In this document: one piece after another, positions 1-64,000 of the stretch
Position numbering within the stretch: the stretch's first letter is position 1
How the letters are laid out: every line of letters begins with the position of its first letter
Source: an uncultured delta proteobacterium
GTDB taxonomy: Bacteria > Desulfobacterota > Binatia > Binatales > Binataceae
Reading direction: 5' to 3'
Assembly: GCA_963774705.1 (NCBI GenBank)
Contig: CAVZFW010000002.1
Span: 283,236 to 347,235 of the forward strand
DNA length: 64,000 nucleotides
Notes under the pieces: generated by a model
What the model was told of the DNA's origin: nothing
Databases searched by the model: none
Seen by the model: the letters and a program-made list of their open reading frames with translations, nothing else
Program-made: the position numbers and the translations under genes

Positions 1-181
1 AGGAAATCGGACCGCACTGCGTTCCGCCGGTTATCGTGCCGTCGCTATTGTTGAGCACGCATGCGGTCAGACCGCCTGCATTCGAGTATTCGAAACTGCC
101 GCTGGCCTGTGCGAAGACGGTACCCCTCGCGGCAAATGTGACCAATACCGCGATCATAACTCCAATCAAAATCTTTCTCAT
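1..181 (-). CDS. Secreted hypothetical protein, N-terminal part (runs off window start)
   Basis: Manual translation MRKILIGVMIAVLVTFAARGTVFAQASGSFEYSNAGG...; GAGGGGAG RBS upstream; signal-peptide-like N-terminus. Confidence 0.7.
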   Translation of the reverse strand, partial: MRKILIGVMIAVLVTFAARGTVFAQASGSFEYSNAGGLTACVLNNSDGTITGGTQCGPIS

Positions 182-590
182 AGCCCACGCTCCCCTCTTT
201 GGTTGACAGTCAATTCTCCCTGCGTTTACGGACACTGGTTTCTCCATTCCCCTTTTCCCCTTTAATGAGTTGCCGTTGACCCCCGCTCGACCATTTTATT
301 GGCCTAGCGGTGACTTAGCAGCACGTTGCGTCTTTTACAACAAAGCATGATGTCATTTTTGTAATTTTTGGGTTAATTGGATGGAGACTGCCTGTTGATA
401 ACCCATCGTTGTCAATTATTGCTCGAATTGCGCATTTACTCTGAATTCAGACTGGCAGCAGCCCGTGGGTTCAGATAGGCACCAATCACAATGAGGACGG
501 TAAACCCCGCGCAACAGCCCTGGAACCGGTGCCCAGCCTTGTTACCCAGAGAACACTGTTTTAATGGAACGGAAATCGATCAGGCAGGAA

Positions 591-1190
591 TCAACGGGCG
601 CTCTCGTCTTCCCTCCCCGGATGGTCGGCGGCGCGCCACGGCTGAGACTTCAACTGCGATGCGATTCGCGCCGCCTCGTCGGGGGTTGGCGGCTGCACGA
701 TGATCTCGCCGACCATCGAGTCCACTTCGTGCGACATGCAGAAATACTTGTAAGTGCCTGGCGTAAAGAAGGTATGCCGATATTTCCCGCCCGGCATCAC
801 GTTGCCCGACGCGAAACTCGGCACACCAGTCGGCAACGCGACGTCGTCCGTTTTGGCGGCCTTCGCCGGATCGTCAACCACCGAATGACTGACCTGTCCA
901 GTGTTCAGCCATTCAACCGTCTGCCCGGCCCGTATCAGGATACTGTTGGGCTGGTACATCGGGTTGTCGTCGCTCATTTTGATTACGGCTGTGGGCCCCC
1001 GCACTTCAGCCTGAAGCGGCGGCACCTCCTCAGTGGCGGTCGCCCGTACTGAGGCGGGAGTATCAGGGGGATTGGCGTAGGCACGGCTCGCCCAAATCAT
1101 GGCGAGCAGCGGAATTGCGACAAGCACAATATTCCGCAAAGACGCGCTCACCCCGGGTCCCCTTGCGGAGTTGGTCGCGAATATCGGCAC
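591..1190 (-). CDS. Plastocyanin/azurin-family (cupredoxin) type-1 copper protein, exported
   Basis: HSV...YKYFCMSHEVDSMVGEI gives His/Cys/His/Met ligands; signal peptide; AGGAG RBS. Confidence 0.85.
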   Translation of the reverse strand: MPIFATNSARGPGVSASLRNIVLVAIPLLAMIWASRAYANPPDTPASVRATATEEVPPLQAEVRGPTAVIKMSDDNPMYQPNSILIRAGQTVEWLNTGQVSHSVVDDPAKAAKTDDVALPTGVPSFASGNVMPGGKYRHTFFTPGTYKYFCMSHEVDSMVGEIIVQPPTPDEAARIASQLKSQPWRAADHPGREDESAR

Positions 1191-1286
1191 AGCTCCTTTT
1201 AATATGCAAAATTAGAACCCCTTCTGCAATCACTTTCGCTGTGGCCAGTCAATCGGCGGCCGTTTCCTTGAGGTGCGATGGGGTGG

Positions 1287-2732
<1,446 letters not shown>

Positions 2733-2830
2733 TGCTCAATGATCCTCGCAATCATTTGCGACTGAATCGCTTCCGACACAATCGCTTTCGTCATCATCAT
2801 TTTAGCTGAAAAGCGAATTACAGGCGAAGA

Positions 2831-2846
2831 TGTTTCACGTGAAACA
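2831..2846. promoter_or_regulatory. parS: parS centromere site (ParB binding)
   Basis: Perfect 16-bp palindrome TGTTTCACGTGAAACA, the canonical bacterial parS consensus, intergenic. Confidence 0.9.
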
Positions 2847-3474
2847 TTTTCGCCATCAATTTGCGGTGAAGTATTTCACCGCTGAAATCCTGATGAAAGA
2901 TTTCACCGTTGACAACCAGACGGCAAGAGTCCTCCGTACGCGGGCCCATTACCATACTCAAATGCGCACCGGCGTTGGATCTTTCTGAATTTTGGTCACC
3001 CGAGGGTCGGCGCCGCACTGCGCGTCGGCGCCACGGTGGAGAGGCGTTCCAGAGGCGAGGATCTATTTCGTGCGCGATCTTCTTTTCATCGACGTATCCG
3101 TCATTAGTCAGTCGCGCGGGCCTAGACTAAATTTCGTAAGGCAGTCCGCGCGCAAGTCGTGAGTTCATTTCATTTGACTGTGGCGCTACTTCGCAAGAAT
3201 CGGTTCGGCAATAGTTACTGGAATAGCCAGTATATTCCAATAGTCACTCTGCTCAATAGCCATTGCTGTAATAGTCACTGAACCGGAGATGCCACCGTAG
3301 TCGCTACAGCTACAGAGTCGAAAACAGCTATGAGATTGCGAGTGCGCTTCGCGAGACGTTGCGCTCCGCGAAACACTTTCAGGCGCTGGCCGAGCCGGAC
3401 TACGCAATGCGCGACAGAGTACGATAGTATCGCCAGTGGATCGTGAGGCAATCGGTCGGGGAAGGGAGAACGGG

Positions 3475-3687
3475 ATGATCGGTCTTAGTCGTGATGATTG
3501 GAGTGAGATTTTCTACGCACTGGAGTCGAAGTCTTTGGCGGTGCGACAAGGTCAGTATGGCTCCGAGGATGCGGCGGATGCGGACGCGAAATGGATAGCT
3601 CACCTGGATGAGTTGAGGCAAAAGATTGGTCCGGATGGCGCGACGGCGGCGCGCGAGGGCGTCCGTCCGGCAAGCCCCCGCGGCTAG
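3475..3687 (+). CDS. Small hypothetical protein (70 aa)
   Basis: GGAAGGGAG RBS before ATG 3475; protein-like composition (MIGLSRDDWSEIFYALESK...); converges on the Mrr gene. Confidence 0.6.
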   Translation: MIGLSRDDWSEIFYALESKSLAVRQGQYGSEDAADADAKWIAHLDELRQKIGPDGATAAREGVRPASPRG

Positions 3688-3704
3688 TCGGCTACCCGCC
3701 TAAA

Positions 3705-5246
3705 TCATTCACCCGAATCAGGATTTGGATCCTTCCAATCCTCGGGCATCTCGATTTTGGCTTCTATGCCGGCGTTTTGGGCAAGGAGATATAAGAGGTT
3801 ACTGCCGCTCAGCAGTTCCAACGGCTTGCCGTCCGCGAATTCGAAGGATGCTTTTCCATAGCCGCTGGTGGTAATCAAAATCCCCTTTGAGGCCCCTTCG
3901 TTTTGGACCGTTCCGAATAGATCACGCACCGCACTCACACCGACTGTATTCTTATAACGCTTCGCCTGGATCACCACCTTGCCGCCGAAGATCGGTCGCG
4001 GATCGTATGCGACGCAATCTACACCGCCATCTCGCGATGGTCTCGTCTGTCGTGTTTCCAGGCCCATCTTCTCGAACAGGTTTGTAATCAGCGATTCGAA
4101 TTCACGAGGTGTCAGCAGCATTAGATTCGAGCGATTGTCCAAGCCAGAAATGATGTCCTCTTCTTCAACGAATCTTGGATCGACCATGTTAAATTCAAGA
4201 ACCGGTTTGACCGGTGCCAAGTCGGCGGGCTTTTTGGAGACCGAAGCGTTTAGCCCCTTGAGACACGTTTCGGGGTCCACTCGGGAAAGATCCAGTTGAG
4301 CGAATATTTCTTGAGTTGTTCGAAGGGTCACCAGGCAAGGATGCACAGGTCGACCGGTCGCTTGATCGATAGCGTTCACGTGCCCATTTAGGACGATACT
4401 TTCAAGCTGGCCTGAATAATCGGCGTTGAATAGGACGTAGACAACTCTCAGCGAGGTCTGCGCGATGACTAAAGAGTACAAGCGTCTGCGCTCGGCATCC
4501 GATCGCTGCGTCGTTATGATCTCCTTTCTCGCTTTTATATATTTGTAGGCTGCGATTTCAGGCACGATTTCGAAGCCCGGGAAATCGTACTCCACCACCA
4601 GCTGCTTTGATTCCGGTACGAACGCCACTCGGACAGATTCCGGCCAGCCTTCTGGATAATGCTGCGACGCGAGCACTAATTCAGAATAATGTCTGATGGC
4701 ATCAGTTTTTCCAGCTTCATAATCGATCCTTAATCCGTCAATTTCCTGATGTTGGCGGCTGATAGTCTCCTGAACTGACCTCACAATTTCCGCGTGCTTT
4801 ATTACATCCACGTCGTAGCGCGCGCGGGATTCACGGAGAGCGATATGATGACGCTCCTTGGCGCCAGGCATCAGCCGGGCAAAAAAACCCAGCGGCTTGG
4901 GTAAGTAATCTTGGGGACGTGGAGCCGACTCAGTTTTCGCAGCAGACTTTAACTCTTCGAAATCCAAGCGATGATCCCGCCCGAGCACCTCCGTCAAAAT
5001 GTTGTCAAATCGATCCGTACTATCACGGAGGCCTCGATTTCGAGTTTCGACCTCAACTTCCTGATCCTCGTGAAATAATCTTAGTTGTTCCCGGTCTCCG
5101 ACAGCACGAGCAAGATCTCGCTGACCTCGAATTCGTTCCTCTTCCCTACGCAGATGGATTTGCTGGCGGTGTCTCGCTCGTGCTTCTCGCGCGGATGCGC
5201 GTTGAATCGCTGCAAGAGTGCTTACTAAGCTCCGTCGCCTGCTCAT
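3705..5246 (-). CDS. Mrr-family (type IV) restriction endonuclease with N-terminal coiled coil
   Basis: LTPREFESLITNLF, SRDGGVD, VIQAKRY, VSAVRDLFG, KGILITTS = Mrr_cat domain; lower GC than flanks; start chosen at MSRRRS. Confidence 0.9.
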   Translation of the reverse strand: MSRRRSLVSTLAAIQRASAREARARHRQQIHLRREEERIRGQRDLARAVGDREQLRLFHEDQEVEVETRNRGLRDSTDRFDNILTEVLGRDHRLDFEELKSAAKTESAPRPQDYLPKPLGFFARLMPGAKERHHIALRESRARYDVDVIKHAEIVRSVQETISRQHQEIDGLRIDYEAGKTDAIRHYSELVLASQHYPEGWPESVRVAFVPESKQLVVEYDFPGFEIVPEIAAYKYIKARKEIITTQRSDAERRRLYSLVIAQTSLRVVYVLFNADYSGQLESIVLNGHVNAIDQATGRPVHPCLVTLRTTQEIFAQLDLSRVDPETCLKGLNASVSKKPADLAPVKPVLEFNMVDPRFVEEEDIISGLDNRSNLMLLTPREFESLITNLFEKMGLETRQTRPSRDGGVDCVAYDPRPIFGGKVVIQAKRYKNTVGVSAVRDLFGTVQNEGASKGILITTSGYGKASFEFADGKPLELLSGSNLLYLLAQNAGIEAKIEMPEDWKDPNPDSGE

Positions 5247-5314
5247 TTGGTCCTCGCGGACTTGGTTCGAGCGAGATTCTCTTTGCTTGGCTGACCTTGT
5301 GTCAATCCAATCTG

Positions 5315-5825
5315 GCCGCGGAAGGTCGCGCCTCACCTGTAGGCTCGGCGCTCCGCGGTGGCGCAGCGCGTCTAAGAGGGGAAGTCTGAAACCTTCACCT
5401 TTAACGCACCTCGCGGACTCTTAGATCGGCTCGCACGCTCGCCTAGTGATGAGGTTCAGAAAAGAAGTTTGAGTTTTGCGTTCTGCCTCCGTCGCAGCGC
5501 GCGACCGCGCGCGGCGACGGGGCGGCAATGACGTGAATACCGACCGGATACGCGAAGCGAATGCGGTCGGCACCCTTGCGAGCCCGTGCGGCTATCGAGT
5601 GGGGGCGGCGGAAGGTCGCGCCTCACCGATGGGGTCGGCGCTCCAAGGTGGCGCAGCGCATCTTACAAATGGGAAGTCTGAAACCTCCACGAGGTTTCAG
5701 AAAGAACCTTTAGGTGTTGGGTGTGGGCGCGTTCGCCCGCAAGGCGAACGCGCCCTCCTCACAAGATGGCGACCGGCGCGAGATCACGCCCGGATACGTG
5801 AAGCGTATGCGGGCGTGATCTGCGG
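5315..5825. repeat. Two tandem composite structured repeats between mrr and gatA
   Basis: About 80-bp unit GCGGAAGGTCGCGCCTCACC...GGCGCAGCGC...GGGAAGTCTGAAACCT at about 5318 and 5607, each followed by a TCTGAAACC..GGT(T)TCAGA hairpin and a CCGGATACG-GAAG-CG.ATGCGG hairpin. Confidence 0.8.
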
Positions 5826-5832
5826 CGGCGCG

Positions 5833-7290
5833 TTACAAGATGGCGGGGCGGCGCGGCGCCGCGCCGGTCCGCTCGAAGGCGTCACCCGCCCGCAGGATGG
5901 CCTCTTCGCCGAACGGCGGGCCGATCAACTGCAAGCCGATCGGCAGGCCGCTCGCGTCGAAGCCGCACGGCACCGCCATCCCGGGGAGGCCAGCGAGGTT
6001 TACCGAAATCGTGAAGATGTCCGACAGGTACATCTGGAGCGGGTCGGAGGTCTTTTCGCCGAGCTTGAAGGCGGTAGTCGGCGTGACCGGCGTCGCGATG
6101 ACGTCGCAGCTCTCGAAGGCACGCTCGAAGTCGCGGCGGATCAGCGTGCGGACCTTCTGGCCCTTGAGGTAGTAGGCGTCGTAATAGCCGGCGGAGAGGA
6201 CGAAGGTGCCGAGCATGATGCGGCGCTTGACCTCGGCGCCGAAGCCGCGGGCCCGCGTGCGATTGTAGATTTCGATGTTGTTGTCGCCGGGGACGCGCAG
6301 GCCGTAGCGGATGCCGTCGTAGCGCGCGAGATTGGCGCTAGCCTCGGCCGTCGCGACGATGTAGTAGGCCGCGATCGCATAGCTGGTGTGCGGCAGCGAA
6401 ATGTCGACGATTCGCGCGCCCATCGACTCGTACGATTTGAGCGCCGCGCGCACCGCCTGCTCGACTTCGGGTGCGATGCCCTCGACGAAGAACTCCTTGG
6501 GCACGCCGACGCGCAGACCGCTAACGTCGCCGGTCAGCGCCGCCTCGTAATCGGGCACCGGCCGCGCGGAACAGGTCGAATCGCCCGGGTCGGCGCCGGC
6601 CAGATCGCGGAGCATGATGGCGGCGTCGCGCACGGTCTTGGCGAAGGGGCCGACCTGGTCGAGCGACGACGCGTAGGCGATGACGCCGTAGCGGCTGACG
6701 CGGCTATAGGTCGGCTTGAGGCCGACGACGCCGCAAAACGAGGCCGGCTGGCGAATCGAGCCGCCGGTATCGGTGCCGAGCGCGCCGAGACATTGATCGG
6801 CCGCGACCGCCGCCGCCGAGCCCCCCGACGAGCCGCCCGCGACGCGTTCGACCTGATGGGGATTGCGGGTCGGGCCGAAGGCGGAGTTCTCGGTCGAGGA
6901 GCCCATCGCAAATTCGTCCATGTTGGCCTTGCCGACGAAGACCGCGCCGTTGGCGCGCAGGGTCGCGATGACGGTCGCGTCGTAGGGCGGGACGAAGTTC
7001 TCGAGGATCCTCGAGGCGCAGGTCGTGCGAACGCCATGCGTTGCGTAGATGTCCTTGATGGCGAGCGGGATACCGCATAGCGCGGGAGCGTCGCCGGCCG
7101 CGAGCCGGGCGTCGGCGGCGTCGGCCTGCTCATGCGCCTCGCGGGCACATACGGTGATGAAGGCGTTGAGCTTGGGATCGACCAGGGCGATTTGCTCGAG
7201 GCAGGCGCGCGTGAGTTCGCGCGCGGATATCTCGCGTTTGCGCAGGAGGTCGCGCGCGGCGGTGATGGTGAGTCGATTAAGATCGGTCAT
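5833..7290 (-). CDS. gatA: Glutamyl-tRNA(Gln) amidotransferase subunit A
   Basis: Amidase signature [45 protein letters not shown]. Confidence 0.98.
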
Positions 7291-7341
7291 GGGGGAGCCA
7301 ATCGAGAAAACGTGGTTGAGGAACCAGGAATCATAACCTTT

Positions 7342-7372
7342 GTCTGAAATCTCAGGGAGGTTTCAGACTTCC
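7342..7372 (-). repeat. Third, inverted copy of the GGAAGTCTGAAACCTCCnnGAG(G/A)TTTCAGA hairpin
   Basis: Reverse complement reads GGAAGTCTGAAACCTCCCTGAGATTTCAGAC, matching 5672-5701; lies in the gatC-gatA spacer. Confidence 0.8.
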
Positions 7373-7487
7373 TGTTGGGAAGAACGAGCAGCCCAACAGT
7401 CTTGACCTGATCTTTTGGACTGCTCGCGATGCTCGGGTGAACAGCTAAGTCCTGAGGAAACTTCGTCGCGGCAGATTCCAAGCTGAC

Positions 7488-7805
7488 TTAGCTCTCGATA
7501 ATCTTGGGCACTTTGAAGAAATGGCCTTCGCGGGCGGGCGCATTGGCGACCATCTGATCGGGTGCGGAAGGGTTGGTGACGACGTCCTCGCGCATCGGCG
7601 TGCCGGCCTCGCCGACCTGCGCGGTTGGCGGGACCATCGAGGTGTCGAGCCGGTTGAGTTGGTCGATATAGCTCAGGATTTCGCTCAGGTTGGCCTGCAG
7701 GCTTTGCTCCTCGGCGGCTTCGAGTTCGAGGCGGGCGAGGCGCGCGACGTGGCGGACCTGTTCGAGGCTGATTTTGATCGCCGGGGCGGTCTTGGCATCG
7801 GACAT
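7488..7805 (-). CDS. gatC: Amidotransferase subunit C
   Basis: ISLEQVRHVARLARLEL, MREDVV, NAPAREGHFFKVPKII; upstream of gatA. Confidence 0.96.
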   Translation of the reverse strand: MSDAKTAPAIKISLEQVRHVARLARLELEAAEEQSLQANLSEILSYIDQLNRLDTSMVPPTAQVGEAGTPMREDVVTNPSAPDQMVANAPAREGHFFKVPKIIES

Positions 7806-7861
7806 GATGAGGCGAATGTAACATCTGCGGGGCGGCAAGTCAGTGTTCCTCGGAACCAGGT

Positions 7862-7977
7862 CAGCGGCTTGTAGAAGTAGATGGTGCTGCAGAGGCCGCC
7901 TTGCGGGAAAAGCGCGTAACCGGGGATCTCGCCGAAGCGTCGCCATCCGAGGCGATGTAGATACGCTCGGCATCGCC
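7862..7977 (-). pseudogene. C-terminal remnant of a GNAT acetyltransferase
   Basis: With one frameshift reads GDAERIY-RLGWRRFGEIPGYALFPQGGLCSTIYFYKPL, typical GNAT C-terminus; no N-terminal part present. Confidence 0.55.
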
Positions 7978-8048
7978 GCGACGATTCATCCGCAGTCCTG
8001 AAGCAGGGAGTACGAACCGGAAGTCCCGTGCGCGGCGAACTGGAGGCG

Positions 8049-8792
8049 TCAGGCTTTTTTCTTCGCCGCGACGCGCGGACGCCATTGATAGAAGGAACGC
8101 AGATCGACCGCGAAGGTCCACGCGTTGCGCGGCTGATCGATGACGTGGACGATCTCGCCGCAAATCGAATCGGTCGAGACGAAATGATCGGGATCCTCGT
8201 CGTGGGCGGCGTCCGTCACGCGCGGCAGCCCGACCGCGCCGTCGACGTCGAGGGCGACCGCATGGACGCCGCGATGCATGAACTCGTAGGCGACGGATTC
8301 GGCCAGTGCGCGTTGCGCAACCTTCGAGGCGTTGTAGGCGGCGTACTGCAAGGGGCCGCTGCGCGATTCGGAACCGAGCACGAAGATGATGGTGCCTGCG
8401 CCGCGCTCCGCCATCCCGGCGACCACCGCCTGGGTGCAGAAGAACGGCCCGTAGCAATTGACCTTCATCTGGAAATCGAAATCCTCTTCGCTGATTTCGA
8501 CAAACGGCTTGCGCAGGTAGGCGCCCGCGTTGTTGATCAGGACCGCGATCGGACCGAGTTCGCGCTCGACGGTGGCGACGGCGGCGGCCACTTGGTCGCG
8601 CTTCGACACGTCGGTCGGAGTGACGACCGCCTTGCCGCCAGCCTGGCGGATGAGCTCGGCGGTCTCGTCGAGTTGCGACTTGGTGCGCGCGATCAGTCCG
8701 CAGGCGTAACCCTCGCGCGCCATCCTGAGCGCGATATCGCGGCCGATGCCGCGACCGGCGCCCGTAATCAATGCGACCTTCGCTTCTGACAT
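8049..8792 (-). CDS. SDR family oxidoreductase
   Basis: TGAGRGIG, INNAG, YNASK. Confidence 0.92.
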   Translation of the reverse strand: MSEAKVALITGAGRGIGRDIALRMAREGYACGLIARTKSQLDETAELIRQAGGKAVVTPTDVSKRDQVAAAVATVERELGPIAVLINNAGAYLRKPFVEISEEDFDFQMKVNCYGPFFCTQAVVAGMAERGAGTIIFVLGSESRSGPLQYAAYNASKVAQRALAESVAYEFMHRGVHAVALDVDGAVGLPRVTDAAHDEDPDHFVSTDSICGEIVHVIDQPRNAWTFAVDLRSFYQWRPRVAAKKKA

Positions 8793-8921
8793 GGGGCGCA
8801 TCTTAGCTTGGCCGCGAATTTCTGCAAAGCTGGAGCCGTGGCGCGCCGAAGAAAGTGCGCTTGGCGAGGACCTCAAGCGGTGTTACCTTTTTAATAGAGT
8901 GCGATCGTGGAGTGCGGGTCG

Positions 8922-9986
8922 ATGAAAGGTAAATTGCAGTTCGATTTACGACGCAACCTCGGCGCAGCGGGATTGATCAAAGCAGCGCACAAAATTCCGG
9001 GGTTCGCGGTAATAGCGATACTGGCGCTGGCCGCGCCGGCGTTCGCTCAAGTCTCGTTCGATGCGCATGATTCAGGGGACGTCCCGGCAGACGTGGCCAG
9101 CGCCTCGCCGACGTTTGCGGCCCCAACTGGCTCCGGAGATGCCGGGTCGGATACCTTCGCACCGGCAGCCGGCGCGGCGATCGTTGCACCGGATAGCGGT
9201 TATGCGTTGCCGCCACCGGACGATGGTTCGCTGGCCGATCCGGCGGCGTCGCCCGGCGACGCGGGCACCCCGGATGCAGCTACGAGCGCCGAGAATCCGG
9301 CCACAGGGGAGGCCTCCGTCGCAGATGGCAGCACTGCGGGCGATGCGCTCCCGAGCAGTTTGCCGCCAATCGATCTAGCGTCGCCGCTCGGTGGGATCGC
9401 GCCAGTCGCGTCAGCCGATCGAGATTCCGGCGCCGCGTCGCATTCCGGTTGGGATCGCGTCGGCGACAGCGAGAGCGACGCTGGTAGCGATAGCGATTCC
9501 GGGAATCCGGTGCTCGAAGTTCCCCGGGCAGTTCCTTCGCCAGACGCATCGTCGGGGAACGACGCAAACCAATCGGCGCAAGGCGGCGATTCGGCGCCGC
9601 CCGATCAGGTCGGCAGCGTGGATGAGTATCAGAACGAGCAGGACTATAACCCGATGGCGATTTACATCAGTCCGGCGACCGGTCCGCCCCTGCTGAATCC
9701 ACCGTTTGCGGCGAGCACCTTTGGAAATCACTCAACCGCCAACGTGTCTACTCAACCAGGTGTCGGACCAATGCTTCCGTCCGGCATCGGTGGTGTGCGG
9801 CCGTTTGCAGGCGGGATGAATTCAGCGATTATGCCGACCAGTCCTATGTTCCCGCGCGGCATGCCGATGCAGAGTTATCGCCCGACGGCCCCGATCTACG
9901 CGATGCCGATGATGCGGAGTTACCAGCCGACGGCCCCGCGCAACCCGGCGCCGATCCCTGGTGGCTGGTGGAATCGCGCACGCTGA
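8922..9986 (+). CDS. Secreted low-complexity (Ala/Asp/Ser/Pro-rich) hypothetical protein
   Basis: Long ORF, signal-like AVIAILALAAPAFAQ, disordered composition, duplicated SY(R/Q)PTAP near C-terminus. Confidence 0.65.
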   Translation: MKGKLQFDLRRNLGAAGLIKAAHKIPGFAVIAILALAAPAFAQVSFDAHDSGDVPADVASASPTFAAPTGSGDAGSDTFAPAAGAAIVAPDSGYALPPPDDGSLADPAASPGDAGTPDAATSAENPATGEASVADGSTAGDALPSSLPPIDLASPLGGIAPVASADRDSGAASHSGWDRVGDSESDAGSDSDSGNPVLEVPRAVPSPDASSGNDANQSAQGGDSAPPDQVGSVDEYQNEQDYNPMAIYISPATGPPLLNPPFAASTFGNHSTANVSTQPGVGPMLPSGIGGVRPFAGGMNSAIMPTSPMFPRGMPMQSYRPTAPIYAMPMMRSYQPTAPRNPAPIPGGWWNRAR

Positions 9987-10194
9987 TCGTCGCCTGGCTC
10001 CGGTGAGTGGGTGGTCGAGCCGAGACTATCAGCAATTCACCAGCACGATTCCGGGCCGAATCACCTCGATAAGTCGCGCTGGCAGGGCGGGGCTTTCCCT
10101 TGATGGCGCAATCGGTATATCTAGAGATCCCTCGCGGCATCTCGAGCGCCGCTACTCTCCGAGTAATTGAGGGTCGCAGAGGCCGAACCCGAAT

Positions 10195-10968
10195 ATGCTG
10201 ATAACGATTGATGTCGGTAACAGCCACACGGTGATCGGGATTTACGAAGGGGAACGGCTGATCCAGCACTGGCGCATCTCGACCGAAGCCGAACGAACCA
10301 CCGATGAGCATGGCGTGATGCTCAATGCGCTCCTGCAGGGCGCGGGACTCACGACTCCGTTGCGGCCGGAGGGCGTGGTCGTCGCGTGCGTGGTGCCGCC
10401 GCTCAACCAGACGATCGAGATGCTCTGCGAGCGCTACTTCAGTTGCCAGCCGCTGATGGTCGGGCCGGGCATCAAAACCGGGATGCCGATACTCTACGAG
10501 AATCCCAAGGAAGTCGGCGCAGATCGGATCGTCAACGCGGTGGCCGCGTTCGAGCGCTACAGCAGCGCCACGATCGTGGTCGATTTCGGCACGGCGACGA
10601 CCTTCGACTACGTGACCGGACGGGGCGAATACGTCGGCGGGGCGATCGCGCCCGGTCTGGGCATCTCGATGAACGCGCTCGTCGAGCATGCGGCGAAGCT
10701 CTATCGGGTCGAGCTGGCGCGGCCGCGGGATGTCGTCGGCCGCACGACCGTCGGCGCAATTCAGTCGGGGCTCATCTTCGGGTACACCGCGCTGGTTGAC
10801 GGGCTGGTCGAACGTATCGTACGAGAGCGGGGAGAGAAGACCCGCGTAATCGCTACCGGCGGGTGGGCCGATTTGATCGCGCCCGAGTCGGAAACGATCG
10901 AAGAAGTGGATGAGTTCCTGACGCTTAAGGGTCTGCGGCTGATATTCGAACGCAATCGGCGCCTCTGA
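10195..10968 (+). CDS. coaX: Type III pantothenate kinase
   Basis: IDVGNS, YENPKEVGADRIVN, VDFGTATT, IATGG, LTLKGL. Confidence 0.96.
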   Translation: MLITIDVGNSHTVIGIYEGERLIQHWRISTEAERTTDEHGVMLNALLQGAGLTTPLRPEGVVVACVVPPLNQTIEMLCERYFSCQPLMVGPGIKTGMPILYENPKEVGADRIVNAVAAFERYSSATIVVDFGTATTFDYVTGRGEYVGGAIAPGLGISMNALVEHAAKLYRVELARPRDVVGRTTVGAIQSGLIFGYTALVDGLVERIVRERGEKTRVIATGGWADLIAPESETIEEVDEFLTLKGLRLIFERNRRL

Positions 10969-10995
10969 AGGGAATCGAACCTCGGAAGGAGAGCT

Positions 10996-11871
10996 ATGGA
11001 ACAGGCTAAGCGCGTCGTCACCGATAACATGATGGGACTCAAGCTCCCCGACCATGCGCGGCTTTCGCCGCGGGTGGCGACGGTGCTCGGGCATAACCCG
11101 GGCCCGTTCACGGGACCGGGCACGAACACCTATCTGATCGGCACCGGAACGCGGCCGATTCTGCTCGACACGGGCATCGGCGTGGCGAAATGGGCCGAGA
11201 ATCTGCCGCTCGGGATGCGCGAGCATTGCCGCGCCGACGAACTCGATCGGATCGTAGTGACCCATGCGCATCGCGATCATATCGGCGGGGTCAAGGATGC
11301 GCATCGGCTGTTCGGCGAGGTTCCGGTGCTCAAGCGGCCGTGGCCCGGACAGGACGATCCCGCGGGCATTCCGGTGACCGTGATCGATCAGGGCGCGGAG
11401 GTGACGACGGCGGGTGCGACGTTGCGCGCGGTGTTCACGCCCGGCCATGCGCCCGACCATCTGTGCTATGTCCTGGTCGAAGAAAAAGCGCTCTTCACCG
11501 GCGACGTCGTGCTCGGCGCGGGCACGACGATTATTCCGGACGAAACCGGCGACCTCGGCCAATATATGGACTCGCTCCGGCGTTTGCTGGAGCTTGATGT
11601 CGAGACGATTTACCCGGCGCACGGGCCAGTGATTCGCGACGCCAAGAAGAAGCTGCGCGAATATATCGCGCATCGCGAACTGCGCGAGCGGCAGGTGATT
11701 GCTGCGCTGCAGGACGGTCCGCGCGAGGTGATCGAGATCGTCAAGGCGATTTACACCGACGTGCCCGAGTTCCTGCATCCGGCAGCCGCGCAATCGATGC
11801 GATCGCATTTGCGCAAGCTGCACAAAGATGGCCGGGTCGTGGAAGATGAGAATCGCTGGAGGCTCAATTAG
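10996..11871 (+). CDS. MBL-fold metallo-hydrolase (LACTB2-like, C-terminal winged helix)
   Basis: NPGPFTGPGTNTY, THAHRDHIGG, TPGHAPDH, FTGD, PAHG. Confidence 0.9.
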   Translation: MEQAKRVVTDNMMGLKLPDHARLSPRVATVLGHNPGPFTGPGTNTYLIGTGTRPILLDTGIGVAKWAENLPLGMREHCRADELDRIVVTHAHRDHIGGVKDAHRLFGEVPVLKRPWPGQDDPAGIPVTVIDQGAEVTTAGATLRAVFTPGHAPDHLCYVLVEEKALFTGDVVLGAGTTIIPDETGDLGQYMDSLRRLLELDVETIYPAHGPVIRDAKKKLREYIAHRELRERQVIAALQDGPREVIEIVKAIYTDVPEFLHPAAAQSMRSHLRKLHKDGRVVEDENRWRLN

Positions 11872-12802
11872 GCGGCGCGCGCCGTATCGGGTTATCGCGG
11901 CAACCGCCGCAATCCTGATCGTAACGCGCAGTGCATGCGTCCTAGCCGCGGACGCGAGGCCCGCCGATAGCGCGGCAGCCGCGGCGCTCTACGAATCGGA
12001 GGCGGCGGATGGCGCCGGCTTGTCCCCCGCAAAAGCCACCTCCGCCGCGGCGAATGCCACCACGGCGACGCGGACCGCATCGGCTTCAGACGGTTCCGCG
12101 ACCGAGGATGATTTCGCGCCCGCGGTGAAGCCGTCGGCGTTGCCGCCGGTCACTACCGAGACCGTGATCGTGCCCACGTCGATGCCGGCGCCGACCTACG
12201 TCCAGCAGGGTGCCGCGATGCCGCCGTCCACCACCGAAATCCCGCAGCGCGACGCGGGTCCGCAACCAGGCACCGCGGAAATCCAGAGCGGCGCTCCAGA
12301 CCAGCAAGCGGCCGATTACGCCGCGCAACATCCGGAGCAAATCGATCCGCAACTCCATTCGCTGCAGGAGTTCATGAGCGAAGACGATCAGATGTCGCCG
12401 CTCGGGATGCAGTTGCGCGAAGATCAGCGCAAGCTCGATTCCGGCGAAGTCGCTACGGGCCTGCTGGTCGTCGCGATCCAGCGGCATAGCGCGGCCGCCA
12501 TCGCGGGCCTGCACGCCATTAACCACACCCCGCACGACGTCGTGAATGGCCTCGCCGTAGCCGCCTCGCTGTTCTTTCCGCCCGCGGTGCTGGTGATTCC
12601 GATCACCCAACAGATGAGCCTTGGCGAAAGCTACGATATGATCATCGGCGTGGACGGCACGCGAGTCACCAACTATCTCGACTTCGAGGACCGCCTGCGC
12701 GACATCCAGCCGGGCGAAATCGTTTACCTGAGCGTGGTGCGCGACGGCAAGCGGGTGCAGGTGCCGGTTCACGTTCAAGCGCTGCCGCAATCGGTTTTTT
12801 GA
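11828..12802 (+). CDS. Exported PDZ-domain protein
   Basis: C-terminal DMIIGVDGTRVTN...PGEIVYLSVVRDGKRVQV; N-terminal signal and low-complexity region; start uncertain. Confidence 0.7.
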   Translation: MAGSWKMRIAGGSIRRRAPYRVIAATAAILIVTRSACVLAADARPADSAAAAALYESEAADGAGLSPAKATSAAANATTATRTASASDGSATEDDFAPAVKPSALPPVTTETVIVPTSMPAPTYVQQGAAMPPSTTEIPQRDAGPQPGTAEIQSGAPDQQAADYAAQHPEQIDPQLHSLQEFMSEDDQMSPLGMQLREDQRKLDSGEVATGLLVVAIQRHSAAAIAGLHAINHTPHDVVNGLAVAASLFFPPAVLVIPITQQMSLGESYDMIIGVDGTRVTNYLDFEDRLRDIQPGEIVYLSVVRDGKRVQVPVHVQALPQSVF

Positions 12803-12946
12803 CATCCGTACGGAATTGCGCTTTACCTCTTGATCGGTTCGCGCTAGAAGGTTTGGTCCGTCGAGACTGAAGTTCCGGCGAGATGACCTGATAATTGACG
12901 AGGCGATATCGGGCGACAGCGTCCGTGACGAGGAACATAAGGTTGG

Positions 12947-13055
12947 GCTCCAAGCCTGGATCCGAATGAGGACCGGGACCCCGAGCGGAACTTGAGCGCG
13001 TAGGTGTATTGGCGCTTTCGATGCGGGGTTGCCGGTTAGGGCGGCTCCGCATTTT
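12947..13055 (+). promoter_or_regulatory. Structured panB leader: pan-motif-like hairpin plus terminator-like hairpin
   Basis: CCTGGATCC-GAATGA-GGACCGGG bulged hairpin (12955-12977); ATGCGGGGTTGCC/GGCGGCTCCGCAT+TTT at 13021-13055, about 27 nt before panB. Confidence 0.45.
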
Positions 13056-13082
13056 GCATATTTGAGATGGGTGGGCGACATC

Positions 13083-13913
13083 ATGGCAAAAGATAAAGTC
13101 CGCGTTACCGATCTGAGCCGTATGAAAGCCGAGGGTATGCCGATCGCGATGCTGACGGCCTACGACTTTCCGTTTGCGCGCATATTCGACAATGCGGGTG
13201 TTGACGTGATGCTCGTCGGCGACAGCCTCGGGATGGTCGTGCAGGGCGCCGACAGCACGTTGCCGGTCACGCTCGACGAGGTCATCTATCACACCCGGAT
13301 GGTCGTGCGGGGTCGCCGCCGCGCGCTGGTCGTCGCCGACCTGCCCTTCCTCACCTACCAGGTCAGCGTCGAGCAGGCGTTGAACAACTCCGGCCGCTTG
13401 ATCAAAGAGGGCGGGGCCGAGGCGATCAAGCTCGAGGGCGGTATCACGATGGCCGAAACGATTCGCCGCGTGGTCGATATCGATATCCCGGTGATGGGCC
13501 ATATCGGCCTGACGCCACAATCGATCCATCGCATGGGCGGCCATCGCGTGCAGGGACGCCGCTCCGGCAAAAGCGCCGGATGCCGTGAACGGTTGCTCGA
13601 AGACGCGGCCGCGATCGAACAGGCGGGCGCCTTCGCGATGGTTCTCGAAGGCATCCCGGCAGAACTCGCGCGTGAGATCACCGAGCACGCGTCGATTCCG
13701 ACGATCGGCATCGGCGCGGGCGTCGGCTGCGACGGTCAGGTGCTCGTGATGCACGACGTCCTCGGCCTCAGCGAGTCGTTCCTGCCGCGCTTCGCCAAGC
13801 CCTACGCTAATCTGTGGCAGGACGCGTCGGCGGCGGCCACCAGTTATATCCGCGAAGTTCGCGAGCGCGCGTTCCCCACGCCCGAGCATAGCTACGGCAT
13901 CAAGGGAGCCTGA
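13083..13913 (+). CDS. panB: 3-methyl-2-oxobutanoate hydroxymethyltransferase
   Basis: MLTAYD, LVGDSLGM, KLEGG, GHIGLTPQ, IGIGAG, DGQVLV. Confidence 0.98.
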   Translation: MAKDKVRVTDLSRMKAEGMPIAMLTAYDFPFARIFDNAGVDVMLVGDSLGMVVQGADSTLPVTLDEVIYHTRMVVRGRRRALVVADLPFLTYQVSVEQALNNSGRLIKEGGAEAIKLEGGITMAETIRRVVDIDIPVMGHIGLTPQSIHRMGGHRVQGRRSGKSAGCRERLLEDAAAIEQAGAFAMVLEGIPAELAREITEHASIPTIGIGAGVGCDGQVLVMHDVLGLSESFLPRFAKPYANLWQDASAAATSYIREVRERAFPTPEHSYGIKGA

Positions 13914-13918
13914 GCGAC

Positions 13919-14824
13919 GTGGAGATCATCGCGTCGCCAATCGCGATGCAGCGTTGGTCCGAGGAGGCCCGGCGGCGCGGCGAGACGATCGCCTTCGTGC
14001 CGACGATGGGCTTTCTGCACGAGGGCCATCTCACCCTGATGCGCGAGGGTCGCGCGCGCGCCACGCGGCTCGCCAGTTCGCTCTTCGTCAATCCGACGCA
14101 GTTCGGGCCCAATGAGGACTTCTCGCGCTACCCGCGCAATTTCGACGGCGATTGCGAAATGATGCGCAAGGTACCGGTCGATGTGCTGTTCGCGCCCGAG
14201 CCCGAAGCGATGTTCCCGGCCGGCTCGCAGACCTGGGTCGAGGCAACCGAAGTCACGCAGGGGCTGTGCGGCGATCATCGCCCGGGCCATTTTCGCGGCG
14301 TGACCACGGTCGTCGCCAAGCTCTTCAATATCGTCAAGCCGCATCTCGCGCTCTTCGGCGAGAAGGACTTCCAGCAACTACGCGCGATCCAGCGGATGGT
14401 CGTCGATTTGAATTTCGACCTTGAAATCGTGCCGGTCGCGACGGTGCGCGAGCTCGACGGCCTCGCGATGAGTTCGCGCAACGCCTATCTCTCGCCGGAA
14501 GAGCGTCAACGTGCGCTCGCCTTGAGCCGCGCTTTGCAGAGTGCGCGCGAGGTCGCGGCGAGCGGCGCTCGCACCACCGCACAACTCGCATGCGCGGCGC
14601 GGGCGGTGCTCGAACGGACGTCCGGTCTCGAAATCGAATACGTCGAAGCGGTCGATGCCGAGACGCTCAAGCCGCTGGACGGTTTCGATCGCGCGGTGGT
14701 CGTCGCAATCGCGGCGCGCGTCGGCAAAACCCGCCTCATCGATAACGCCACCCTGACCCCGGCCGCCTCTAACTTCGCGTCCCGCGCAGAGACCCCATCT
14801 TCATCCAAGGAGACGGCAAGCTGA
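13919..14824 (+). CDS. panC: Pantoate-beta-alanine ligase
   Basis: FVPTMGFLHEGH, FVNPTQF, RPGHFRGV, FGEKDFQQ, GLAMSSRN, TRLIDN. Confidence 0.98.
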   Translation: MEIIASPIAMQRWSEEARRRGETIAFVPTMGFLHEGHLTLMREGRARATRLASSLFVNPTQFGPNEDFSRYPRNFDGDCEMMRKVPVDVLFAPEPEAMFPAGSQTWVEATEVTQGLCGDHRPGHFRGVTTVVAKLFNIVKPHLALFGEKDFQQLRAIQRMVVDLNFDLEIVPVATVRELDGLAMSSRNAYLSPEERQRALALSRALQSAREVAASGARTTAQLACAARAVLERTSGLEIEYVEAVDAETLKPLDGFDRAVVVAIAARVGKTRLIDNATLTPAASNFASRAETPSSSKETAS

Positions 14825-14896
14825 GGCCCCTTTCACGGCGAGGCTCTCGTTGGGCATCCGCGCCGCACGATGCCCCGCCTTTGTTCTCGTCATTTC

Positions 14897-15046
14897 CAAC
14901 ACCTCTGCTTGTCCCGCGAGCGAAAACGGTAAGCGGTGCTCTCAACGCTTCTCCTTGTCCAGCGAGCGGATAGCGAGACCCGTGCTCTCAACACCTCTCC
15001 TTGTCGAGGGAGAGGTCGCGTGAGCATCGCGAACGGGGGTGAGGGC
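14897..15046 (+). repeat. Solo GGGAGAGG-hairpin-GGTGAGGG repeat with triplicated outer end
   Basis: 58-bp element at 14989-15046; CAACACCTCTCCTTGTCC-like unit recurs at 14897, 14943, 14989 (46-bp period). Confidence 0.85.
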
Positions 15047-15113
15047 GATCTGGAACTTGAATCGCGCGACCGAATCAAATGCGGCGCGCAGAACGTGAGG
15101 AGTAGTTATAACC

Positions 15114-15482
15114 ATGCGCATCATGCTTCGCGCCAAGCTTCATCGCCTGCACCTGACCGGCGCCGATCCCGACTACGAGGGCAGCATCGCGATCGATACC
15201 AACCTGCTAAAGGCCGCCGGCATTATCGAGAACGAGATGGTGCACGTGTGGAACGTGACCAACGGCGAGCGGCTCGAGACTTACGCGATCAAGGCGCCGG
15301 CCGGCTCGGGCGAGGTCTCCCTCAATGGGGCGGCGGCGCTGCGCGGCAAGCCCGGCGACATCATCATCGTGGCGACCTTCGCGCCGATGGACGAAGTTCG
15401 CGCGCGGCGTCACGTCCCGACCGTGATCCACGTTGACGAACATAATCGTCCTCGCGAACTCGGCCTCGCCAACACCGGCTGA
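15114..15482 (+). CDS. panD: Aspartate 1-decarboxylase
   Basis: MLRAKLHR, YEGSIAID (G-S cleavage site), NGERLETY, NGAAA. Confidence 0.97.
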   Translation: MRIMLRAKLHRLHLTGADPDYEGSIAIDTNLLKAAGIIENEMVHVWNVTNGERLETYAIKAPAGSGEVSLNGAAALRGKPGDIIIVATFAPMDEVRARRHVPTVIHVDEHNRPRELGLANTG

Positions 15483-15635
15483 TTACTCGCCGCGGTTCCA
15501 TTCCGAAATCACCCATCGCGGATTGCAGTGAGATCAGCGGTCGGCCTCCCGGTATTCATTCACGGTACCTGACTGCTGGAAGGATGGCCGATGACCGCAC
15601 GACGGAGGTGAGTCGAAGCAATGCGATGATTCCGA

Positions 15636-15926
15636 TCACGCAATTCGGCACAGCAGTCCTGCGATCTTCGGCAGATTTATCAGAAACCGGAGTGTTACGT
15701 AGATAACAAAAGCTGTAGCGGCTAGCAGAATCGCTTGACCACTAAGATAGTCTGAGTGTCGAATCCTCTGAGGAACGTCAAAGCACGCGATGAAGCTACC
15801 CGCCACGAATACCATTAGCAATACGGTAGATTCGCAATCGGAGTGAAGTAGGTTCGCAAACCGCCGATCCCTGATGACAGAATCGGAATAGCGACTGCCG
15901 AAGATATTCCGCGAAGCGGCAGGCAC
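15636..15926 (-). CDS. Possible small membrane protein or remnant
   Basis: Two hydrophobic segments in a lower-GC patch; no clear RBS. Confidence 0.3.
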   Translation of the reverse strand: MPAASRNIFGSRYSDSVIRDRRFANLLHSDCESTVLLMVFVAGSFIACFDVPQRIRHSDYLSGQAILLAATAFVIYVTLRFLINLPKIAGLLCRIA

Positions 15927-16123
15927 ATTATGCGGATGCCCAACGCGATTTCGAGTACGCGATCGTTCTTCAGCAAATTCTTTTGAAGAGACTCGGTAGG
16001 TCTTGAATCCGGGCGGCTGTCGGCCTGCTTGCGATTCGTCGGGATGTCGTCCGCAAGATCAGAATGACACACTGGATTGAGCGGACGTCCGCAGTTAATC
16101 TGCGCCGCCATGAGCCTGCGGTC

Positions 16124-16181
16124 CAGCACCGCTCCTTGTCCAGGGAGAGGTCGCGTGAGCATCGCGAACGCGGGTGAGGGC
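16124..16181 (+). repeat. Second solo copy of the GGGAGAGG-hairpin-GGTGAGGG repeat
   Basis: 54/58 identical to 14989-15046. Confidence 0.9.
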
Positions 16182-16224
16182 AGCGGAGCGGCTGCCCGGG
16201 CGGGACAGCCGCTCATCTTATCTT

Positions 16225-17550
16225 CTAATAATAATCCACCGGGTCGATCTGCCGCTTCGCCCCGTACCAGAACAGCATGTTCTCAGTCAGCCCCTGCCAG
16301 GTGAATTTCCCCGGCGGCATCAGCAGCCGCTTGAACATCGACTTGAACGAATAGAACTCCTTGGTGCAGCGCCACACGCCCTCTTCGACCTGCTGCGGCG
16401 ACAGATTCTTCGGCACGAACATGCACCGAAAGTTATTCGTGTACATGTCGGCGTCCGGGATAATCACGCGCCCTTCGTCCTCGAGCTGCGTGCGCATCGG
16501 CGTGCCCCGGCGCGGCGTCACCGTATTGAAGAACGCCTCGGGCGCCTTGACCTCGTGCAGGAACTTGAGCGTGTCGTCGAAAATCGCCGGATGGTCGTCC
16601 TCGAGCCCGAACAGGAAATTGAGCGAATAGTAAATCCCGTAATGTTCGAGGCGCTTGAGCAGCTTCTTGTAGTCCTTGGCGTGATTCTGAATCTTGTTCA
16701 TCGACAGCAGGCTGTCCTGGCTGATCGATTCGACGCCGATATTGACGTGGAACACGCCGGCCTTCGCCGCCAGCTCCAGCATCTCCTCGTCGTGATTCGA
16801 ATTGACCGTCCACAGGCATGAGAAGCGGATATTGAGCGGGGCGAGCGCGCGGAACAGTTCCTTGGCGAACTTGTGCTTGCCGGTGATCTGGTCGTCGATA
16901 AACTGGAAGCGGCGGAAGCCGGTCACCGCCATCACCTGCTTGATCTCCTCGACGATCTCCTCGACCGGCCGCGTCCGATAGCTGCCGTTGTAGAAGACCG
17001 GAATCTCGCAGAACGAGCAGCGATACGGACAGCCGCGGCTGGCCTGCACCGGCACCGCCTTGAACAGGTACTTGTTCAGCTTGAGCAGTTCGTGACGCGG
17101 GCGCGGCAGGCCCTTCAGGTCATGCAGCTTGTCGGCCTTGTAGGTCTGCTTGAGCTTGCCGTCCTGCCAGTCGCGCAGCAGCGGCTCCCACACCAGGTCG
17201 GCTTCGCCCTGCACTACGGCGTCGGCATGCTTGAGCGCCTCTTCGGTCTGCAGCGTCGCATGAAATCCGCCCATCACGACCGGGATGCCGCGTTTGCGGA
17301 ACTCATCGCCCAGTTGATACGCGCGCAGCGACGCGCCGATCGTGGTCGTCATGCCGACGAGGTCCCAGCCCCCGTCGAAGTCGAGATCCTCGAGCCGTTC
17401 GTCGCAGAGCGTTACGTCGAAGTCGTCGGGCGTCAGTCCCGCCATCAGCGGAATCATCAGCCCCATGATCAAACGCCAGCGCGTCTTGTGCGGTGTGCCG
17501 TCGAGATGGACCGTAGTCGGTTGAACCAGCAGAATTCGCGGCTTCTTCAC
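16225..17550 (-). CDS. B12-binding-domain radical SAM protein (class B methyltransferase-like)
   Basis: N-terminal cobalamin domain (VVMGGFHAT, DAVVQGEAD), QASRGCPYRCSFC, IGVES; GTG start with AGGGAGG RBS. Confidence 0.9.
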   Translation of the reverse strand: MKKPRILLVQPTTVHLDGTPHKTRWRLIMGLMIPLMAGLTPDDFDVTLCDERLEDLDFDGGWDLVGMTTTIGASLRAYQLGDEFRKRGIPVVMGGFHATLQTEEALKHADAVVQGEADLVWEPLLRDWQDGKLKQTYKADKLHDLKGLPRPRHELLKLNKYLFKAVPVQASRGCPYRCSFCEIPVFYNGSYRTRPVEEIVEEIKQVMAVTGFRRFQFIDDQITGKHKFAKELFRALAPLNIRFSCLWTVNSNHDEEMLELAAKAGVFHVNIGVESISQDSLLSMNKIQNHAKDYKKLLKRLEHYGIYYSLNFLFGLEDDHPAIFDDTLKFLHEVKAPEAFFNTVTPRRGTPMRTQLEDEGRVIIPDADMYTNNFRCMFVPKNLSPQQVEEGVWRCTKEFYSFKSMFKRLLMPPGKFTWQGLTENMLFWYGAKRQIDPVDYY

Positions 17551-17591
17551 AAACCCTCCCTTGCTTCGATAGCGCGCCCGGTCGTGCGGTA

Positions 17592-18826
17592 CTAGACCCG
17601 CACCTCGTCCTGTGCCCGGCGCCGATTTGTCATCCACCACAGGCTGTAGGCGAAAACCCAGGATCCGAAAGCGGCGCTCCACGCGAAAACCGGCAGCCAA
17701 TTTAATAGCGCGAGCACCAACACGAGGTAAGCGAAATCGCGGCCGGTCACCCGTTCCACCGCGCCGATCCACTGCTCCGCCTGCGCGCCGGTCAGATTGA
17801 GCGCGCGGTTAACCGAGATCGCACAAAAGGCGAAACCCGCCAGCAGAATCGCCAGCAGGTAGAAGTAAGTCGAGCTCTGACTGGCGCGATAGCAGCCGAT
17901 CATCAGCCCGATGAAAATCGCGACATGCACGATGTTGTCGGTCATCACGTCGAGCTTCTTGCCGGCCTCGGATTCGACCATCCGCAACCGCGCCAGCTCG
18001 CCATCGACGCCGTCGAGCGTGACTACAGACCAGGAACAGCGCTGCGCCGATCAGGCGCATCCAGTAACTCGTCGTCGCGAGCATCGCCGCGCAGAAAAAA
18101 CCCAGCGCGGTGTTCGCTAGTGTGACGTGATTCGGCATCACGCGGGTGCGCGCTAGGCGATAACTCAGCCGCCACGACAGCCGCCGATCGACCAGCCGCG
18201 CCAGCACCGCGTCGGTCTCGAGGCTCTCGTTCCGCACCGACTTCGCGAGCCGCAGTTCCGCCTCCTCGCGATCCTCCGGCCGGCCGTTGAGCGCGAACGG
18301 CAGATAGCCGATGGGTCGAATGGCCGATCCGGTTTCCCCGCCCAAAGCCCCGTCAGCCGAGGCGGCATTCGCCGGTCCTACGCTGCCCGCACCAGCATCG
18401 CCGCCTTGCATCAGATGACCCAGCGGCCCGAGGCGTATCATGCCGCCGCAGTCGTCGTCCGCGCTCGTAAAGCAGAGCTCGCGCCCGGGATTTGTCGCGT
18501 AATCGGCAAGCATGCGCCGCAATTGCGATTGCGCCATCACCAGGTTGCCGCGCAACGCGATACTCGGTGCGGACGGATCGATTCCCTCGGGCCATCCACC
18601 TGCCGCGTTTATCGAATCGACGATCGTCACCTGCGGATTCGCGCCGAAACTGCCGAGCGCGGCGCGAATCGTCGCATGCTCGGCCGGCGGGCGCTTCGAT
18701 AATGAAACGGCGCACTCCGGCGCGCGAGCACTGGATCATGAGGCGTTCCAGCAACGGACGTCCGAAGATCGTTTCATGCGCGCGGGAAGGCGCGCTAATC
18801 AATGCGGTTTCAATCAAGGCGGTCAA
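17592..18826 (-). CDS. CDP-alcohol phosphotransferase with degenerate N-terminal NTP-transferase-like domain (frameshifted in assembly)
   Basis: Joined frames: IFGRPLLERL..AGVRRFII; VMPNHVT; LDGVDGELARLRMVESEAGKKLDVMTD = DGxxARx8GxxxDxxxD motif. Confidence 0.85.
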
Positions 18827-18850
18827 ATTAGAACTAGGTTTTTAAGCGAT

Positions 18851-18906
18851 TCTGACCGCAGAGTCAATGTAACCCGAATGTAATCTGACCGCACAGTCAA
18901 TGTAAC
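18851..18906. promoter_or_regulatory. Twin operator-like direct repeats
   Basis: TCTGACCGCA(G/C)AGTCAATGTAAC twice, 33 bp apart, each containing TGAC-N6-GTCA; in divergent promoter region. Confidence 0.6.
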
Positions 18907-19188
18907 GAGAGCACAAAAACAACTTAATTGGTGGGCGATATTCCGGCTGGGCATCCGCGTCCATAGAATCACATGCGACCCGCCAGCGCGAGCACGGTTA
19001 AGGTCGCGATTAAGCTTGCTTGCAACGCGCGCCCGATTGTAGAGACCGTCCTCGTCCAACTGTTAAACTCTTCGACGATTCACACAACACGCAGGTTCGT
19101 TCACCACCGTACGCAGTCGATAGCGAACCCCGCGCGTCAACGTAATCGCACGACTTGGTCGTCATTCGAGCATCGCGAGCGTCAGTCA

Positions 19189-20072
19189 GTGAAAAAAACC
19201 ATCCTCTTTGATTTCGGCGGCACCCTCGACTCTCCGCGCCACTGGCTCGATCGCTTTCTGGTCGCACTATCGCGCCGCCGGTATCGAGATCACGCGCGAG
19301 CAACTCGACCCCGCCTTCGATCACGCGACCCGCATCGCCTACCGCTCGACCCGAATGCTCTCATCCTATGGGCTAATTGAACTGGTGGATTACCTCGTCC
19401 GCCTGCAAATCGACCATCTAAGCCGTGACGGCGCACCGGAATTGCGCGAAATCCTGCGCGCCGCGTCCGCCGGGATGCGCCTGCCGGAGATCGCCGGCTG
19501 GATCACCCAATCGTTCGTTGCGGAGTCGCGCGAGGGGTTCGCGGCCAGCCGAAAGTTACTGACGGCTCTCTCCAGGCGCTTCCGGATGGGGGTTGTTTCC
19601 AATTTTTATGGTAACCTGAAGAACATTCTTGCCGAGTCCAATCTGGCGCAGATTCTTCGGCGTCGTCGCCGATTCCTCGCAACTTGGGATCTTCAAGCCG
19701 GAGCCGGGTATTTTCGATCACGCGCTGAAACGCCTCGGCTCCATCCCTTCCGAAACCGCGATGGTCGGTGATTCGCTGGCCAAGGATTGTGCGCCCGCCC
19801 ACAGACTCGGAATCACCACGATCTGGCTCCGCCACGCCCCTCTCTCGGATGCGGCTCGCCTGCAGTATTCCGCAATCGCGCAGACGGGAGACCTCATTGG
19901 CGACGCCCGCGTGATCGAGCGGCGCTCGCCGCGACCAGACCGGCCGCCGGACCGGCCAACCGACGACGAAATTGCGGGTACAGAACAAAGCCAATTAACC
20001 TCCGGTTTCACTGCGGATTTCACGATCGAGGGTGTCGAGGAGTTGGAGCATTTGAACTGGTGGCGGTCGTGA
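19189..20072 (+). CDS. HAD-family hydrolase (frameshifted)
   Basis: ILFDFGGTLDS, GVVSNFYGNL, GIFKPEPGIF, MVGDSLAKD across three frames. Confidence 0.85.
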
Positions 20073-20884
20073 GCGACGCGAAAGATGCCCCAGATGCAAG
20101 CCATGGGAGGCACATACCAGGCGCGCAGCCAGCACCATCCGCCAAGCGCATAACAGGGCTCTCGGGCGCGATAATCGCCGCCGGTCGTGGCGAGCGACTG
20201 CGCGCAGCCTCGGAAGGTGTCCCCAAGCCGCTGGTCGAGCTCGGCGGCGAGCCGCTGCTGGTCCGCCAGGCCCGCGCGATTGCCCGCGCTCGGCGCGTAC
20301 TCCGGTGCATGCGATCATCAATTCGGAAACCGCGCGGATGATTCGCGAGCGCGACCTTGACGATGCCACCTGAAGTCGAGTCTGCACGTGCGCGATACCG
20401 CCAATTCGATGGAGTCGCTGCTGACGCTCGGCGAGCATATCGCACCCGGCCGCTTCCTGATGACGACGGTTGACGCGGTCGTGCCGCCGGCCGAATTGGC
20501 AGCGCTTTGCCGTCCGCGCGCCTCGATCTCACCGACCCGGTCAATCTCGATGCTCTTGACGGCGTGCTGGGAGTGGTAAAATGGCGCGGCGACAGGCACC
20601 CGCTGTTCGCGGAAGTTGCACCCGATGGTACTATATGTGCCTTGGGTGACCACGAATCGCGGCAGGTCACGGCGGGGGTTTATCTGTTTTCGACACGCAT
20701 ATTCTCGTTTGGCGACAAGGCGCGCACCGTCGGGCTCGACGCGATGCGGCGGTATCTGGCACTGCTGATCAGCGAAGGCATGCGCTTTGCTGCTGTTGAG
20801 CTGAGCGATGTGATCGACGTTGATGAGGCAGTGGATCTGGACGCGGCGCGCGCGCTAGTCGCAAGTCAGGGCGGTCGGTCCTGA
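20069..20884 (+). CDS. NTP transferase (cytidylyltransferase-like), frameshifted
   Basis: AIIAAGRGERL...PKPLV, TANSMES, FLMTTVD, TAGVY, VIDVD; GTGA overlap with HAD stop. Confidence 0.85.
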
Positions 20885-20927
20885 CCGCGATGGTCGCTGG
20901 CGGTCTTGCGAGGACCGGAGCATCTCG

Positions 20928-21779
20928 ATGAATATCCAGGTGATGGGAGTCTATCGCGAAGCAGGAGTATTCACCCGGCAAGGTCGAGGCGGATGCCGCG
21001 ATCCTCGATGCGGTGATCGGTCAACTGCGCGACTTCGGGGGCCGAAACGACCACGATCGACGCGGCGCGCTTCGTCGATGGCAGGTTTACGACGCCGCAT
21101 CTGGTGCTCGCGATGTGCCAGGGCGAAGCCGGCCTCGCGCGCCTCTCGGCGGTCGAAGAGTCGGGTGCGGTCGTTATCAATTCCGCGCTCGCTATCCGCA
21201 ATTGCTATCGCGACCTGCTCGGCGCCGGTCTGATGCGCGCCGGCGTGCCGGTGCCGGAAGGCGTCGTCGTCCGCACTGCTGCGCCGCTCGACCTGAAGCC
21301 GTTGCGCACGATCGATCTGTCCGCTCCGATGTACGTCAAGCGCGGCAACCTGCACGCGCTTGGGACCGCTCGACGTGGTGCGCGTCGAAGGACTCGAGCA
21401 ACTCGAAGCGACGCTGACTACGCTTCGCGCGCCGCGGCGTCCAACTCGCCTTCGTGCAGCAGGAGGTCGTCGGCGAAGTCGTCAAGTTCTACGGCGTCAG
21501 CGGCGGTGAGTATTTCGCGACCGTCGCCGAAGGCGCGGCCGCATCTTTCCGACCCGCAAAAGCGCGCGCTCAACCAGGCGGCCGCGAATGCCGCGACCGC
21601 CCTGGGCCTCGAAGTCTGGGGCGGCGACGCGATCGTCAAGGGCGATCGTCTTCTCGATCGTTGACTTCAACGACTGGCCGAGCTTCAGCCGTGTGCGCGA
21701 CGATGCCGCCCGCGCGATCGCGCGCCGTTCGCTGCTGCATCTGCGCCGCCATCCGGCGACCCGTGACCTCAATATCTGA
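20928..21779 (+). CDS. ATP-grasp protein, ITPK1/RimK-like (frameshifted)
   Basis: VVINS, GVPVPE, YVKRG, VQQEVVGEVVKFYGV, LGLEVWGGDAIV, IVDFNDWPSF. Confidence 0.7.
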
Positions 21780-21895
21780 TCGCAGCCCTTGCGCCATACT
21801 TGACTTGAGCGCCGCTGCGCGACAGTCCTTACGGGTTGCCGCCGATGCGGGCGGCGCACCATTTTCGAGCGAACGGCGAGTGCGCGACGGCAGAG

Positions 21896-23321
21896 ATGGC
21901 GAAAAGACCAGGCGACGGGAACGGCGCAGCTATCAACTGCAAAACGGGTTAGCGACGGTGCGGTCGCCAGGACCGGACTACCGAAAATCGTAACGGCGGT
22001 GCCGGGTCCGAAATCACGCGAAATTTTCGCCGAGGAGCAGCGCTATATCGCGCCGGGCCGGCAGCGCATCTCGTTGCTCGCCGGCGTGGCTTTCGAGTAT
22101 GGCAACGGCGCGACATTGACCGACGCAGACGGTAACACCTACGTCGATTTCTTTGCTGGCGTGGCGGTCGCGAGCCTCGGCCATGGACATCCGGCGCTCG
22201 CTGACGCAATCGCCCGGCAGGCCGCGCGCCTGATGGTCGGGACATTCGCTACACGCGAACGGGCCGAGGCCTTCCGCCTGATGAGCGAAGTGGCGCCCGC
22301 GAACCTCAAGCGCGCGCATCTCTATAGCGGCGGGGCCGAAGCGGTTGAAGCGGCGCTGCGACTCGCGCGGTCCGTCACCAAGAAAGATGAAGTCGTAAGT
22401 TTCTGGGGCGGCTTTCACGGCAAAACGATGGGCGTGCTAGGGTTGATCGGCGACGAGTCCAAGCAAGGCTACGGACCATTGCCGGGTGGGCGTTACTCGG
22501 TGCCCTACGCCGATTGTTATCGGTGCCCGTTCAAGATGACCTATCCCGACTGCGGGCTGTATTGCGTCGAGTTCGCCCGCAAGCAGATTAAGAATTCCTC
22601 CGCCGGTGCGATCGCCGCCGTGATCGCCGAGCCGATGCAGGGTACCGCCGGCAACGTGATTCCCCCGGACGACTGGCTGCCGGCGATCAAGTCGGTCGCC
22701 AAGGACAATGGCGCGCTGCTGATCGCCGACGAGATGATCACCGGCTTTGGGCGCACCGGAAAATGGTGGGGCGTCGAGCATAGCGGCGTCACTCCCGATA
22801 TCGTTACGGTGGGTAAGGGCATGGGCTCCGGCTTCCCGGTCTCGGGCGTGCTGATGAACGACGAAATCGGCAATGCGGAGCCTTTCGCCAAGCCTAGCGC
22901 GTCGTCGTCGAGCTACGGCGGAAATCCGTTGGCGGCGGCGGCACTGGCGACGACAATCAAGACGATCGAGGGCGAAAAGCTGGTCGAGAATTCACGCAAG
23001 GTCGGCGCCCTGATGCTTAAGCGGCTATTCGAGTTGCAGGAGAAATACGAATTTCTCGGCGACGTGCGCGGCCGCGGATTGCTAATCGGCCTCGATCTCG
23101 TGCGTGATCGCAAATCGCGGCGCGAGTTGGGCCGTAAGGTGATGGAAACGATATTCACCGAGTCGCTGAAGCGCGGTCTGCTGCTGATGGGCTACTTCCC
23201 GCGCGTGCGCATCAACCCGCCGTTGGTGATCACCGGGGAGCAGGCCGCGGCCGGAATCGCGATTATCGACGAAGTCTTCGCCCACGTGCGCGACCATGTC
23301 GATTGGCGCAACGGTGATTGA
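21896..23321 (+). CDS. Class III PLP-dependent aminotransferase (likely ATG 21896 with one indel; open frame from 21999)
   Basis: DADGNTYVDF, SGGAEAVEAA, GFHGKT, AEPMQG, LIADEMITGFGRTG, PDIVTVGKGMGSG, SYGGNP. Confidence 0.93.
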
Positions 23322-23324
23322 GCG

Positions 23325-23801
23325 ATGCCACACGATGCTGGCAATATGGCGCTCTTCCTCGACCTCGCCGGCACGCTGGTCGCAATGGACGAGACGCGTC
23401 AACTGCCGATTGACGGTCAAGGCAACGTAACCATCAACCTACTGCCGGGGGTGCGCGAAAAGCTGGCCCCGATTCACGACCATCTGATGTTCGTCGTCAC
23501 CAACCAGGCGGGCGTCAAGCGCGGACGCTTTCGGCTGGCGCAAGTTGAAGCCGCGATGGCGGACCTCGACCGCCAGTTGGGCGATATCCTGACCGGCTGG
23601 CAGATCTGCCCCCACGATGACGCCGACGGCTGCGAATGCCGCAAACCGAAGGGCGGCATGATCCTGGAATTGGCGGATCTTCACGGAGTGCATCTGGAAG
23701 GCTCGACGATGGTGGGCGACCAGGAGATCGACGCGCAGGCCGCGCGGGCGGCGGGCGTCGGCAAGTTTATCTATGCCGCCGATTTCTTCGGCGGGAAATA
23801 G
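23325..23801 (+). CDS. HAD-IIIA phosphatase, GmhB/HisB-N-like
   Basis: LFLDLAGTL, VVTNQAG, CPH..CECRKPKGGM (Zn site), MVGD...D. Confidence 0.85.
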   Translation: MPHDAGNMALFLDLAGTLVAMDETRQLPIDGQGNVTINLLPGVREKLAPIHDHLMFVVTNQAGVKRGRFRLAQVEAAMADLDRQLGDILTGWQICPHDDADGCECRKPKGGMILELADLHGVHLEGSTMVGDQEIDAQAARAAGVGKFIYAADFFGGK

Positions 23802-23971
23802 GTGTGGTGCGCTCCGCCATGCTACGCGCTTGGACGCCGAATCAGCCCTTCGGGCCGAGGTAGAAATCCGCGACGGTTTTTGCGACAAGTCGATTGGCGA
23901 TGCGAGTTGCTTCGACGCCGAGTAGTCCAGATCGCGGAAACTTGGGAACCTGACATCGCCGGAGGCGGCGC

Positions 23972-24824
23972 ATGAAGATTGGATCTGCTGAATGTTTTCC
24001 ATGAAAGCACTGCGCGGCCGGGGCCGTTCGCGCAGGCGGCCGAGCAACTGGGCTTCGAGTCGCTGTGGGTGCCCGAGCATCCGATCTTGCCGGTCGATCC
24101 GAAGACGCCGTTTCCCGCTGGCGGTCCGATTCCCGAGGTTTACAGTCACATGAGCGACCAGTTCGTCTGCCTCGCGATGGCGGCGGCGGTCACCAGCAAG
24201 ATCAAGCTGGCGACGGGAATCACGCTGGTGCCTGAGCACAATCCGATCGTCGCGGCCAAGCAGATCGCGACACTCGACCATTTCTCCGGCGGCCGCGTAA
24301 TATACGGCATCGGCGCGGGCTGGCTCCGCGAAGAGTCGGAGATCATGGGCGTCGATTTTCCACGGCGATGGTCGCAGACGGCGGAGTTCGTCGCCGCGAT
24401 GCGCGAGTTGTGGACCAGGCCGGAGGCCTCGTTTGCAGGGAAGTACGTGAACTTCCCGGCCGTGCGATCCTATCCGAAGCCGGCGCAACCGGCGGGTCCG
24501 CCGGTATTGATCGGCAGCCGCGACAAGAATGCGCTCAAGCGGGTGGCGAAGTGGGGCGATGGGTGGTTCCCGAATCGCGTGACGCCCGACGATATGAAGC
24601 GCGACCTCGCCACCCTGCGCGACGAATGCCGAGCGGCGGGCCGCGACTTCGCCAAGCTCGATATCACCGTGATGGGCGGCATCGCGGGTGAGCGCGGTGC
24701 GGTGCAATCGGAGCTTGCGCTTTTCGCCGAGGCCGGAGTCGGCAGGTTCGTGATTGCGCTGGGCACGCTGACACCCGCCGATTACCAGTCGAAGCTCGAA
24801 CGGTTCGCATCGCTGTATATATAG
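23972..24824 (+). CDS. LLM-class (probably F420-dependent) oxidoreductase, N-terminal indel
   Basis: GFESLWVPEH, AKQIATLDHFSGGR, GIGAGWLREE, GDGW. Confidence 0.88.
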
Positions 24825-24905
24825 GTCAACTAGTCAATTGAACGACCGACTAGTCGCTACTTAATGAATAGTCACTACGAATAAATTCGCGAGAGGGAAC
24901 GCACA

Positions 24906-25778
24906 ATGAAAATCGGAGTATTGAGTTTCGTCGCGTCATACACCGCCGATCCAGGCGCCATCGCGAAACATTGCGAAGCGCTCGGCTTCGAATCGTTCTA
25001 CCTGCCTGAGCATCCGATTCTGCCGGTGAAACACAAAACGCGCTATCCGCTCTCGCCCGACGGCGAGATTCCGGAGCCTTACGCGCACATGATCGATCCT
25101 TTTATCGGCCTGACCTTGGCCGCCGCGGCGACCAAGCGTATCGGCCTCGGCACCGGTATCTGCCTCGTGCCCGAGCGCGACCCGTTGATCCTCGCGAAGG
25201 TGATCGCGACGCTCGACCATTACTCGGGCGGGCGTTTCATTTTCGGCATCGGCGCGGGCTGGCTGCGCGACGAGAGCGAAATCATGGGCGTAGATTTCAA
25301 GCGGCGCTGGGCGATGACGCGCGAGTATATCAATGCGATGAAGGAGCTGTGGACCAAGCCCGAGGCTTCGTTCAACGGCGAGTTCATCAAGTTCCCGGCC
25401 GTGAAGAGCAATCCCAAGCCCGCCCGCAAACCGCATCCGCCGGTTCACGTCGGCGCCGGCGGTATCGGTCCGAGCATGGAGCGCGCCTTGCGCGACACCG
25501 TCGCGATCGGCGACGGCTGGGCTCCGCTTGGCGTGCCACCCGAGCAGCTCATCACCGAATTGGCGAAGCTGAAGAGGATGTGCGCCGAGGCGGGCCGCGA
25601 ATTCAGCAAGCTTGAAATCACGATGTACGCTCCGGTCATGCAGGGCGCCGACGTGCGGCGCACAATCGCGGCGTACCAGGAGGCCGGAGCGCATCGGTTG
25701 ATTCTGTTTCCCGAAAAACTCGGCGTAAATGAATACGAGCGCGAGCTCGAAACGATGGCAAAGACCTGGGTCGTATAG
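24906..25778 (+). CDS. LLM-class (probably F420-dependent) oxidoreductase, tandem paralog
   Basis: GFESFYLPEH, AKVIATLDHYSGGR, GIGAGWLRDE, PHPPVHVG, GDGW. Confidence 0.9.
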   Translation: MKIGVLSFVASYTADPGAIAKHCEALGFESFYLPEHPILPVKHKTRYPLSPDGEIPEPYAHMIDPFIGLTLAAAATKRIGLGTGICLVPERDPLILAKVIATLDHYSGGRFIFGIGAGWLRDESEIMGVDFKRRWAMTREYINAMKELWTKPEASFNGEFIKFPAVKSNPKPARKPHPPVHVGAGGIGPSMERALRDTVAIGDGWAPLGVPPEQLITELAKLKRMCAEAGREFSKLEITMYAPVMQGADVRRTIAAYQEAGAHRLILFPEKLGVNEYERELETMAKTWVV

Positions 25779-25841
25779 GGAGTTTCGGCATACTAATTGT
25801 GATTCCAAGCGTCGAACAAAGGGTCGGAGGGCGGCTGATTT

Positions 25842-26672
25842 ATGAGCGAATCGGTTACCCAACATAGCGCCTTCAAATGGCGCGCCGGCTCGATGAGCGA
25901 GGAGGCCGATCGGCTCGCGGTGGAGGAGCCCCTGGAGATCCGCCTCGGCGGACGGCGCTTCACGCTCACGATGCGCACGCCCGGGCATGATGAGGAGCTC
26001 GCGGCGGGCTTTTTGCTGGCCGAGGGCTTCATCAATGCTCACGGCGAACTCGGTGAGATTCGCCGCCTGCGAGATGCCCGGGGAGCGCTCGATCCTAACG
26101 CGATCGACGTTATCCTCAATGTGCCGGCGGCCGGGCTGCGCGAGCGTCTGCAGCGCAATTTCGTCGTATCGTCGAGTTGCGGGGTGTGCGGCAAGACCAG
26201 TATCGAGGCGCTCGAGCGGCGAATCGCGCCGCTGTCAGTTGCGGTCGCGATTGCGCGGCCCGCGCTGCTGCGATTACCTAAGTTGATGCGCGAGGCGCAG
26301 GCGGTCTTCGCCGCTACCGGTGGCTTGCACGCCGCGGCGCTGTTCAGCCTTGAACAGCCCAACGAACCCGCGCTGATGGTCTTGCGTGAGGACGTGGGCC
26401 GTCACAATGCGGTAGATAAGGTGGTTGGCTGGGCGCTCGCGCAAGATTTAATTCCGCTGACGCGCTACGTTCTGATGGTGAGCGGGCGCCTTAGTTTCGA
26501 GCTGGTGCAGAAAGCCGCCGCCGCGGGTATACCGATACTGTGCGCGGTGTCAGCGCCATCGTCGTTGGCAGTCGAATTGGCCGAAGGACTCGGCATGACC
26601 CTGGTGGGCTTTTTGCGCGAGCTCAACTTCAACGTCTATGCGGGTGCCACACGGATAACCGATCTGCCCTGA
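25842..26672 (+). CDS. fdhD: Formate dehydrogenase accessory sulfurtransferase
   Basis: VEEPLEI, TMRTPG, SSCGVCG, TGGLHAA, REDVGRHNAVDK, SAPSSLA. Confidence 0.95.
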   Translation: MSESVTQHSAFKWRAGSMSEEADRLAVEEPLEIRLGGRRFTLTMRTPGHDEELAAGFLLAEGFINAHGELGEIRRLRDARGALDPNAIDVILNVPAAGLRERLQRNFVVSSSCGVCGKTSIEALERRIAPLSVAVAIARPALLRLPKLMREAQAVFAATGGLHAAALFSLEQPNEPALMVLREDVGRHNAVDKVVGWALAQDLIPLTRYVLMVSGRLSFELVQKAAAAGIPILCAVSAPSSLAVELAEGLGMTLVGFLRELNFNVYAGATRITDLP

Positions 26673-26708
26673 AGACGGGCCTACAATCTGTACGCAACAA
26701 GCAGGAGC

Positions 26709-27785
26709 ATGGCCGTAATGAAAAAATCAAACGCCAAGCCAGCTGACAAAGCGAACGCGAAAAACAGCGCGCGGCCGCCGCGAACACTCGCAATCGATAT
26801 CGGTGGTACCGGGATCAAGGCGTTGACTCTCGATCCGGCGGGCAAGCCGATCAACGACCGCACGCGGGTTCCGACCCCCAAACACGCCACACCCAAGGAC
26901 ATCATCGAGATTGCGCGCAAGCTGGCCAAGTCGCAGCCGGCCTTCGAGCGGGCTTCGATAGGATTTCCCGGCGTGGTCAAGCATGGCGTGATCTATTCCG
27001 CCGCGAATCTCGGCAACGGATGGCACGGCTTCGACCTAGGACATGCGCTCGAACGCAAACTCAAAAAACCCGTGCGCATTGCGAACGACGCCGATGTCCA
27101 GGGTCTCGGTTGCGCGACCGGGCATGGCGTTGAGTTAGTGATTACGCTTGGGACCGGCTTCGGCTCGGTAATCTTCAGCGATGGCAGCCGGATTCATCTC
27201 GAGCTCGGGCATCATCCGTTTCATAAGGGCAAAACCTACGAGGACGAACTCGGCGATCGCGCGTTGCATAAGAAGGGGCGCAAAAAGTGGAACAAGCTGT
27301 TGCGCGAGGCAATCGACGAGCTGCGCGAGACCTTCAATTTTGACCGGCTGTATATCGGTGGCGGGAACACCCGGCTGGTGAACTTCAAGCTCCCTGCCGA
27401 TGTCAGAATCATCAGCAACGAAGACGGCCTGCTTGGCGGTATCGCATTGTGGCGCGAGGCGAAATCGCCGGCCGCGCCGCGTCCGTCGGGCAACCCTGCG
27501 GCATCCGCGACGGTCGCCGCGAAGCCGCGTGCAAAGGCGGTGCGGAAATTGCCGCCGAAAATGTCTCCGAAGAGCGACGCGAAGCCCGCCTCTCTTGCGA
27601 AGCCCGCCTCTCCAGCGAAGCCTGCCTCTCCGATGATCGCGCGACCCGCGCGCCCGTCTCAGGTCGCGGGATCGGCGACGCCAGGGGCAGGTCCCACGGC
27701 GACGTCGTCATCCGGCAATGACGTGGTTCGCCCTGCTGAGGCCGTCCCGGCCAGGAGCTCCGGCCTACTGCCGTCATCCACCTGA
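26709..27785 (+). CDS. ppgK: ROK-family polyphosphate glucokinase-like protein with Lys/Pro/Ala-rich tail
   Basis: IDIGGTGIK, GFPG, NDADVQG, TLGTGFGS, ELGH, IGGGN; C-terminal AKPAS repeats. Confidence 0.75.
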   Translation: MAVMKKSNAKPADKANAKNSARPPRTLAIDIGGTGIKALTLDPAGKPINDRTRVPTPKHATPKDIIEIARKLAKSQPAFERASIGFPGVVKHGVIYSAANLGNGWHGFDLGHALERKLKKPVRIANDADVQGLGCATGHGVELVITLGTGFGSVIFSDGSRIHLELGHHPFHKGKTYEDELGDRALHKKGRKKWNKLLREAIDELRETFNFDRLYIGGGNTRLVNFKLPADVRIISNEDGLLGGIALWREAKSPAAPRPSGNPAASATVAAKPRAKAVRKLPPKMSPKSDAKPASLAKPASPAKPASPMIARPARPSQVAGSATPGAGPTATSSSGNDVVRPAEAVPARSSGLLPSST

Positions 27786-27797
27786 CCTTTACACCTC

Positions 27798-27819
27798 GCG
27801 GGCTTCGGCCCGCTTCTTC
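27798..27819 (+). terminator. Intrinsic terminator-like hairpin
   Basis: GCGGGC-TTCG-GCCCGC followed by TTCTTC right after the ROK gene. Confidence 0.5.
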
Positions 27820-27918
27820 ATCGTGCCTTAACGATCACGACATACGAGTACGCATATTCTTTCGCTAGATTACCGACCGGTCGAAATCTGTCCGTTCCTC
27901 CGGGAGGTCTCTCGTCTA

Positions 27919-29721
27919 GTGACAAAGTCGAAATCGTTTAGTCGAAAGGTGTGTTGCGCCATCGCAATTGGCGCGCTCGCAATCGCCACCGCGTCGTCGC
28001 CGAAAGTCTTCGCTGGTGGGAAGCATTCGCAGTCGGGCGGTGGTGGTGATGAAAGCAACGGCATCAAGCACGTCTTGTTGATCAGCGTGGATGGGATGCA
28101 TGCGCTCGATTTCATGAACTGCGCCAACGGCATCGCAGGGGTTAATGGTGGTGCGCCCTACTGCCCCAATCTCGCGGCGCTGGCCAAGACCGGAACGAAT
28201 TATCTCGACACCAGCACCTCGAAGCCATCGGATTCGTTTCCCGGACTGATGGCGCTGATGACGGGTGGCTCCCCGCGCACGATGGGTGTCAATTACGATG
28301 TCGCCTACGACCGCGTGCTCAATCCGCCGTCACAGACTACTGGCAACGGATTGCCAGCCGGCCCGTGTACGGCTGGAGGAACTCCCAGCGGTACGGGCAC
28401 TGAATACGATGAGGGCATCAACCTGAACAACGTGCCCGGCGAAAGCGGTCAAAACCTGCTGAACGGTGGAGCCCCGAGTGGCGATGGTGGCGTCAACTCA
28501 ATCGATCCCACCCGCTTGGTCCGCGACCAGAATTGCAACCCGGTTTATCCGTGGAACTTCGTCCGCGTCAATACGATCTACGGCGTGATCCATGCCGCCA
28601 AGGGTTACACGGCGTGGTCCGACAAGCATCCGTCATATTCGTCCGTGGGTGGTCCGACCGGCACCTCGACAGATACCAACGTGGACGATTATTTCTCGCC
28701 GGAGATAAATTCCGATTCCGCGAACTATGAAGCCGGCGCGACGCCGGCCCTGATTCCCGCGGGTTGCAGCCCGAATCTGCCCGATCAATTCGCCGTAGCA
28801 GACGGTGACGACTACACGGGCAGCTTTCTCAATATCCAGTGCTACGACGGCCTTAAGGTAAATGCCATTCTCAACGAGATCGACGGCAAGAACCACGACG
28901 GCACTGCCGCGGCACCGGTACCGTCCATTTTCGGGATGAATTTCCAGGCGGTGAGCATCGGCCAGAAATTAATCTACCAGCACAATTCCGGCGTTCCGCC
29001 GATGACTCCGACCTATAGCGCCAAAGGCGGCTATCTCGATTCGATCGGGACGCCGAGTCCGTCGCTATTCCAGGAAATTGAGTTCATCGATACTTCGATC
29101 GGCAAGATGGTCACGGAACTGACGAATCAAGGTAAAATCAACTCGACCCTGATTATCATCACCGCCAAGCATGGACAGTCGCCGATCGATACCAGCCGGT
29201 ACAAGAAGAATGGCTCGCCGAACGATCCCGCATCGATTCTGAGCGCGTGCCTTACCGATTCGGAGGCGAGCGACCTTGGACCGACCGAGGATGATGTGGC
29301 TCTGATTTGGCTTAAGTCGTCCTGCAACGTTGCGACCGAAGTCGCCGCACTCGAGGCCGCCTCCCCCGTGGACAACAACATCGCCGGCATTGGGGAGCTC
29401 TTCTCGGGCCCTGGGCTTGGACTTTACTACAACGCCGGCGATTCGCGCGCGCCGGATATTCTGGTGACGCCTAATATCGGCGTGACCTATTCGAACAGCG
29501 GGAAGAAGCAGGCTGAGCATGGCGGCTTCGCGAAAGATGACACTAACGTCATCATGGTGGTGTCGAACCCATCGCTAAAGTCCACGACAATCACCAGCCC
29601 GGTCGAGACCGCGCAAGTCGCTCCGACGATTCTGGATGCGCTGGGCCTGGACCCGAACGATTTGCAGGCCGTGAAGGCAGAACATACGCAGATGCTGCCG
29701 GGTCTGCATTTTGGTGATTGA
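27919..29721 (+). CDS. Exported alkaline-phosphatase-superfamily (NPP/phosphodiesterase) protein
   Basis: LISVDGMH, PSDSFPGLMALMTG, IITAKHG, EHGG, QVAPTIL; signal peptide. Confidence 0.85.
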   Translation: MTKSKSFSRKVCCAIAIGALAIATASSPKVFAGGKHSQSGGGGDESNGIKHVLLISVDGMHALDFMNCANGIAGVNGGAPYCPNLAALAKTGTNYLDTSTSKPSDSFPGLMALMTGGSPRTMGVNYDVAYDRVLNPPSQTTGNGLPAGPCTAGGTPSGTGTEYDEGINLNNVPGESGQNLLNGGAPSGDGGVNSIDPTRLVRDQNCNPVYPWNFVRVNTIYGVIHAAKGYTAWSDKHPSYSSVGGPTGTSTDTNVDDYFSPEINSDSANYEAGATPALIPAGCSPNLPDQFAVADGDDYTGSFLNIQCYDGLKVNAILNEIDGKNHDGTAAAPVPSIFGMNFQAVSIGQKLIYQHNSGVPPMTPTYSAKGGYLDSIGTPSPSLFQEIEFIDTSIGKMVTELTNQGKINSTLIIITAKHGQSPIDTSRYKKNGSPNDPASILSACLTDSEASDLGPTEDDVALIWLKSSCNVATEVAALEAASPVDNNIAGIGELFSGPGLGLYYNAGDSRAPDILVTPNIGVTYSNSGKKQAEHGGFAKDDTNVIMVVSNPSLKSTTITSPVETAQVAPTILDALGLDPNDLQAVKAEHTQMLPGLHFGD

Positions 29722-29899
29722 GCCCATCGGGAATCCGTAGCTTCCCGGATTCTTAGATTGTCACCTGAAGCGGGCGTCCTGCGGGGCGCCCGCTTCGCAT
29801 TTGTCTGCCTGGCATTCGTCGCGCCGCTTGATTGGGACACCACAACACGACGGTTTCGCGCTTTTGGATACGCCCGCGATCGATTAGATTGCAGCTTGA

Positions 29900-30697
29900 A
29901 TGGCCGAGCAAATCCATCAGTTCAACGCAATCGCCTTCGAAGAGAATTTCAACCTGCGGCAGATCGCCACGCACTTCCCCGAAGCCCGCGTGACGATGCG
30001 CGAGTTGCACTATACGATGCAGCCGGGTGGGGCGATCTACGTATTTCCATTCGGTGCGATGGTCAGCCACGATCTCTCGGCCGATAAGCGCGAGATCGAG
30101 CTGCAACGCCTCCGCACTGCCATGCCCAAGCTCACCGCGCGAGTCGTGCGCGAAGACTACACCGTTGCCGAGGATCCGATATTCAAGACCGGCATCGTGG
30201 ACGGCGTTCTCCGGCTCGACCGTCTGACCTCCGGGCGCGCCGGGATCGTCGCCTTGACGGTCGCCCAGAGCGGGGCGATGGAATACTACGAAAACCTGGT
30301 CGAGGATCTCTTCGTTCGTACGCGGAGCCTGATCGATTTCATGGAGCGGCGCGGCACCGTGCCGTTTCGGACGCGTCCGCTCCATCGCTTCATCGGTGAG
30401 GCGATCGTTACGCGGACCGAGGTTCTCTCGGTGCTGCATCTGCTGGATAAGCCCGACGAGGCGTGGGACGATTCGGCCATCGATCGCATCTACGACGATC
30501 TGCGCGGCGAGTTCGATCTCCGCGACCGATACGCCGCGTTGGAGTTGAAGCTGCGCGCGATCCAGGAGTCGCTCGAATTACTGGTCGATGTCGCCCGCGA
30601 TCGGCGGCTCCTACTGCTCGAAGTTGCCGTGGTTCTCCTCATTCTGCTCGAATTGGTCTTTATGATCCTTCCCGCCGTGCGCGGTTCCACGCATTAA
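29900..30697 (+). CDS. RMD1/DUF155 family protein
   Basis: YVFPFGAMV, AQSGAMEYYE, LLDKPDEAW, EFDLRDRY..LELKL, C-terminal LEVAVVLLILLE helix. Confidence 0.85.
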   Translation: MAEQIHQFNAIAFEENFNLRQIATHFPEARVTMRELHYTMQPGGAIYVFPFGAMVSHDLSADKREIELQRLRTAMPKLTARVVREDYTVAEDPIFKTGIVDGVLRLDRLTSGRAGIVALTVAQSGAMEYYENLVEDLFVRTRSLIDFMERRGTVPFRTRPLHRFIGEAIVTRTEVLSVLHLLDKPDEAWDDSAIDRIYDDLRGEFDLRDRYAALELKLRAIQESLELLVDVARDRRLLLLEVAVVLLILLELVFMILPAVRGSTH

Positions 30698-30703
30698 GCT
30701 CGC

Positions 30704-32070
30704 ATGCCGACCGATCAACTGAACCAGCTTCCGATGCTGATGCGTCTCGGCGTCGCACTCGCGATCGGCTTGATGATCGGACTGGAGCGTGGATGGGAGT
30801 TTCGTGAACTGCATACGGAGCAGCGGACCGCGGGTTTGCGAACTTTCGGTGCGATCGGCTTGCTCGGCGGCGTCGTTGCCGAACTCGGAGGCGATCACGG
30901 CGCGCTAATAATCGCGGCGATAGCGCTCGCATTGGGAATAGTGCTAGCGGCGGGCTACTGGCGCGAGTCCGAGATCGATCGCAATGTTAGCCTGACGACC
31001 TCCATTGCTGCGCTTGCCACCTACGGCCTGGGAGCGCTCGCCGGGCGCGGTGAACTACTCGCCGCATCGTCCTCGGCGGTGGTCCTCACGATGTTGCTCG
31101 GTTTCCGTCCGGAGCTGCACAGCCTGATTCGCGCGATCGATCGCGAAGAGCTGCTTGCGACCTTCCGGCTACTGTTGATTTCGATCGTGTTGTTGCCGGT
31201 GCTGCCCAATCGCGGCTACGGCCCGTGGGGGGCGTTCAATCCCTTCGATATCTGGTGGATGGTCGTAATGGTGGCCGCCGTCTCTTATGTCGGCTACTTT
31301 CGCGACCCGACTGATGGGTGCGGAACGCGGCATTCTGATTACCGGATTGTTCGGCGGCTTGGCTTCATCGACGGTCGTGGCGCTGAGCCTCGCACGACAG
31401 GCCGCTCGACGATTTGCGCGCGCCGAATCTGCTGGCCGCGGGAGCGACGATCGCCAGTGCGATCATGTGGCCGCGAATCTTTCTCATCGTGAGTGCGGTG
31501 GCGCGGAACCTCGGCTGGGAGTTGGTCTGGCCACTGGGCGCTGCAATGTTAGTGGCAATTGCCGCGGCCCTCTGGATCGCGCATCGCGGCCGGAATGAGG
31601 AAACGGCCCTCGCGGACGGCGGCGAGCAGATGAAAGCAGCCAATCCGCTCGACCTCGGCACGGCGCTTCGCTTCGGATTGATTCTGACCGCGATAATGGT
31701 TGCTGCGCGAGCAGCGAGCGCGTGGGCCGGGCCTTCCGGGCTGCTGCTGGTAGCGGGAATCTCGGGTTTGGTGGACGTCGATGCGATCAGTCTTTCCGTC
31801 GCCACCATGAGTACCCATCAGATCGTCGCACCCGCCGTGGCTATTAGTGCGATTCTCCTGGCCGCCGTGGTCAATACGGTGCTCAAGGCCACGATGGCGC
31901 TCGCGATCGGCGGCGCTCCGATGGGACTGCGCTTCCTGGCCGCGTCGCTCGCGATGGTCATTGCATGCGGCGCCGGTTGGTTGATTGCGACTGCACCTGG
32001 TGTGACCCCGAATTCTCTGTGCAGACATTGTGCGCGAACGCCCCGTGGTCCCGCCGAAGAAAAGAAGTAA
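30704..32070 (+). CDS. MgtC/SapB-family membrane protein with DUF4010 (frameshift near 31300)
   Basis: GLMIGLERG, AGLRTF, LPVLPN, GGLASST, GLVDVDAI. Confidence 0.85.
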
Positions 32071-32180
32071 TTCGTCTCGTAATAAACATTTAACAACAGG
32101 CGCTCGATCGCGCGCTCGCCTGTTGATTAACTCGATCGATCGATGAATGACTTCGGCCATTGCGCAGGTTACGTTTAGTT

Positions 32181-33719
32181 ATGCGGCTGGCCGCGATCGA
32201 CGTCGGTTCAAATTCCGTCCACATGCTCATCGCAGACGTGAGCCGCGATGGGCATATCGAGGTTCTCGATCGGGTCAAGGAAATGGTCCGGCTCGGGCGC
32301 CGATCCTTTACCACCGGCCGTCTGACCGAAGAATCGATGGACCTGGCGATCCGCGCGCTGATTAACTTCCGCCGTCTGCTACAGGTCCGACGAATTCACA
32401 AAGTGCACGCGGTGGCGACCAGCGCAGTGCGCGAGGCGCGCAATCGGGCCGCCTTCATGCGGCGCATCCACAAGGAAACCGGGCTCGCGGTCGAAGTGAT
32501 CTCAGGTCGCGAGGAAGCGCGCCTGATTTTTCAGGCCGCGCGTCATGCACTGGGACTAGAGGGCGGCCCGTTCCTGCTGGTGGATGTGGGCGGGGGCAGC
32601 GTCGAACTCGTGCTGGTCAAGGACGGGCGGCGCCTGTGGATGCATTCGGTGAAGCTCGGCGTGGCGCGCATGAGCGAGCAATTCCTGACCGACGATCCGC
32701 CGACCGCAGGTCAACGTCACAGCCTCGAGAAGCACCTGCAAGCGGAAATCGGTGAACTGATGCGCTCGGCGCGTAAAGCCAAGGTGGTCAGCGCAATCGG
32801 GACTTCCGGAACGATCAACACGCTGGTCGCAATGGCGCGGGCGGCGCGCGGCGAGGAGTTGGGCCGTCTTCATGGCGCGACCGCATCAGCTGCCGAAGTC
32901 GCCCGTCTTGCTCGCGAACTATGCGAAGCGAACGCGGCCATGCGTATCGACTTGCCTGGGATGGATGCGAAACGGTCCGACCTGATGCCGGCGGCGGGCA
33001 TCCTTACCGATTTCGTCCTGCGCAAATCCGGCGCCGCCGAACTGATGGCGTGTACCTGGGCGCTGCGCGAGGGCGTGCTGCTGGGCCTGGCGCAGAAGAC
33101 CTCCGGTCGCACGACGACCGAGGCGCGGCGACGCTCGGTTACGATGCTGGCGCGGCGCTTTTGCGGCTCCAACGAGCACGGCAAGCAGGTCGCGAAGCTC
33201 GCGCTCAAGCTCTTCGACGCGACCGCGCTATTGCTTGGCCTGCCGGCCCCCGCGCGCGAACTGCTCGAATACTGCGCCCTGCTGCACGACGTCGGTCACG
33301 CGATCGACCATGACCGACATCACGGCCACACCTACTATCTGATAAAAAATGCCGAGTTGCTCGGTTTTGAGCCGACCGAGATCGAGGTTATCGCGCAGGC
33401 CGCGCGCGGCCATCGGAAACAGGCGCCAAATCTCGACTCCGTGGAACTCCACGGCCTCGGTCCGGGAAAACGCCGCGTGGTGCGTGGGCTCGCTGCGATT
33501 CTGCGCGTCGCCGACGCTCTCGACCGCAGCCATTTCGGTGTCGTGCACGGCCTCGATGTCCGCTATTCGCCGGGCCGCCTGATCATCGAAGTGGCGTCGG
33601 ATCGCGATAAGGCTGATCTCGAACTCTGGACTGGCGAGCGGCGCACCGACTTGCTTGCAAAGCTGCTCGACCGGCGGGTTATCCTGCGCCAGGAACAGTC
33701 GCCGCAGCCGCACGGCTGA
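32181..33719 (+). CDS. ppx: Exopolyphosphatase Ppx/GppA with HD domain
   Basis: AIDVGSNS, ATSAVREA, SGREEARL, DVGGGSVE, ALREG, LLHDVG, ADALD. Confidence 0.95.
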   Translation: MRLAAIDVGSNSVHMLIADVSRDGHIEVLDRVKEMVRLGRRSFTTGRLTEESMDLAIRALINFRRLLQVRRIHKVHAVATSAVREARNRAAFMRRIHKETGLAVEVISGREEARLIFQAARHALGLEGGPFLLVDVGGGSVELVLVKDGRRLWMHSVKLGVARMSEQFLTDDPPTAGQRHSLEKHLQAEIGELMRSARKAKVVSAIGTSGTINTLVAMARAARGEELGRLHGATASAAEVARLARELCEANAAMRIDLPGMDAKRSDLMPAAGILTDFVLRKSGAAELMACTWALREGVLLGLAQKTSGRTTTEARRRSVTMLARRFCGSNEHGKQVAKLALKLFDATALLLGLPAPARELLEYCALLHDVGHAIDHDRHHGHTYYLIKNAELLGFEPTEIEVIAQAARGHRKQAPNLDSVELHGLGPGKRRVVRGLAAILRVADALDRSHFGVVHGLDVRYSPGRLIIEVASDRDKADLELWTGERRTDLLAKLLDRRVILRQEQSPQPHG

Positions 33720-33867
33720 AGCTGCGCCGCTTTCCACAAGCTCAGCAGCCGTCTTGTGGATGGTGACGCTGCCAAACCTTTCATCCAGACGACGAAAGCC
33801 CTACGATCAATTTCGTGCACCCCGACTCGCACAATTCAATTTCTAAAGTGCTGAAGGTTGCCATCTG

Positions 33868-35043
33868 ATGGCGGCCGCCATCGTCATAAGTGCTCCCCGG
33901 GCATTTATCGCGCCGGATTCCTCCATCGCCGATTCCGCTCGCCTCGTGCTGGCGACTGGCGTCGTCGCACTGAAACATCATGAGACGGCCGCGATGGCTG
34001 GCGAAATCGAGCCGATCCATCAGATGCGCGTGTCGCTGCGCCGCCTGAGGGCCACCGTCGCGCTGTTCGCGACCGTGATTCACGGCTCACGCAGGCGCAT
34101 ATATGAGCGCGAGCTCAAGTGGCTGGGCGGGGCCGCGGGAGGTTTGCGCGATTGCGACGTGATGGGCGAATTGCTGCGCGACGGCAGCGCTCATATCGAT
34201 CCGGTGCTCGCCGCTGCCTTGGCGCCTGTGGCCAAAGCGCTCGCCGTCCGTCGCGACGCGGAACTCTCACTATTCGCCGAGGATCTTCGTACCAAACGTT
34301 ACCAGCGGATGTGCGAGCTGTTCGCCGACCCCCTACTGCGCCGTGCGCTGCCGCCAACAGATGTCGGCTGTCACGCGCCCGCGATGATCGCGCCGATCGC
34401 GCGCAAAGTGCGCAAGGCCGGCAAACTTATTACAGCTGCAGATGTGCCGCCCGCCTTGTTCCATCGCCTGCGCGTGCGGGTCAAGCGCCTGCGGTATGCC
34501 TTCGAAATGCTCACCGGGATGGGCGGTAAACGCGTGCGCCGGGCTCTCGCTCGCCTCGAGCAGATGCAGGAATTGCTCGGCGCGCATCAGGATTTGACGG
34601 CCACGCTGGCCTGGCTGCACGCCTATGCAGAAAGTGCCCAGGACGTTGCGCCGGAAACTCTGATGGCCGTCGGTGCGCTAGTCCAGACGCTCGGCGAACG
34701 ACGCCGAAAGCTCGTGGCGCAAACCTATCGCCGTTGGAGGAAGGTGTCGCGCGCGGGCTTTATCAATGACGCGCTCAAGGAAATTTCTCGCCTCGCGCAG
34801 CGGCGTTTGAATTCCTTTCGTGAGGCACAGGCTGAGGCCGTCCATCAGGCGCAAGCCGAAGCCGATCGTCATACGCAGGCCGCAATCGCAACGAGTGTCG
34901 ATGTTGCACCGGATCTCACTCCGGATCAGATGGCCGCGAATGCCGTCATAGCGGATCCAATTGCGCTTGCGTCCCTCGATACGCGCGCTCCCGAGGTGGC
35001 TGCCGAATTGCCCGCCACGCTGCATGATCATAATCACCACTGA
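33868..35043 (+). CDS. CHAD domain protein (polyP binding)
   Basis: IHQMRVSLRRLR, LRDCDV, FHRLRVRVKRLRY..E, QELLGAHQD. Confidence 0.9.
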   Translation: MAAAIVISAPRAFIAPDSSIADSARLVLATGVVALKHHETAAMAGEIEPIHQMRVSLRRLRATVALFATVIHGSRRRIYERELKWLGGAAGGLRDCDVMGELLRDGSAHIDPVLAAALAPVAKALAVRRDAELSLFAEDLRTKRYQRMCELFADPLLRRALPPTDVGCHAPAMIAPIARKVRKAGKLITAADVPPALFHRLRVRVKRLRYAFEMLTGMGGKRVRRALARLEQMQELLGAHQDLTATLAWLHAYAESAQDVAPETLMAVGALVQTLGERRRKLVAQTYRRWRKVSRAGFINDALKEISRLAQRRLNSFREAQAEAVHQAQAEADRHTQAAIATSVDVAPDLTPDQMAANAVIADPIALASLDTRAPEVAAELPATLHDHNHH

Positions 35044-35049
35044 GGCGAC

Positions 35050-35551
35050 ATGATTCTCTACATAGTTCGTCACGCTCTTGCGGAGGAGGCGGCCGCCGGT
35101 GGCGACGACGCGCGCCATTTGACGGAGATTGGCCGCCAGCGCACCCAAAAGGCCGCCGCCGGAATCCGCGCGCTCGCGATCGAATTGGACGTGATTCTGA
35201 CGAGTCCGATTGCGCGCGCTGCGGAAACCGCCGCGATCATCGCCGAAGTCTATGACAATAATCCCGCCCCGCGCGCGCTCGATGAGCTCTCGACCGGCGT
35301 GCCTGCCATAGATGCGATTGCCGCACTAGCACCCTTCGGCCGCGACGACAGCGTGATGATCGTGGGGCACGAGCCGCAGTTGAGCGCGCTCATTTCGATC
35401 CTGCTGAGCGGAGAGTCCAATGGAATGCATCTGCGGATGCGCAAAGGCGCATGCGTCGCGCTGGATCTGCCCGCGAAAGGCATTGAACCCGGCGCCGCCG
35501 AATTACATCTGGATGATGACCCAGCGCCAATTACGCAAGCTTCGCAAGTAG
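35050..35551 (+). CDS. sixA: Phosphohistidine phosphatase (indel near C-terminus)
   Basis: LYIVRHA, SPIARAAETA, VGHEP; probable end WMMTQRQLRKLRK* at 35551. Confidence 0.88.
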
Positions 35552-35698
35552 CCCTCGCCCCGTCGGCAGGCTCGTTTCCGATATGTGCCAGCATTGCGGA
35601 ATGCCGTCGCGCGGAAAAGTCGGTTGCTCGCGTAGGCCTCTTGTGATTGGCGCGTCGCGGACGTTACCCTAGAAGGTCGTAAAAGCACCGCCATCATT

Positions 35699-37476
35699 AT
35701 GTACCCACGCCAACGCGCCCTCGAGCGCATCGCCAACGAAAAGGTGCTATACGAGCGCCAGCCCGGCGGCGATATCGGCGTATGCGTCATCTATCCGAAC
35801 ATCTATCGCCTCGCGATGGCGAATCTCGGTTTTCAGGCCATCTTCCATATCTTCGAGTCGGACCCGCTGGTCGCCGCCGACCGCGCCTTTCTGCCCGACG
35901 CCGACGAACGTGCCGCGATCCGGGCGCGCACCGTCCCGATGGTATCCTTCGAGCGCGGACGCCCGCTCACCGATTTCGAGATTCTCGCCTTCTCGATCTC
36001 CTTCGAGACCGACTATCTCAATCTCATCTCGATGCTGCGGATGGCGGGGATTCCGCTGCGTCGCGCCGATCGCGCCGGACGCAACTATCCGCTGGTGATC
36101 GCGGGCGGCTCCGCCATCTTCCTCAATCCCGAACCGATCGCCGACTATGTCGATCTTTTCCTGATTGGTGAGGGCGAGGAGATGGTCCCGGAGTTTCTCG
36201 CGGCCTATCAAGGCGCGCGCGCGACCACCGGCAATCGAGGCCGCCGCGGCTGCGCGACCTCGCAGCCGTCGAGGGCGCTTATCTGCCCGATTACTTCACA
36301 CCGATGCTCGACTCACGGGGGCGTATCGAGAGCGCTCGACTACAGCGGACCGGGCGAGCCCAGAGTCAGCCGACGCCTGCTCGAGCGATCTCAATCGCTT
36401 CACGACCTCGTCGTTGATTCTCACCGAGGAATCCGTCTTCGGCGACATGTTCCTGGTCGAGGCCAGTCGCGGATGCCAATGGGGTTGCCGTTTTTGTGCG
36501 GCCGGCTTCATGTACCGTCCGATTCGCTATCGCACTCCCGACAAGATCATCGCCGAGGCGCACTCGCGGTCTGACCGAGCGCAAGGTGATCGGGCTGGTC
36601 GGCGCCGAGATGGCGAGCGTGCCGGGCGTCGCCGATATCGCGACGGCTGTCGCCGACGCGGGCGGGCGGCTTTCGCCGTCGTCGCTGAAGGCCGATTGCA
36701 TCTCGCCGAAGCTCGCGGCCGCGCTGGTCCGCAACGGCGCCCGCAGCGTGACCGTCGCGCCCGAGGCGGGCAGCGAGCGGATGCGCAAGGTCATCAACAA
36801 GAATCTCACCGAAAACGAAATCCTCGCGCCGCCGACATGCTGGTCGGCGAAGGTGTCGAAAGCCTCAAGCTCTATTTCATGATCGGCCTGCCCGAGGAGC
36901 GCGACGACGACGTGCTCGAAATCGCGCACCTGACCGGGCGCATTCTCGAACGCGCGCGGGCGCAGAAAAAGCGTGTCGGCCGTGTCACCGTTTCGCTCAA
37001 TCCGTTCGTGCCGAAACCGTGGACGCCGTTCCAGTGGGATCCGATGGAGGACGCCGCGAGCCTCAAGCGCAAGATCGCGTTGCTGCGCACGGCTCTCGGA
37101 CGCATCGGCGGCGCCGGGATCGAACTCGACGCGGAATCGCCGCGCGAGGCGTATTTCCAGACGCTGGTCTCACGCGGTGATCGGCGCGTCGGCGCGATTC
37201 TCGAGCGGCTCAGCGAGCGCGGTTGCGACGACGCCGGCGCCGATTTGGCATGAGCTGCGCGCGATCAAACGCGAAGCGGGCGAGGGTGCGCGGGCCTGCC
37301 CAATCCCGATTTCTATGTCACACGCGCACTACACCCACGACGAACTGCTGCCGTGGGATTTCATCGATCATCACATCCACAAATGGTTTCTGCTGTCGGA
37401 GCGCAAGAAGGCCCATTACGAACATCAGACCAAGCCCTGCGATGTCACTCGCTGCACGGTTTGCGGTGCGTGTTGA
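35699..37476 (+). CDS. Radical SAM protein, TIGR03960-like (several frameshifts)
   Basis: YPNIYRLAMANLG, SISFETDY, GEGEE, EASRGCQWGCRFC, APEAGSERMR, KLYFMIGLP, PFVPKPWTPFQW, C-terminal CxxxxCxxCxxC. Confidence 0.85.
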
Positions 37477-37497
37477 AAAGATCCTGGAGACGGGGCG

Positions 37498-38220
37498 ATG
37501 GCTACGCGAAGCAAACTGACTTTGACGGCGTTGACGGCGCTATGCGCCATCGCGATAGCCGCGCCCGCCATAGCGCAGACCGGCGCGGAGTATCCGCGCA
37601 CCGGGACGGGAGTCTCCACAGTCCCCGGCGGCGGCATGGGTGGCGGCGGTATCGGCGGCGGATCGATTACCGGCCCGGCGCCGAGCGGCAGCGGCGAAAC
37701 CAAGACTACGGAGATTCCCTACAGCGGCTCTCCCGACGACGACCTTCCGCCGTCAGCTCGTCCCGCTCACCCTCCCGTACATCGCCGAGTAAAGCATCGC
37801 GCCAAAGCTTCCCCTGTGGACACGAGTCGGATCGAACCCGCGCAGGGACATCTCAAACTGTCCGAGGATTCATGGGCATACGAGCGTCCGAGCAAATCGA
37901 GCAAGCATATCGAGCAGGTGCACGCCGGCAAATACGTCAACGTGATGGGTACTTCGAAGTATTTTGCGCTGGTCAAACTGAAGGGTGGCGAAATCGCCTA
38001 CATTCCCCTCACCGCACTGCAATTGCTGTCGCCGACCGACAAAATGTTCCTGCTGACCAGTGATGCGAATGTCCTTACGGCGCCAACTCATGGATCATCG
38101 AAAATCGCGGAAGTCCACAAAGGGCACGACGTCCACGTTGTCGGGATCGCGCTCAACTATCTGAAAATACGCATGAAGGACGGAATCGAGGGCTACATCC
38201 CGATCAGCGCTCTCCAATAG
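37498..38220 (+). CDS. Secreted tandem SH3b-domain protein
   Basis: Signal peptide; two repeats ending YFALVKLKGGEIAYIP and YLKIRMKDGIEGYIP. Confidence 0.75.
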   Translation: MATRSKLTLTALTALCAIAIAAPAIAQTGAEYPRTGTGVSTVPGGGMGGGGIGGGSITGPAPSGSGETKTTEIPYSGSPDDDLPPSARPAHPPVHRRVKHRAKASPVDTSRIEPAQGHLKLSEDSWAYERPSKSSKHIEQVHAGKYVNVMGTSKYFALVKLKGGEIAYIPLTALQLLSPTDKMFLLTSDANVLTAPTHGSSKIAEVHKGHDVHVVGIALNYLKIRMKDGIEGYIPISALQ

Positions 38221-38441
38221 CATTGGATTAGGCGAGCCTCGCTAGGGGGGCGCATCTGCGAATAATCTTTTCTGCTGTATCAGCGCTGCAACAGCACGGT
38301 CAACACGCCACCGATTTGCAACTATTTTCAAAGATATACCTAACATACGACAGAATTACATCTATTAGCATGACAGGCTATGTATAGTGACGTCCAAGCA
38401 GCCGTGAGAACGTATTCTCACATGGCTGGGAGGATAACCAA

Positions 38442-39059
38442 ATGGGCTTGCCGCTCCTGAAAACCAACGGATTATTCGCGAAGGACGCCGATGGCAGGTT
38501 ATTGTTCTTTGCCACGCCTACGGCCAAATCCGCATACGTCGTGCCTGACTTCGGTCGTGAGGACGCGCTCCGCACACTTAGCAGATACTGGGGGCTCTGC
38601 GAGCTGTTCTCCATCGCCCTAGTGGCTCCCATAGCAGTGCATTTCGGTGGCCCGGTTGGATTATTGCTGGCCTTTGCGGTCTTCGCCGTGGGCTCGCCGA
38701 TCGGCTATCACTTCGCACTGAAGGAAATTCTCGCGGAACTCGAAACCGTGGTTCACGAGCCGCTCGATAACGATCTTTTTACGCGCAGCCTGCCCAGCCT
38801 CCTGCGAACGGTCGCCGACGAGACTCACGCTGGACTGCTCTGGTTGTGCGAGTTGGTATCGATCGTGCCGGTGTTGGGTGCGCTGCTGATGCTGCTTAAC
38901 GCGCATCACGCTCATCACGTAGCCGGCGCTCTGGTCGCGTTGGTTTTCTTTGGCGGCGCTTCGATCGCCGGAGCCTACATGATCTCGATGAAGCACCGTG
39001 GCGTCGCGGTGGTCGAGACGCATTCGTTCCCCGAGCACAGCGTGGCGGTCACCCGCTAA
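38442..39059 (+). CDS. Hypothetical membrane protein (about 4 TM)
   Basis: GGGAGG RBS, four hydrophobic segments. Confidence 0.7.
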   Translation: MGLPLLKTNGLFAKDADGRLLFFATPTAKSAYVVPDFGREDALRTLSRYWGLCELFSIALVAPIAVHFGGPVGLLLAFAVFAVGSPIGYHFALKEILAELETVVHEPLDNDLFTRSLPSLLRTVADETHAGLLWLCELVSIVPVLGALLMLLNAHHAHHVAGALVALVFFGGASIAGAYMISMKHRGVAVVETHSFPEHSVAVTR

Positions 39060-39146
39060 GGGAAGTTCGATCGATTCCGACTGGACCGCACTCTGCGAAC
39101 GCCCGGACTTCGGTGTTACAGGAGCAACGGTCCAGTCGGTTGAGAC

Positions 39147-39860
39147 TCAGAAGGTATAGACAGCTCGAAGCAGAACGTTATTGGTATAGTAATCCGGACT
39201 GATCTTCACATCCTGGCCGGCCACGGTTTGGTCGAATCCGGGGCGCAACGTTCCGAAGTACCGATACTCAGCCGCCATACTCAGGTGCGGGCAGACGGGA
39301 ACCGAGACACCCGCGATACCCTGGTAACTAAAGACCGCATCGGTACCGCTGAATGGACCGACATTCGATGCACCCGCGAAGCGCGCATTATTGAGCGCGA
39401 TGCTCGCCTCGCCTAAGCCGCCACCGATGTAGGGCGTGAACGGCGTGCTGTTGAGAAAGCGGTAATAGCCATTCAGCATCATCGCGTAACTATGCACGTC
39501 TCCACCCAGCGTGATTGGCGACGAGGTCGCGATTCGATCGATATGGTTCTGTCGAAAAGTGAATTCGAATTCACTCGCGAAGCCGCGTGCCCAATGTTGA
39601 TCCCATTGATAGCCGACGGCAGCTCCCGCCAGCCAGCCAATGTTGTAATTGGTGTGGGCGTTCACGCTCGCCGGAGCGGCGTCTGACGAAACGCGTGCCG
39701 TTTCATTCCAGGGAATCGTCGCGCCTCCATGCACATCTGCGTAAAACCCGTCCGCTCTGGCGATAGCGCTCGATGCGATAATCGCGAGCGAGGCAACACC
39801 TACCATAAGAACGTTACGAAACTGCTTGTACAAAATTTCACCTCTCCTCAACATAAACAA
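39147..39860 (-). CDS. Outer-membrane beta-barrel protein (OmpA-TM/Opa-like)
   Basis: Signal peptide, TPYIGGGLG, YQGIAGVS, AEYRYF, C-terminal YTF; start uncertain. Confidence 0.85.
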   Translation of the reverse strand: MFMLRRGEILYKQFRNVLMVGVASLAIIASSAIARADGFYADVHGGATIPWNETARVSSDAAPASVNAHTNYNIGWLAGAAVGYQWDQHWARGFASEFEFTFRQNHIDRIATSSPITLGGDVHSYAMMLNGYYRFLNSTPFTPYIGGGLGEASIALNNARFAGASNVGPFSGTDAVFSYQGIAGVSVPVCPHLSMAAEYRYFGTLRPGFDQTVAGQDVKISPDYYTNNVLLRAVYTF

Positions 39861-40225
39861 ATTTCACCCAACTCAAAGGTATTCGATCGAGTGTGCCTAA
39901 GCTACGCAGCCGGTATACCAGACAGCAGCGGCCCTTGCTTAGCTACTCCGACCTTTAGTGCCTTTTCGCCTTCACGCTAATGAGTTAAACGGCGCACCCA
40001 AGTGAGAACTTGCAATAAATTCCCATGGTCTCATCGGCGATTTTTCGTTCGCGATGTTGACTGACGAGACAACGGTAATCGCTTCGCATGCATAGGCGTC
40101 GCGAGTCCCCAACGACTAACCGCGGGCTCATAGTAGGCGTTACCGGTCTTAGAAGTTATGCGGATAAGACGGCCCGTTGCTGTGAGCAAAGTACGCATTG
40201 CGCGACGCTCACGCCGCAGAATCTG

Positions 40226-40850
40226 TTAAGTGGTGGAGTGAGACGTAATCGACAGCAGCGCCCGCACCTTGGCGGGGATGTCGGAGGAGCGGACCACGTC
40301 GCTGATGATTGCGGCGGCGTCCGCGCCCGCCGCCAGGACCTCGGGCATCGTCGCTTCGGTTATGCCGCCAATCGCTACAATCGGTAGGTTCACTGCTTCG
40401 CGCACCACGCGCAGTCGTCCGAGTCCCTGCGCGTTCGCGACCTGCTTCAAACCGCCCGAGTAGATCGCGCCAAAGCCAATATAATCGGCGCCGCCGGCCG
40501 CGGCCACGCGAGCCTGTTCGACATTGTGAGTCGAGACCCCGATGATCGAATCCGCCCCCATGATTGCGCGCGCATCGGCGAGCGGCAGATCGTCCTGACC
40601 AACGTGCACGCCGGCGGCGCCCGCGAGTTTGGCGATATCGGCGCGATCGTTGACTATGAGAATGGCGGCCTGCGTTACGGCAGAGCGCGGCGATCTCGCG
40701 TGCCGCCGCCAGAAAATCGCGGCTGCCGACATCTTTGAGACGTAGTTGCAGGATGCGCGCGCCCGCCTCCAGCAGAATCCTCGCGAGTGCCACCGGGTCG
40801 TGACCACCAGCCGTATCGACCATCGCGTAAAATCGTGAGGGCAGCTTCAT
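40226..40850 (-). CDS. thiE: Thiamine-phosphate synthase (one frameshift)
   Basis: LQLRLK, IVNDRAD, GVHVGQDD, IGVSTH, ADYIGFG, PIVAIGGI. Confidence 0.93.
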
Positions 40851-40863
40851 CGGATGCGCCTGG

Positions 40864-42324
40864 TCAGGGTGGAAGGATCTTTTGCGGCACGATCCGGTGT
40901 TCGGTCAATTTTTTGCGCAACGTGTTGCGGTTGAGGCCAAGGATCCGCGCGGCGTGGACCTGGTTGCCGCCGGCGCGCTCGAGCGCGATCTCGATCAGGG
41001 GTTTCTCCAGCTCGCCGACCAGCTTCTGATACAGGTCGCGGGCTTCCTTGCCGTTGCTTTCGACCATTTCCGCGATTCGACGCGCGATGAGGTCGGTGAG
41101 TGACGCACCGGCGTCAAGGTTGGAGCCGGAAGCGCGCACGCCGCCGCGACCGAGTTCAATGTCGTCGGCTTGGACAGTATTGGTCGGCGCCAGCAGGCTC
41201 GCGCGCAGGACCGCGTTTTCGAGTTCGCGAACATTGCCGGGCCACGAGTAGTTCAGCAGCTTGGCGCGCGCCTCGGGGCTGATGTAGCGCGCATTCGCAC
41301 CCATCTCGCGGATCGCCTTGCCGATGAAGTAGTCGGTCAGCTCGGCGATATCCTCGCGGCGTTCGCGCAAGGAGCGGCAGGTCGATCGGAATCACCCGCA
41401 GGCGGAAATAGAGGTCTTCGCGGAATTTCTTCTCCACCACCGCTGATTTCGAGGTCCTGGTTGGTCGCCGCGATCACCCGCGCCTGCATCCGCAAGGTCT
41501 CGAAGCCGCCGACCCGCGAGAACTCGCGTTCCTGCAGCACTCGCAGCAGCTTGGGCTGCAGCTCGACCGGCAGATCGCCGATTTCGTCAAGGAAGACCGT
41601 GCCGCCGGACGCCTGCTCGAACTTGCCCGCACGCCGCTCGGTCGCGCCGGTAAAGGCGCCGCGCTCGTGGCCGAACAGTTCGCTTTCGAGCAGTCCGTGC
41701 GGAATCGCCGAGCAGTTGACGGCGACGAACGGCCCCCGCCATCGCGGCGACTTGAAATGGATCGCCCGCGCCACCAGTTCCTTGCCGGTGCCGCTTTCGC
41801 CACGCAGCAGCACCGTTGCGTCGTTGTTCACCACGCGCCCAATCAGCTTGTAAACCTCCTGCATCGCGGGACTGCGCCCGATCATCTCACCGCCGACGAG
41901 TTGTCGATTGACCTCGTCCTTCAGGCGGTTGATATCCGCCGCCTGCGCCGAAATCTCGACCGCCCGAGCGACCGCCGCGGCCACCAGATCGAGATTCTCG
42001 AACGGCTTGGTCAGGTAGTCGTGCGCCCCGCGCTTCATCGCCTCGACCGCGTTGTTCATCGTGCTGGCCGCCGTGATCACGATGATCATGGTCCGGCTCG
42101 ATTGCTCGCGCGCAGCCGACAGCACCTCGAGGCCGCCGATGCCGGGCATCATGATGTCGAGCAGGGCAACCTTGTGGCGATTGCTCAGCAGGGCTTCGAG
42201 CGCGCTTTGACTGTCGGCCGCTTCCTCGACTCGTAGCCCGCGGCTTCGAGCCGATGGTGCAGGACGAGGCGGATGCCGGGATCGTCGTCGGCGACCAATA
42301 TGGGCGCGTGATGCGCTGCGGCAA
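40864..42324 (-). CDS. Sigma54-dependent response regulator, NtrC family (frameshifted)
   Basis: [51 protein letters not shown], Fis [14 protein letters not shown]. Confidence 0.92.
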
Positions 42325-42543
42325 TCGTTCAAGTGATGATCATCCGGGTCGGTCTGCATCGATGCAGCTTACGCCGCTATCGTAGCGTAATGGTCCGGTG
42401 GTGGGCGAGATACCGTGGGAAATATCGTGCAGATTACTGGCGTCGAATCTCAAATGAACGATTTGGTCGGGTTCTATCGGGAGCGGATGCTGAACTGAAT
42501 CGCTCTCGTCATCGGCTTTCGAGGAATGAGTAGTCCGGCGCAC

Positions 42544-43869
42544 TCAATCGGGTCCGACCGGCAGCATCACGCAAAACGTCATCCCGCGCGGCTGGACGTC
42601 CGTCGGCTTCAGATTGAGTGGGCGACCATTGCCGTTCAACGTCAGACTGCTGACGGCCGGTGGCCGGGCGACCGGGACGGACCGCGCCGCGCGGGAGCAT
42701 CGAGCCGCGCTCGGCCCATAGTTTGCCGCCATGGAGCGCAACAATCCGCTGGCTCAGTACGAGACCCAGACCGGTGCCCGAGGGTTTCGTCGTGTAAAAA
42801 GGAGTGAAAAGCTGTTTTACGTCGGCCGCCGACATGCCCCCGCCCGTATCGCTGACCTCGACACGCAGGAACTGTCGCCGCTTCCCGCCCTGCGCACTGA
42901 TGCGGAATTGATTCTCGATCGCGGTGCGCAGGCGGATCGTCCCTCGCGACGGCGGTTCCCCCGATGGTCGACGAGCCGGAATCGGCCGATGACTGCGGCT
43001 CTGCTTCGAGCGTGCACCCGGCGAGGAGAGTGAGGGACCCGTCGCCATGCACCGCCTCGATCGCCTCGCGGGCGTTGCGGATGAGATTCAGGAAGACCCG
43101 TTCGAGCGCCGCCGGATCGCCGTTTACCTCGGGCAGGCTGGGATCGAAATCCTGCTCGATCACTATGTCTTCGGTCGTACTCAACAGCAGCCCGGCCATC
43201 CGCAGCGCCTGATGCAACACCTGATGGATATTGAACGGTTCACGCTTGAGCCGTTGCGGATTCGTCGCTGCCAGCACCTGCTCGACGAGCCCCGCGATGC
43301 GGTTGACCCCGTCCAGAATCAGCCCGCAGTAGAGTTTGGCGCGGGCGTCGTCCGGGAACATCCCGCTCAACAGTTCGGCTGCCCCCTTAATCCCCGTGAG
43401 CGGATTCTTGACCTCATGGGCGAGCCCCGCTGGCGACAGCCGAAACGCCCTCTCATCCGGGTCGAAGGCCTGCTCGGCGCTCTTCTGATGCGACAGATCG
43501 TGGAAGGACGAGAATCGCCCCCTCGAAATAACCGGCCGGGCTGATTAGCGGCGAGACCTCCGCGTGAACCGCGATCGAGCTGGTGCTCGAGCACCAGCAG
43601 CGCCTCGGGATTATCCAGGCTCTGTCCACTTTGCAGACACAGATCCACCATTCGTCGGAGCCACGGATTGCGCCGCATCAACCGACCCAGCTTCGCGCGG
43701 TCGATCTGGGAGGCTTCCAGCGTGGTCTTCGGCGGCGGCGTTGACCGCGATCGGATCGAGACGTCGGCGACAAGACGATGACCGCGTCGTTCAGGCAGTC
43801 GAAGATTTCGATGCCACAGGTCCAATTTGCGCGAAGCCCGGCAACGGCCTGCCGCGACGAATTTAGCAT
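42544..43869 (-). CDS. PAS sensor histidine kinase, NtrB-like (frameshifted)
   Basis: AHEVKNPLTGIKGAAELL, FLNLIRNA, VSDTGGG, FTPFYTTK, GTGLGL. Confidence 0.85.
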
Positions 43870-43969
43870 AAAGCCGCAGACCAACTAAGCCCATAGGCAT
43901 TAGCGTTGAGTGAGGATTGTGATGCGCTAACGCTACGACCGCGTCCGCGAGTCAACTAGAATTAAACGC

Positions 43970-43978
43970 TGTGGATAA
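43970..43978 (-). promoter_or_regulatory. Single perfect DnaA box
   Basis: TGTGGATAA (= TTATCCACA) in the divergent intergenic region, next to an AT-rich tract. Confidence 0.35.
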
Positions 43979-44118
43979 GCGGCGTATTGAAGATTTGCTG
44001 TGTACAGATATTAGATTTTTTTATTCTTATGGGGTTGATCCAGCTGTCGGCTGGCCGATAGGGTTAGCGACAATTTGGTGACACTCTTCAAAAAATCGGG
44101 ACACGGTCATCACCGCTA

Positions 44119-45063
44119 ATGGCGGCTCTGGCGCTGACGCTCTCTGGCTGCGCTTCCACCGCCAACGTCCAGTCCGACCCCAACACGGCGATGACGGTGA
44201 GCGGTCAGCCGACGGAGCCGGACTCAGCTGCCCGCCGCGCGAGATCCGCTCCGATCGCGGGTTCCGCCGAATATATTGGCGGCGACCGAGATGCCGTTCG
44301 TTCGGAGCCATCCCAAGTCGGTCGCGCCCTTTCCGCTGGTTCTGAATCGCACCGTCCAGCAATACGTCAAGCAATACGCCGTCGCAGCCGCAGGGCTTGC
44401 AACAGTCGTTTCGCCGCAGCAAGCCGTACATGGCCGATATGGTCCGTGAACTGGAAAATGACGGATTGCCGCCCGACCTGATTTACCTGGCGTTCGCCGA
44501 GAGCGGCTTCTCGCCCAAGGGCGACGGTCCCTGGCAGCTTGAGAAAGCGACCGCCGCGCCGCTTCGGCCTGACCATCGACCAATGGGTGGACGAGCGCCG
44601 CGACCCGGTCAAATCGACTCGCGCGGCCGCCGAGTACCTCGCCACGCTGCACGATGCCAGCGGCGCCGACTGGCGGATGACGCTGGTCGCCTGGAACAAC
44701 GGCGATCGATCGATCGATCGATACGCGCGCCTGCGCAATGCCAGCTACGATCGGATGATGGCGAAGTTGCCGCATCATACGCGTTCGCTGATGAATCGCT
44801 TCATGGCGGTCGCCCTGATCGCGCGTCATGCCAACGACTACGGACTCGACGAGGTAAGCTTCAACCAGCCGCCGCATTATCGGGTCTTCAAGGTCAAGGG
44901 CGGGACCCTGTTGAGTTATGTCGCCAAGCAGACCAACGTGACGGTCGAGGCGATTCGGCACGCGAATCCGGCGTTGCTGCGCGACCGCGTACCGACCAAT
45001 GTCGAGAGTTACGAGGTTCGCGTGCCCGACGACGAGCTGCAGGCGCAACTCTCAGAGTACTAA
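44119..45063 (+). CDS. Lytic transglycosylase MltD-like lipoprotein with LysM (frameshifted)
   Basis: Lipobox LSGC, YLAFAESGF, GPWQ, VDERRDPVKSTRAAAEYL, AWNNG, LysM-like C-terminus. Confidence 0.82.
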
Positions 45064-45334
45064 GCCCACCACAGTTCCATAGTCCGCCAGCCCATTCGTT
45101 CGCCGAAGGTGCCTTCGCGCCCGGGATTCCGCCGGTACGCTGCCGGTGTCCACCACGCGCGATCGAGGTTTCGCGCAACCTTTTGCCGAAGTCGCCGCTC
45201 ATCACTTTGCTAGGTGCTCTCGTTCAGGTTCAAAACGAGCGGTCGGCCAAGTATCCTTGAGGCTAGCGGGCTTTGGCAGGCGATACTTTCGAGGTCATCG
45301 GCGCGAACCCGGATTTGCGTTAAGAGGCAGTATT

Positions 45335-46610
45335 ATGACCAGTGCGGACGAGGCCCTCCAAATCGTTCTCGATAACGTCGCTCCGCTCGGCGTCGAGCGC
45401 CTCTCGATTACCGCCGCGCTCGACCGAACGCTCGCCGAGGAAGTCCATTCGCCGCGCGACATTCCGGGCTTCGATAACTCCGCGATGGACGGCTACGCGG
45501 TGCGCGCCGCGGATGTCGCGGCGGCCAGCGAGGCCAATCCGGTGCGCCTCGAAGTGCTCGAGACCGTCGCCGCCGGCATGATGCCGTCGCGACAGGTCGC
45601 GGCCGGGACAGGCCGTTCGCACGATGACGGGAGCGCCGATCGCGGCGGGCGCCGACACGATCGTGCCGGTCGAGCGCACGCGCAGCGATGGTAATTTCGT
45701 CGAAGTGATGGCGATCGCCGAGGCGCGGCGCTTTCGTGCGCCCGCGCGGCGAGGATCTGCGCCGTGACGAACTCGTGATGAGCGCCGGCAAGACGCTCAG
45801 CCCGTCGGACCTCGGGATGCTGGCGGCGTTGAATCGGTCGATGGTCGATGTTTGGCGGCGTCCGCGAGTCGCGATCGTCGCGACCGGCGATGAACTGGTT
45901 GACGTCGATCAGATTCCGACCGGCGCGCAGATCGTGAACTCGAGCGCCTACGCGCTGGCCGGGTGCGATTCGCGAGGCCGGCGGCGAGCCGGTGATGCTC
46001 AAGGTGGCGCGCGATACGCCCGACGAAGTCCGCGCGCGCCTGGCGGAGGCGCTCGCCTTCGACGTCGTGCTCTCGACCGGCGGCGTCTCGGTCGGCCAGT
46101 TCGACCACGTCAAAGGCGTGCTCGACGAACTCGGCTTGCGCCAGCTTTTCCATGGCGTCGCGCAAAAGCCGGGACGCCCGCTCAAGTTCGGCACCATCGG
46201 CGGCCGGCCGATCTTCGGCCTGCCCGGGAAATCCGGTCTCGACGATGGTTTGCTTCTACCTTTACGTCCGGCCCGCGCTGCGGCGGATGAGTGGGGCGAC
46301 TGAGGCCGGACTGCCGCGGGTAACAGTCCGATGCGCGACCGAAATCCGTATCGCCGCGAATCTGACCGAATTTGTGCGGGTGCGCCTGGAGCGCCGCGAT
46401 GGGGAGGTTTACGCGACTCCCACCGGCTACCAGGGCTCGGGAGTGCTAAGTTCGCTCTCGCGCGCCGATGCGCTGCTGATCGGGCCGGCGGCCGTGAGCA
46501 TGTCTGAAGGCGGGCGATCAGGCGACGGTGCTGCTGCTGGTGCCCGGGCGCGGGCGTCGACTGCACGACGACTCTTCGAGGGGCGGCCGCCTCGACGCCA
46601 GATGAATTGA
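45335..46610 (+). CDS. moeA: Molybdopterin molybdenumtransferase (frameshifted)
   Basis: FDNSAMDGYAVR, MTGAP, VAIVATGDEL, STGGVSVG, KPGRP, PGNPVS, QGSG. Confidence 0.92.
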
Positions 46611-46806
46611 ATCACCAGCGTCAGGACCGCGCCGAAGACCATCGAGGAGATCACGATGGTGCTGACCTTGACGATTGGGCTGCAGCAATCCGGGAATTAT
46701 GTGGACGATGACGATTTGCTCGAGATTGCTGCCGATGACGTAGCCCAGCCACAAGATCAAAATCGCGGCCGCCCAGAATTTCGGTTGCTTCCAGAACTCG
46801 AGTCAT
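46518..46806 (-). CDS. Small 2-TM membrane protein, LapA-like (frameshifted)
   Basis: GGAGG RBS; FWAAAILILWLGYVIGSNLEQIV...IVISSMVFGAVLTLVIQFIWRR; end uncertain. Confidence 0.5.
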
Positions 46807-46904
46807 CGCGATCCCTCCGCAAATGCAATCCCTGAAAGCTTGGATTGTCGCCTCGCCAATGTCAACGTGAACCGCGATGCGACTTGGATTAAAGCAGGCG
46901 GTCG

Positions 46905-47388
46905 ATGCGATTTAGAGTAGGGCAGGGCTTCGATTTCCATCCGCTGGAAGCCGGCCGCAAGCTGGTATTGGGCGGCGTCGAGATCGCGCATACCGCAGGA
47001 CTGCGCGGCCATTCGGATGCCGACGTCGCGGCTCATGCACTGGCCAACGCGATTCTCGGAGCGCTTGGGATTAGGCGACCTCGGACAGCATTTTCCCGAC
47101 AACGATCCGCACTACAAGAACGCCGATAGCATCACGTTGCTGGAGACCGTGTGGCAGCGGGCGACCGACCTTGGATGGTCGCTGGTCAACGCCGACGTGA
47201 CTATCTTCGCGGCGCAGCCGAAGCTGGCGCCGCATCTGCCGGCGATGCGCGCGCGACTCGCGCGGCAGCGCTCGGCAAGACCGCAGACGCTGGTCAACGT
47301 CAAGGCGTCGAATCCCGAGGGCCTCGGCGCGCTGGGGCGCGGCGAAGGGATGGCCGCCGCCGCCATCGTGATGCTACAGGCGAATTGA
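46905..47388 (+). CDS. ispF: 2-C-methyl-D-erythritol 2,4-cyclodiphosphate synthase (frameshifted)
   Basis: [35 protein letters not shown]. Confidence 0.95.
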
Positions 47389-47500
47389 TTGCCGCGTCCG
47401 CGGACGACAAAAGTTCAGTCGTGCGGTCTTCTGGCGACCCGCACTCGGCGGTCGAACTTCACCAGAATCACTCCCGCTGACGGCCGCCCGCGAGCATTGG

Positions 47501-48055
47501 CCAGGGAGAGGTCGGCGAATGCGTGCCGCGCACGCATTTGCTGGGTGAGGCAGCCTGCCGGGTGAGGGTAGTCGTATGGCTCGTGCAGTCGATCCACGCT
47601 GGATTCCGCACGTTCGAGCGCGCCAACTACGGCGCGATGAAACCGAGGCCGAAGCCAAGTTATGGGCCCGTCTGCGCAATGCGGGCCTCAACGGCGCGAA
47701 ATTCCGGCGGCAATTTCCGATTGGGGAATTCATCGCTGACTTCTGCTGTTCGAAGCGCCGACTCGTGATCGAACTCGACGGTGGTCAGCACGCCGAACAA
47801 GTGCAGCGGGATGAATGGCGGAGCGCTCTGTTGGCTCAGCACGGATATCGGGTGGTGAGATTCTGGAACGAGGAGATCATCGACAACCTGGATGGAGTAT
47901 TGGAGCGGACACTGGAGGAACTAAAGAGGGGCGTGCGCTAAGGCGAGAGTGCCTCACTCGGCCGAGTAGATGAGCAATGCGAGGCTGCCCTCACCCGGCT
48001 TCAGCGAACTGAAGTTCGCCTCAGCCGACCTCTCCCTGGACAAGGAGAGGTGTTG
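47501..48055. mobile_element. Putative DUF559-nuclease element bounded by inverted structured repeats
   Basis: Left arm CCAGGGAGAGGTCGGC-hairpin-GGGTGAGG(G) 47501-47568; right arm inverted 47987-48055; solo copies at 14989 and 16124. Confidence 0.6.
47576..47941 (+). CDS. DUF559 / Vsr-like endonuclease
   Basis: ARQLRRDETEAEAKLW, KFRRQFPIGEFIADF, LVIELDGGQH, GYRVVRFWN. Confidence 0.92.
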   Translation: MARAVDPRWIPHVRARQLRRDETEAEAKLWARLRNAGLNGAKFRRQFPIGEFIADFCCSKRRLVIELDGGQHAEQVQRDEWRSALLAQHGYRVVRFWNEEIIDNLDGVLERTLEELKRGVR

Positions 48056-48190
48056 GGGAGGGAATGTCGGCGGACGTGAAGGTTGGGTGTTGGGAAGGAG
48101 CATCGGGGAACGTGACCGTGGGTGTTGGCAAGGAAGTTTGGCGGACGTGAAGGGTTGGGTCTTTGGAAGAGACTTCGGCGAACGGCGTGG
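48049..48190. repeat. Degenerate 35/37-bp tandem repeat (ABAB)
   Basis: Units starting GGTGTTGG at 48049, 48086, 48121 and GGTCTTTGG at 48158. Confidence 0.7.
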
Positions 48191-48306
48191 AGGCGGCTCA
48201 ATGAACAGGAAGGTTTTAACCGCCGGGGCGCTTGGCCATGACGAGATGCTACTCGACGCCGAAGGCGAAGTATCGGGCGCGAGGCTGCATTCCGCAAGCG
48301 TCACCA

Positions 48307-48556
48307 AATTCAATTGGAAAGCGCCGATGTCACATTTGCAGGTGAGTCGTCGTACTACGTTCCGCACGCGTTACGAACTTAACTGGAAAGTGCCGATATC
48401 ACATTTGCCGGTGAGTCGTCGTACTGCGTTCCGCAGGCGTTACAAACTCGACTGGAAGGCCACGATGTCACATTTGCAGGTGAGTCGTCGTACTACGTTC
48501 CGCACGCGTTACGAACTTAACTGGAAAGCGCCGATATCACATTCGCAGGTGAGTCG
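48307..48556. repeat. 69-bp tandem repeat, 3.6 copies
   Basis: Units at 48307, 48376, 48445, 48514 (partial); core GATRTCACATTYGCMGGTGAGTCG. Confidence 0.95.
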
Positions 48557-48831
48557 CTTTACGCCGCGCTGATCGGTCGGCAGGCAATGGCCACCGATGT
48601 CGTTGGGGCCGCGGGGTTGCCGGCCTTTAGCGTGGGTGAACCCGTCTGCGGCTCCTGCGTCTCGGTCGTGCCGGGCAGATTCAGGAATAGCGGCTGCAGG
48701 AGCGGGTCCCGCCCATCGATGTCGGTCGAGGCCTTACCACTGATAGAACATCCGCTCGTATCGAAAAACAGGTTGTAGCCGGTCGAATCCCGGTTGTCGT
48801 CACAATCGGGCGCCATGGTGGTGCCGGGCAC
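48509..48831 (-). pseudogene. Remnant choice-of-anchor-Q (DQRG...CDIGAF) C-terminal domain
   Basis: STGYNLFFDTSGCSI, DPLLQPL, GSPTLKAG, then after an indel CLPTDQRGVKRLTCECDIGAFQLSS*. Confidence 0.75.
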
Positions 48832-49395
48832 TTCACCAGAACGATACTTATAACACTACTTTGGTTCTTGGCGCGGACTGCTGGCAAAAGTAAGCAAGCG
48901 TGTTCCGCAATCGAGTGAGTCTTGCACCGTCGGCACCGAGTGGTACCGAAGAATCTGCTCTTTTTGTTCCTTCGCGAATCTAGTCGGTTCATTTCCCGAC
49001 TGCTCAACAAAATTTCGGTTGGCCGTCATTTGGAGTCGCTCCGGTGCGAATGTGTCGGTGAATTGTCACCTCATTGCACCAACGCCGTAACGATACGTTA
49101 CACCTCCGACAAATAGCGGACAGACAGTCATTGTTGGTCTATTAAGGAGAATATAGAAAATGTCAGGCAGTCAAATGGTTTCAAAATTGCGTAATGCACT
49201 TTTCGTGATTAATAAGTCTGTTTCACTAACGCAATGGTCTTTTGGGCAACCCAGAAGAGTCAGGGCATCGAGGTCAGCTGAATCTGCCGATCAGCGTGGG
49301 CGAAACAGGTTTATTCGCCGGTGCTGATCAAGTGAGTCGAGCTCCTGCGGACCGAAGTCAAAGTTTCAAATGGACAGACACAAAGGAGGACAGGT

Positions 49396-51321
49396 ATGGG
49401 TACATCGCGGTCGAGTAACAGATTGAAATTGCTTCGGAGGGTGGCAGGCCTATGCAGTGCGTTAGCATTGATTATGAGCCTGGCCACGAATTCGAATGCA
49501 CAGGTAGTGTTTTCCAAGGTACTGAACAATAAGGTTTCCGATCCGCTCGGCGGATTTCTCAATGCCGACCCGAATACACCAATCGCGATCGACGGCAGCG
49601 GTATCGCGTTTCGCAGCCTGGGAGTGGCCGCGCCGGAAATGTGGTCGAGCGATCTGGGCGGGTCGAGCCTGGTCAATCTGGCGAATCGAACGTCGCTATT
49701 ACCCGGCCTGCTGCATATCGGCAACCTGTCGAATATCGATCAGGCAGCGCCGATCGCGCGTAACGGGGTGGTGCTTTTCACCGCCGCGGACCATTCGTGC
49801 GGGACGAAGCTGCTGGGCAATTGCGGCGGTTTGTGGACCACGCCGCTTGGCGCAGCGACTTACTCCCTGATCGCGAGCGGTTCGATTCTGGATCCGAGTC
49901 TGTTGCTGACCAGTTTCTATTTTGGCAGCGACGGCTCCACGTACAATTTCGATCTCGACGACGTCGCGTCCAAGGCGGTCTTTGAAGCCGACAGTGCGTT
50001 GTTGGGGCTGCTGGGCGCCAGCCACGGAATTTACCTCGAAAATCTCAACGGCACCGGGCTCACGACCATCGCCGATAACGCAGACGGCTTTATCGTGCAT
50101 CCGGGCTCGGGCGATCCAATTATCAATTTCGAGGATCCGGCCCTATCGAACAGCACGACGGCATTTGTTGGCCGGGCGGCGGATAACCTGAAGCAGGGCC
50201 TCTACACCTTCCCGGCTACGACCATTGTGCTGGGCGACGGATCGCCGCCGTTCAGTGAAATTCTGAGTTCAGTCGGGAAACTGCCGGGCGATCCCCACGG
50301 CGGTGACAATTTTATAAACTTCCTGTCACCCTCGCTTCAACTGGTCGGCAATACCCTCGCGTTCGTCGCCACTAACGCGATTTCAAACGCGACTTATGCC
50401 GGAGTTTTCGTGGTTGATACCGGTACGGGCGTCATCAAGAAGATCATCTCGAACGCGGATACTCTGCCGGGCATGGGAACGCTGTTGCCGAATTTCACTT
50501 ATGCAATCGACAGCCTTGGAGATATTGTTTTCAAAGCTACCGACGGTTCGCATGCCGGGTATTTCCTCGCCAAGATCGTCGGCGGAACCGTGCAAATTGC
50601 TCAAATTGTGGTTAGCGGGCAGCCGATCACAGTGGCCGGCAGTACGGTAACGCCCCTTCTCACGGACATCGTCGATCTCGGCAAATTCGCCATCAGCGAT
50701 TCCCATTTTGTCTTCGTGATAGCGAGCAATCTGATCGAAGTCGTATTGGCTGACCTGACGAACGCAACACCGATTCCGACGCCGACACCTACTCCAACGC
50801 CGACGCCTACTCCGACATCGACGCCGACGACCACTCCAACGGGAACGCCGACACCGACGCCGACCGGTACTCCCACGGGGACGCCGACGCCGACTCCTAC
50901 TGGAACGCCAACGCCGACGCCGACCGGTACCCCGACGCCGACGCCCACTCCGAAACCAACGCCGACCCCGACGCCAAAGCCGGTAGCGGCGAATATTGGA
51001 GCGAAGCCGGGGATCATCTTCTTCGGCAAGGGTCCAATCGGTGCGACGAGCCTGCCGCGGAAGGTCACGCTGAAGAACCTTTCATCACGGAAGTTTCCGG
51101 TGCCGATTACGATTCAGTCGGTGGGCATCCGGGGGCCCTTCGCGATCTTCTCCGATAGTTGCAGCGGACACGTGCTCAACACTTCGGGCGCGAAATGCAC
51201 CATCTCGGTGATCTACAAGCCCGACGCCCTCGGTCCGCAGGGGGGTACGGTGACTGTGATTCACAACGCACGTCGTTCGCCGCATAGCGTGCGAGTGCAG
51301 GGACGCGGAATGACGCCGTAA
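49396..51321 (+). CDS. Secreted surface protein: beta-rich domain, PT-rich linker, C-terminal Ig-like (ASH/choice-of-anchor D-like) domain
   Basis: AAAGGAGG RBS, signal peptide, (PT)n linker, [27 protein letters not shown]. Confidence 0.85.
50768..50982 (+). repeat. Coding Pro-Thr linker repeat
   Basis: [10 protein letters not shown]...TPTGTP...[10 protein letters not shown] with synonymous codon variation. Confidence 0.9.
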
Positions 51322-51341
51322 GGTTAGACCGCGCGTTCAAT

Positions 51342-51382
51342 CGACGGGCCGTTCGATACACTCGGACGGCCCGTCGCCTTTT
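51342..51382 (+). terminator. Intrinsic terminator
   Basis: CGACGGGCCGTTCGA/TCGGACGGCCCGTCG stem followed by CCTTTT. Confidence 0.7.
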
Positions 51383-51676
51383 GGGTGTCGGTACTGAGAG
51401 CGTTGCTATCGTCTGCTTCAGGGATGTTGATGGTGCCCGCCTTTTTCCGTTTCAAGCAACACGAATCGACAACGCAGGTCAGCCGAAGAGAAAGAGTTTC
51501 GGTACCGCAAGGGGCGTTTTCGGATCGCGAACCAGAGAAACCGGACCGTCGAGGTCATTTACGACAGAGAGCGCGATGGCGGTCGCGAACTGATGGTCGC
51601 GCACGCAAAATCGAGGCAGAACGGGAGACCCGTTTTTTAATTTTCGATGAGACTGTATGGTTGACGCGCGAGGAGA

Positions 51677-52573
51677 TTGGCCCAGCGGGAACCGATGTGG
51701 AGACATGCTGAAAATCGCTCTGACACTGCGACGGCGGTACCAACGTTCATTGGAGTTGGACCGCCGCGCACCGGTACCACCTGGTTGGACGCGATTCTAC
51801 GCGGACACGTCAATCTGCCCGCCGGGCTCAAAGAGACGCTGTTCTTCGACCAGCGGTATGAGCTCGGGCTGGCGTGGTATCAGTCGCATTTCAGGAGCCT
51901 TCGACCGGGCCTTCCGACCGGCGAATTTGGACCGTCTTACTTTGCCTCGGCCGCCGCGCGCGAGCGGATCGCCCGCGCAATTCCGCACTGCAAGATAATC
52001 TGCACGTTGCGGGAGCCGGTCGCGCGGCTCTACTCGAACTACAAGATGTGGCGGCGGCTTGCGCTGGTTAAGGATTCCTTCGCGGGGGTGGCCGAGCGAC
52101 ATGAAAACCTGTTGGCGTATTCGCGCTACGCGTCCAACATCGCCGCGTGGCGGCAGAGGTTCGGGCGCGACAATACGCTGGTGCTGATCCATGAGGAGGC
52201 GCTGCTGGATCGGCAGCGTTACGTGGATGGTCTGTGCGCGTTTATCGGTGCGGAGCAACTGGACCTGGCGAAGGTCGCTCGGGTTGACGAGAATGTCGTC
52301 ACGGTCGAGCGCGCGCCGAAGAGCCGCCGCATGGCGCGACGCGCCCGTCAACTGCGAGGGTTTCTCGCGGCACATCGGTACTGGCGAACGCGCAACCTGA
52401 TGCTTCCGGTTTTTGAATTTTGGATGGGACGGGGAGAGAGATTTCCGCCGCTCGACGAGGAGCTGGAGACGCATCTGCGAAGCCGTTTCGAACCCGAAAT
52501 CGTGGCGCTCGAGGAATTGCTCGGTCGCGATCTGTCGATCTGGCGCAAGCCCGTGGCGGGATTACGCAAGTAG
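51677..52573 (+). CDS. PAPS-dependent sulfotransferase
   Basis: FIGVGPPRTGTTWL (5'-PSB), KETLFF, LREPVARLYS (3'-PB). Confidence 0.9.
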   Translation: MAQREPMWRHAENRSDTATAVPTFIGVGPPRTGTTWLDAILRGHVNLPAGLKETLFFDQRYELGLAWYQSHFRSLRPGLPTGEFGPSYFASAAARERIARAIPHCKIICTLREPVARLYSNYKMWRRLALVKDSFAGVAERHENLLAYSRYASNIAAWRQRFGRDNTLVLIHEEALLDRQRYVDGLCAFIGAEQLDLAKVARVDENVVTVERAPKSRRMARRARQLRGFLAAHRYWRTRNLMLPVFEFWMGRGERFPPLDEELETHLRSRFEPEIVALEELLGRDLSIWRKPVAGLRK

Positions 52574-52847
52574 CTCCCGCAGCGCAGCGTCCAAGCCGAT
52601 TCTTAAGAGTAAACGATCGTCAGAGAGCGTACCCACGCATGACATACTCAGTTACTTCCGTGTCATAGCCTTCGATCTTCGGCGGAACCTGCTTGCGAAC
52701 CTCTTCGATCTCATCATCGCGGATCTCTTCCGTTGGGCATCTACTGTGACGTTAACACGAGTGCCGCTTTCAAGATCACCTTAATTACAATCCGGAAACA
52801 CCGCGGGTAACTGGCGGCGCGCCCGTCACGTTTTTGATCCGACCGAT

Positions 52848-53609
52848 TCAACGGGCGACCCAGCCGCCGTCGATCGCCATCGGATGTCCGGTCACGAACG
52901 ACGCCGCATCCGAGAGCAGCCAGAGCACGCCTTCGCCGATCTCTTCGGGCTTGCCCATCCGCCCGACCGGTTCGCCCGCGATGAAGTCCTGCTCGTTCAT
53001 CCCGCCGCTATCGATCATGCGCGCGACCATCGGCGTGTTGATCAGCCCGGGGCAGACGCAATTGACGCGAATGTTCTTTTGCGCAAACTCGAGCGCGGCG
53101 GTCCGCGTCAAACCGACCACGCCATGCTTCGAGGCGTTGTACGCGGAGAGGCCCTCGACGCCGACGAGTCCCGCACCGGAGGACGTATTGACGATCGCGC
53201 CGCCGCCTTGCTTGAGCATCTGCGGGATTTCGTACTTCATGCACAGCCACACGCCCTTCAAGTTAATCGCGATGATGCGATCGAAGTTCTCCTCGGTCGA
53301 AGCAACCGTATCCGCCATGCGTCCCTCGATGCCGGCGTTGTTGAAGGCGAGATCGATGCGTCCGTAGGTCTCGACGGTTTTGTTGACCATCGCCTCGACT
53401 TGCTTCGTGATCGCCACGTCGGCGTGGATAAAGGACGCCTCGCCGCCTTTTTCCTTGATCAACTTGACGGTTCGATCGCCGCCTTCGGGAACGTAATCGG
53501 CGATCATGACCTTAGCGCCTTCGCGCGCCAAGGCGAGTGCAGTCGCGCGGCCGATGCCTGATCCGCCGCCCGTTACGAGTGCGATTTTGCCCTGTACTTG
53601 TCCCGCCAT
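52848..53609 (-). CDS. SDR family oxidoreductase
   Basis: TGGGSGIG, FNNAG, YNASKHG, IRVNCVCPG, IDGG. Confidence 0.95.
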   Translation of the reverse strand: MAGQVQGKIALVTGGGSGIGRATALALAREGAKVMIADYVPEGGDRTVKLIKEKGGEASFIHADVAITKQVEAMVNKTVETYGRIDLAFNNAGIEGRMADTVASTEENFDRIIAINLKGVWLCMKYEIPQMLKQGGGAIVNTSSGAGLVGVEGLSAYNASKHGVVGLTRTAALEFAQKNIRVNCVCPGLINTPMVARMIDSGGMNEQDFIAGEPVGRMGKPEEIGEGVLWLLSDAASFVTGHPMAIDGGWVAR

Positions 53610-53781
53610 GATTGATTCCTCTTGAGCTTAAGCTGATTCCGATCCAACCGAGCTTGTCGTCTTTTATGTCCACCGTCGCACGACTTTTGCAAATGGCCGA
53701 TCGAAGTCGGCGATGCGCGGGCGTAAAAATGCGCGCCGGACGGAATCCGGCGCGCAAGTAGCGATCGTGATGCGGCAGGCG

Positions 53782-54285
53782 TTAGGACTTGAGGTTCATC
53801 TGCCCTTGTCCGGTTTTTGGATCGACCGGCACCGAAACGTGCGAATGAATGACTTTCCATTTGCCGCCGACCTTGTGGAAGACATCGGTCACCCGCAGCG
53901 TCGCCTCCTGCGCCTTGCCCTCCTTATCGGTAAAGGTGAAGTGCTGGATACTGCGAACCATCCCCATCTTGCCGTCGGTGACGACCACCATCTCGACAAA
54001 GTTACCCTTGACGTCCTTGGCATTACTGAAGAAGCCATCGAGGTCGCCATGGACGGCGGTCGCACCCTGGTACTGCAGCGGCCCCGAGAAATCGAAGAGG
54101 TCGATATCGTTCTGGTCGTAATACTTCATCACCTCGTCGGTGCTGGATGCGGAGATCAACTTGTTTTCGACATCTTTGAGCGCCGCTTCATCCTTGGCAT
54201 TGCCGGCGGCGTTGGCGCTGATGCTCAAGCCCAACAGCATGCCCACTCCCACGATAGCCCCGATAATAAGTCCCCATCTTTTCAT
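53782..54285 (-). CDS. Exported SnoaL/NTF2-like protein
   Basis: Signal peptide; RVTDVFHKVGGKWKVIHSHVSVPVD; GGAGG RBS. Confidence 0.85.
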   Translation of the reverse strand: MKRWGLIIGAIVGVGMLLGLSISANAAGNAKDEAALKDVENKLISASSTDEVMKYYDQNDIDLFDFSGPLQYQGATAVHGDLDGFFSNAKDVKGNFVEMVVVTDGKMGMVRSIQHFTFTDKEGKAQEATLRVTDVFHKVGGKWKVIHSHVSVPVDPKTGQGQMNLKS

Positions 54286-54586
54286 CTGACGTCTCCTCCC
54301 CGTTCAGGTTGTCCAAAGTTCCGGTCTAAAACGCGTCGGAGTGTAGCACAGGATTTTACAAATAGTATGAGTGAAACCCAGGGCTGCTCGCCCTCACGCA
54401 GCGGCTAGGCGAGCGCATCGCGCGAGGTGCCGGTGACGGAAGAGTGCGGCCGGGGACCCAGGAATGGGACGTTGAGCGTCGCTATGACGTTTACCGAGGG
54501 GCGTTGGGGGGCGCTTATTGGCCATTGCGAGCCGTGTTCGCCAAGTATATAGCTCTTAATTAGACAAAACCGTAAGCTGTGCACCG

Positions 54587-55984
54587 ATGGAGTACTACCA
54601 GTACTTTCGCCTGGACGGGCCACCCTTCCAACCGGCGTCGCCGCGCGGGGCGGTGTATCTCAGTCCGACGCATATGGAAGGTCTCGCCACGCTCGAAAAG
54701 GGCCTGACGAGCGACCTGAGCGGCCTGACCCTGCTGACCGGCGAGGCCGGCACTGGAAAAACCACGCTGATCTATTCGCTGCTGCAGCGCGACTACAAGC
54801 GGCTGCGAATCTCGCACATCGATGACCCCAAGCTTTCGTTCCTCGAAATGATGCAGGTCGTGATGTCGCAGCTGCAACTTTACGCGGCGGGCACGACGAA
54901 GCTGGATTATCTCAACGCTATCGACCATCTGCTCGACCTGCATGGCAAGGAAGAGCGGATTGCAATCATCGTCGATGAGTCGCAGGTGCTGAGCGATGAC
55001 GTCCTGGAGGACCTGCGGCTGCTGTCGAATCGCGGTCAGCGTGACGACCGCTGCCTGCAGCTCATCCTGGTGGGCCAGCCGGAACTCGCGGAGCGGCTGA
55101 AGAAACCCGAGCTGCGTCAACTGAATCAGCGAATTTCCTCGCGCGGAGTACTGCGGCCACTGAGCACGGCCGAAGGTTTGATGTACGTCGAGAGCAAGCT
55201 TGTCGCTCAGGGCGGCACGGTCTCGGGACTCTTCGAGCCGCGCGCGCTGCCCCATCTGCTGAAGAAGAGCGACGGCATCCCGCGCAAAATCAACATGCTC
55301 TGCCATACCGCGCTGAACGCGGCATTTTACGCGAACGAGCGAAAAGTCAGCGTCGCGACCGCGAAGAAGACCGCGCTCGAGTACCATGACTCGGTCGCGA
55401 TCGTGAAGCGGCGGCCGTCACGGATGAAGTGGCTCGTGATACCGCCGTTGGCGGCGGGCGCCGGGATCGCGGCGATGTTGCTATTGGGAGAGGTGCATCC
55501 GAACGGCGCATCGGAATGGGTTCGCGACCATACGATTGGTTTGGGCAAGGCCAGGACCGTCGAGCAGGCGGACGAGGAAGGACCGCTGGACTTCGGCGTG
55601 AAGCCGATCGAACGATCTGCAGGCGCACCGCAAACGGTCGAAGCGGGAAGGTCACCGAAGAACCCGATCGCGGGGCCGTTGAGGGTGCCGGGAATCCACA
55701 TCGATCCGACCGCTCCGGCGGCCGCGGCCGTCAGCGAAACGAATCAGTCGGGAACCTCCGCAGCCTCGCAGCAGCTGCGGCAGATTACGGTCAGGCAGGG
55801 CGATACCCTGGGGACGATCGCGATACGCTATTACGGATCGGAAGACGCCGTCAGCGAACTCATCACGGCTAACCCGCAACTGACCGACATCAACAGGTTG
55901 AGCGTCGGACAGACCATCAACCTGCCAGCCGGCTCGGCGCCAGGGGCCGTGCACCAGCAAGCGACCGCAGAATCGGTCGAGTAA
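54587..55984 (+). CDS. ExeA/GspA-like AAA ATPase with TM helix and C-terminal LysM
   Basis: GEAGTGKTT, IIVDESQ, LILVGQPEL, GIPRKINMLC, TVRQGDTLGTIA..YG..NP..LSVGQTINLP. Confidence 0.88.
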   Translation: MEYYQYFRLDGPPFQPASPRGAVYLSPTHMEGLATLEKGLTSDLSGLTLLTGEAGTGKTTLIYSLLQRDYKRLRISHIDDPKLSFLEMMQVVMSQLQLYAAGTTKLDYLNAIDHLLDLHGKEERIAIIVDESQVLSDDVLEDLRLLSNRGQRDDRCLQLILVGQPELAERLKKPELRQLNQRISSRGVLRPLSTAEGLMYVESKLVAQGGTVSGLFEPRALPHLLKKSDGIPRKINMLCHTALNAAFYANERKVSVATAKKTALEYHDSVAIVKRRPSRMKWLVIPPLAAGAGIAAMLLLGEVHPNGASEWVRDHTIGLGKARTVEQADEEGPLDFGVKPIERSAGAPQTVEAGRSPKNPIAGPLRVPGIHIDPTAPAAAAVSETNQSGTSAASQQLRQITVRQGDTLGTIAIRYYGSEDAVSELITANPQLTDINRLSVGQTINLPAGSAPGAVHQQATAESVE

Positions 55985-56034
55985 CGAGTTAAACCCGATT
56001 CTGAGTCGTCGCCCTCAATCACCTGTCACGATTG

Positions 56035-56436
56035 CTATTTGACTTGTTCCCAGCCTCCGGGAGAGTCGTCGCGCCGATCGGTGTCCCTGTCGTCGCGGGA
56101 ACGATCATTCGACGGGACGTCGTAGGTTCGAATCTCTTCCGTGTGCTGCGAACCGGAGGAATTTCCGGAACCTGAACCGGTCTGCCTTCCGAGGCTCGGC
56201 GCGCCTACCTTCGGCATCGAGGATGCTGCGCCGGCACTTTGCGCTGTGACCCCGCCATATTCGCCCATGGTCTGGGCGCTGGCCGCGCCGATGAAGCCTG
56301 GCGCGACGATCGTCAACGCGAGTGCGGCGCAGCTGGCGGCGGCCAGTAGCAACGGTCTCGCGAAAGAGAATCCCTGCCGGCGCACCGAACGGATACGGAG
56401 GCGAGCGAAGGCGTTTTCGACCGCTTGATGGTTCAT
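56035..56436 (-). CDS. Small secreted hypothetical protein
   Basis: Hydrophobic signal ending ASA-QTMGEYG, low-complexity tail. Confidence 0.55.
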   Translation of the reverse strand: MNHQAVENAFARLRIRSVRRQGFSFARPLLLAAASCAALALTIVAPGFIGAASAQTMGEYGGVTAQSAGAASSMPKVGAPSLGRQTGSGSGNSSGSQHTEEIRTYDVPSNDRSRDDRDTDRRDDSPGGWEQVK

Positions 56437-56902
56437 ATTGTCAGTGGATAGCGGGGGCGGCTGCAAAGTCAATACGCCGAGATTTGTGCTCGCGCAGCGA
56501 GCTAGCAACCCAGGCGACGACCGGGCAGCGCGCAAATGGGTGGCGAAGTTGGACACCCGCGGTGCCACCTGGGCATCGCAGAAGCAAAGGGAGCGACAGC
56601 TTAGAAACGAATGCGATGTGAAGGACTTGTTACAACATGTAGGTAAGGATTCCTGATCCTGGGGAATAAGGTGTCGTTCGGCCTATGGTGGGTATCCCGT
56701 TTCCGCCGAGGATTTCGCCGCTGGCAGTGCAGGCTGTCTGGAAGGCCGTGAGTAACAGGTCTCGACGAGATAGCTTATCCCGCGGTTCATCGAGCGGCGG
56801 TCGTCACGATCCGGTTGCTTACTGCCGGATTCGTCCTTGGGAACCATTGGCGGCGAGCGACGATTATCTAGTTGAGAACAGTCGGACTCGTGGTAGAACC
56901 AA

Positions 56903-58156
56903 ATGGAAGCGCACAACAGAGCAAGGCGCATCGCGCAACGAACGGCGCTAATGCTGTTCCTCTGGGCAGCGACGAATTCCACAGCACCCGTATCTGCGAC
57001 AGCGCAGTCGACACCTGAGCTTACCGGGGAGGTTTCGACTCCGATAAACGACTTCGGTCTGCGGTTGCTCCGGACGCTGACGGACGGGGCCGGCAAGAAC
57101 GTGATCGTATCGCCGCTTAGTGTCTCGCTTGCACTAGCGATGACCTACAACGGCGCGGCTGGTGGCACGAGGATCGAAATCGGAAAGACGCTCGGCGCCG
57201 CGTCGCTAACCGACGACGCCTACAACGGCAACAATCGAGCGCTGCTCCACAGTATCGAAACAGCCGACCCTGCAATCAAAATGGAGGTAGCAAACGCGGT
57301 GTGGACGCAAGCGGGTTTTGCGATCAATCCGGACTTTCTGAAGCTGAACCATGATTTTTATGACGCGCCGGTGGAAAGCCTAGATTTCGAGCGCGAGCCG
57401 CAAGGCGCAGTGGATAAGATCAACGCATGGGCTAACGATAAGACTCACGGGAAGATTCCCACGATCCTCAAAGAAGTCGAACCGAGAACTCGAATCGTCC
57501 TTACCGATGCGGTCTACTTCAAAGGCCGCTGGACATTTCCCTTCGACTCAAAAGAGACCGAACCGCGAATCTTTCATTTGTACGGTGGCGCATCAGTAAC
57601 CACGCCTATGATGGCCCAGACGGGCGAGTACTATTACTTCGAAAACAACCTCTATCAAGCGATTCGTCTACCCTATGGAAACATTAGATTCGCGATGTAC
57701 GTATTCCTTCCGCGCGAGGCTGGCGGCCTGCCGGACTTTCTGCGCACGCTCGACCAGCCGCATTGGAGCGAATGGAGTCGCAAACTGTTCAGCGCCAAAG
57801 GTCGGATCGTCCTGCCGAAGTTTGAATTAACGTACAGTCAACGGCTGGACGACGCACTTCAATCGATGGGGATGGCGATCGCGTTCAGCACCAATGCGGA
57901 TTTTTCGCGAATCCATCAACCACCACCGCCGCTCGAGATTACCGAGGTCGAGCACAAGACCTTCGTTAAGGTTGACGAGGAGGGCACCGAAGCCGCGGCG
58001 ACAACCGCCGTCGTCGGTGGCCTGATGATGGCCATGCGGCCGACGCCCACACCATTCGAGATGGTCGTGGACCATCCATTCTTCTGCGCCATTGCGGATA
58101 CTCAATCCGGCGCCTTGCTGTTCGCCGGCGTCGTGACCGATCCGAGCCAGCATTGA
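56903..58156 (+). CDS. Serpin (secreted)
   Basis: NVIVSPLS, INAWANDKTHGKI, AVYFKGRW, VLPKF, VDEEGTEAAATT hinge, VDHPF. Confidence 0.95.
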   Translation: MEAHNRARRIAQRTALMLFLWAATNSTAPVSATAQSTPELTGEVSTPINDFGLRLLRTLTDGAGKNVIVSPLSVSLALAMTYNGAAGGTRIEIGKTLGAASLTDDAYNGNNRALLHSIETADPAIKMEVANAVWTQAGFAINPDFLKLNHDFYDAPVESLDFEREPQGAVDKINAWANDKTHGKIPTILKEVEPRTRIVLTDAVYFKGRWTFPFDSKETEPRIFHLYGGASVTTPMMAQTGEYYYFENNLYQAIRLPYGNIRFAMYVFLPREAGGLPDFLRTLDQPHWSEWSRKLFSAKGRIVLPKFELTYSQRLDDALQSMGMAIAFSTNADFSRIHQPPPPLEITEVEHKTFVKVDEEGTEAAATTAVVGGLMMAMRPTPTPFEMVVDHPFFCAIADTQSGALLFAGVVTDPSQH

Positions 58157-58207
58157 AACACGGTGCGCGAAGCTGACTCCAGCACCTTAAGAATCCGCAA
58201 GGGCGGA

Positions 58208-59401
58208 TCATTCTTCGCCGAAGAAGCGGCGGCGGACGCGCTCGTCGTATGGCAGGTCGGGACCGCTCACGCCGTGATCGGGAAAACGATCCGGCTCTTG
58301 CGCGATCAGCGGTAAGGACCGCGCACGCCGCGCGTCGGCCTCGGCGCCTTGCTCGAAAAAGAAATCGAACTCCCAGTCCTCGACCGTCATGCAGGCCTTG
58401 AAGTAGCTATCGCGTGCCCGCGCGTACGCGTGACCCGCCGCATCCCAATCTTCCGAACCGAGCAGGCAGTCGGCGAGCACGCGGACGTCGCGCGCCGTCA
58501 TGCTGAGTCCCTGGCCCCAGGTCGGATCGCTTGCACCAGCCGCATCGCCCAGCAGGGCAAGGCCCTCACGATAAGGATGATCGACCCAATGTTCAGTCAT
58601 ATCGAAACTGGCGAGCGGCGCGACTGCGCGGGCCCCCGCATAGTTCTGCGCCGGCATCCCGGTGCGCACGCATCCCTCGATAAAGCGCGGAACGTCCCCT
58701 TCGCCTTGAATTCGCGCAACCCGCTCCGGCGCGTAGACGAGATACGCTCGCACGCGCCCGCCACCCTGAGGAAAGAGGAAGGCTTCCTGCTGGAGTGGCG
58801 GGTTGAAAACGATCACACCGGTGTCGTCGGGTACCTGCATCTCCTCGAACATTACGCCCGCGCCAAACAGGCGCTGTCTGCCGCGTTGGGATGCGAAGCC
58901 GCCCCAGCTACGGCCCATCGAGCTCTTGCCGTCCGCGCATACGACGATACGAGCGGTTAGTTCGCGGACGATGTTGTCGCCCTCGATCGTCACGACGGGC
59001 GGTTGCCCCGGTTTTACATTGCGCACGCTGACGCCGCGCCTTACTTCGGCACCCGCCTGGCGGGCGCTATCGAGTACCACCTCCTGCATCGCGGGATGGA
59101 AAAAATTCAATGCGGGGAGACCATGGGGCGTGGTCTCTCGATAGTCGCGCGGCGGGAGACCGATGACTTGGAAAAATGGCTGATCGTGCGCGCAAGCTTC
59201 GCGGAGACGATTATAGAGTCCGAGCCTCTGGATTTCCGCGACACCCCAAGGCGCCATCGTTTCGCCGCGGATACGGTCCTTGAACGTTACTTCGCGCTCG
59301 GCGACGAGTACGCGCAAGCCCTTGCCGGCGAGCACCGTGGCGAGGCCGGCACCGCCGAGTCCACCACCGACCGTGATCACGTCATAGTCATATTTTGCCA
59401 T
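58208..59401 (-). CDS. FAD-dependent monooxygenase/oxidoreductase
   Basis: TVGGGLGG, CADGKSS, LLGDAAG..DPTWGQGLS. Confidence 0.9.
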   Translation of the reverse strand: MAKYDYDVITVGGGLGGAGLATVLAGKGLRVLVAEREVTFKDRIRGETMAPWGVAEIQRLGLYNRLREACAHDQPFFQVIGLPPRDYRETTPHGLPALNFFHPAMQEVVLDSARQAGAEVRRGVSVRNVKPGQPPVVTIEGDNIVRELTARIVVCADGKSSMGRSWGGFASQRGRQRLFGAGVMFEEMQVPDDTGVIVFNPPLQQEAFLFPQGGGRVRAYLVYAPERVARIQGEGDVPRFIEGCVRTGMPAQNYAGARAVAPLASFDMTEHWVDHPYREGLALLGDAAGASDPTWGQGLSMTARDVRVLADCLLGSEDWDAAGHAYARARDSYFKACMTVEDWEFDFFFEQGAEADARRARSLPLIAQEPDRFPDHGVSGPDLPYDERVRRRFFGEE

Positions 59402-59582
59402 ATCCCGGCTCCTGCGCGCCGAACGCTCGCGCGAACGGAACTTATCCCACAATCTCAATTGCTAATCAAAAACGGTTGTTGACGATGCTACTCCGTTGAG
59501 TGCTTGCCCGCACGTCGAATCGGAAGAACCTATGGTTGACCTCGAAGTGATTGGATAGGTCGCGGTTTCTATCACGATTCAT

Positions 59583-59659
59583 TGGCGCGCCCGGAGGGAT
59601 TTGAACCCCCAACCCTCAGATCCGAAGTCTGATGCTCTGTCCAGTTGAGCTACGGGCGC
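59583..59659 (-). tRNA. tRNA-Arg, anticodon TCG
   Basis: GCGCCCG-TAGCTCAACTGGACAGAGC-A-TCAGA CT TCG GA TCTGA-GGGTT-GGGGGTTCAAATCCCTC-CGGGCGC-GCCA, 77 nt with encoded CCA. Confidence 0.95.
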
Positions 59660-59690
59660 AATCCAGTTAGTCGGGCTGCTACCTTGAAAT

Positions 59691-59725
59691 AGGCGGACCT
59701 CAGGTTACCTGAGGCCCGCCTTTAG
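59691..59725. terminator. Hairpin terminator downstream of the BVMO gene
   Basis: AGGCGGACCTCAGG-TTA-CCTGAGGCCCGCCT. Confidence 0.6.
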
Positions 59726-59745
59726 GTCATCGTGACAAGAGGTCG

Positions 59746-61511
59746 CTATGAGGTCAACGGCTGGTTGATGAACGCGAAGTGCGCGTCCATCCGCGCGCTA
59801 ACCTCCTTCAGATGTTTGCAGTAGCTGAAGAAGCCACCGTTATAGTTGCCGTCCTGACGACGCTGGAACTCGCCCTCGAAGTTGTAGTACCCCGGCGTGC
59901 ATTCCTGATTGAAACCGGTCTTGCCGCGATGCTCGATGACTTCCTGCACCCACCATTCCTCGGCCTTAGGGTTCGCGTCGAGCGACCTGATAGCCGTGGC
60001 TGCGCACATGGTTGATGCACGCGGCGATGTATTCGCCCTGCGCCTCGATGATGTCGGTGAAGTTGAACTGGAACGACGCCTGTAGGCCGCCCATCACGAA
60101 CATGTTGGGAAAGCCCTGCGAATGGATCCCCAGCAGCGTGCGCACGCCGTCCCGATGTTTATCACTTATAGCGAGCCCGCTCACTCCCTTGATCTCGTTG
60201 TAGGTGCCGGTCTTCTGCACTTCGAAGCCGGTCGCATAGATGAGCACGTCGACCTCGTAGTGCTTGCCCTCGAACACCGGCCCCTTCTCGGTGATCTCGG
60301 TGATGCCCTTACCATGGGTGTCGATCAGATGGACGTTAGGCCGGTTGAAGGTCGGCAGGTAGTCGTTGTGAAAGCACGGCCGCTTGCACATCAGCATGTA
60401 CCACGGCTTGAGCGCCTCGGCAGTAGCCTTATCCTTGACGATCTGATCGATGCGCTGATGGATCTTCATCATCGCTTCGATGTTCGAGTTTTCCTGCCGG
60501 CGGACCTTCTCCTCGGGCGACATCGCCGCATACCTCGCCTTCTGCTCCTCGCGACATCTGCGGTTCCATGCGCGCGCGTTCGCGCCGTTGCGACTGCCAT
60601 CCGGGACGCAGCTTGCGCGCCCAGTTCGGATCGGTCGGCCAGTCGTCGCGGATGTCGATCGACGACGGCGTGCGCTGGAACACATAGAGTTCCTTCGCCG
60701 CCGCGCCGAGTCCCGGCACCGCCTGCACTGCGGTCGCGCCGGTGCCGATGATGCCGACGACTTTGTCCTCCAGTCCCGACAGGTCGGGCTTGGTGTAGGC
60801 GTAGTCCCAGCGCGAGGTGTGAAACGAATGGCCCTTGAAGGTTTCGAGCCCTTTGATTTTCGCCAGCTTCGGCTTGGTCAGAATGCCGTTGGCGCAGATC
60901 ACGAAGCGCGCCTTCATGCGATCGCCGCGGTCGGTCGCGACGTGCCACATCTGCTCGCTCTCGTCCCACACCGTCGAGGTCACGGTGGTCTGGAAAGTAG
61001 CGAGTGCGTATAAATTGTACTTTCGGGCGATCGCCTGACAATGCGCGAAGATTTCGGGGCCGCCCGCGTAATGGTCGCGCGGCACGTAGTCGAGTTCGTC
61101 GAGCAGCGGCAGGTAGTCGTAGGAGACCACGTCGCACGCCACGCCGGGGTAGCGGTTCCAATACCAGGTGCCGCCGACGTCCGCGCCGCGTTCGACGATG
61201 CGGATGCTCTCGACGCCCACCTGCCGTAACCGCGCCGAGGTCAGCAGCGCCGAGAAGCCGCCACCGATGAACAGGCATTCGACCGTATCGTTGAGCGGCG
61301 CGCGCGGCTTGACCGCGTCGGCGTAGGTGTCCACCTCGTACTTCGCCAGCGCGCCGTTCAATTCCGAGGTGTATTGCGACAGACCGTTCGGCCGTTCTTT
61401 CAACCGCAGGTCGCGTTCCTCGGCGTACTTGCGCTTGACGTTGTCGTAGAAGTCCTGGGAGTGGGTGGGCTTCGCGGTCAGCCCGATCGGCTTATCCAGT
61501 TTTTCCGCCAT
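59746..61511 (-). CDS. Baeyer-Villiger monooxygenase (frameshift near 60560)
   Basis: GGGFSA, GGTWYWNRYPG, FKGHSFHTSRW (FxGxxxHxxxW), GTGATA, FQRTP, CKRPC, ATGF, CTPGYYNFEG. Confidence 0.93.
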
Positions 61512-61746
61512 GTAATTGCTCTCCGTGCTTTGTGGTCATTGCGATGCTTCGCGCCAGCAGTCAATGCCGAAAACCGGCCCGTAGAACGGATCGAACGAAC
61601 GGGCCATCAAACCCCCTTCAGAATCGCAGCTTGCCACGAAATCGACACGATTTTCCAGCACCGATGATTTGCGCAGGCGCCATCCCGAACCATCTCGCCG
61701 TTAATGGTGATCACGGCGATCGCTCGCCCACCGCCCGCCTATACTT

Positions 61747-62229
61747 TTATTTAACGGCGAGCTCCCACAGGCCCACCTTCGTCGCCATCGTAAAATAGTC
61801 GCGTGGGTCGGTAGATTGGTGGATATAGCTGGTCCCGTCCCACAGGTCGAGGTGGCCCGAAGCGTCGTCAAACTCGATGTCGAACGCGACGATGCCGTGC
61901 ATCCCTGCGAAACTCTGGCGCGTGATTTGTCCGCCAGCCGGCTGGACCTTCTCGATATTCGGCTCACCGAAAGTCGCCTCGAGCCATTTTTTGAGCTCGC
62001 GCATCCGGAACGCGTACCACAACCCGTCGGCTCCTGAGAGCACGCTAAGCCCCTCTTGGTGGATGGGGATATGCACGCCGGAATAGTTCAAAGCGCGGCT
62101 CATCCTGATCGCGCAGGTATTGGTTATCCAGTCGGCGTGAACCTTGCCGCCGATACTGCTTTTCACTTTTTCCGGATCGCCGTCCGGGTAATTACCGCGC
62201 AACGCGGCGAAATCGGGCAGAGTAGCCAT
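61747..62229 (-). CDS. Tae4-family peptidoglycan amidase
   Basis: NTCAIRMSRALNYSG (catalytic Cys), GIVAF, ASGHLDLWDG (catalytic His); AAGGGGG RBS. Confidence 0.85.
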   Translation of the reverse strand: MATLPDFAALRGNYPDGDPEKVKSSIGGKVHADWITNTCAIRMSRALNYSGVHIPIHQEGLSVLSGADGLWYAFRMRELKKWLEATFGEPNIEKVQPAGGQITRQSFAGMHGIVAFDIEFDDASGHLDLWDGTSYIHQSTDPRDYFTMATKVGLWELAVK

Positions 62230-62260
62230 GGTCAAATCCCCCCTTGTTGGATGGTCTACG

Positions 62261-62986
62261 TTAGCGCTTCTCTACTATGAAATAGGTGGCCGCCGAAACC
62301 GGCAGCCTTTCACCCTGAAGGACGTCCTCTTTGACGAATTGTTTTTCAGCCGCGGTCATCCGCGCGATCGGCAGTACCAGGATGTCCTCCGTCCCGCTGA
62401 CGCGCAGATTATAGCCCAGATCTCCGAACACCTTCGCGAGTTCAGGATAGGTCCGCCGCTCGTTCATCAGTCGCCGGACAAAACGGCCGATGGTCGTATC
62501 GCGAGGGCGCCCGGTTTTCGGGTTCCATCGTGGAGATTCGGCAGCGGCGGCCGCGAGCCTCGCGCCAATCTCGGGGAAGGCGCTGGTGGCAAACGAATAC
62601 CGCGCCTGTCGGCCATCGACTTCAAACGAACGCTCGAGCAGCGTTGCCAGCATCACTGATCGTAGCGCCGACGGAATCGAGGCGGCGTCAGAATCCTCAT
62701 GCGCGCGCATCACCACGTAGCGAAGCGAATTGCCGTTTTTGCCGAAGAACAATCGGCCGGTATTTTCGCCGCAGGAAATCTCGAAACGGGTGAACCCTTT
62801 CCAGATGCCCGCCGCTACCGTCTCGACCGCAATATTTCGCCGGTTGGCGTCGGACGGGGCGCATTCGACGCTATGCGGAGCATCGTTCGCAGCGGCCGGG
62901 TCCGTCAGGGTCTCCGACCATGACGGCGGCGCAAGGCATACTCCAACGACGACGCCGATCGCCGCGAGCCGGAGTTTCCGCCTCAT
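62261..62986 (-). CDS. Secreted hypothetical protein
   Basis: Signal peptide MRRKLRLAAIGVVVGVCLAPPSWS; between two PG-hydrolase-like genes. Confidence 0.75.
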   Translation of the reverse strand: MRRKLRLAAIGVVVGVCLAPPSWSETLTDPAAANDAPHSVECAPSDANRRNIAVETVAAGIWKGFTRFEISCGENTGRLFFGKNGNSLRYVVMRAHEDSDAASIPSALRSVMLATLLERSFEVDGRQARYSFATSAFPEIGARLAAAAAESPRWNPKTGRPRDTTIGRFVRRLMNERRTYPELAKVFGDLGYNLRVSGTEDILVLPIARMTAAEKQFVKEDVLQGERLPVSAATYFIVEKR

Positions 62987-63028
62987 CGTTGAATGCCGCT
63001 GCTTTCCAGGGCCGTAATCGCGCCGCGG

Positions 63029-63502
63029 TCAACTCGCCTGGGGTTTCGCGAAGTCGGCATGCCACCGCACCAGTCCGCCCTCCGCTTCGAGAAACTTCCG
63101 CAGGTTTGGCAGCGAGCGAATCGTCTTCTTGATCGCATCGCCGTTCGCAACCGGCTGGACATCGAACGCATGGCCGCAGAAGTGGAGCGAAACACGGGTC
63201 TTCTGGTCGTCGGACCAACCGCTCATGAGACCTTCCAAGCCGGCGGCAAGCGCCGCCTGGGTTCGCGCTTCGGGATGACCATCGATCCAGTGCTGCAACG
63301 CATCCCGTTCCGATGTTTCCACGTATGTTTGCGCGATCCATTTGCGGTTTTTCAGCACGTTGGCGGCCATCGCGGACGCTTGTTCCTCGGCTGTTCGGCG
63401 CCCGCTGGTGAACTGAACCTCGGGATGCGCCTTGAGCAGAAGCCGGGCCGCATCCGCCGCGAAATCGACCAGGTCGAGGTCATCGATAGACTGAGTCTTC
63501 AT
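63029..63502 (-). CDS. Peptidase M15/LAS-type Zn peptidase-like protein
   Basis: FTSGRRTAEEQ, SLHFCGHAFDV (SxHxxGxAxD), RWHADF; AAAGGGGG RBS before ATG 63502. Confidence 0.72.
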   Translation of the reverse strand: MKTQSIDDLDLVDFAADAARLLLKAHPEVQFTSGRRTAEEQASAMAANVLKNRKWIAQTYVETSERDALQHWIDGHPEARTQAALAAGLEGLMSGWSDDQKTRVSLHFCGHAFDVQPVANGDAIKKTIRSLPNLRKFLEAEGGLVRWHADFAKPQAS

Positions 63503-63666
63503 CGGATCAACCCCCTTTAGTGGAACCAGAAGCTCGTCCAATTTCGCTTAGCACCGCGGCCACCCGAATCCTAGCGCTCTGAGCTGCGTCAGCATGACGC
63601 GTGACCCATAGCCTCCGGCGCAAGACAATCCGCAGAGTCCAATCTTTCCCACACTTCGGTAGTGGG

Positions 63667-63876
63667 TCAGTTTGAAGTTCTAGCGGCGCGAATCAATATA
63701 TAGAAACCCAGAAAGGTGCCGCCGAACATTCCGGCTAACTCGCACCAAGGATTTGTATGGAAATATCAATCTAGGGCATATCCCAACGCGAATCCTCCGA
63801 CGATTACGAAGAATAAACCTCGTGTTGCGCGGTACAATATCGCTATCGGAAAGTCCGGCGGTTTTGATTTATTCAC
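63667..63876 (-). pseudogene. AtpZ/AtpI (ATPase gene 1)-like 2-TM protein with internal TGA
   Basis: VNKSKPPDF...VIVGGFALGYALD*YFHTNPWCELAGMFGGTFLGFYILIRAARTSN*; internal stop at 63766-63768. Confidence 0.65.
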
Positions 63877-63889
63877 GCCCCTGCAATTC

Positions 63890-64000
63890 CTAGATTTGCT
63901 TGCTAGTTTCCCATTCATCCACGACCCGCACGATATCCTCAAGCGACCATAGCCTATCCGTAACGTGTGCTTCCGTTGCTGGCGTGCATCGCAAGGTCTG
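63890..64000 (-). CDS. IS1-family DDE transposase C-terminus (partial)
   Basis: QTLRCTPATEAHVTDRLWSLEDIVRVVDEWETSKQI*, matching the TLRxTPAMxAGxTDxxWSxEDIV tail of this family as recalled. Confidence 0.7.
   Translation of the reverse strand, partial: QTLRCTPATEAHVTDRLWSLEDIVRVVDEWETSKQI

Follow-up and report, generated by a model that had tools for sequence, protein, structure and literature searches.

The divergent gene cluster described here, carried by an uncultured soil bacterium of the Binatia, probably encodes enzymes that build an amino-modified sugar-alcohol phosphate group for the cell envelope. At a probability of about 0.5, it is read as a CDP-alcohol pathway of the DIP/Kennedy type, by which an amino-tailored polyol or cyclitol, with inositol as the favoured scaffold, is joined through a phosphodiester to an envelope component. 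Accordingly ordered, (i) an NTP transferase would convert a phosphorylated polyol, cyclitol or sugar to its CDP derivative, (ii) a transferase of the AF2299/DIPPS type would couple this derivative to a second alcohol, yielding the phosphodiester, (iii) a HAD protein would take off the leftover phosphate, (iv) an oxidoreductase and a class-III aminotransferase would exchange a hydroxyl of the group for an amine, and (v) a RimK/LysX-like ATP-grasp enzyme would most likely form an amide on that amine. The product would probably be passed to an HpnL-type membrane protein and become part of a hopanoid-containing envelope. The function of HpnL, a hopanoid-associated membrane protein, becomes testable through this gene set. 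Gene content, catalytic motifs, conservation, gene fusions and hopanoid neighbourhoods were observed; substrates, order of steps and product are what we infer.

Gene content and reading frames

All seven genes named in a preliminary description were found in the window, i.e., the whole analysed stretch of 64,000 nucleotides (Table 1). The spacings of 41 bp between phosphotransferase stop and radical SAM start and of 3 bp between aminotransferase and HAD2 likewise hold. The start codon of the aminotransferase is uncertain (~21906, versus 21999 by the ORF caller).

Table 1 Coordinates of the cluster in the window
Feature	Position	Strand	Remarks
B12-binding radical SAM protein	16225-17550	(-)	441 aa, intact; Pfam Radical_SAM and B12-binding
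Fusion of degenerate cytidylyltransferase-like N-domain and CDP-alcohol phosphotransferase	17592-18826	(-)	PF01066; split over 3 frames
Divergent intergenic region between the arms	18827-19189	.	between the first codons of both arms
HAD1 (HAD-IA, DFGGT motif)	~19190-20072	(+)	frameshifts near 19264 and 19650
NTP (probably cytidylyl) transferase	~20120-20884	(+)	Pfam NTP_transf_3; start approximate
ATP-grasp enzyme	20928-~21780	(+)	281 aa in relatives; at least 5 insertion errors
Class-III (omega) aminotransferase	~21906-23321	(+)	intact; Pfam Aminotran_3, E 4e-98
HAD2 (HAD-IIIA, GmhB/histidinol-phosphatase-like)	23325-23801	(+)	TIGR01656

Indels had been suspected, and comparison with four relatives revealed ~22 single-base insertions, all within 18026-21649, which break four of the seven genes (phosphotransferase, HAD1, NTP transferase and ATP-grasp enzyme, each split over two or three frames). 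Insertion errors lie near 18026 and 18688 in the phosphotransferase, whose tblastn matches fall in frames -1, -2 and -3, and several more at 20283-20520 in the NTP transferase. Four public soil runs yielded near-identical contigs that lack one base each at 18027, 18958, 19007, 19032, 20964, 21033, 21359, 21419, 21542 and 21650, and two bases at 20908; one such contig, 209 bases in length, shows 0 mismatches and 2 gaps. Multi-frame damage also occurs in the window blocks 30.7-32.0, 35.7-37.5 and 40.2-47.4 kb. Since these bases are absent from near-identical contigs and similar damage is patchy across the window, the frame breaks are assembly or polishing errors, not pseudogenes. Intact copies of the broken genes are present in relatives.

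Conservation of the operon in Binatia

Across eight families of the class, the conserved unit comprises HAD1, NTP transferase, ATP-grasp enzyme, class-III aminotransferase, a GFO/IDH/MocA oxidoreductase and a CDP-alcohol phosphotransferase of the AF2299/DIPPS type. Its genes share one strand and a common order in 11 complete loci and the partial locus L056, together representing 7 families other than Binataceae. Belonging to this unit in eight families, the aminotransferase accompanies the core, as had been proposed. Among 121 sampled genomes (15 Binataceae, 106 of other families), the ATP-grasp marker was detected in 47 and lies within ~4 kb of a phosphotransferase match in 30/32 non-Binataceae and 13/15 Binataceae; these genomes are related by kinship and not independent, so that the co-occurrence figures overstate the case. 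By DNA comparison, the cluster was matched in all 18 other genomes of the window's family, which argues against a chance arrangement.

The oxidoreductase (best match IolG) is encoded within the operon in related loci and adjoins hpnH in the genomes G000, G005 and G016; in the genus of the window, where no hopanoid gene adjoins the cluster, it lies ~65 kb away, also beside hpnH, which is the nearest hopanoid gene to the cluster found in this genus. Its presence in related operons fits an oxidise-then-transaminate route and hence the earlier idea of an amino-polyol or aminocyclitol.

Enzymes of the proposed pathway and closest known systems

The phosphotransferase (~6 membrane helices; 392 aa in G005) possesses a membrane domain of only ~190 residues with 5-6 hydrophobic segments, and its motif DGxDGExAR..G..D..D is invariant in 26 sequences. 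Its top three NCBIfam matches (IPCT/DIPPS, archaetidylinositol-phosphate synthase and PIP synthase) are all inositol-1-phosphate users, the IPCT/DIPPS model scoring 70 bits against a curated cut-off of 580; among solved structures, AF2299 (E 2e-12) and IPCT/DIPPS (E 1e-7) match best. The supposed degenerate NTP-transferase N-terminus was recovered by hhalign against the NTP transferase (91% probability, E 1e-6), and its signature loop GxGxR..PKP is deleted. The combination of NTP transferase, CDP-alcohol phosphotransferase and HAD protein, recognized at the outset as the core logic, is supported, the phosphotransferase being nearest to inositol-phosphate-using enzymes. IPCT/DIPPS and AF2299 of Archaeoglobus fulgidus share the cytidylyltransferase-like N-domain, the short, ~six-helix phosphotransferase and the full catalytic motif, whereas here the N-domain lacks the signature loop, the active NTP transferase is encoded separately and scores are far below the family cut-offs. 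Compared to DIP synthesis, aminotransferase, GFO oxidoreductase, ATP-grasp and HpnL-like partners occur only here. As far as described in PMC4634129, acceptors of the six-helix class are soluble, and neither AF2299 nor DIPP synthase processes lipids; a lipid acceptor is therefore less favoured than a soluble product or a lipid donor.

The NTP transferase retains the signature AAGxGERLR..PKPL (14 orthologues aligned), and its closest named relatives are sugar-1-phosphate nucleotidyltransferases. In both HAD proteins the nucleophile and motifs II-IV are invariant (18 aligned orthologues of HAD1, 7 of HAD2). HAD1 carries a non-canonical motif I (D-F/Y-G-G-T), its motifs being invariant across the 18 orthologues, whereas HAD2 (TIGR01656, 86.8 bits versus a cut-off of 84.15) displays the CPH..CxC loop and motif I as D-L-A-G-T. 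The Asp+2 general acid is absent from both, rendering a plain phosphatase role uncertain. HAD1 is fused in other proteins to an NTP transferase, a PfkB kinase, a CDP-alcohol phosphotransferase or LPG_synthase_TM, which ties the proposed steps together. The aminotransferase (90.7% identical to the G005 protein) has GABA-type transaminases as closest solved structures. For the ATP-grasp enzyme, a search of Pfam gave no match. Its AlphaFold model (pLDDT 83) retrieved Ddl and LysX as top Foldseek matches, and VIA-align placed it nearest to RimK (Z 18.4) and LysX (Z 17.2; ArgX grouped with LysX, Z ~17); the fold thus resembles RimK/LysX ligases and not a kinase, the role initially assigned to it.

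A Bacteroides vulgatus-type cluster, described as functionally unconfirmed and adjoining MIPS in the account of Heaver et al. (2022, PMC9246714), likewise combines the trio of NTP transferase, CDP-alcohol phosphatidyltransferase and HAD protein with a nearby LPG-synthase-like gene, and the HAD-transferase fusions noted there recur among relatives of HAD1; it differs from the present cluster, where MIPS is not adjacent, aminotransferase, oxidoreductase and ATP-grasp enzyme join the trio and hopanoid genes form the context. The likeness to this alternative inositol-lipid route of Bacteroidetes, suggested from the motifs SNFYGN and LTTVD, is plausible: SNFYGN and TVD are present, and HAD1 has its nearest protein-atlas clusters in Bacteroidota, among them fusions of HAD with CDP-alcohol phosphotransferase and LPG_synthase_TM, a homology taken as a lead only. 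At the level of enzyme class, the class-III aminotransferase resembles HpnO and the B12 radical SAM protein HpnJ/P/R, and HpnL-like and HpnK genes adjoin the operon in relatives; a literature search found a CDP-alcohol phosphotransferase in none of the hpn clusters described. The 2-aminoethylphosphonate loci L024, L026 and L027 of Nitrospirota share the order aminotransferase, NTP transferase, extended phosphotransferase and HpnL-like gene, but contain phosphonopyruvate decarboxylase halves and a class-V aminotransferase and are devoid of ATP-grasp enzyme, GFO oxidoreductase and HAD1. NDP-heptose activation (kinase, GmhB phosphatase, nucleotidyltransferase) and kanosamine formation by NtdABC (GFO dehydrogenase, aminotransferase, HAD phosphatase) follow the same logical sequence of enzyme classes, with HAD2 being GmhB-like and HAD1 fused elsewhere to PfkB kinases and NTP transferases; however, the route here ends with a phosphotransferase rather than a glycosyltransferase, and the HAD proteins lack Asp+2.

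Hopanoid and inositol context and alternative readings

An inositol-phosphate synthase had been reported missing, which is correct for the cluster but not for the genome, where MIPS is encoded 24 kb upstream. MIPS is present in 42/47 operon-positive versus 27/74 other genomes, a lead towards inositol, but adjoins the operon in only a single locus (G276). An HpnL-like gene directly follows the phosphotransferase in 6/11 operon loci, with HpnK next in 4, and 5 of 10 long representatives examined are phosphotransferase-LPG_synthase_TM fusions. Frequent neighbours across Binatia are HpnH, HpnK, HpnM/N and SHC; in G016, the arm is followed by HpnH and FPP synthase, and in 5 Binataceae genomes SHC lies 10-14 kb from the cluster. 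HpnK (306 versus 232.6), HpnH (381 versus 225) and HpnB (391 versus 379) neighbours exceed their NCBIfam cut-offs, whereas HpnL, HpnM, HpnN and HpnG are best matches below theirs. Hopanoid tailoring, originally offered as an alternative, thus gains strong support from gene context, but not with HpnJ as a member: true HpnH, HpnI, HpnJ and HpnK are encoded elsewhere in the genome, outside the cluster.

It is conceivable, though unlikely, that C35 hopanoid side-chain intermediates are the direct substrates of these enzymes, which would form a phospho-hopanoid. HpnG phosphorolysis would then provide hopanyl-ribose-1-phosphate, from which the NTP transferase would form a CDP-ribosylhopane donor to be linked by the six-helix transferase to a soluble alcohol, an architecture that suits a soluble acceptor and a lipid donor; the aminotransferase would putatively be HpnO-like, and the GFO oxidoreductase would serve as the missing ribosylhopane reductase. 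According to PMC12583986, no enzyme is established for the step from ribosylhopane to BHT. The position of the oxidoreductase gene beside hpnH or in the operon, the kinship of the NTP transferase with sugar-1-phosphate nucleotidyltransferases and the HpnG, HpnB, SHC, HpnK and HpnN neighbours of related loci agree with such a route, whereas the relatives of the HAD/NTP module and the PfkB sugar kinase fusions point to soluble sugar chemistry. Furthermore, no phosphorylated hopanoid was found in a literature search or is known to us, and SHC was not found in 5/47 operon-positive genomes, three of them at least 99% complete, so that hopanoids cannot be strictly required.

In the preferred reading, the B12 radical SAM protein is a Binataceae-specific neighbour and probably no core step. 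A seven-gene pathway in which this protein methylates or rearranges the head group, as first envisaged, is rather improbable. In all 15 sampled Binataceae (G000 included) its gene adjoins that of the phosphotransferase, starting 27-92 bp behind it, and G293 and G284 retain this pair even though the other arm moved away. However, only one of 106 genomes of other families, 32 of which bear the operon, yielded an orthologue; it shares 44% identity, and unrelated genes lie between it and the operon, which places the protein outside the conserved unit. Homologues with 41-53% identity are paired with methyltransferase, HcyBio and MarC instead of the phosphotransferase, and 52%-identical relatives in Desulfobacterota stand beside a methyltransferase and a homocysteine-synthesis gene. 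Moreover, its sequence is 84-98% identical where neighbours share 42-84%, suggesting a separate, constrained function. The protein (97.5% identical to that of G005) reached no NCBIfam cut-off (best BchE, 105 bits versus 481); HpnJ was rejected (84 bits versus 577.6, with the true HpnJ elsewhere), and the HpnR model failed as well.

Also rather improbable is that the module makes an amino-modified, soluble phosphodiester resembling di-myo-inositol phosphate or diglycerol phosphate and that its hopanoid neighbourhood is incidental. The domain architecture and lipid-free chemistry of AF2299 and DIPP synthase, the HAD phosphatase partner, which is also the type of enzyme dephosphorylating DIPP, and the frequency of MIPS among operon-positive genomes would suit such a solute. 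On the other hand, the phosphotransferase is repeatedly adjacent or outright fused to a polytopic HpnL/LPG_synthase_TM domain, genes for hopanoid synthesis and transport recur around the operon in several families, and DIP is a solute of hyperthermophiles, whereas the present organisms are from soil. Finally, unrelated neighbour genes without a common pathway, for which the generic nature of all family assignments might speak, are highly improbable in view of collinearity in 8 families, overlapping or nearly abutting frames and four kinds of gene fusion.

Gene inventory and origin of the frame breaks

Pfam matches, ORF listing and tblastn with a relative's intact proteins confirmed all seven genes named in the preliminary description. 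The panB, panC and panD genes are located upstream of the cluster, and two F420-type luciferase-like oxidoreductases together with fdhD downstream. The names given to near-identical proteins and to related contigs assign the genome to Candidatus Binataceae/Binatia. In this genome (4.0 Mb on 17 contigs, rated 65 % complete), the phosphotransferase, HAD1, NTP transferase and ATP-grasp genes are each broken across 2–3 frames, with the flanking genes intact.

Genes of the cluster, with positions in the window
Product	Position	Strand	Remarks
B12-binding radical SAM	16225-17550	-	intact
NTP-transferase-like domain fused to CDP-alcohol phosphotransferase	17592-18826	-	41 bp upstream of radical SAM
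HAD1, DFGGT motif	~19190-20072	+	
NTP transferase	~20120-20884	+	
ATP-grasp	20928 to ~21780	+	
Class-III aminotransferase	end 23321	+	intact
HAD2, GmhB-like	23325-23801	+	3 bp past aminotransferase; intact

Pseudogene decay of the four genes was ruled out by three lines of evidence: (i) DNA alignment with four same-genus genomes revealed ~22 single-base insertions in the window alone, all between 18026 and 21649, (ii) at eleven of the insertion sites one base is absent in contigs of four public soil metagenome runs, some of these contigs having 0–5 mismatches over 200–550 bases to the window, and (iii) multi-frame damage of a like kind recurs at 30.7–32.0, 35.7–37.5 and 40.2–47.4 kb upon comparison with a whole 82-kb contig of the relative G005. 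The breaks are thus insertion errors and, judged from these sequence comparisons, the genes are functional in the organism. Intact G005 copies (locus L011) were used for all protein work. Compared with four relatives, the N-domain of the phosphotransferase is longer in the window by 42 bp inserted in frame (18338–18379), and the C-terminal region of HAD1 by ~100 bases (19838–20000); the latter stretch is covered by a public contig (92 % identical) and therefore probably represents real variation.

Genes damaged elsewhere in the window encode MgtC/DUF4010, a radical SAM protein, a sigma-54 activator and others (2–5 frames relative to the G005 orthologues); such patchy damage implies under-calling of genes in the annotation of this assembly. 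In another long-contig MAG (G010), the radical SAM gene of the cluster lies in four frames, its neighbours being intact. The window furthermore encodes an Mrr-type restriction endonuclease, a serpin and a Tae4-family type VI amidase effector (3705–5336, 56903–58156 and 61747–62235).

Conservation in Binatia and the place of the radical SAM

DNA matches to the cluster were obtained in 18/18 other genomes of the same family. The gene set is single-copy and kept in eight Binatia families. The ATP-grasp gene, being single-copy, is a good marker. It is present in 47 of 121 sampled genomes of the class (by family: f1, 14/14 plus the genome under study; f2, 8/8; f5, 1/1; f9, 2/14; f10, 13/13; f11, 2/5; f13, 5/5; f18, 1/1) and lies within ~4 kb of a phosphotransferase match in 30/32 non-Binataceae and 13/15 Binataceae genomes. 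Eleven complete loci and a partial one (L056), from seven families other than Binataceae, share the order HAD1, NTP transferase, ATP-grasp, aminotransferase, GFO/IDH/MocA oxidoreductase (GFO), phosphotransferase on one strand. As anticipated, the aminotransferase co-occurs with the core, and collinearity in all of these loci marks it as a core member and the oxidoreductase as part of the set. GFO, with IolG as best match, follows HAD2 in three Binataceae MAGs, among them G016 and G317 (loci L014, L049 and L020). In the window's genus it is located beside hpnH, outside the window (G000:C2:372116-373139 with hpnH at 374009, G000 being the genome under study; likewise G005:C7:58816-59820).

Membership of the radical SAM in the pathway, as put forward in the preliminary description, did not hold up to the same degree. 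Within Binataceae, orthologues of 84–98 % identity occur in 15/15 genomes, each 27–92 bp past the phosphotransferase, and the two genes stay together in G293 and G284, even though the other arm is 74 kb off or on another contig. Among 106 genomes of other families, however, only one homologue (44 %) was detected, which has a methyltransferase as its partner and unrelated genes between itself and the operon. In G259, a 41–44 % homologue lies 4.3 kb off with TerC, NhaR and LpxA genes in between; in G133, checked for the same link, squalene-hopene cyclase (SHC) is 6 kb off, again with unrelated genes between. Relatives of 51–53 % identity in other Desulfobacterota adjoin a Methyltransf_23 gene, HcyBio and MarC; in six such loci (L028–L033), a divergent Methyltransf_23 is next to the radical SAM in four of the five annotated ones (not L028), and HcyBio is near it in four of five (not L033). 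Further named homologues come from Geobacter, Desulfobacca, Nitrospirota and Elusimicrobia. A link to the phosphotransferase outside Binataceae was rejected, no phosphotransferase being encoded in L028–L033 or in four loci of more distant homologues (L034–L037), and a radical SAM-phosphotransferase fusion (P0287) was discarded as support, its radical SAM part being unrelated to that of the cluster. Participation of the radical SAM in the pathway is considered unlikely. The protein reaches no curated family, and assignment as HpnJ, HpnR, BchE or PhpK fails, every score being far under cut-off (HpnJ, TIGR03471, 84 bits vs 577.6; HpnR, 51 vs 650, the match list containing no separate HpnP model). 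No other gene of the region is as strongly conserved as the radical SAM; the function of this uncharacterised family is probably constrained.

Enzymes and predicted chemistry

The phosphotransferase (392 aa; PF01066, 50.8 bits vs cut-off 22) contains the complete catalytic motif D-G-x2-A-R-x8-G-x3-D-x3-D, with D253, G254, D256, G257, A260, R261, G270, D274 and D278 invariant in 26 sequences. Its N-terminal 130 residues match the fold of the neighbouring NTP transferase (hhalign, 91 % probability), and the loop with the nucleotide-binding signature GxGxR..K is deleted from this domain in 26/26 sequences. The signature is intact in the NTP transferase itself, the weak named relatives of which are sugar-1-phosphate nucleotidyltransferases. 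The phosphotransferase is not a member of the IPCT/DIPPS family (NF041135; 70.2 bits vs 580, with the C-terminal domain alone matching). Its closest solved relatives are AF2299 and IPCT/DIPP synthase, and its three top NCBIfam matches, all scoring far under cut-off, use inositol-1-phosphate.

The membrane part of the phosphotransferase comprises ~190 residues with 5–6 hydrophobic segments. Passages of PMC4634129 describe AF2299 and DIPP synthase as having a common cytidylyltransferase-like domain and not processing lipids, and the six-helix class as acting on soluble acceptors, lipid-acceptor enzymes carrying additional helices. The six-helix architecture counts against a simple reaction of CDP-X with a lipid acceptor, and keeps two alternatives alive, in which the product is soluble and DIP-like or the CDP-donor is a lipid (possibly a hopanoid).

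The ATP-grasp protein has no Pfam match, scores 20 bits against TIGR00768 (cut-off 143), and by sequence matched no solved structure under E 0.2. Its predicted model (pLDDT 83) is nearest to RimK (VIA-align Z 18.4, 251 residues aligned, rmsd 3.7), followed by LysX/ArgX (Z ~17); these structures are carboxylate-amine ligases. A role as inositol-phosphate kinase appears less likely, as no such structure is among the best 50 VIA-align matches. A LysW-type lysine/ornithine pathway, which likewise combines ATP-grasp with a class-III aminotransferase, was dismissed, as genes for a carrier protein, a kinase or a reductase did not turn up. The aminotransferase is a typical omega-transaminase scoring within the Aminotran_3 family. 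As regards a possible HpnO role, hpn surroundings are found in relatives and are absent in the window.

Both HAD proteins keep the nucleophile and motifs II–IV in their orthologues, yet in every one the Asp+2 residue, the general acid in motif I, is replaced (Gly in HAD1; Ala, Gly or Thr in HAD2), suggesting that they may be other than ordinary phosphatases. In the window, motif I reads DFGGT in HAD1 and DLAGT in HAD2. HAD2 passes TIGR01656 (86.8 bits vs 84.15) and has the CPH..CxC zinc loop, whereas it stays under the GmhB equivalog (82.5 bits, cut-off 178), its motif I reading D-L-A/G/T-G-T rather than DxDxT. HAD1 was found fused to NTP transferase, PfkB sugar kinase, phosphotransferase and LPG_synthase_TM; these fusions and those of the phosphotransferase confirm functional coupling. 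Phosphotransferase-LPG_synthase_TM fusions were present in five of ten long representatives inspected. Fusions of HAD1-like domains with PfkB-family sugar kinases (~520 aa) occur in metagenomes (P0402, P0404–P0415), which suggests a kinase step before or alongside HAD1 in related pathways.

From the observed gene content, motifs, conservation, fusions and neighbourhoods, a phosphodiester pathway of the DIP/Kennedy type is the best-supported reading, for which we infer substrates, order of steps and product. A polyol, cyclitol or sugar would be tailored by oxidation and transamination, amide ligation probably being a further tailoring step, and the pathway would be linked to a membrane partner of the HpnL type and to the hopanoid-containing envelope. 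An aminopentanetetrol head group was also considered as a possible product; judged by title, no paper found for this term deals with biosynthesis. Such chemistry, combining CDP-alcohol transfer with amination and probably amide formation, matches none of the described pathways, and among the literature matches listed for hopanoids, HpnL, CDP-alcohol phosphotransferases and Binatota, none was found to describe an operon of this kind. The closest published logic, called unconfirmed by its own paper (PMC9246714), is the alternative inositol-lipid cluster of Bacteroidetes. The trio of NTP transferase, CDP-alcohol phosphatidyltransferase and HAD is common to both, and, as a lead to possible homology with the BVU proteins, HAD1 has its nearest protein-atlas clusters in Bacteroidota (score 0.98, TM 0.87–0.90). 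Inositol-phosphate synthase (MIPS), in contrast, is directly beside the trio in Bacteroidetes, whereas in the genome under study a MIPS domain precedes the cluster by 24 kb. Its position, G000:C2:275311-275637, is 8 kb ahead of the first base of the window. Adjacency was seen at a single locus (G276), where MIPS abuts the hpnN gene that follows the operon.

Hopanoid and inositol context

In 6 of the 11 complete operon loci, an HpnL-like gene is located directly past the phosphotransferase, with HpnK next in four; this partner best matches TIGR03476 at 185–187 bits, just under the cut-off of 195.65. Among the neighbours of the operon or of phosphotransferase relatives, HpnK (306 bits vs 232.6), HpnB (391 vs 379) and HpnH (381 vs 225) pass their cut-offs, while HpnL, HpnM, HpnN and HpnG are best matches with scores under theirs; further neighbours are FPP synthase, an MlaA-type lipoprotein and SHC. 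Five Binataceae genomes encode the latter at a distance of 10–14 kb from the cluster. In the genome under study, the contig with the cluster carries GFO, HpnH, SHC and HpnK 65–80 kb downstream of it, whereas canonical HpnJ/HpnI are on a different contig; HpnJ is split in two pieces here and scores 699–725 bits in four relatives. Counting related, hence not independent, genomes and including G309 (flagged unpublished), SHC was found in 42/47 operon-positive genomes vs 36/74 others, and MIPS in 42/47 vs 27/74. Five operon-positive genomes have no SHC match.

The gene neighbourhood makes GFO next to hpnH a candidate for the reductase converting ribosylhopane to bacteriohopanetetrol (BHT). According to two papers, HpnL is without known function and the enzyme for this step is not established (PMC12324291, PMC12583986; 2025). 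The repeated pairing and fusion with HpnL-type proteins provides a first concrete, testable idea for HpnL. A more far-reaching, rather improbable proposal is that the operon makes the first phosphodiester-linked hopanoid head group: the AF2299-type transferase would link a CDP-activated intermediate to or from a bacteriohopanepolyol precursor, with HpnL as its dedicated flippase or partner and GFO beside hpnH as the reductase. If true, functions for HpnL and the missing reductase would be assigned together. We know of no information on the lipids of Binatia, which are uncultured and widespread in soil; if the DIP/Kennedy-type pathway turns out to yield a polar lipid not described so far, this lipid might be of use as a biomarker of the phylum in soils and sediments.

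A different gene arrangement was observed in three loci of Nitrospirota MAGs (L024, L026 and L027, at ~5400–11000), which contain phosphonopyruvate-decarboxylase halves, a class-V aminotransferase, an extended phosphotransferase and an HpnL-like protein. In L024 and L027, an NTP transferase is located between the aminotransferase and the extended CDP-alcohol phosphotransferase. This arrangement looks like a pathway for an aminoethylphosphonate head group.

Follow-up and report, generated by a model that had tools for sequence, protein, structure and literature searches.

A YcjD-type DUF559 nuclease gene in this window (the whole stretch of 64,000 nucleotides that was analysed) lies embedded in repeat units of the BoxC / PIT / triplex-motif family, and we estimate at roughly 55% the probability that gene and repeat are functional partners in the manner of RAYT transposases and their REP repeats. 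To our knowledge, these repeats have been known since the 1990s, in hundreds of species, with no function, origin or protein assigned to them, and DUF559 is a very large family for which hardly any role has been assigned. We found no paper tying DUF559 to the repeats in the full-text literature outside subscription journals. Statistically, the partnership of the YcjD-type genes with the repeat is well supported, and it does not appear to have been described before.

The DUF559 gene (47576-47941, forward strand; YcjD-type, with a Vsr-like PD-(D/E)XK nuclease domain) encodes 121 amino acids and is located, as an earlier note on this DNA had proposed, between inverted structured repeats. The left arm (47501-47571, forward strand) begins at 47501 with the purine arm of a first hairpin and continues with a second hairpin (47515-47541; stems 47515-47526/47530-47541), a first block GGGTGAGG (47543-47550) and a second block GGGTGAGGG (47560-47568). 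The right arm (47985-48051, reverse strand) is a complete unit, made up of a CCCTCACCC block (47988-47996), a second hairpin (47996-48027; stems 47996-48010/48013-48027) and the full first hairpin (48028-48051). The pyrimidine arm, which forms the 5' half of the first hairpin, is thus present in the right arm and absent from the left. A degenerate inner C-rich block resembling an inverted GGGTGAGG (47950-47962, reverse strand) lies 9 nt past the stop codon. The outer 16-nt block CCAGGGAGAGGTCGGC was found without mismatch at 47501-47516 (forward) and 48024-48039 (reverse); with up to 3 mismatches it has 5 matches in the window against 0.88 expected, a number reached in 1 of 100 shuffles. The GGGTGAGGG block is likewise inverted, between 47557-47571 and 47985-47999 (15 nt, 93%). 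The internal hairpins of the two arms are unrelated in sequence and share a common architecture, which confirms another observation of the note, and the right arm folds into two adjoining hairpins with the G block unpaired (z = -3.26). In each unit, a loop separates the pyrimidine arm (CCTCTCC) from the purine arm (GGAGAGG); a second hairpin, variable in this lineage, comes next and the G-rich third block GGGTGAGGG last. In the left arm this third block extends to 47568, with 7 nt between it and the ATG, as had been described; as the note also suggested for the arm, the third block beside the start codon probably doubles as the ribosome-binding site.

The gene matches DUF559 and no other family, no transposase was found at the locus, and the neighbouring genes are MoeA, IspF and open reading frames without a Pfam match, in agreement with the earlier statement that no DDE, HUH or recombinase gene is present. 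At the ends of the arms we saw no direct duplication of the kind used as the target-site criterion for insertion sequences and MITEs. Several other features of the surrounding DNA were recorded. Within 45146-47385, ispF is split over two frames (Pfam YgbB positions 1-68 in 46905-47126 and 52-154 in 47017-47385) and moeA is scattered across at least three reading frames. These splits are either assembly indel errors or pseudogenes, and if they are assembly errors, the source genome may be more complete than the estimated 65%. One related metagenome contig differs from the window by a 1-nt indel at 47063. Just 3' of the element there is a tandem repeat with a 69-nt period (48290-48556; 3.9 copies, 84% matches) whose translation matched no Pfam family, and a 207-nt (3 x 69) step back at this repeat in one metagenome contig suggests that its copy number is variable. 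An open reading frame of 641 amino acids at 49396-51318 contains a long Pro/Thr-rich linker and has no Pfam match.

The 121-aa protein aligns with Pfam DUF559 (PF04480) over residues 14-116 (E = 2e-40; 137.5 bits against a cut-off of 20.6). When it was aligned with its relatives (24 sequences in all), the residues that never vary included D55, E66, D68, H72 and D79, and the protein of the window keeps all of them; by analogy with the Vsr fold, we infer a catalytic role for this D..E.D...H..D core. The nearest solved relative is the endonuclease-like protein of Neisseria gonorrhoeae (PDB 3HRL; E = 1.5e-26, residues 23-116), a structural-genomics entry with no function reported. Two sampled Neisseria DUF559 loci, from N. 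oralis (L122) and an uncultured Neisseria sp. (L131), resemble the locus of the window in being flanked by a variant of the repeat. A single short DUF559 gene was found in the source genome, together with two weak matches inside long open reading frames. In an RNA-library run, two exact 151-nt contigs were found, both within the DUF559 open reading frame only; this is a weak hint that the gene is transcribed. Cover in an RNA library cannot prove transcription.

A search of the source genome (4.03 Mb, 17 contigs) revealed 15 copies of the composite repeat, comprising the two arms, one variant and 12 solo copies whose cores, about 58 nt long, are nearly identical. Units are always intergenic. 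The two solo copies that had been placed at 14989 and 16124 were recovered at 14991-15046 and 16126-16181, both on the forward strand. The second hairpin of the 12 solos is unlike that of either arm and resembles the arms that flank DUF559 genes at loci L005 and L113, in other genomes. Because of this difference, the gene copy of the window is not obviously the direct parent of the solos, and the copy at 47576 may not be their direct source.

The repeat, which the note had called REP/CIR-like, is neither a new family nor a REP-like novelty: it belongs to the BoxC / PIT (potential intrastrand triplex) / triplex-motif repeats, an already described family whose units consist of a pyrimidine arm, a purine arm and a G-rich third block, and here it has an extra hairpin. 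The block order is the same as that of the E. coli triplex motif (TMECO) and the core letters match (CCCTCTCCC / GGGAGAGGG / GGGTGAGGG), the three-block order being complete in the right arm and the solos. Both groups are multi-copy and intergenic, occur at times as inverted pairs and are tied to local instability. They differ in the variable second hairpin that in this lineage separates the third block from the purine arm, a linker of 19-31 nt with its own hairpin, where the ITxF search for the triplex motif allowed loops of 1-6 nt (PMC4666352). The same paper (Holder et al. 2015) describes these repeats in E. coli and in over 260 further bacteria. According to its text, a single strand of the E. 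coli motif forms an intrastrand triplex in vitro, formation in vivo being unsupported; the motif stalls polymerase in vitro; and the loci are unusually variable between E. coli strains. The survey reports no transposase, integrase or other mobility gene beside the motif, and the words endonuclease, ycjD and DUF have 0 occurrences in its main text (PMC4666352). The mirror rule expected of a triplex was followed at 8 of 8 positions in 72 of 112 units; the forward-read control is nearly as high (56 of 112), because the blocks are close to self-symmetric, so the rule does not discriminate as a test. A further match is the Rfam family whalefall-1 (RF01762), which aligns over its whole model with the right arm and both solos at 21.4, 19.1 and 18.7 bits, under the gathering score of 37. 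Its architecture is the same, with a first hairpin (CUCUCC..GGAGAG) and a variable second hairpin followed by GGGUGAGG. Whalefall-1 has been described as a non-coding RNA from whale-fall metagenomes only (Weinberg et al. 2010, PMC2864571), and the text available of that paper gives no gene association for it.

We compared the flanks of 104 DUF559 loci, comprising 24 from relatives of the source genome and the 80 best of 594 confirmed species-genome loci, the hosts of these 80 being Binatia, Alpha-, Beta- and Gammaproteobacteria, Dehalococcoidia, Rokubacteria, Nitrospira, Melainabacteria, Neisseria and Serratia. With an exact pyrimidine/purine stem of at least 7 bp as the hairpin criterion, a hairpin was present in 74/100 upstream flanks and a complete unit, with its G block in + orientation, in 64/100; downstream, the figures were 56/94 for the hairpin and 38/94 for a complete unit in inverted orientation. 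For control windows taken from the same loci at a distance of 400 nt or more, the counts were 7/532 for a hairpin and 6/532 for a complete unit in either orientation. The refuting condition set in the note, that repeats flank DUF559 genes no more often than other genes, clearly fails. As for the inverted layout, the unit directly upstream of the start is the constant part, and the inverted copy at the stop is found at about half of the loci. With a relaxed detector, 91 of 105 loci showed a complete unit upstream, downstream or both, and 41 showed one in each flank. In 57/97 loci the downstream unit starts between -40 and +15 nt of the end of the stop codon, the -40 values being edge effects of a loose detector. 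The median identity between the two arms of one locus was 0.78 (n = 41), compared to 0.61 across loci of the same motif type (n = 658). Among viral contigs, a hairpin lies within 400 nt of 7/8 close homologues (at least 43% identity) and of 0/72 distant Vsr-like relatives, which indicates that the link with the repeat is specific to the YcjD-type subfamily.

The motif itself occurs in several variants (GGGAGAGG/GGGTGAGGG, GGGAGGGG/GGGGAGGG, GGGGGAGG/GGAGGGGG and GGGGAAGG/GGATGGGGG, plus a ACTCCCCC type), and both arms are of the same type in 38 of the 43 loci where both could be typed. On a nuclease tree built with FastTree from 103 proteins, which is poorly resolved, motif type changes 21 times compared to 26-32 in 300 label shuffles, a difference that is confounded by host taxonomy. 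One clade, with 99% support, spans three phyla and unites a relative of the source genome with loci of Arenicellales and Chloroflexota, all with the rare ACTCCCCC type. The linker before the G block was short in 83 of 131 units and long in 48. Perfect stems of at least 5 bp were found in 27/48 long linkers against 125/960 shuffles, and the long linkers comprise 45 distinct sequences, indicating that the second hairpin is conserved as a structure and not as a sequence. One genome (G043) has a single DUF559 gene, of the ACTCCCCC type, beside 59 standard and 28 GGGGGAGGG-type units, and another (G046) has 15 GGGGGAGGG-type units and no DUF559 gene; for these second-motif counts the reversed-pattern control is identical to the pattern and hence gives no background. 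A genome with a single DUF559 gene can thus contain two or three motif variants in abundance, and counts of this kind argue against a strict rule of one nuclease for one motif.

To compare whole genomes, repeats were counted with an exact pattern (purine arm, 0-30 nt, GGTGAGGG) and DUF559 was scored at E ≤ 1e-15. Among 61 Binatia relatives of the source genome, DUF559 was present in 16/17 genomes with at least 10 repeats and in 5/44 with fewer (Fisher p = 1.5e-9), the reversed-pattern control giving 0-4 matches per genome in this set. Similar results were obtained for 51 Dehalococcoidia related to one genome (21/31 against 3/20; p = 4e-4) and for 61 Enterobacterales related to Serratia fonticola (11/13 against 3/48; p = 6e-8). 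The p-values overstate the support, because the genomes within each set are related. Exceptions run both ways: repeat-rich genomes without a DUF559 match include G054 (32 repeats), G079, G094 and G108 (157, 245 and 64) and G120 and G121 (35 and 92). The Binatia set includes an unpublished genome (G028), with 3 repeats and no DUF559. In the Dehalococcoidia and Enterobacterales sets, most genomes have one DUF559 copy and up to 405 repeats. Copy number ranges from 0 to 15 in the Binatia set, where pseudogene fragments also occur, and inside one genus the gene is patchy, being present in 5/12 genomes.

The K-12 gene ycjD is itself a DUF559 gene; Serratia DUF559 DNA used as a query had no match in E. 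coli genomes. Its 3' end lies inside a degenerate unit, and a complete BoxC follows about 170 nt on, just before fabI; read in this way, the K-12 locus shows the same layout as that of the window, and it was this locus that identified the repeat as BoxC / PIT / triplex motif (TMECO). The sapF-ycjD-fabI arrangement is present in 3,343 of 5,426 complete E. coli genomes. Of the others, most of those sampled begin to match the query about 30 nt beyond BoxC, and in an ST131 genome that we examined the eef efflux operon occupies the ycjD site, with the breakpoint about 30 nt past BoxC. According to the published account (PMC12817139), ycjD replaces the eef operon in phylogroups A, B1 and C plus ST69 and ST182, with at least two independent losses of eef inferred. 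Four chromosomes with ycjD had 22, 30, 33 and 19 units, K-12 having one ycjD and 22 units, whereas six without ycjD at the sapF-fabI site had 4, 4, 3, 20, 17 and 17. Those with 17-20 units were SCU-109, KY1497 and O157:H7 F3113. A PF04480 search of three of these six chromosomes (the ST131 strain, SCU-109 and 95-3322) gave no match. The ycjD-bearing ECO_2_R, at 19 units, has no more than SCU-109 and KY1497, two ycjD-less strains with the same FabI protein accession; the ycjD of ECO_2_R is the 12-nt-longer form attributed to ST69 and ST182 (PMC12817139). The contrast between gene and unit number within E. coli is therefore mixed.

Structural variability around the repeat was observed in several places. 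The number of BoxC-type units varies about tenfold in E. coli, from 3-4 (the ST131 strain, 95-3322 and NCTC9022) to 30-33 (two chromosomes with ycjD). In one Enterobacterales genome (G127; loci L145-L160), inverted pairs of units enclose tandem arrays of repeats of about 100-125 nt, every one of which opens with a copy of the first hairpin. The window has parallels on a small scale: an array with a 35-nt period (48067-48160, 2.6 copies) abuts the first-hairpin side of the right arm, and tandem partial pyrimidine arms at about 14900-14990 precede the solo unit at 14991. These arrays abutting the first-hairpin side have the appearance of minisatellites that grew from the repeat as a seed. Beside a K-12 unit (L143, about 8300-8420), part of the ycjD 3' end is present as a duplicate, and a DUF559 3'-end partial duplicate follows the stop codon in L164, a locus unrelated to K-12. 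Both hint that end points of recombination lie within the gene's 3' end.

Empty sites were sought in two ways, and none was found. The DNA 3' of ispF in 11 genomes of the same genus is unrelated to that of the window, and this lack of synteny precludes an empty-site comparison there. Contigs from sequencing runs, which cover small shares of the stretch, showed no joint across the element, the sole joint found being at the 69-nt tandem repeat.

RAYTs are HUH tyrosine transposases paired with REP / REPIN repeats and flanked by inverted copies of them. The present case resembles the REP/RAYT system in that the nuclease gene, usually present once per genome, is flanked by a hairpin repeat in inverted copies which is also scattered over the genome, gene and repeat co-occur in genomes, and the repeats also form inverted doublets. 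It differs in that a Vsr-like hydrolase of the PD-(D/E)XK type, about 120 aa long, is encoded in place of an HUH (Y1) transposase, that the repeat has a third, triplex-type block, and that the partnership is read from sequence. We propose that a Vsr-like hydrolytic nuclease takes the place of the HUH transposase. It would recognise the folded unit, as a hairpin or as an intrastrand triplex of single-stranded DNA, and would nick or cut there. Repair, recombination or slippage at the break could then copy, homogenise or rearrange units, and break repair could occasionally copy or rearrange the DUF559 gene too. A hydrolytic nuclease of about 120 aa cannot carry out strand transfer on its own. Both the action of the nuclease on the unit and the spread of the repeat by the nuclease are what we infer by analogy with RAYT. 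Several results, among them the repeat-rich genomes without DUF559 and the E. coli chromosomes that have 17-20 units and no ycjD, cut against a simple dependence of the repeat on the gene.

The main rival to this partnership reverses the dependence. DUF559 could be a selfish homing-type gene for which existing triplex-motif repeats, spread by other means, are cleavage or landing sites, and which is kept only where targets are plentiful. The same repeat-rich genomes and E. coli chromosomes speak for such a gene, since in them the repeats outlast it, as do the 0 to 15 copies among relatives with their fragments, the presence of the E. coli gene in place of an operon that was lost at least twice independently (PMC12817139), and the 3'-end duplicates beside units in E. 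coli and L164. There is also a precedent in the I-Bth0305I-type homing endonuclease (PDB 3R3P) of a group I intron, which is listed in the Vsr/DUF559 clade (PMC3424549). Enzymes of that type are encoded by selfish, mobile genes and share the Vsr-like catalytic core, but they are found inside introns or inteins and have extra DNA-binding regions, whereas the gene of the window is stand-alone and framed by repeats. What makes this explanation unlikely is that most genomes in two of the three lineages have one copy beside up to 405 repeats, which is more RAYT-like than expected from a spreading homing gene. In addition, the arms are whole inverted units and not the halves of a split target, and no empty/filled allele pair was seen at the locus, the E. 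coli site carrying either ycjD or the eef operon.

Roles in host maintenance or in very-short-patch repair are less likely. As a maintenance factor, DUF559 would process the hairpins or triplexes of the repeat during replication and regulate itself through the leader unit, mobilising neither gene nor repeats. The co-occurrence of gene and repeat, the usually single copy, a unit directly 5' of the start in 64-74 of 100 loci, and the instability of E. coli repeat loci together with the stalling of polymerase in vitro (PMC4666352) would all be compatible with this role. We nevertheless consider it quite improbable, as the gene is patchy within one genus, pseudogene fragments and multi-copy genomes exist, a nuclease clade spread over several phyla retains the same rare motif, and the stop codon of the gene lies in or beside an inverted unit. 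An ordinary very-short-patch repair nuclease serving a cytosine methyltransferase, with the repeats as chance neighbours, is suggested by the Vsr-like fold and by Caulobacter VsrA, a protein with a DUF559 domain that is functionally tied to the ScmA methyltransferase (PMC12907096). Vsr and VsrA share the fold superfamily with the protein studied here, but their links are with cytosine methyltransferases and T:G mismatches, whereas the link here is with a structured repeat, and no match to the C5 cytosine methyltransferase family PF00145 was found in the source genome, estimated to be 65% complete. Repair of this kind would also leave the flanking units and the genome-level correlation unexplained, and the repeat is absent from the distant Vsr-like relatives (0/72), which makes this role very unlikely. 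Least credible of all is an association that is merely regulatory or due to chance, with the units acting as ribosome-binding site and terminator of a small gene in repeat-rich intergenic DNA: the G block 7 nt from the ATG and the intergenic position of all units (also reported in PMC4666352) would fit, but the hairpin was found in just 7/532 control windows of the same loci, gene and repeat are correlated at the genome level in three lineages, the earlier work detected no promoter or terminator activity for triplex-motif elements (PMC4666352), and a consensus scan of 47300-48300 revealed neither a promoter nor a terminator.

The partnership of DUF559 with the repeat could extend well beyond this locus. 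We suggest tentatively, at somewhat less than even odds, that YcjD-type DUF559 proteins are the missing trans-acting partner of BoxC / PIT repeats across bacteria, forming a second repeat-nuclease system that is independent of HUH enzymes and parallel to REP/RAYT, in which a tiny Vsr-like enzyme would recognise hairpin-plus-third-strand DNA and its cuts would drive spread, homogenisation and local instability. The link provides a testable hypothesis both for DUF559 and for the repeats, and E. coli K-12, with one ycjD and 22 units, is an organism in which it can be addressed. Were it true, it would account for the instability that has been described at BoxC loci and would add a nuclease fold, and a DNA structure beyond the simple hairpin, to the few partnerships between repeats and enzymes in bacteria.
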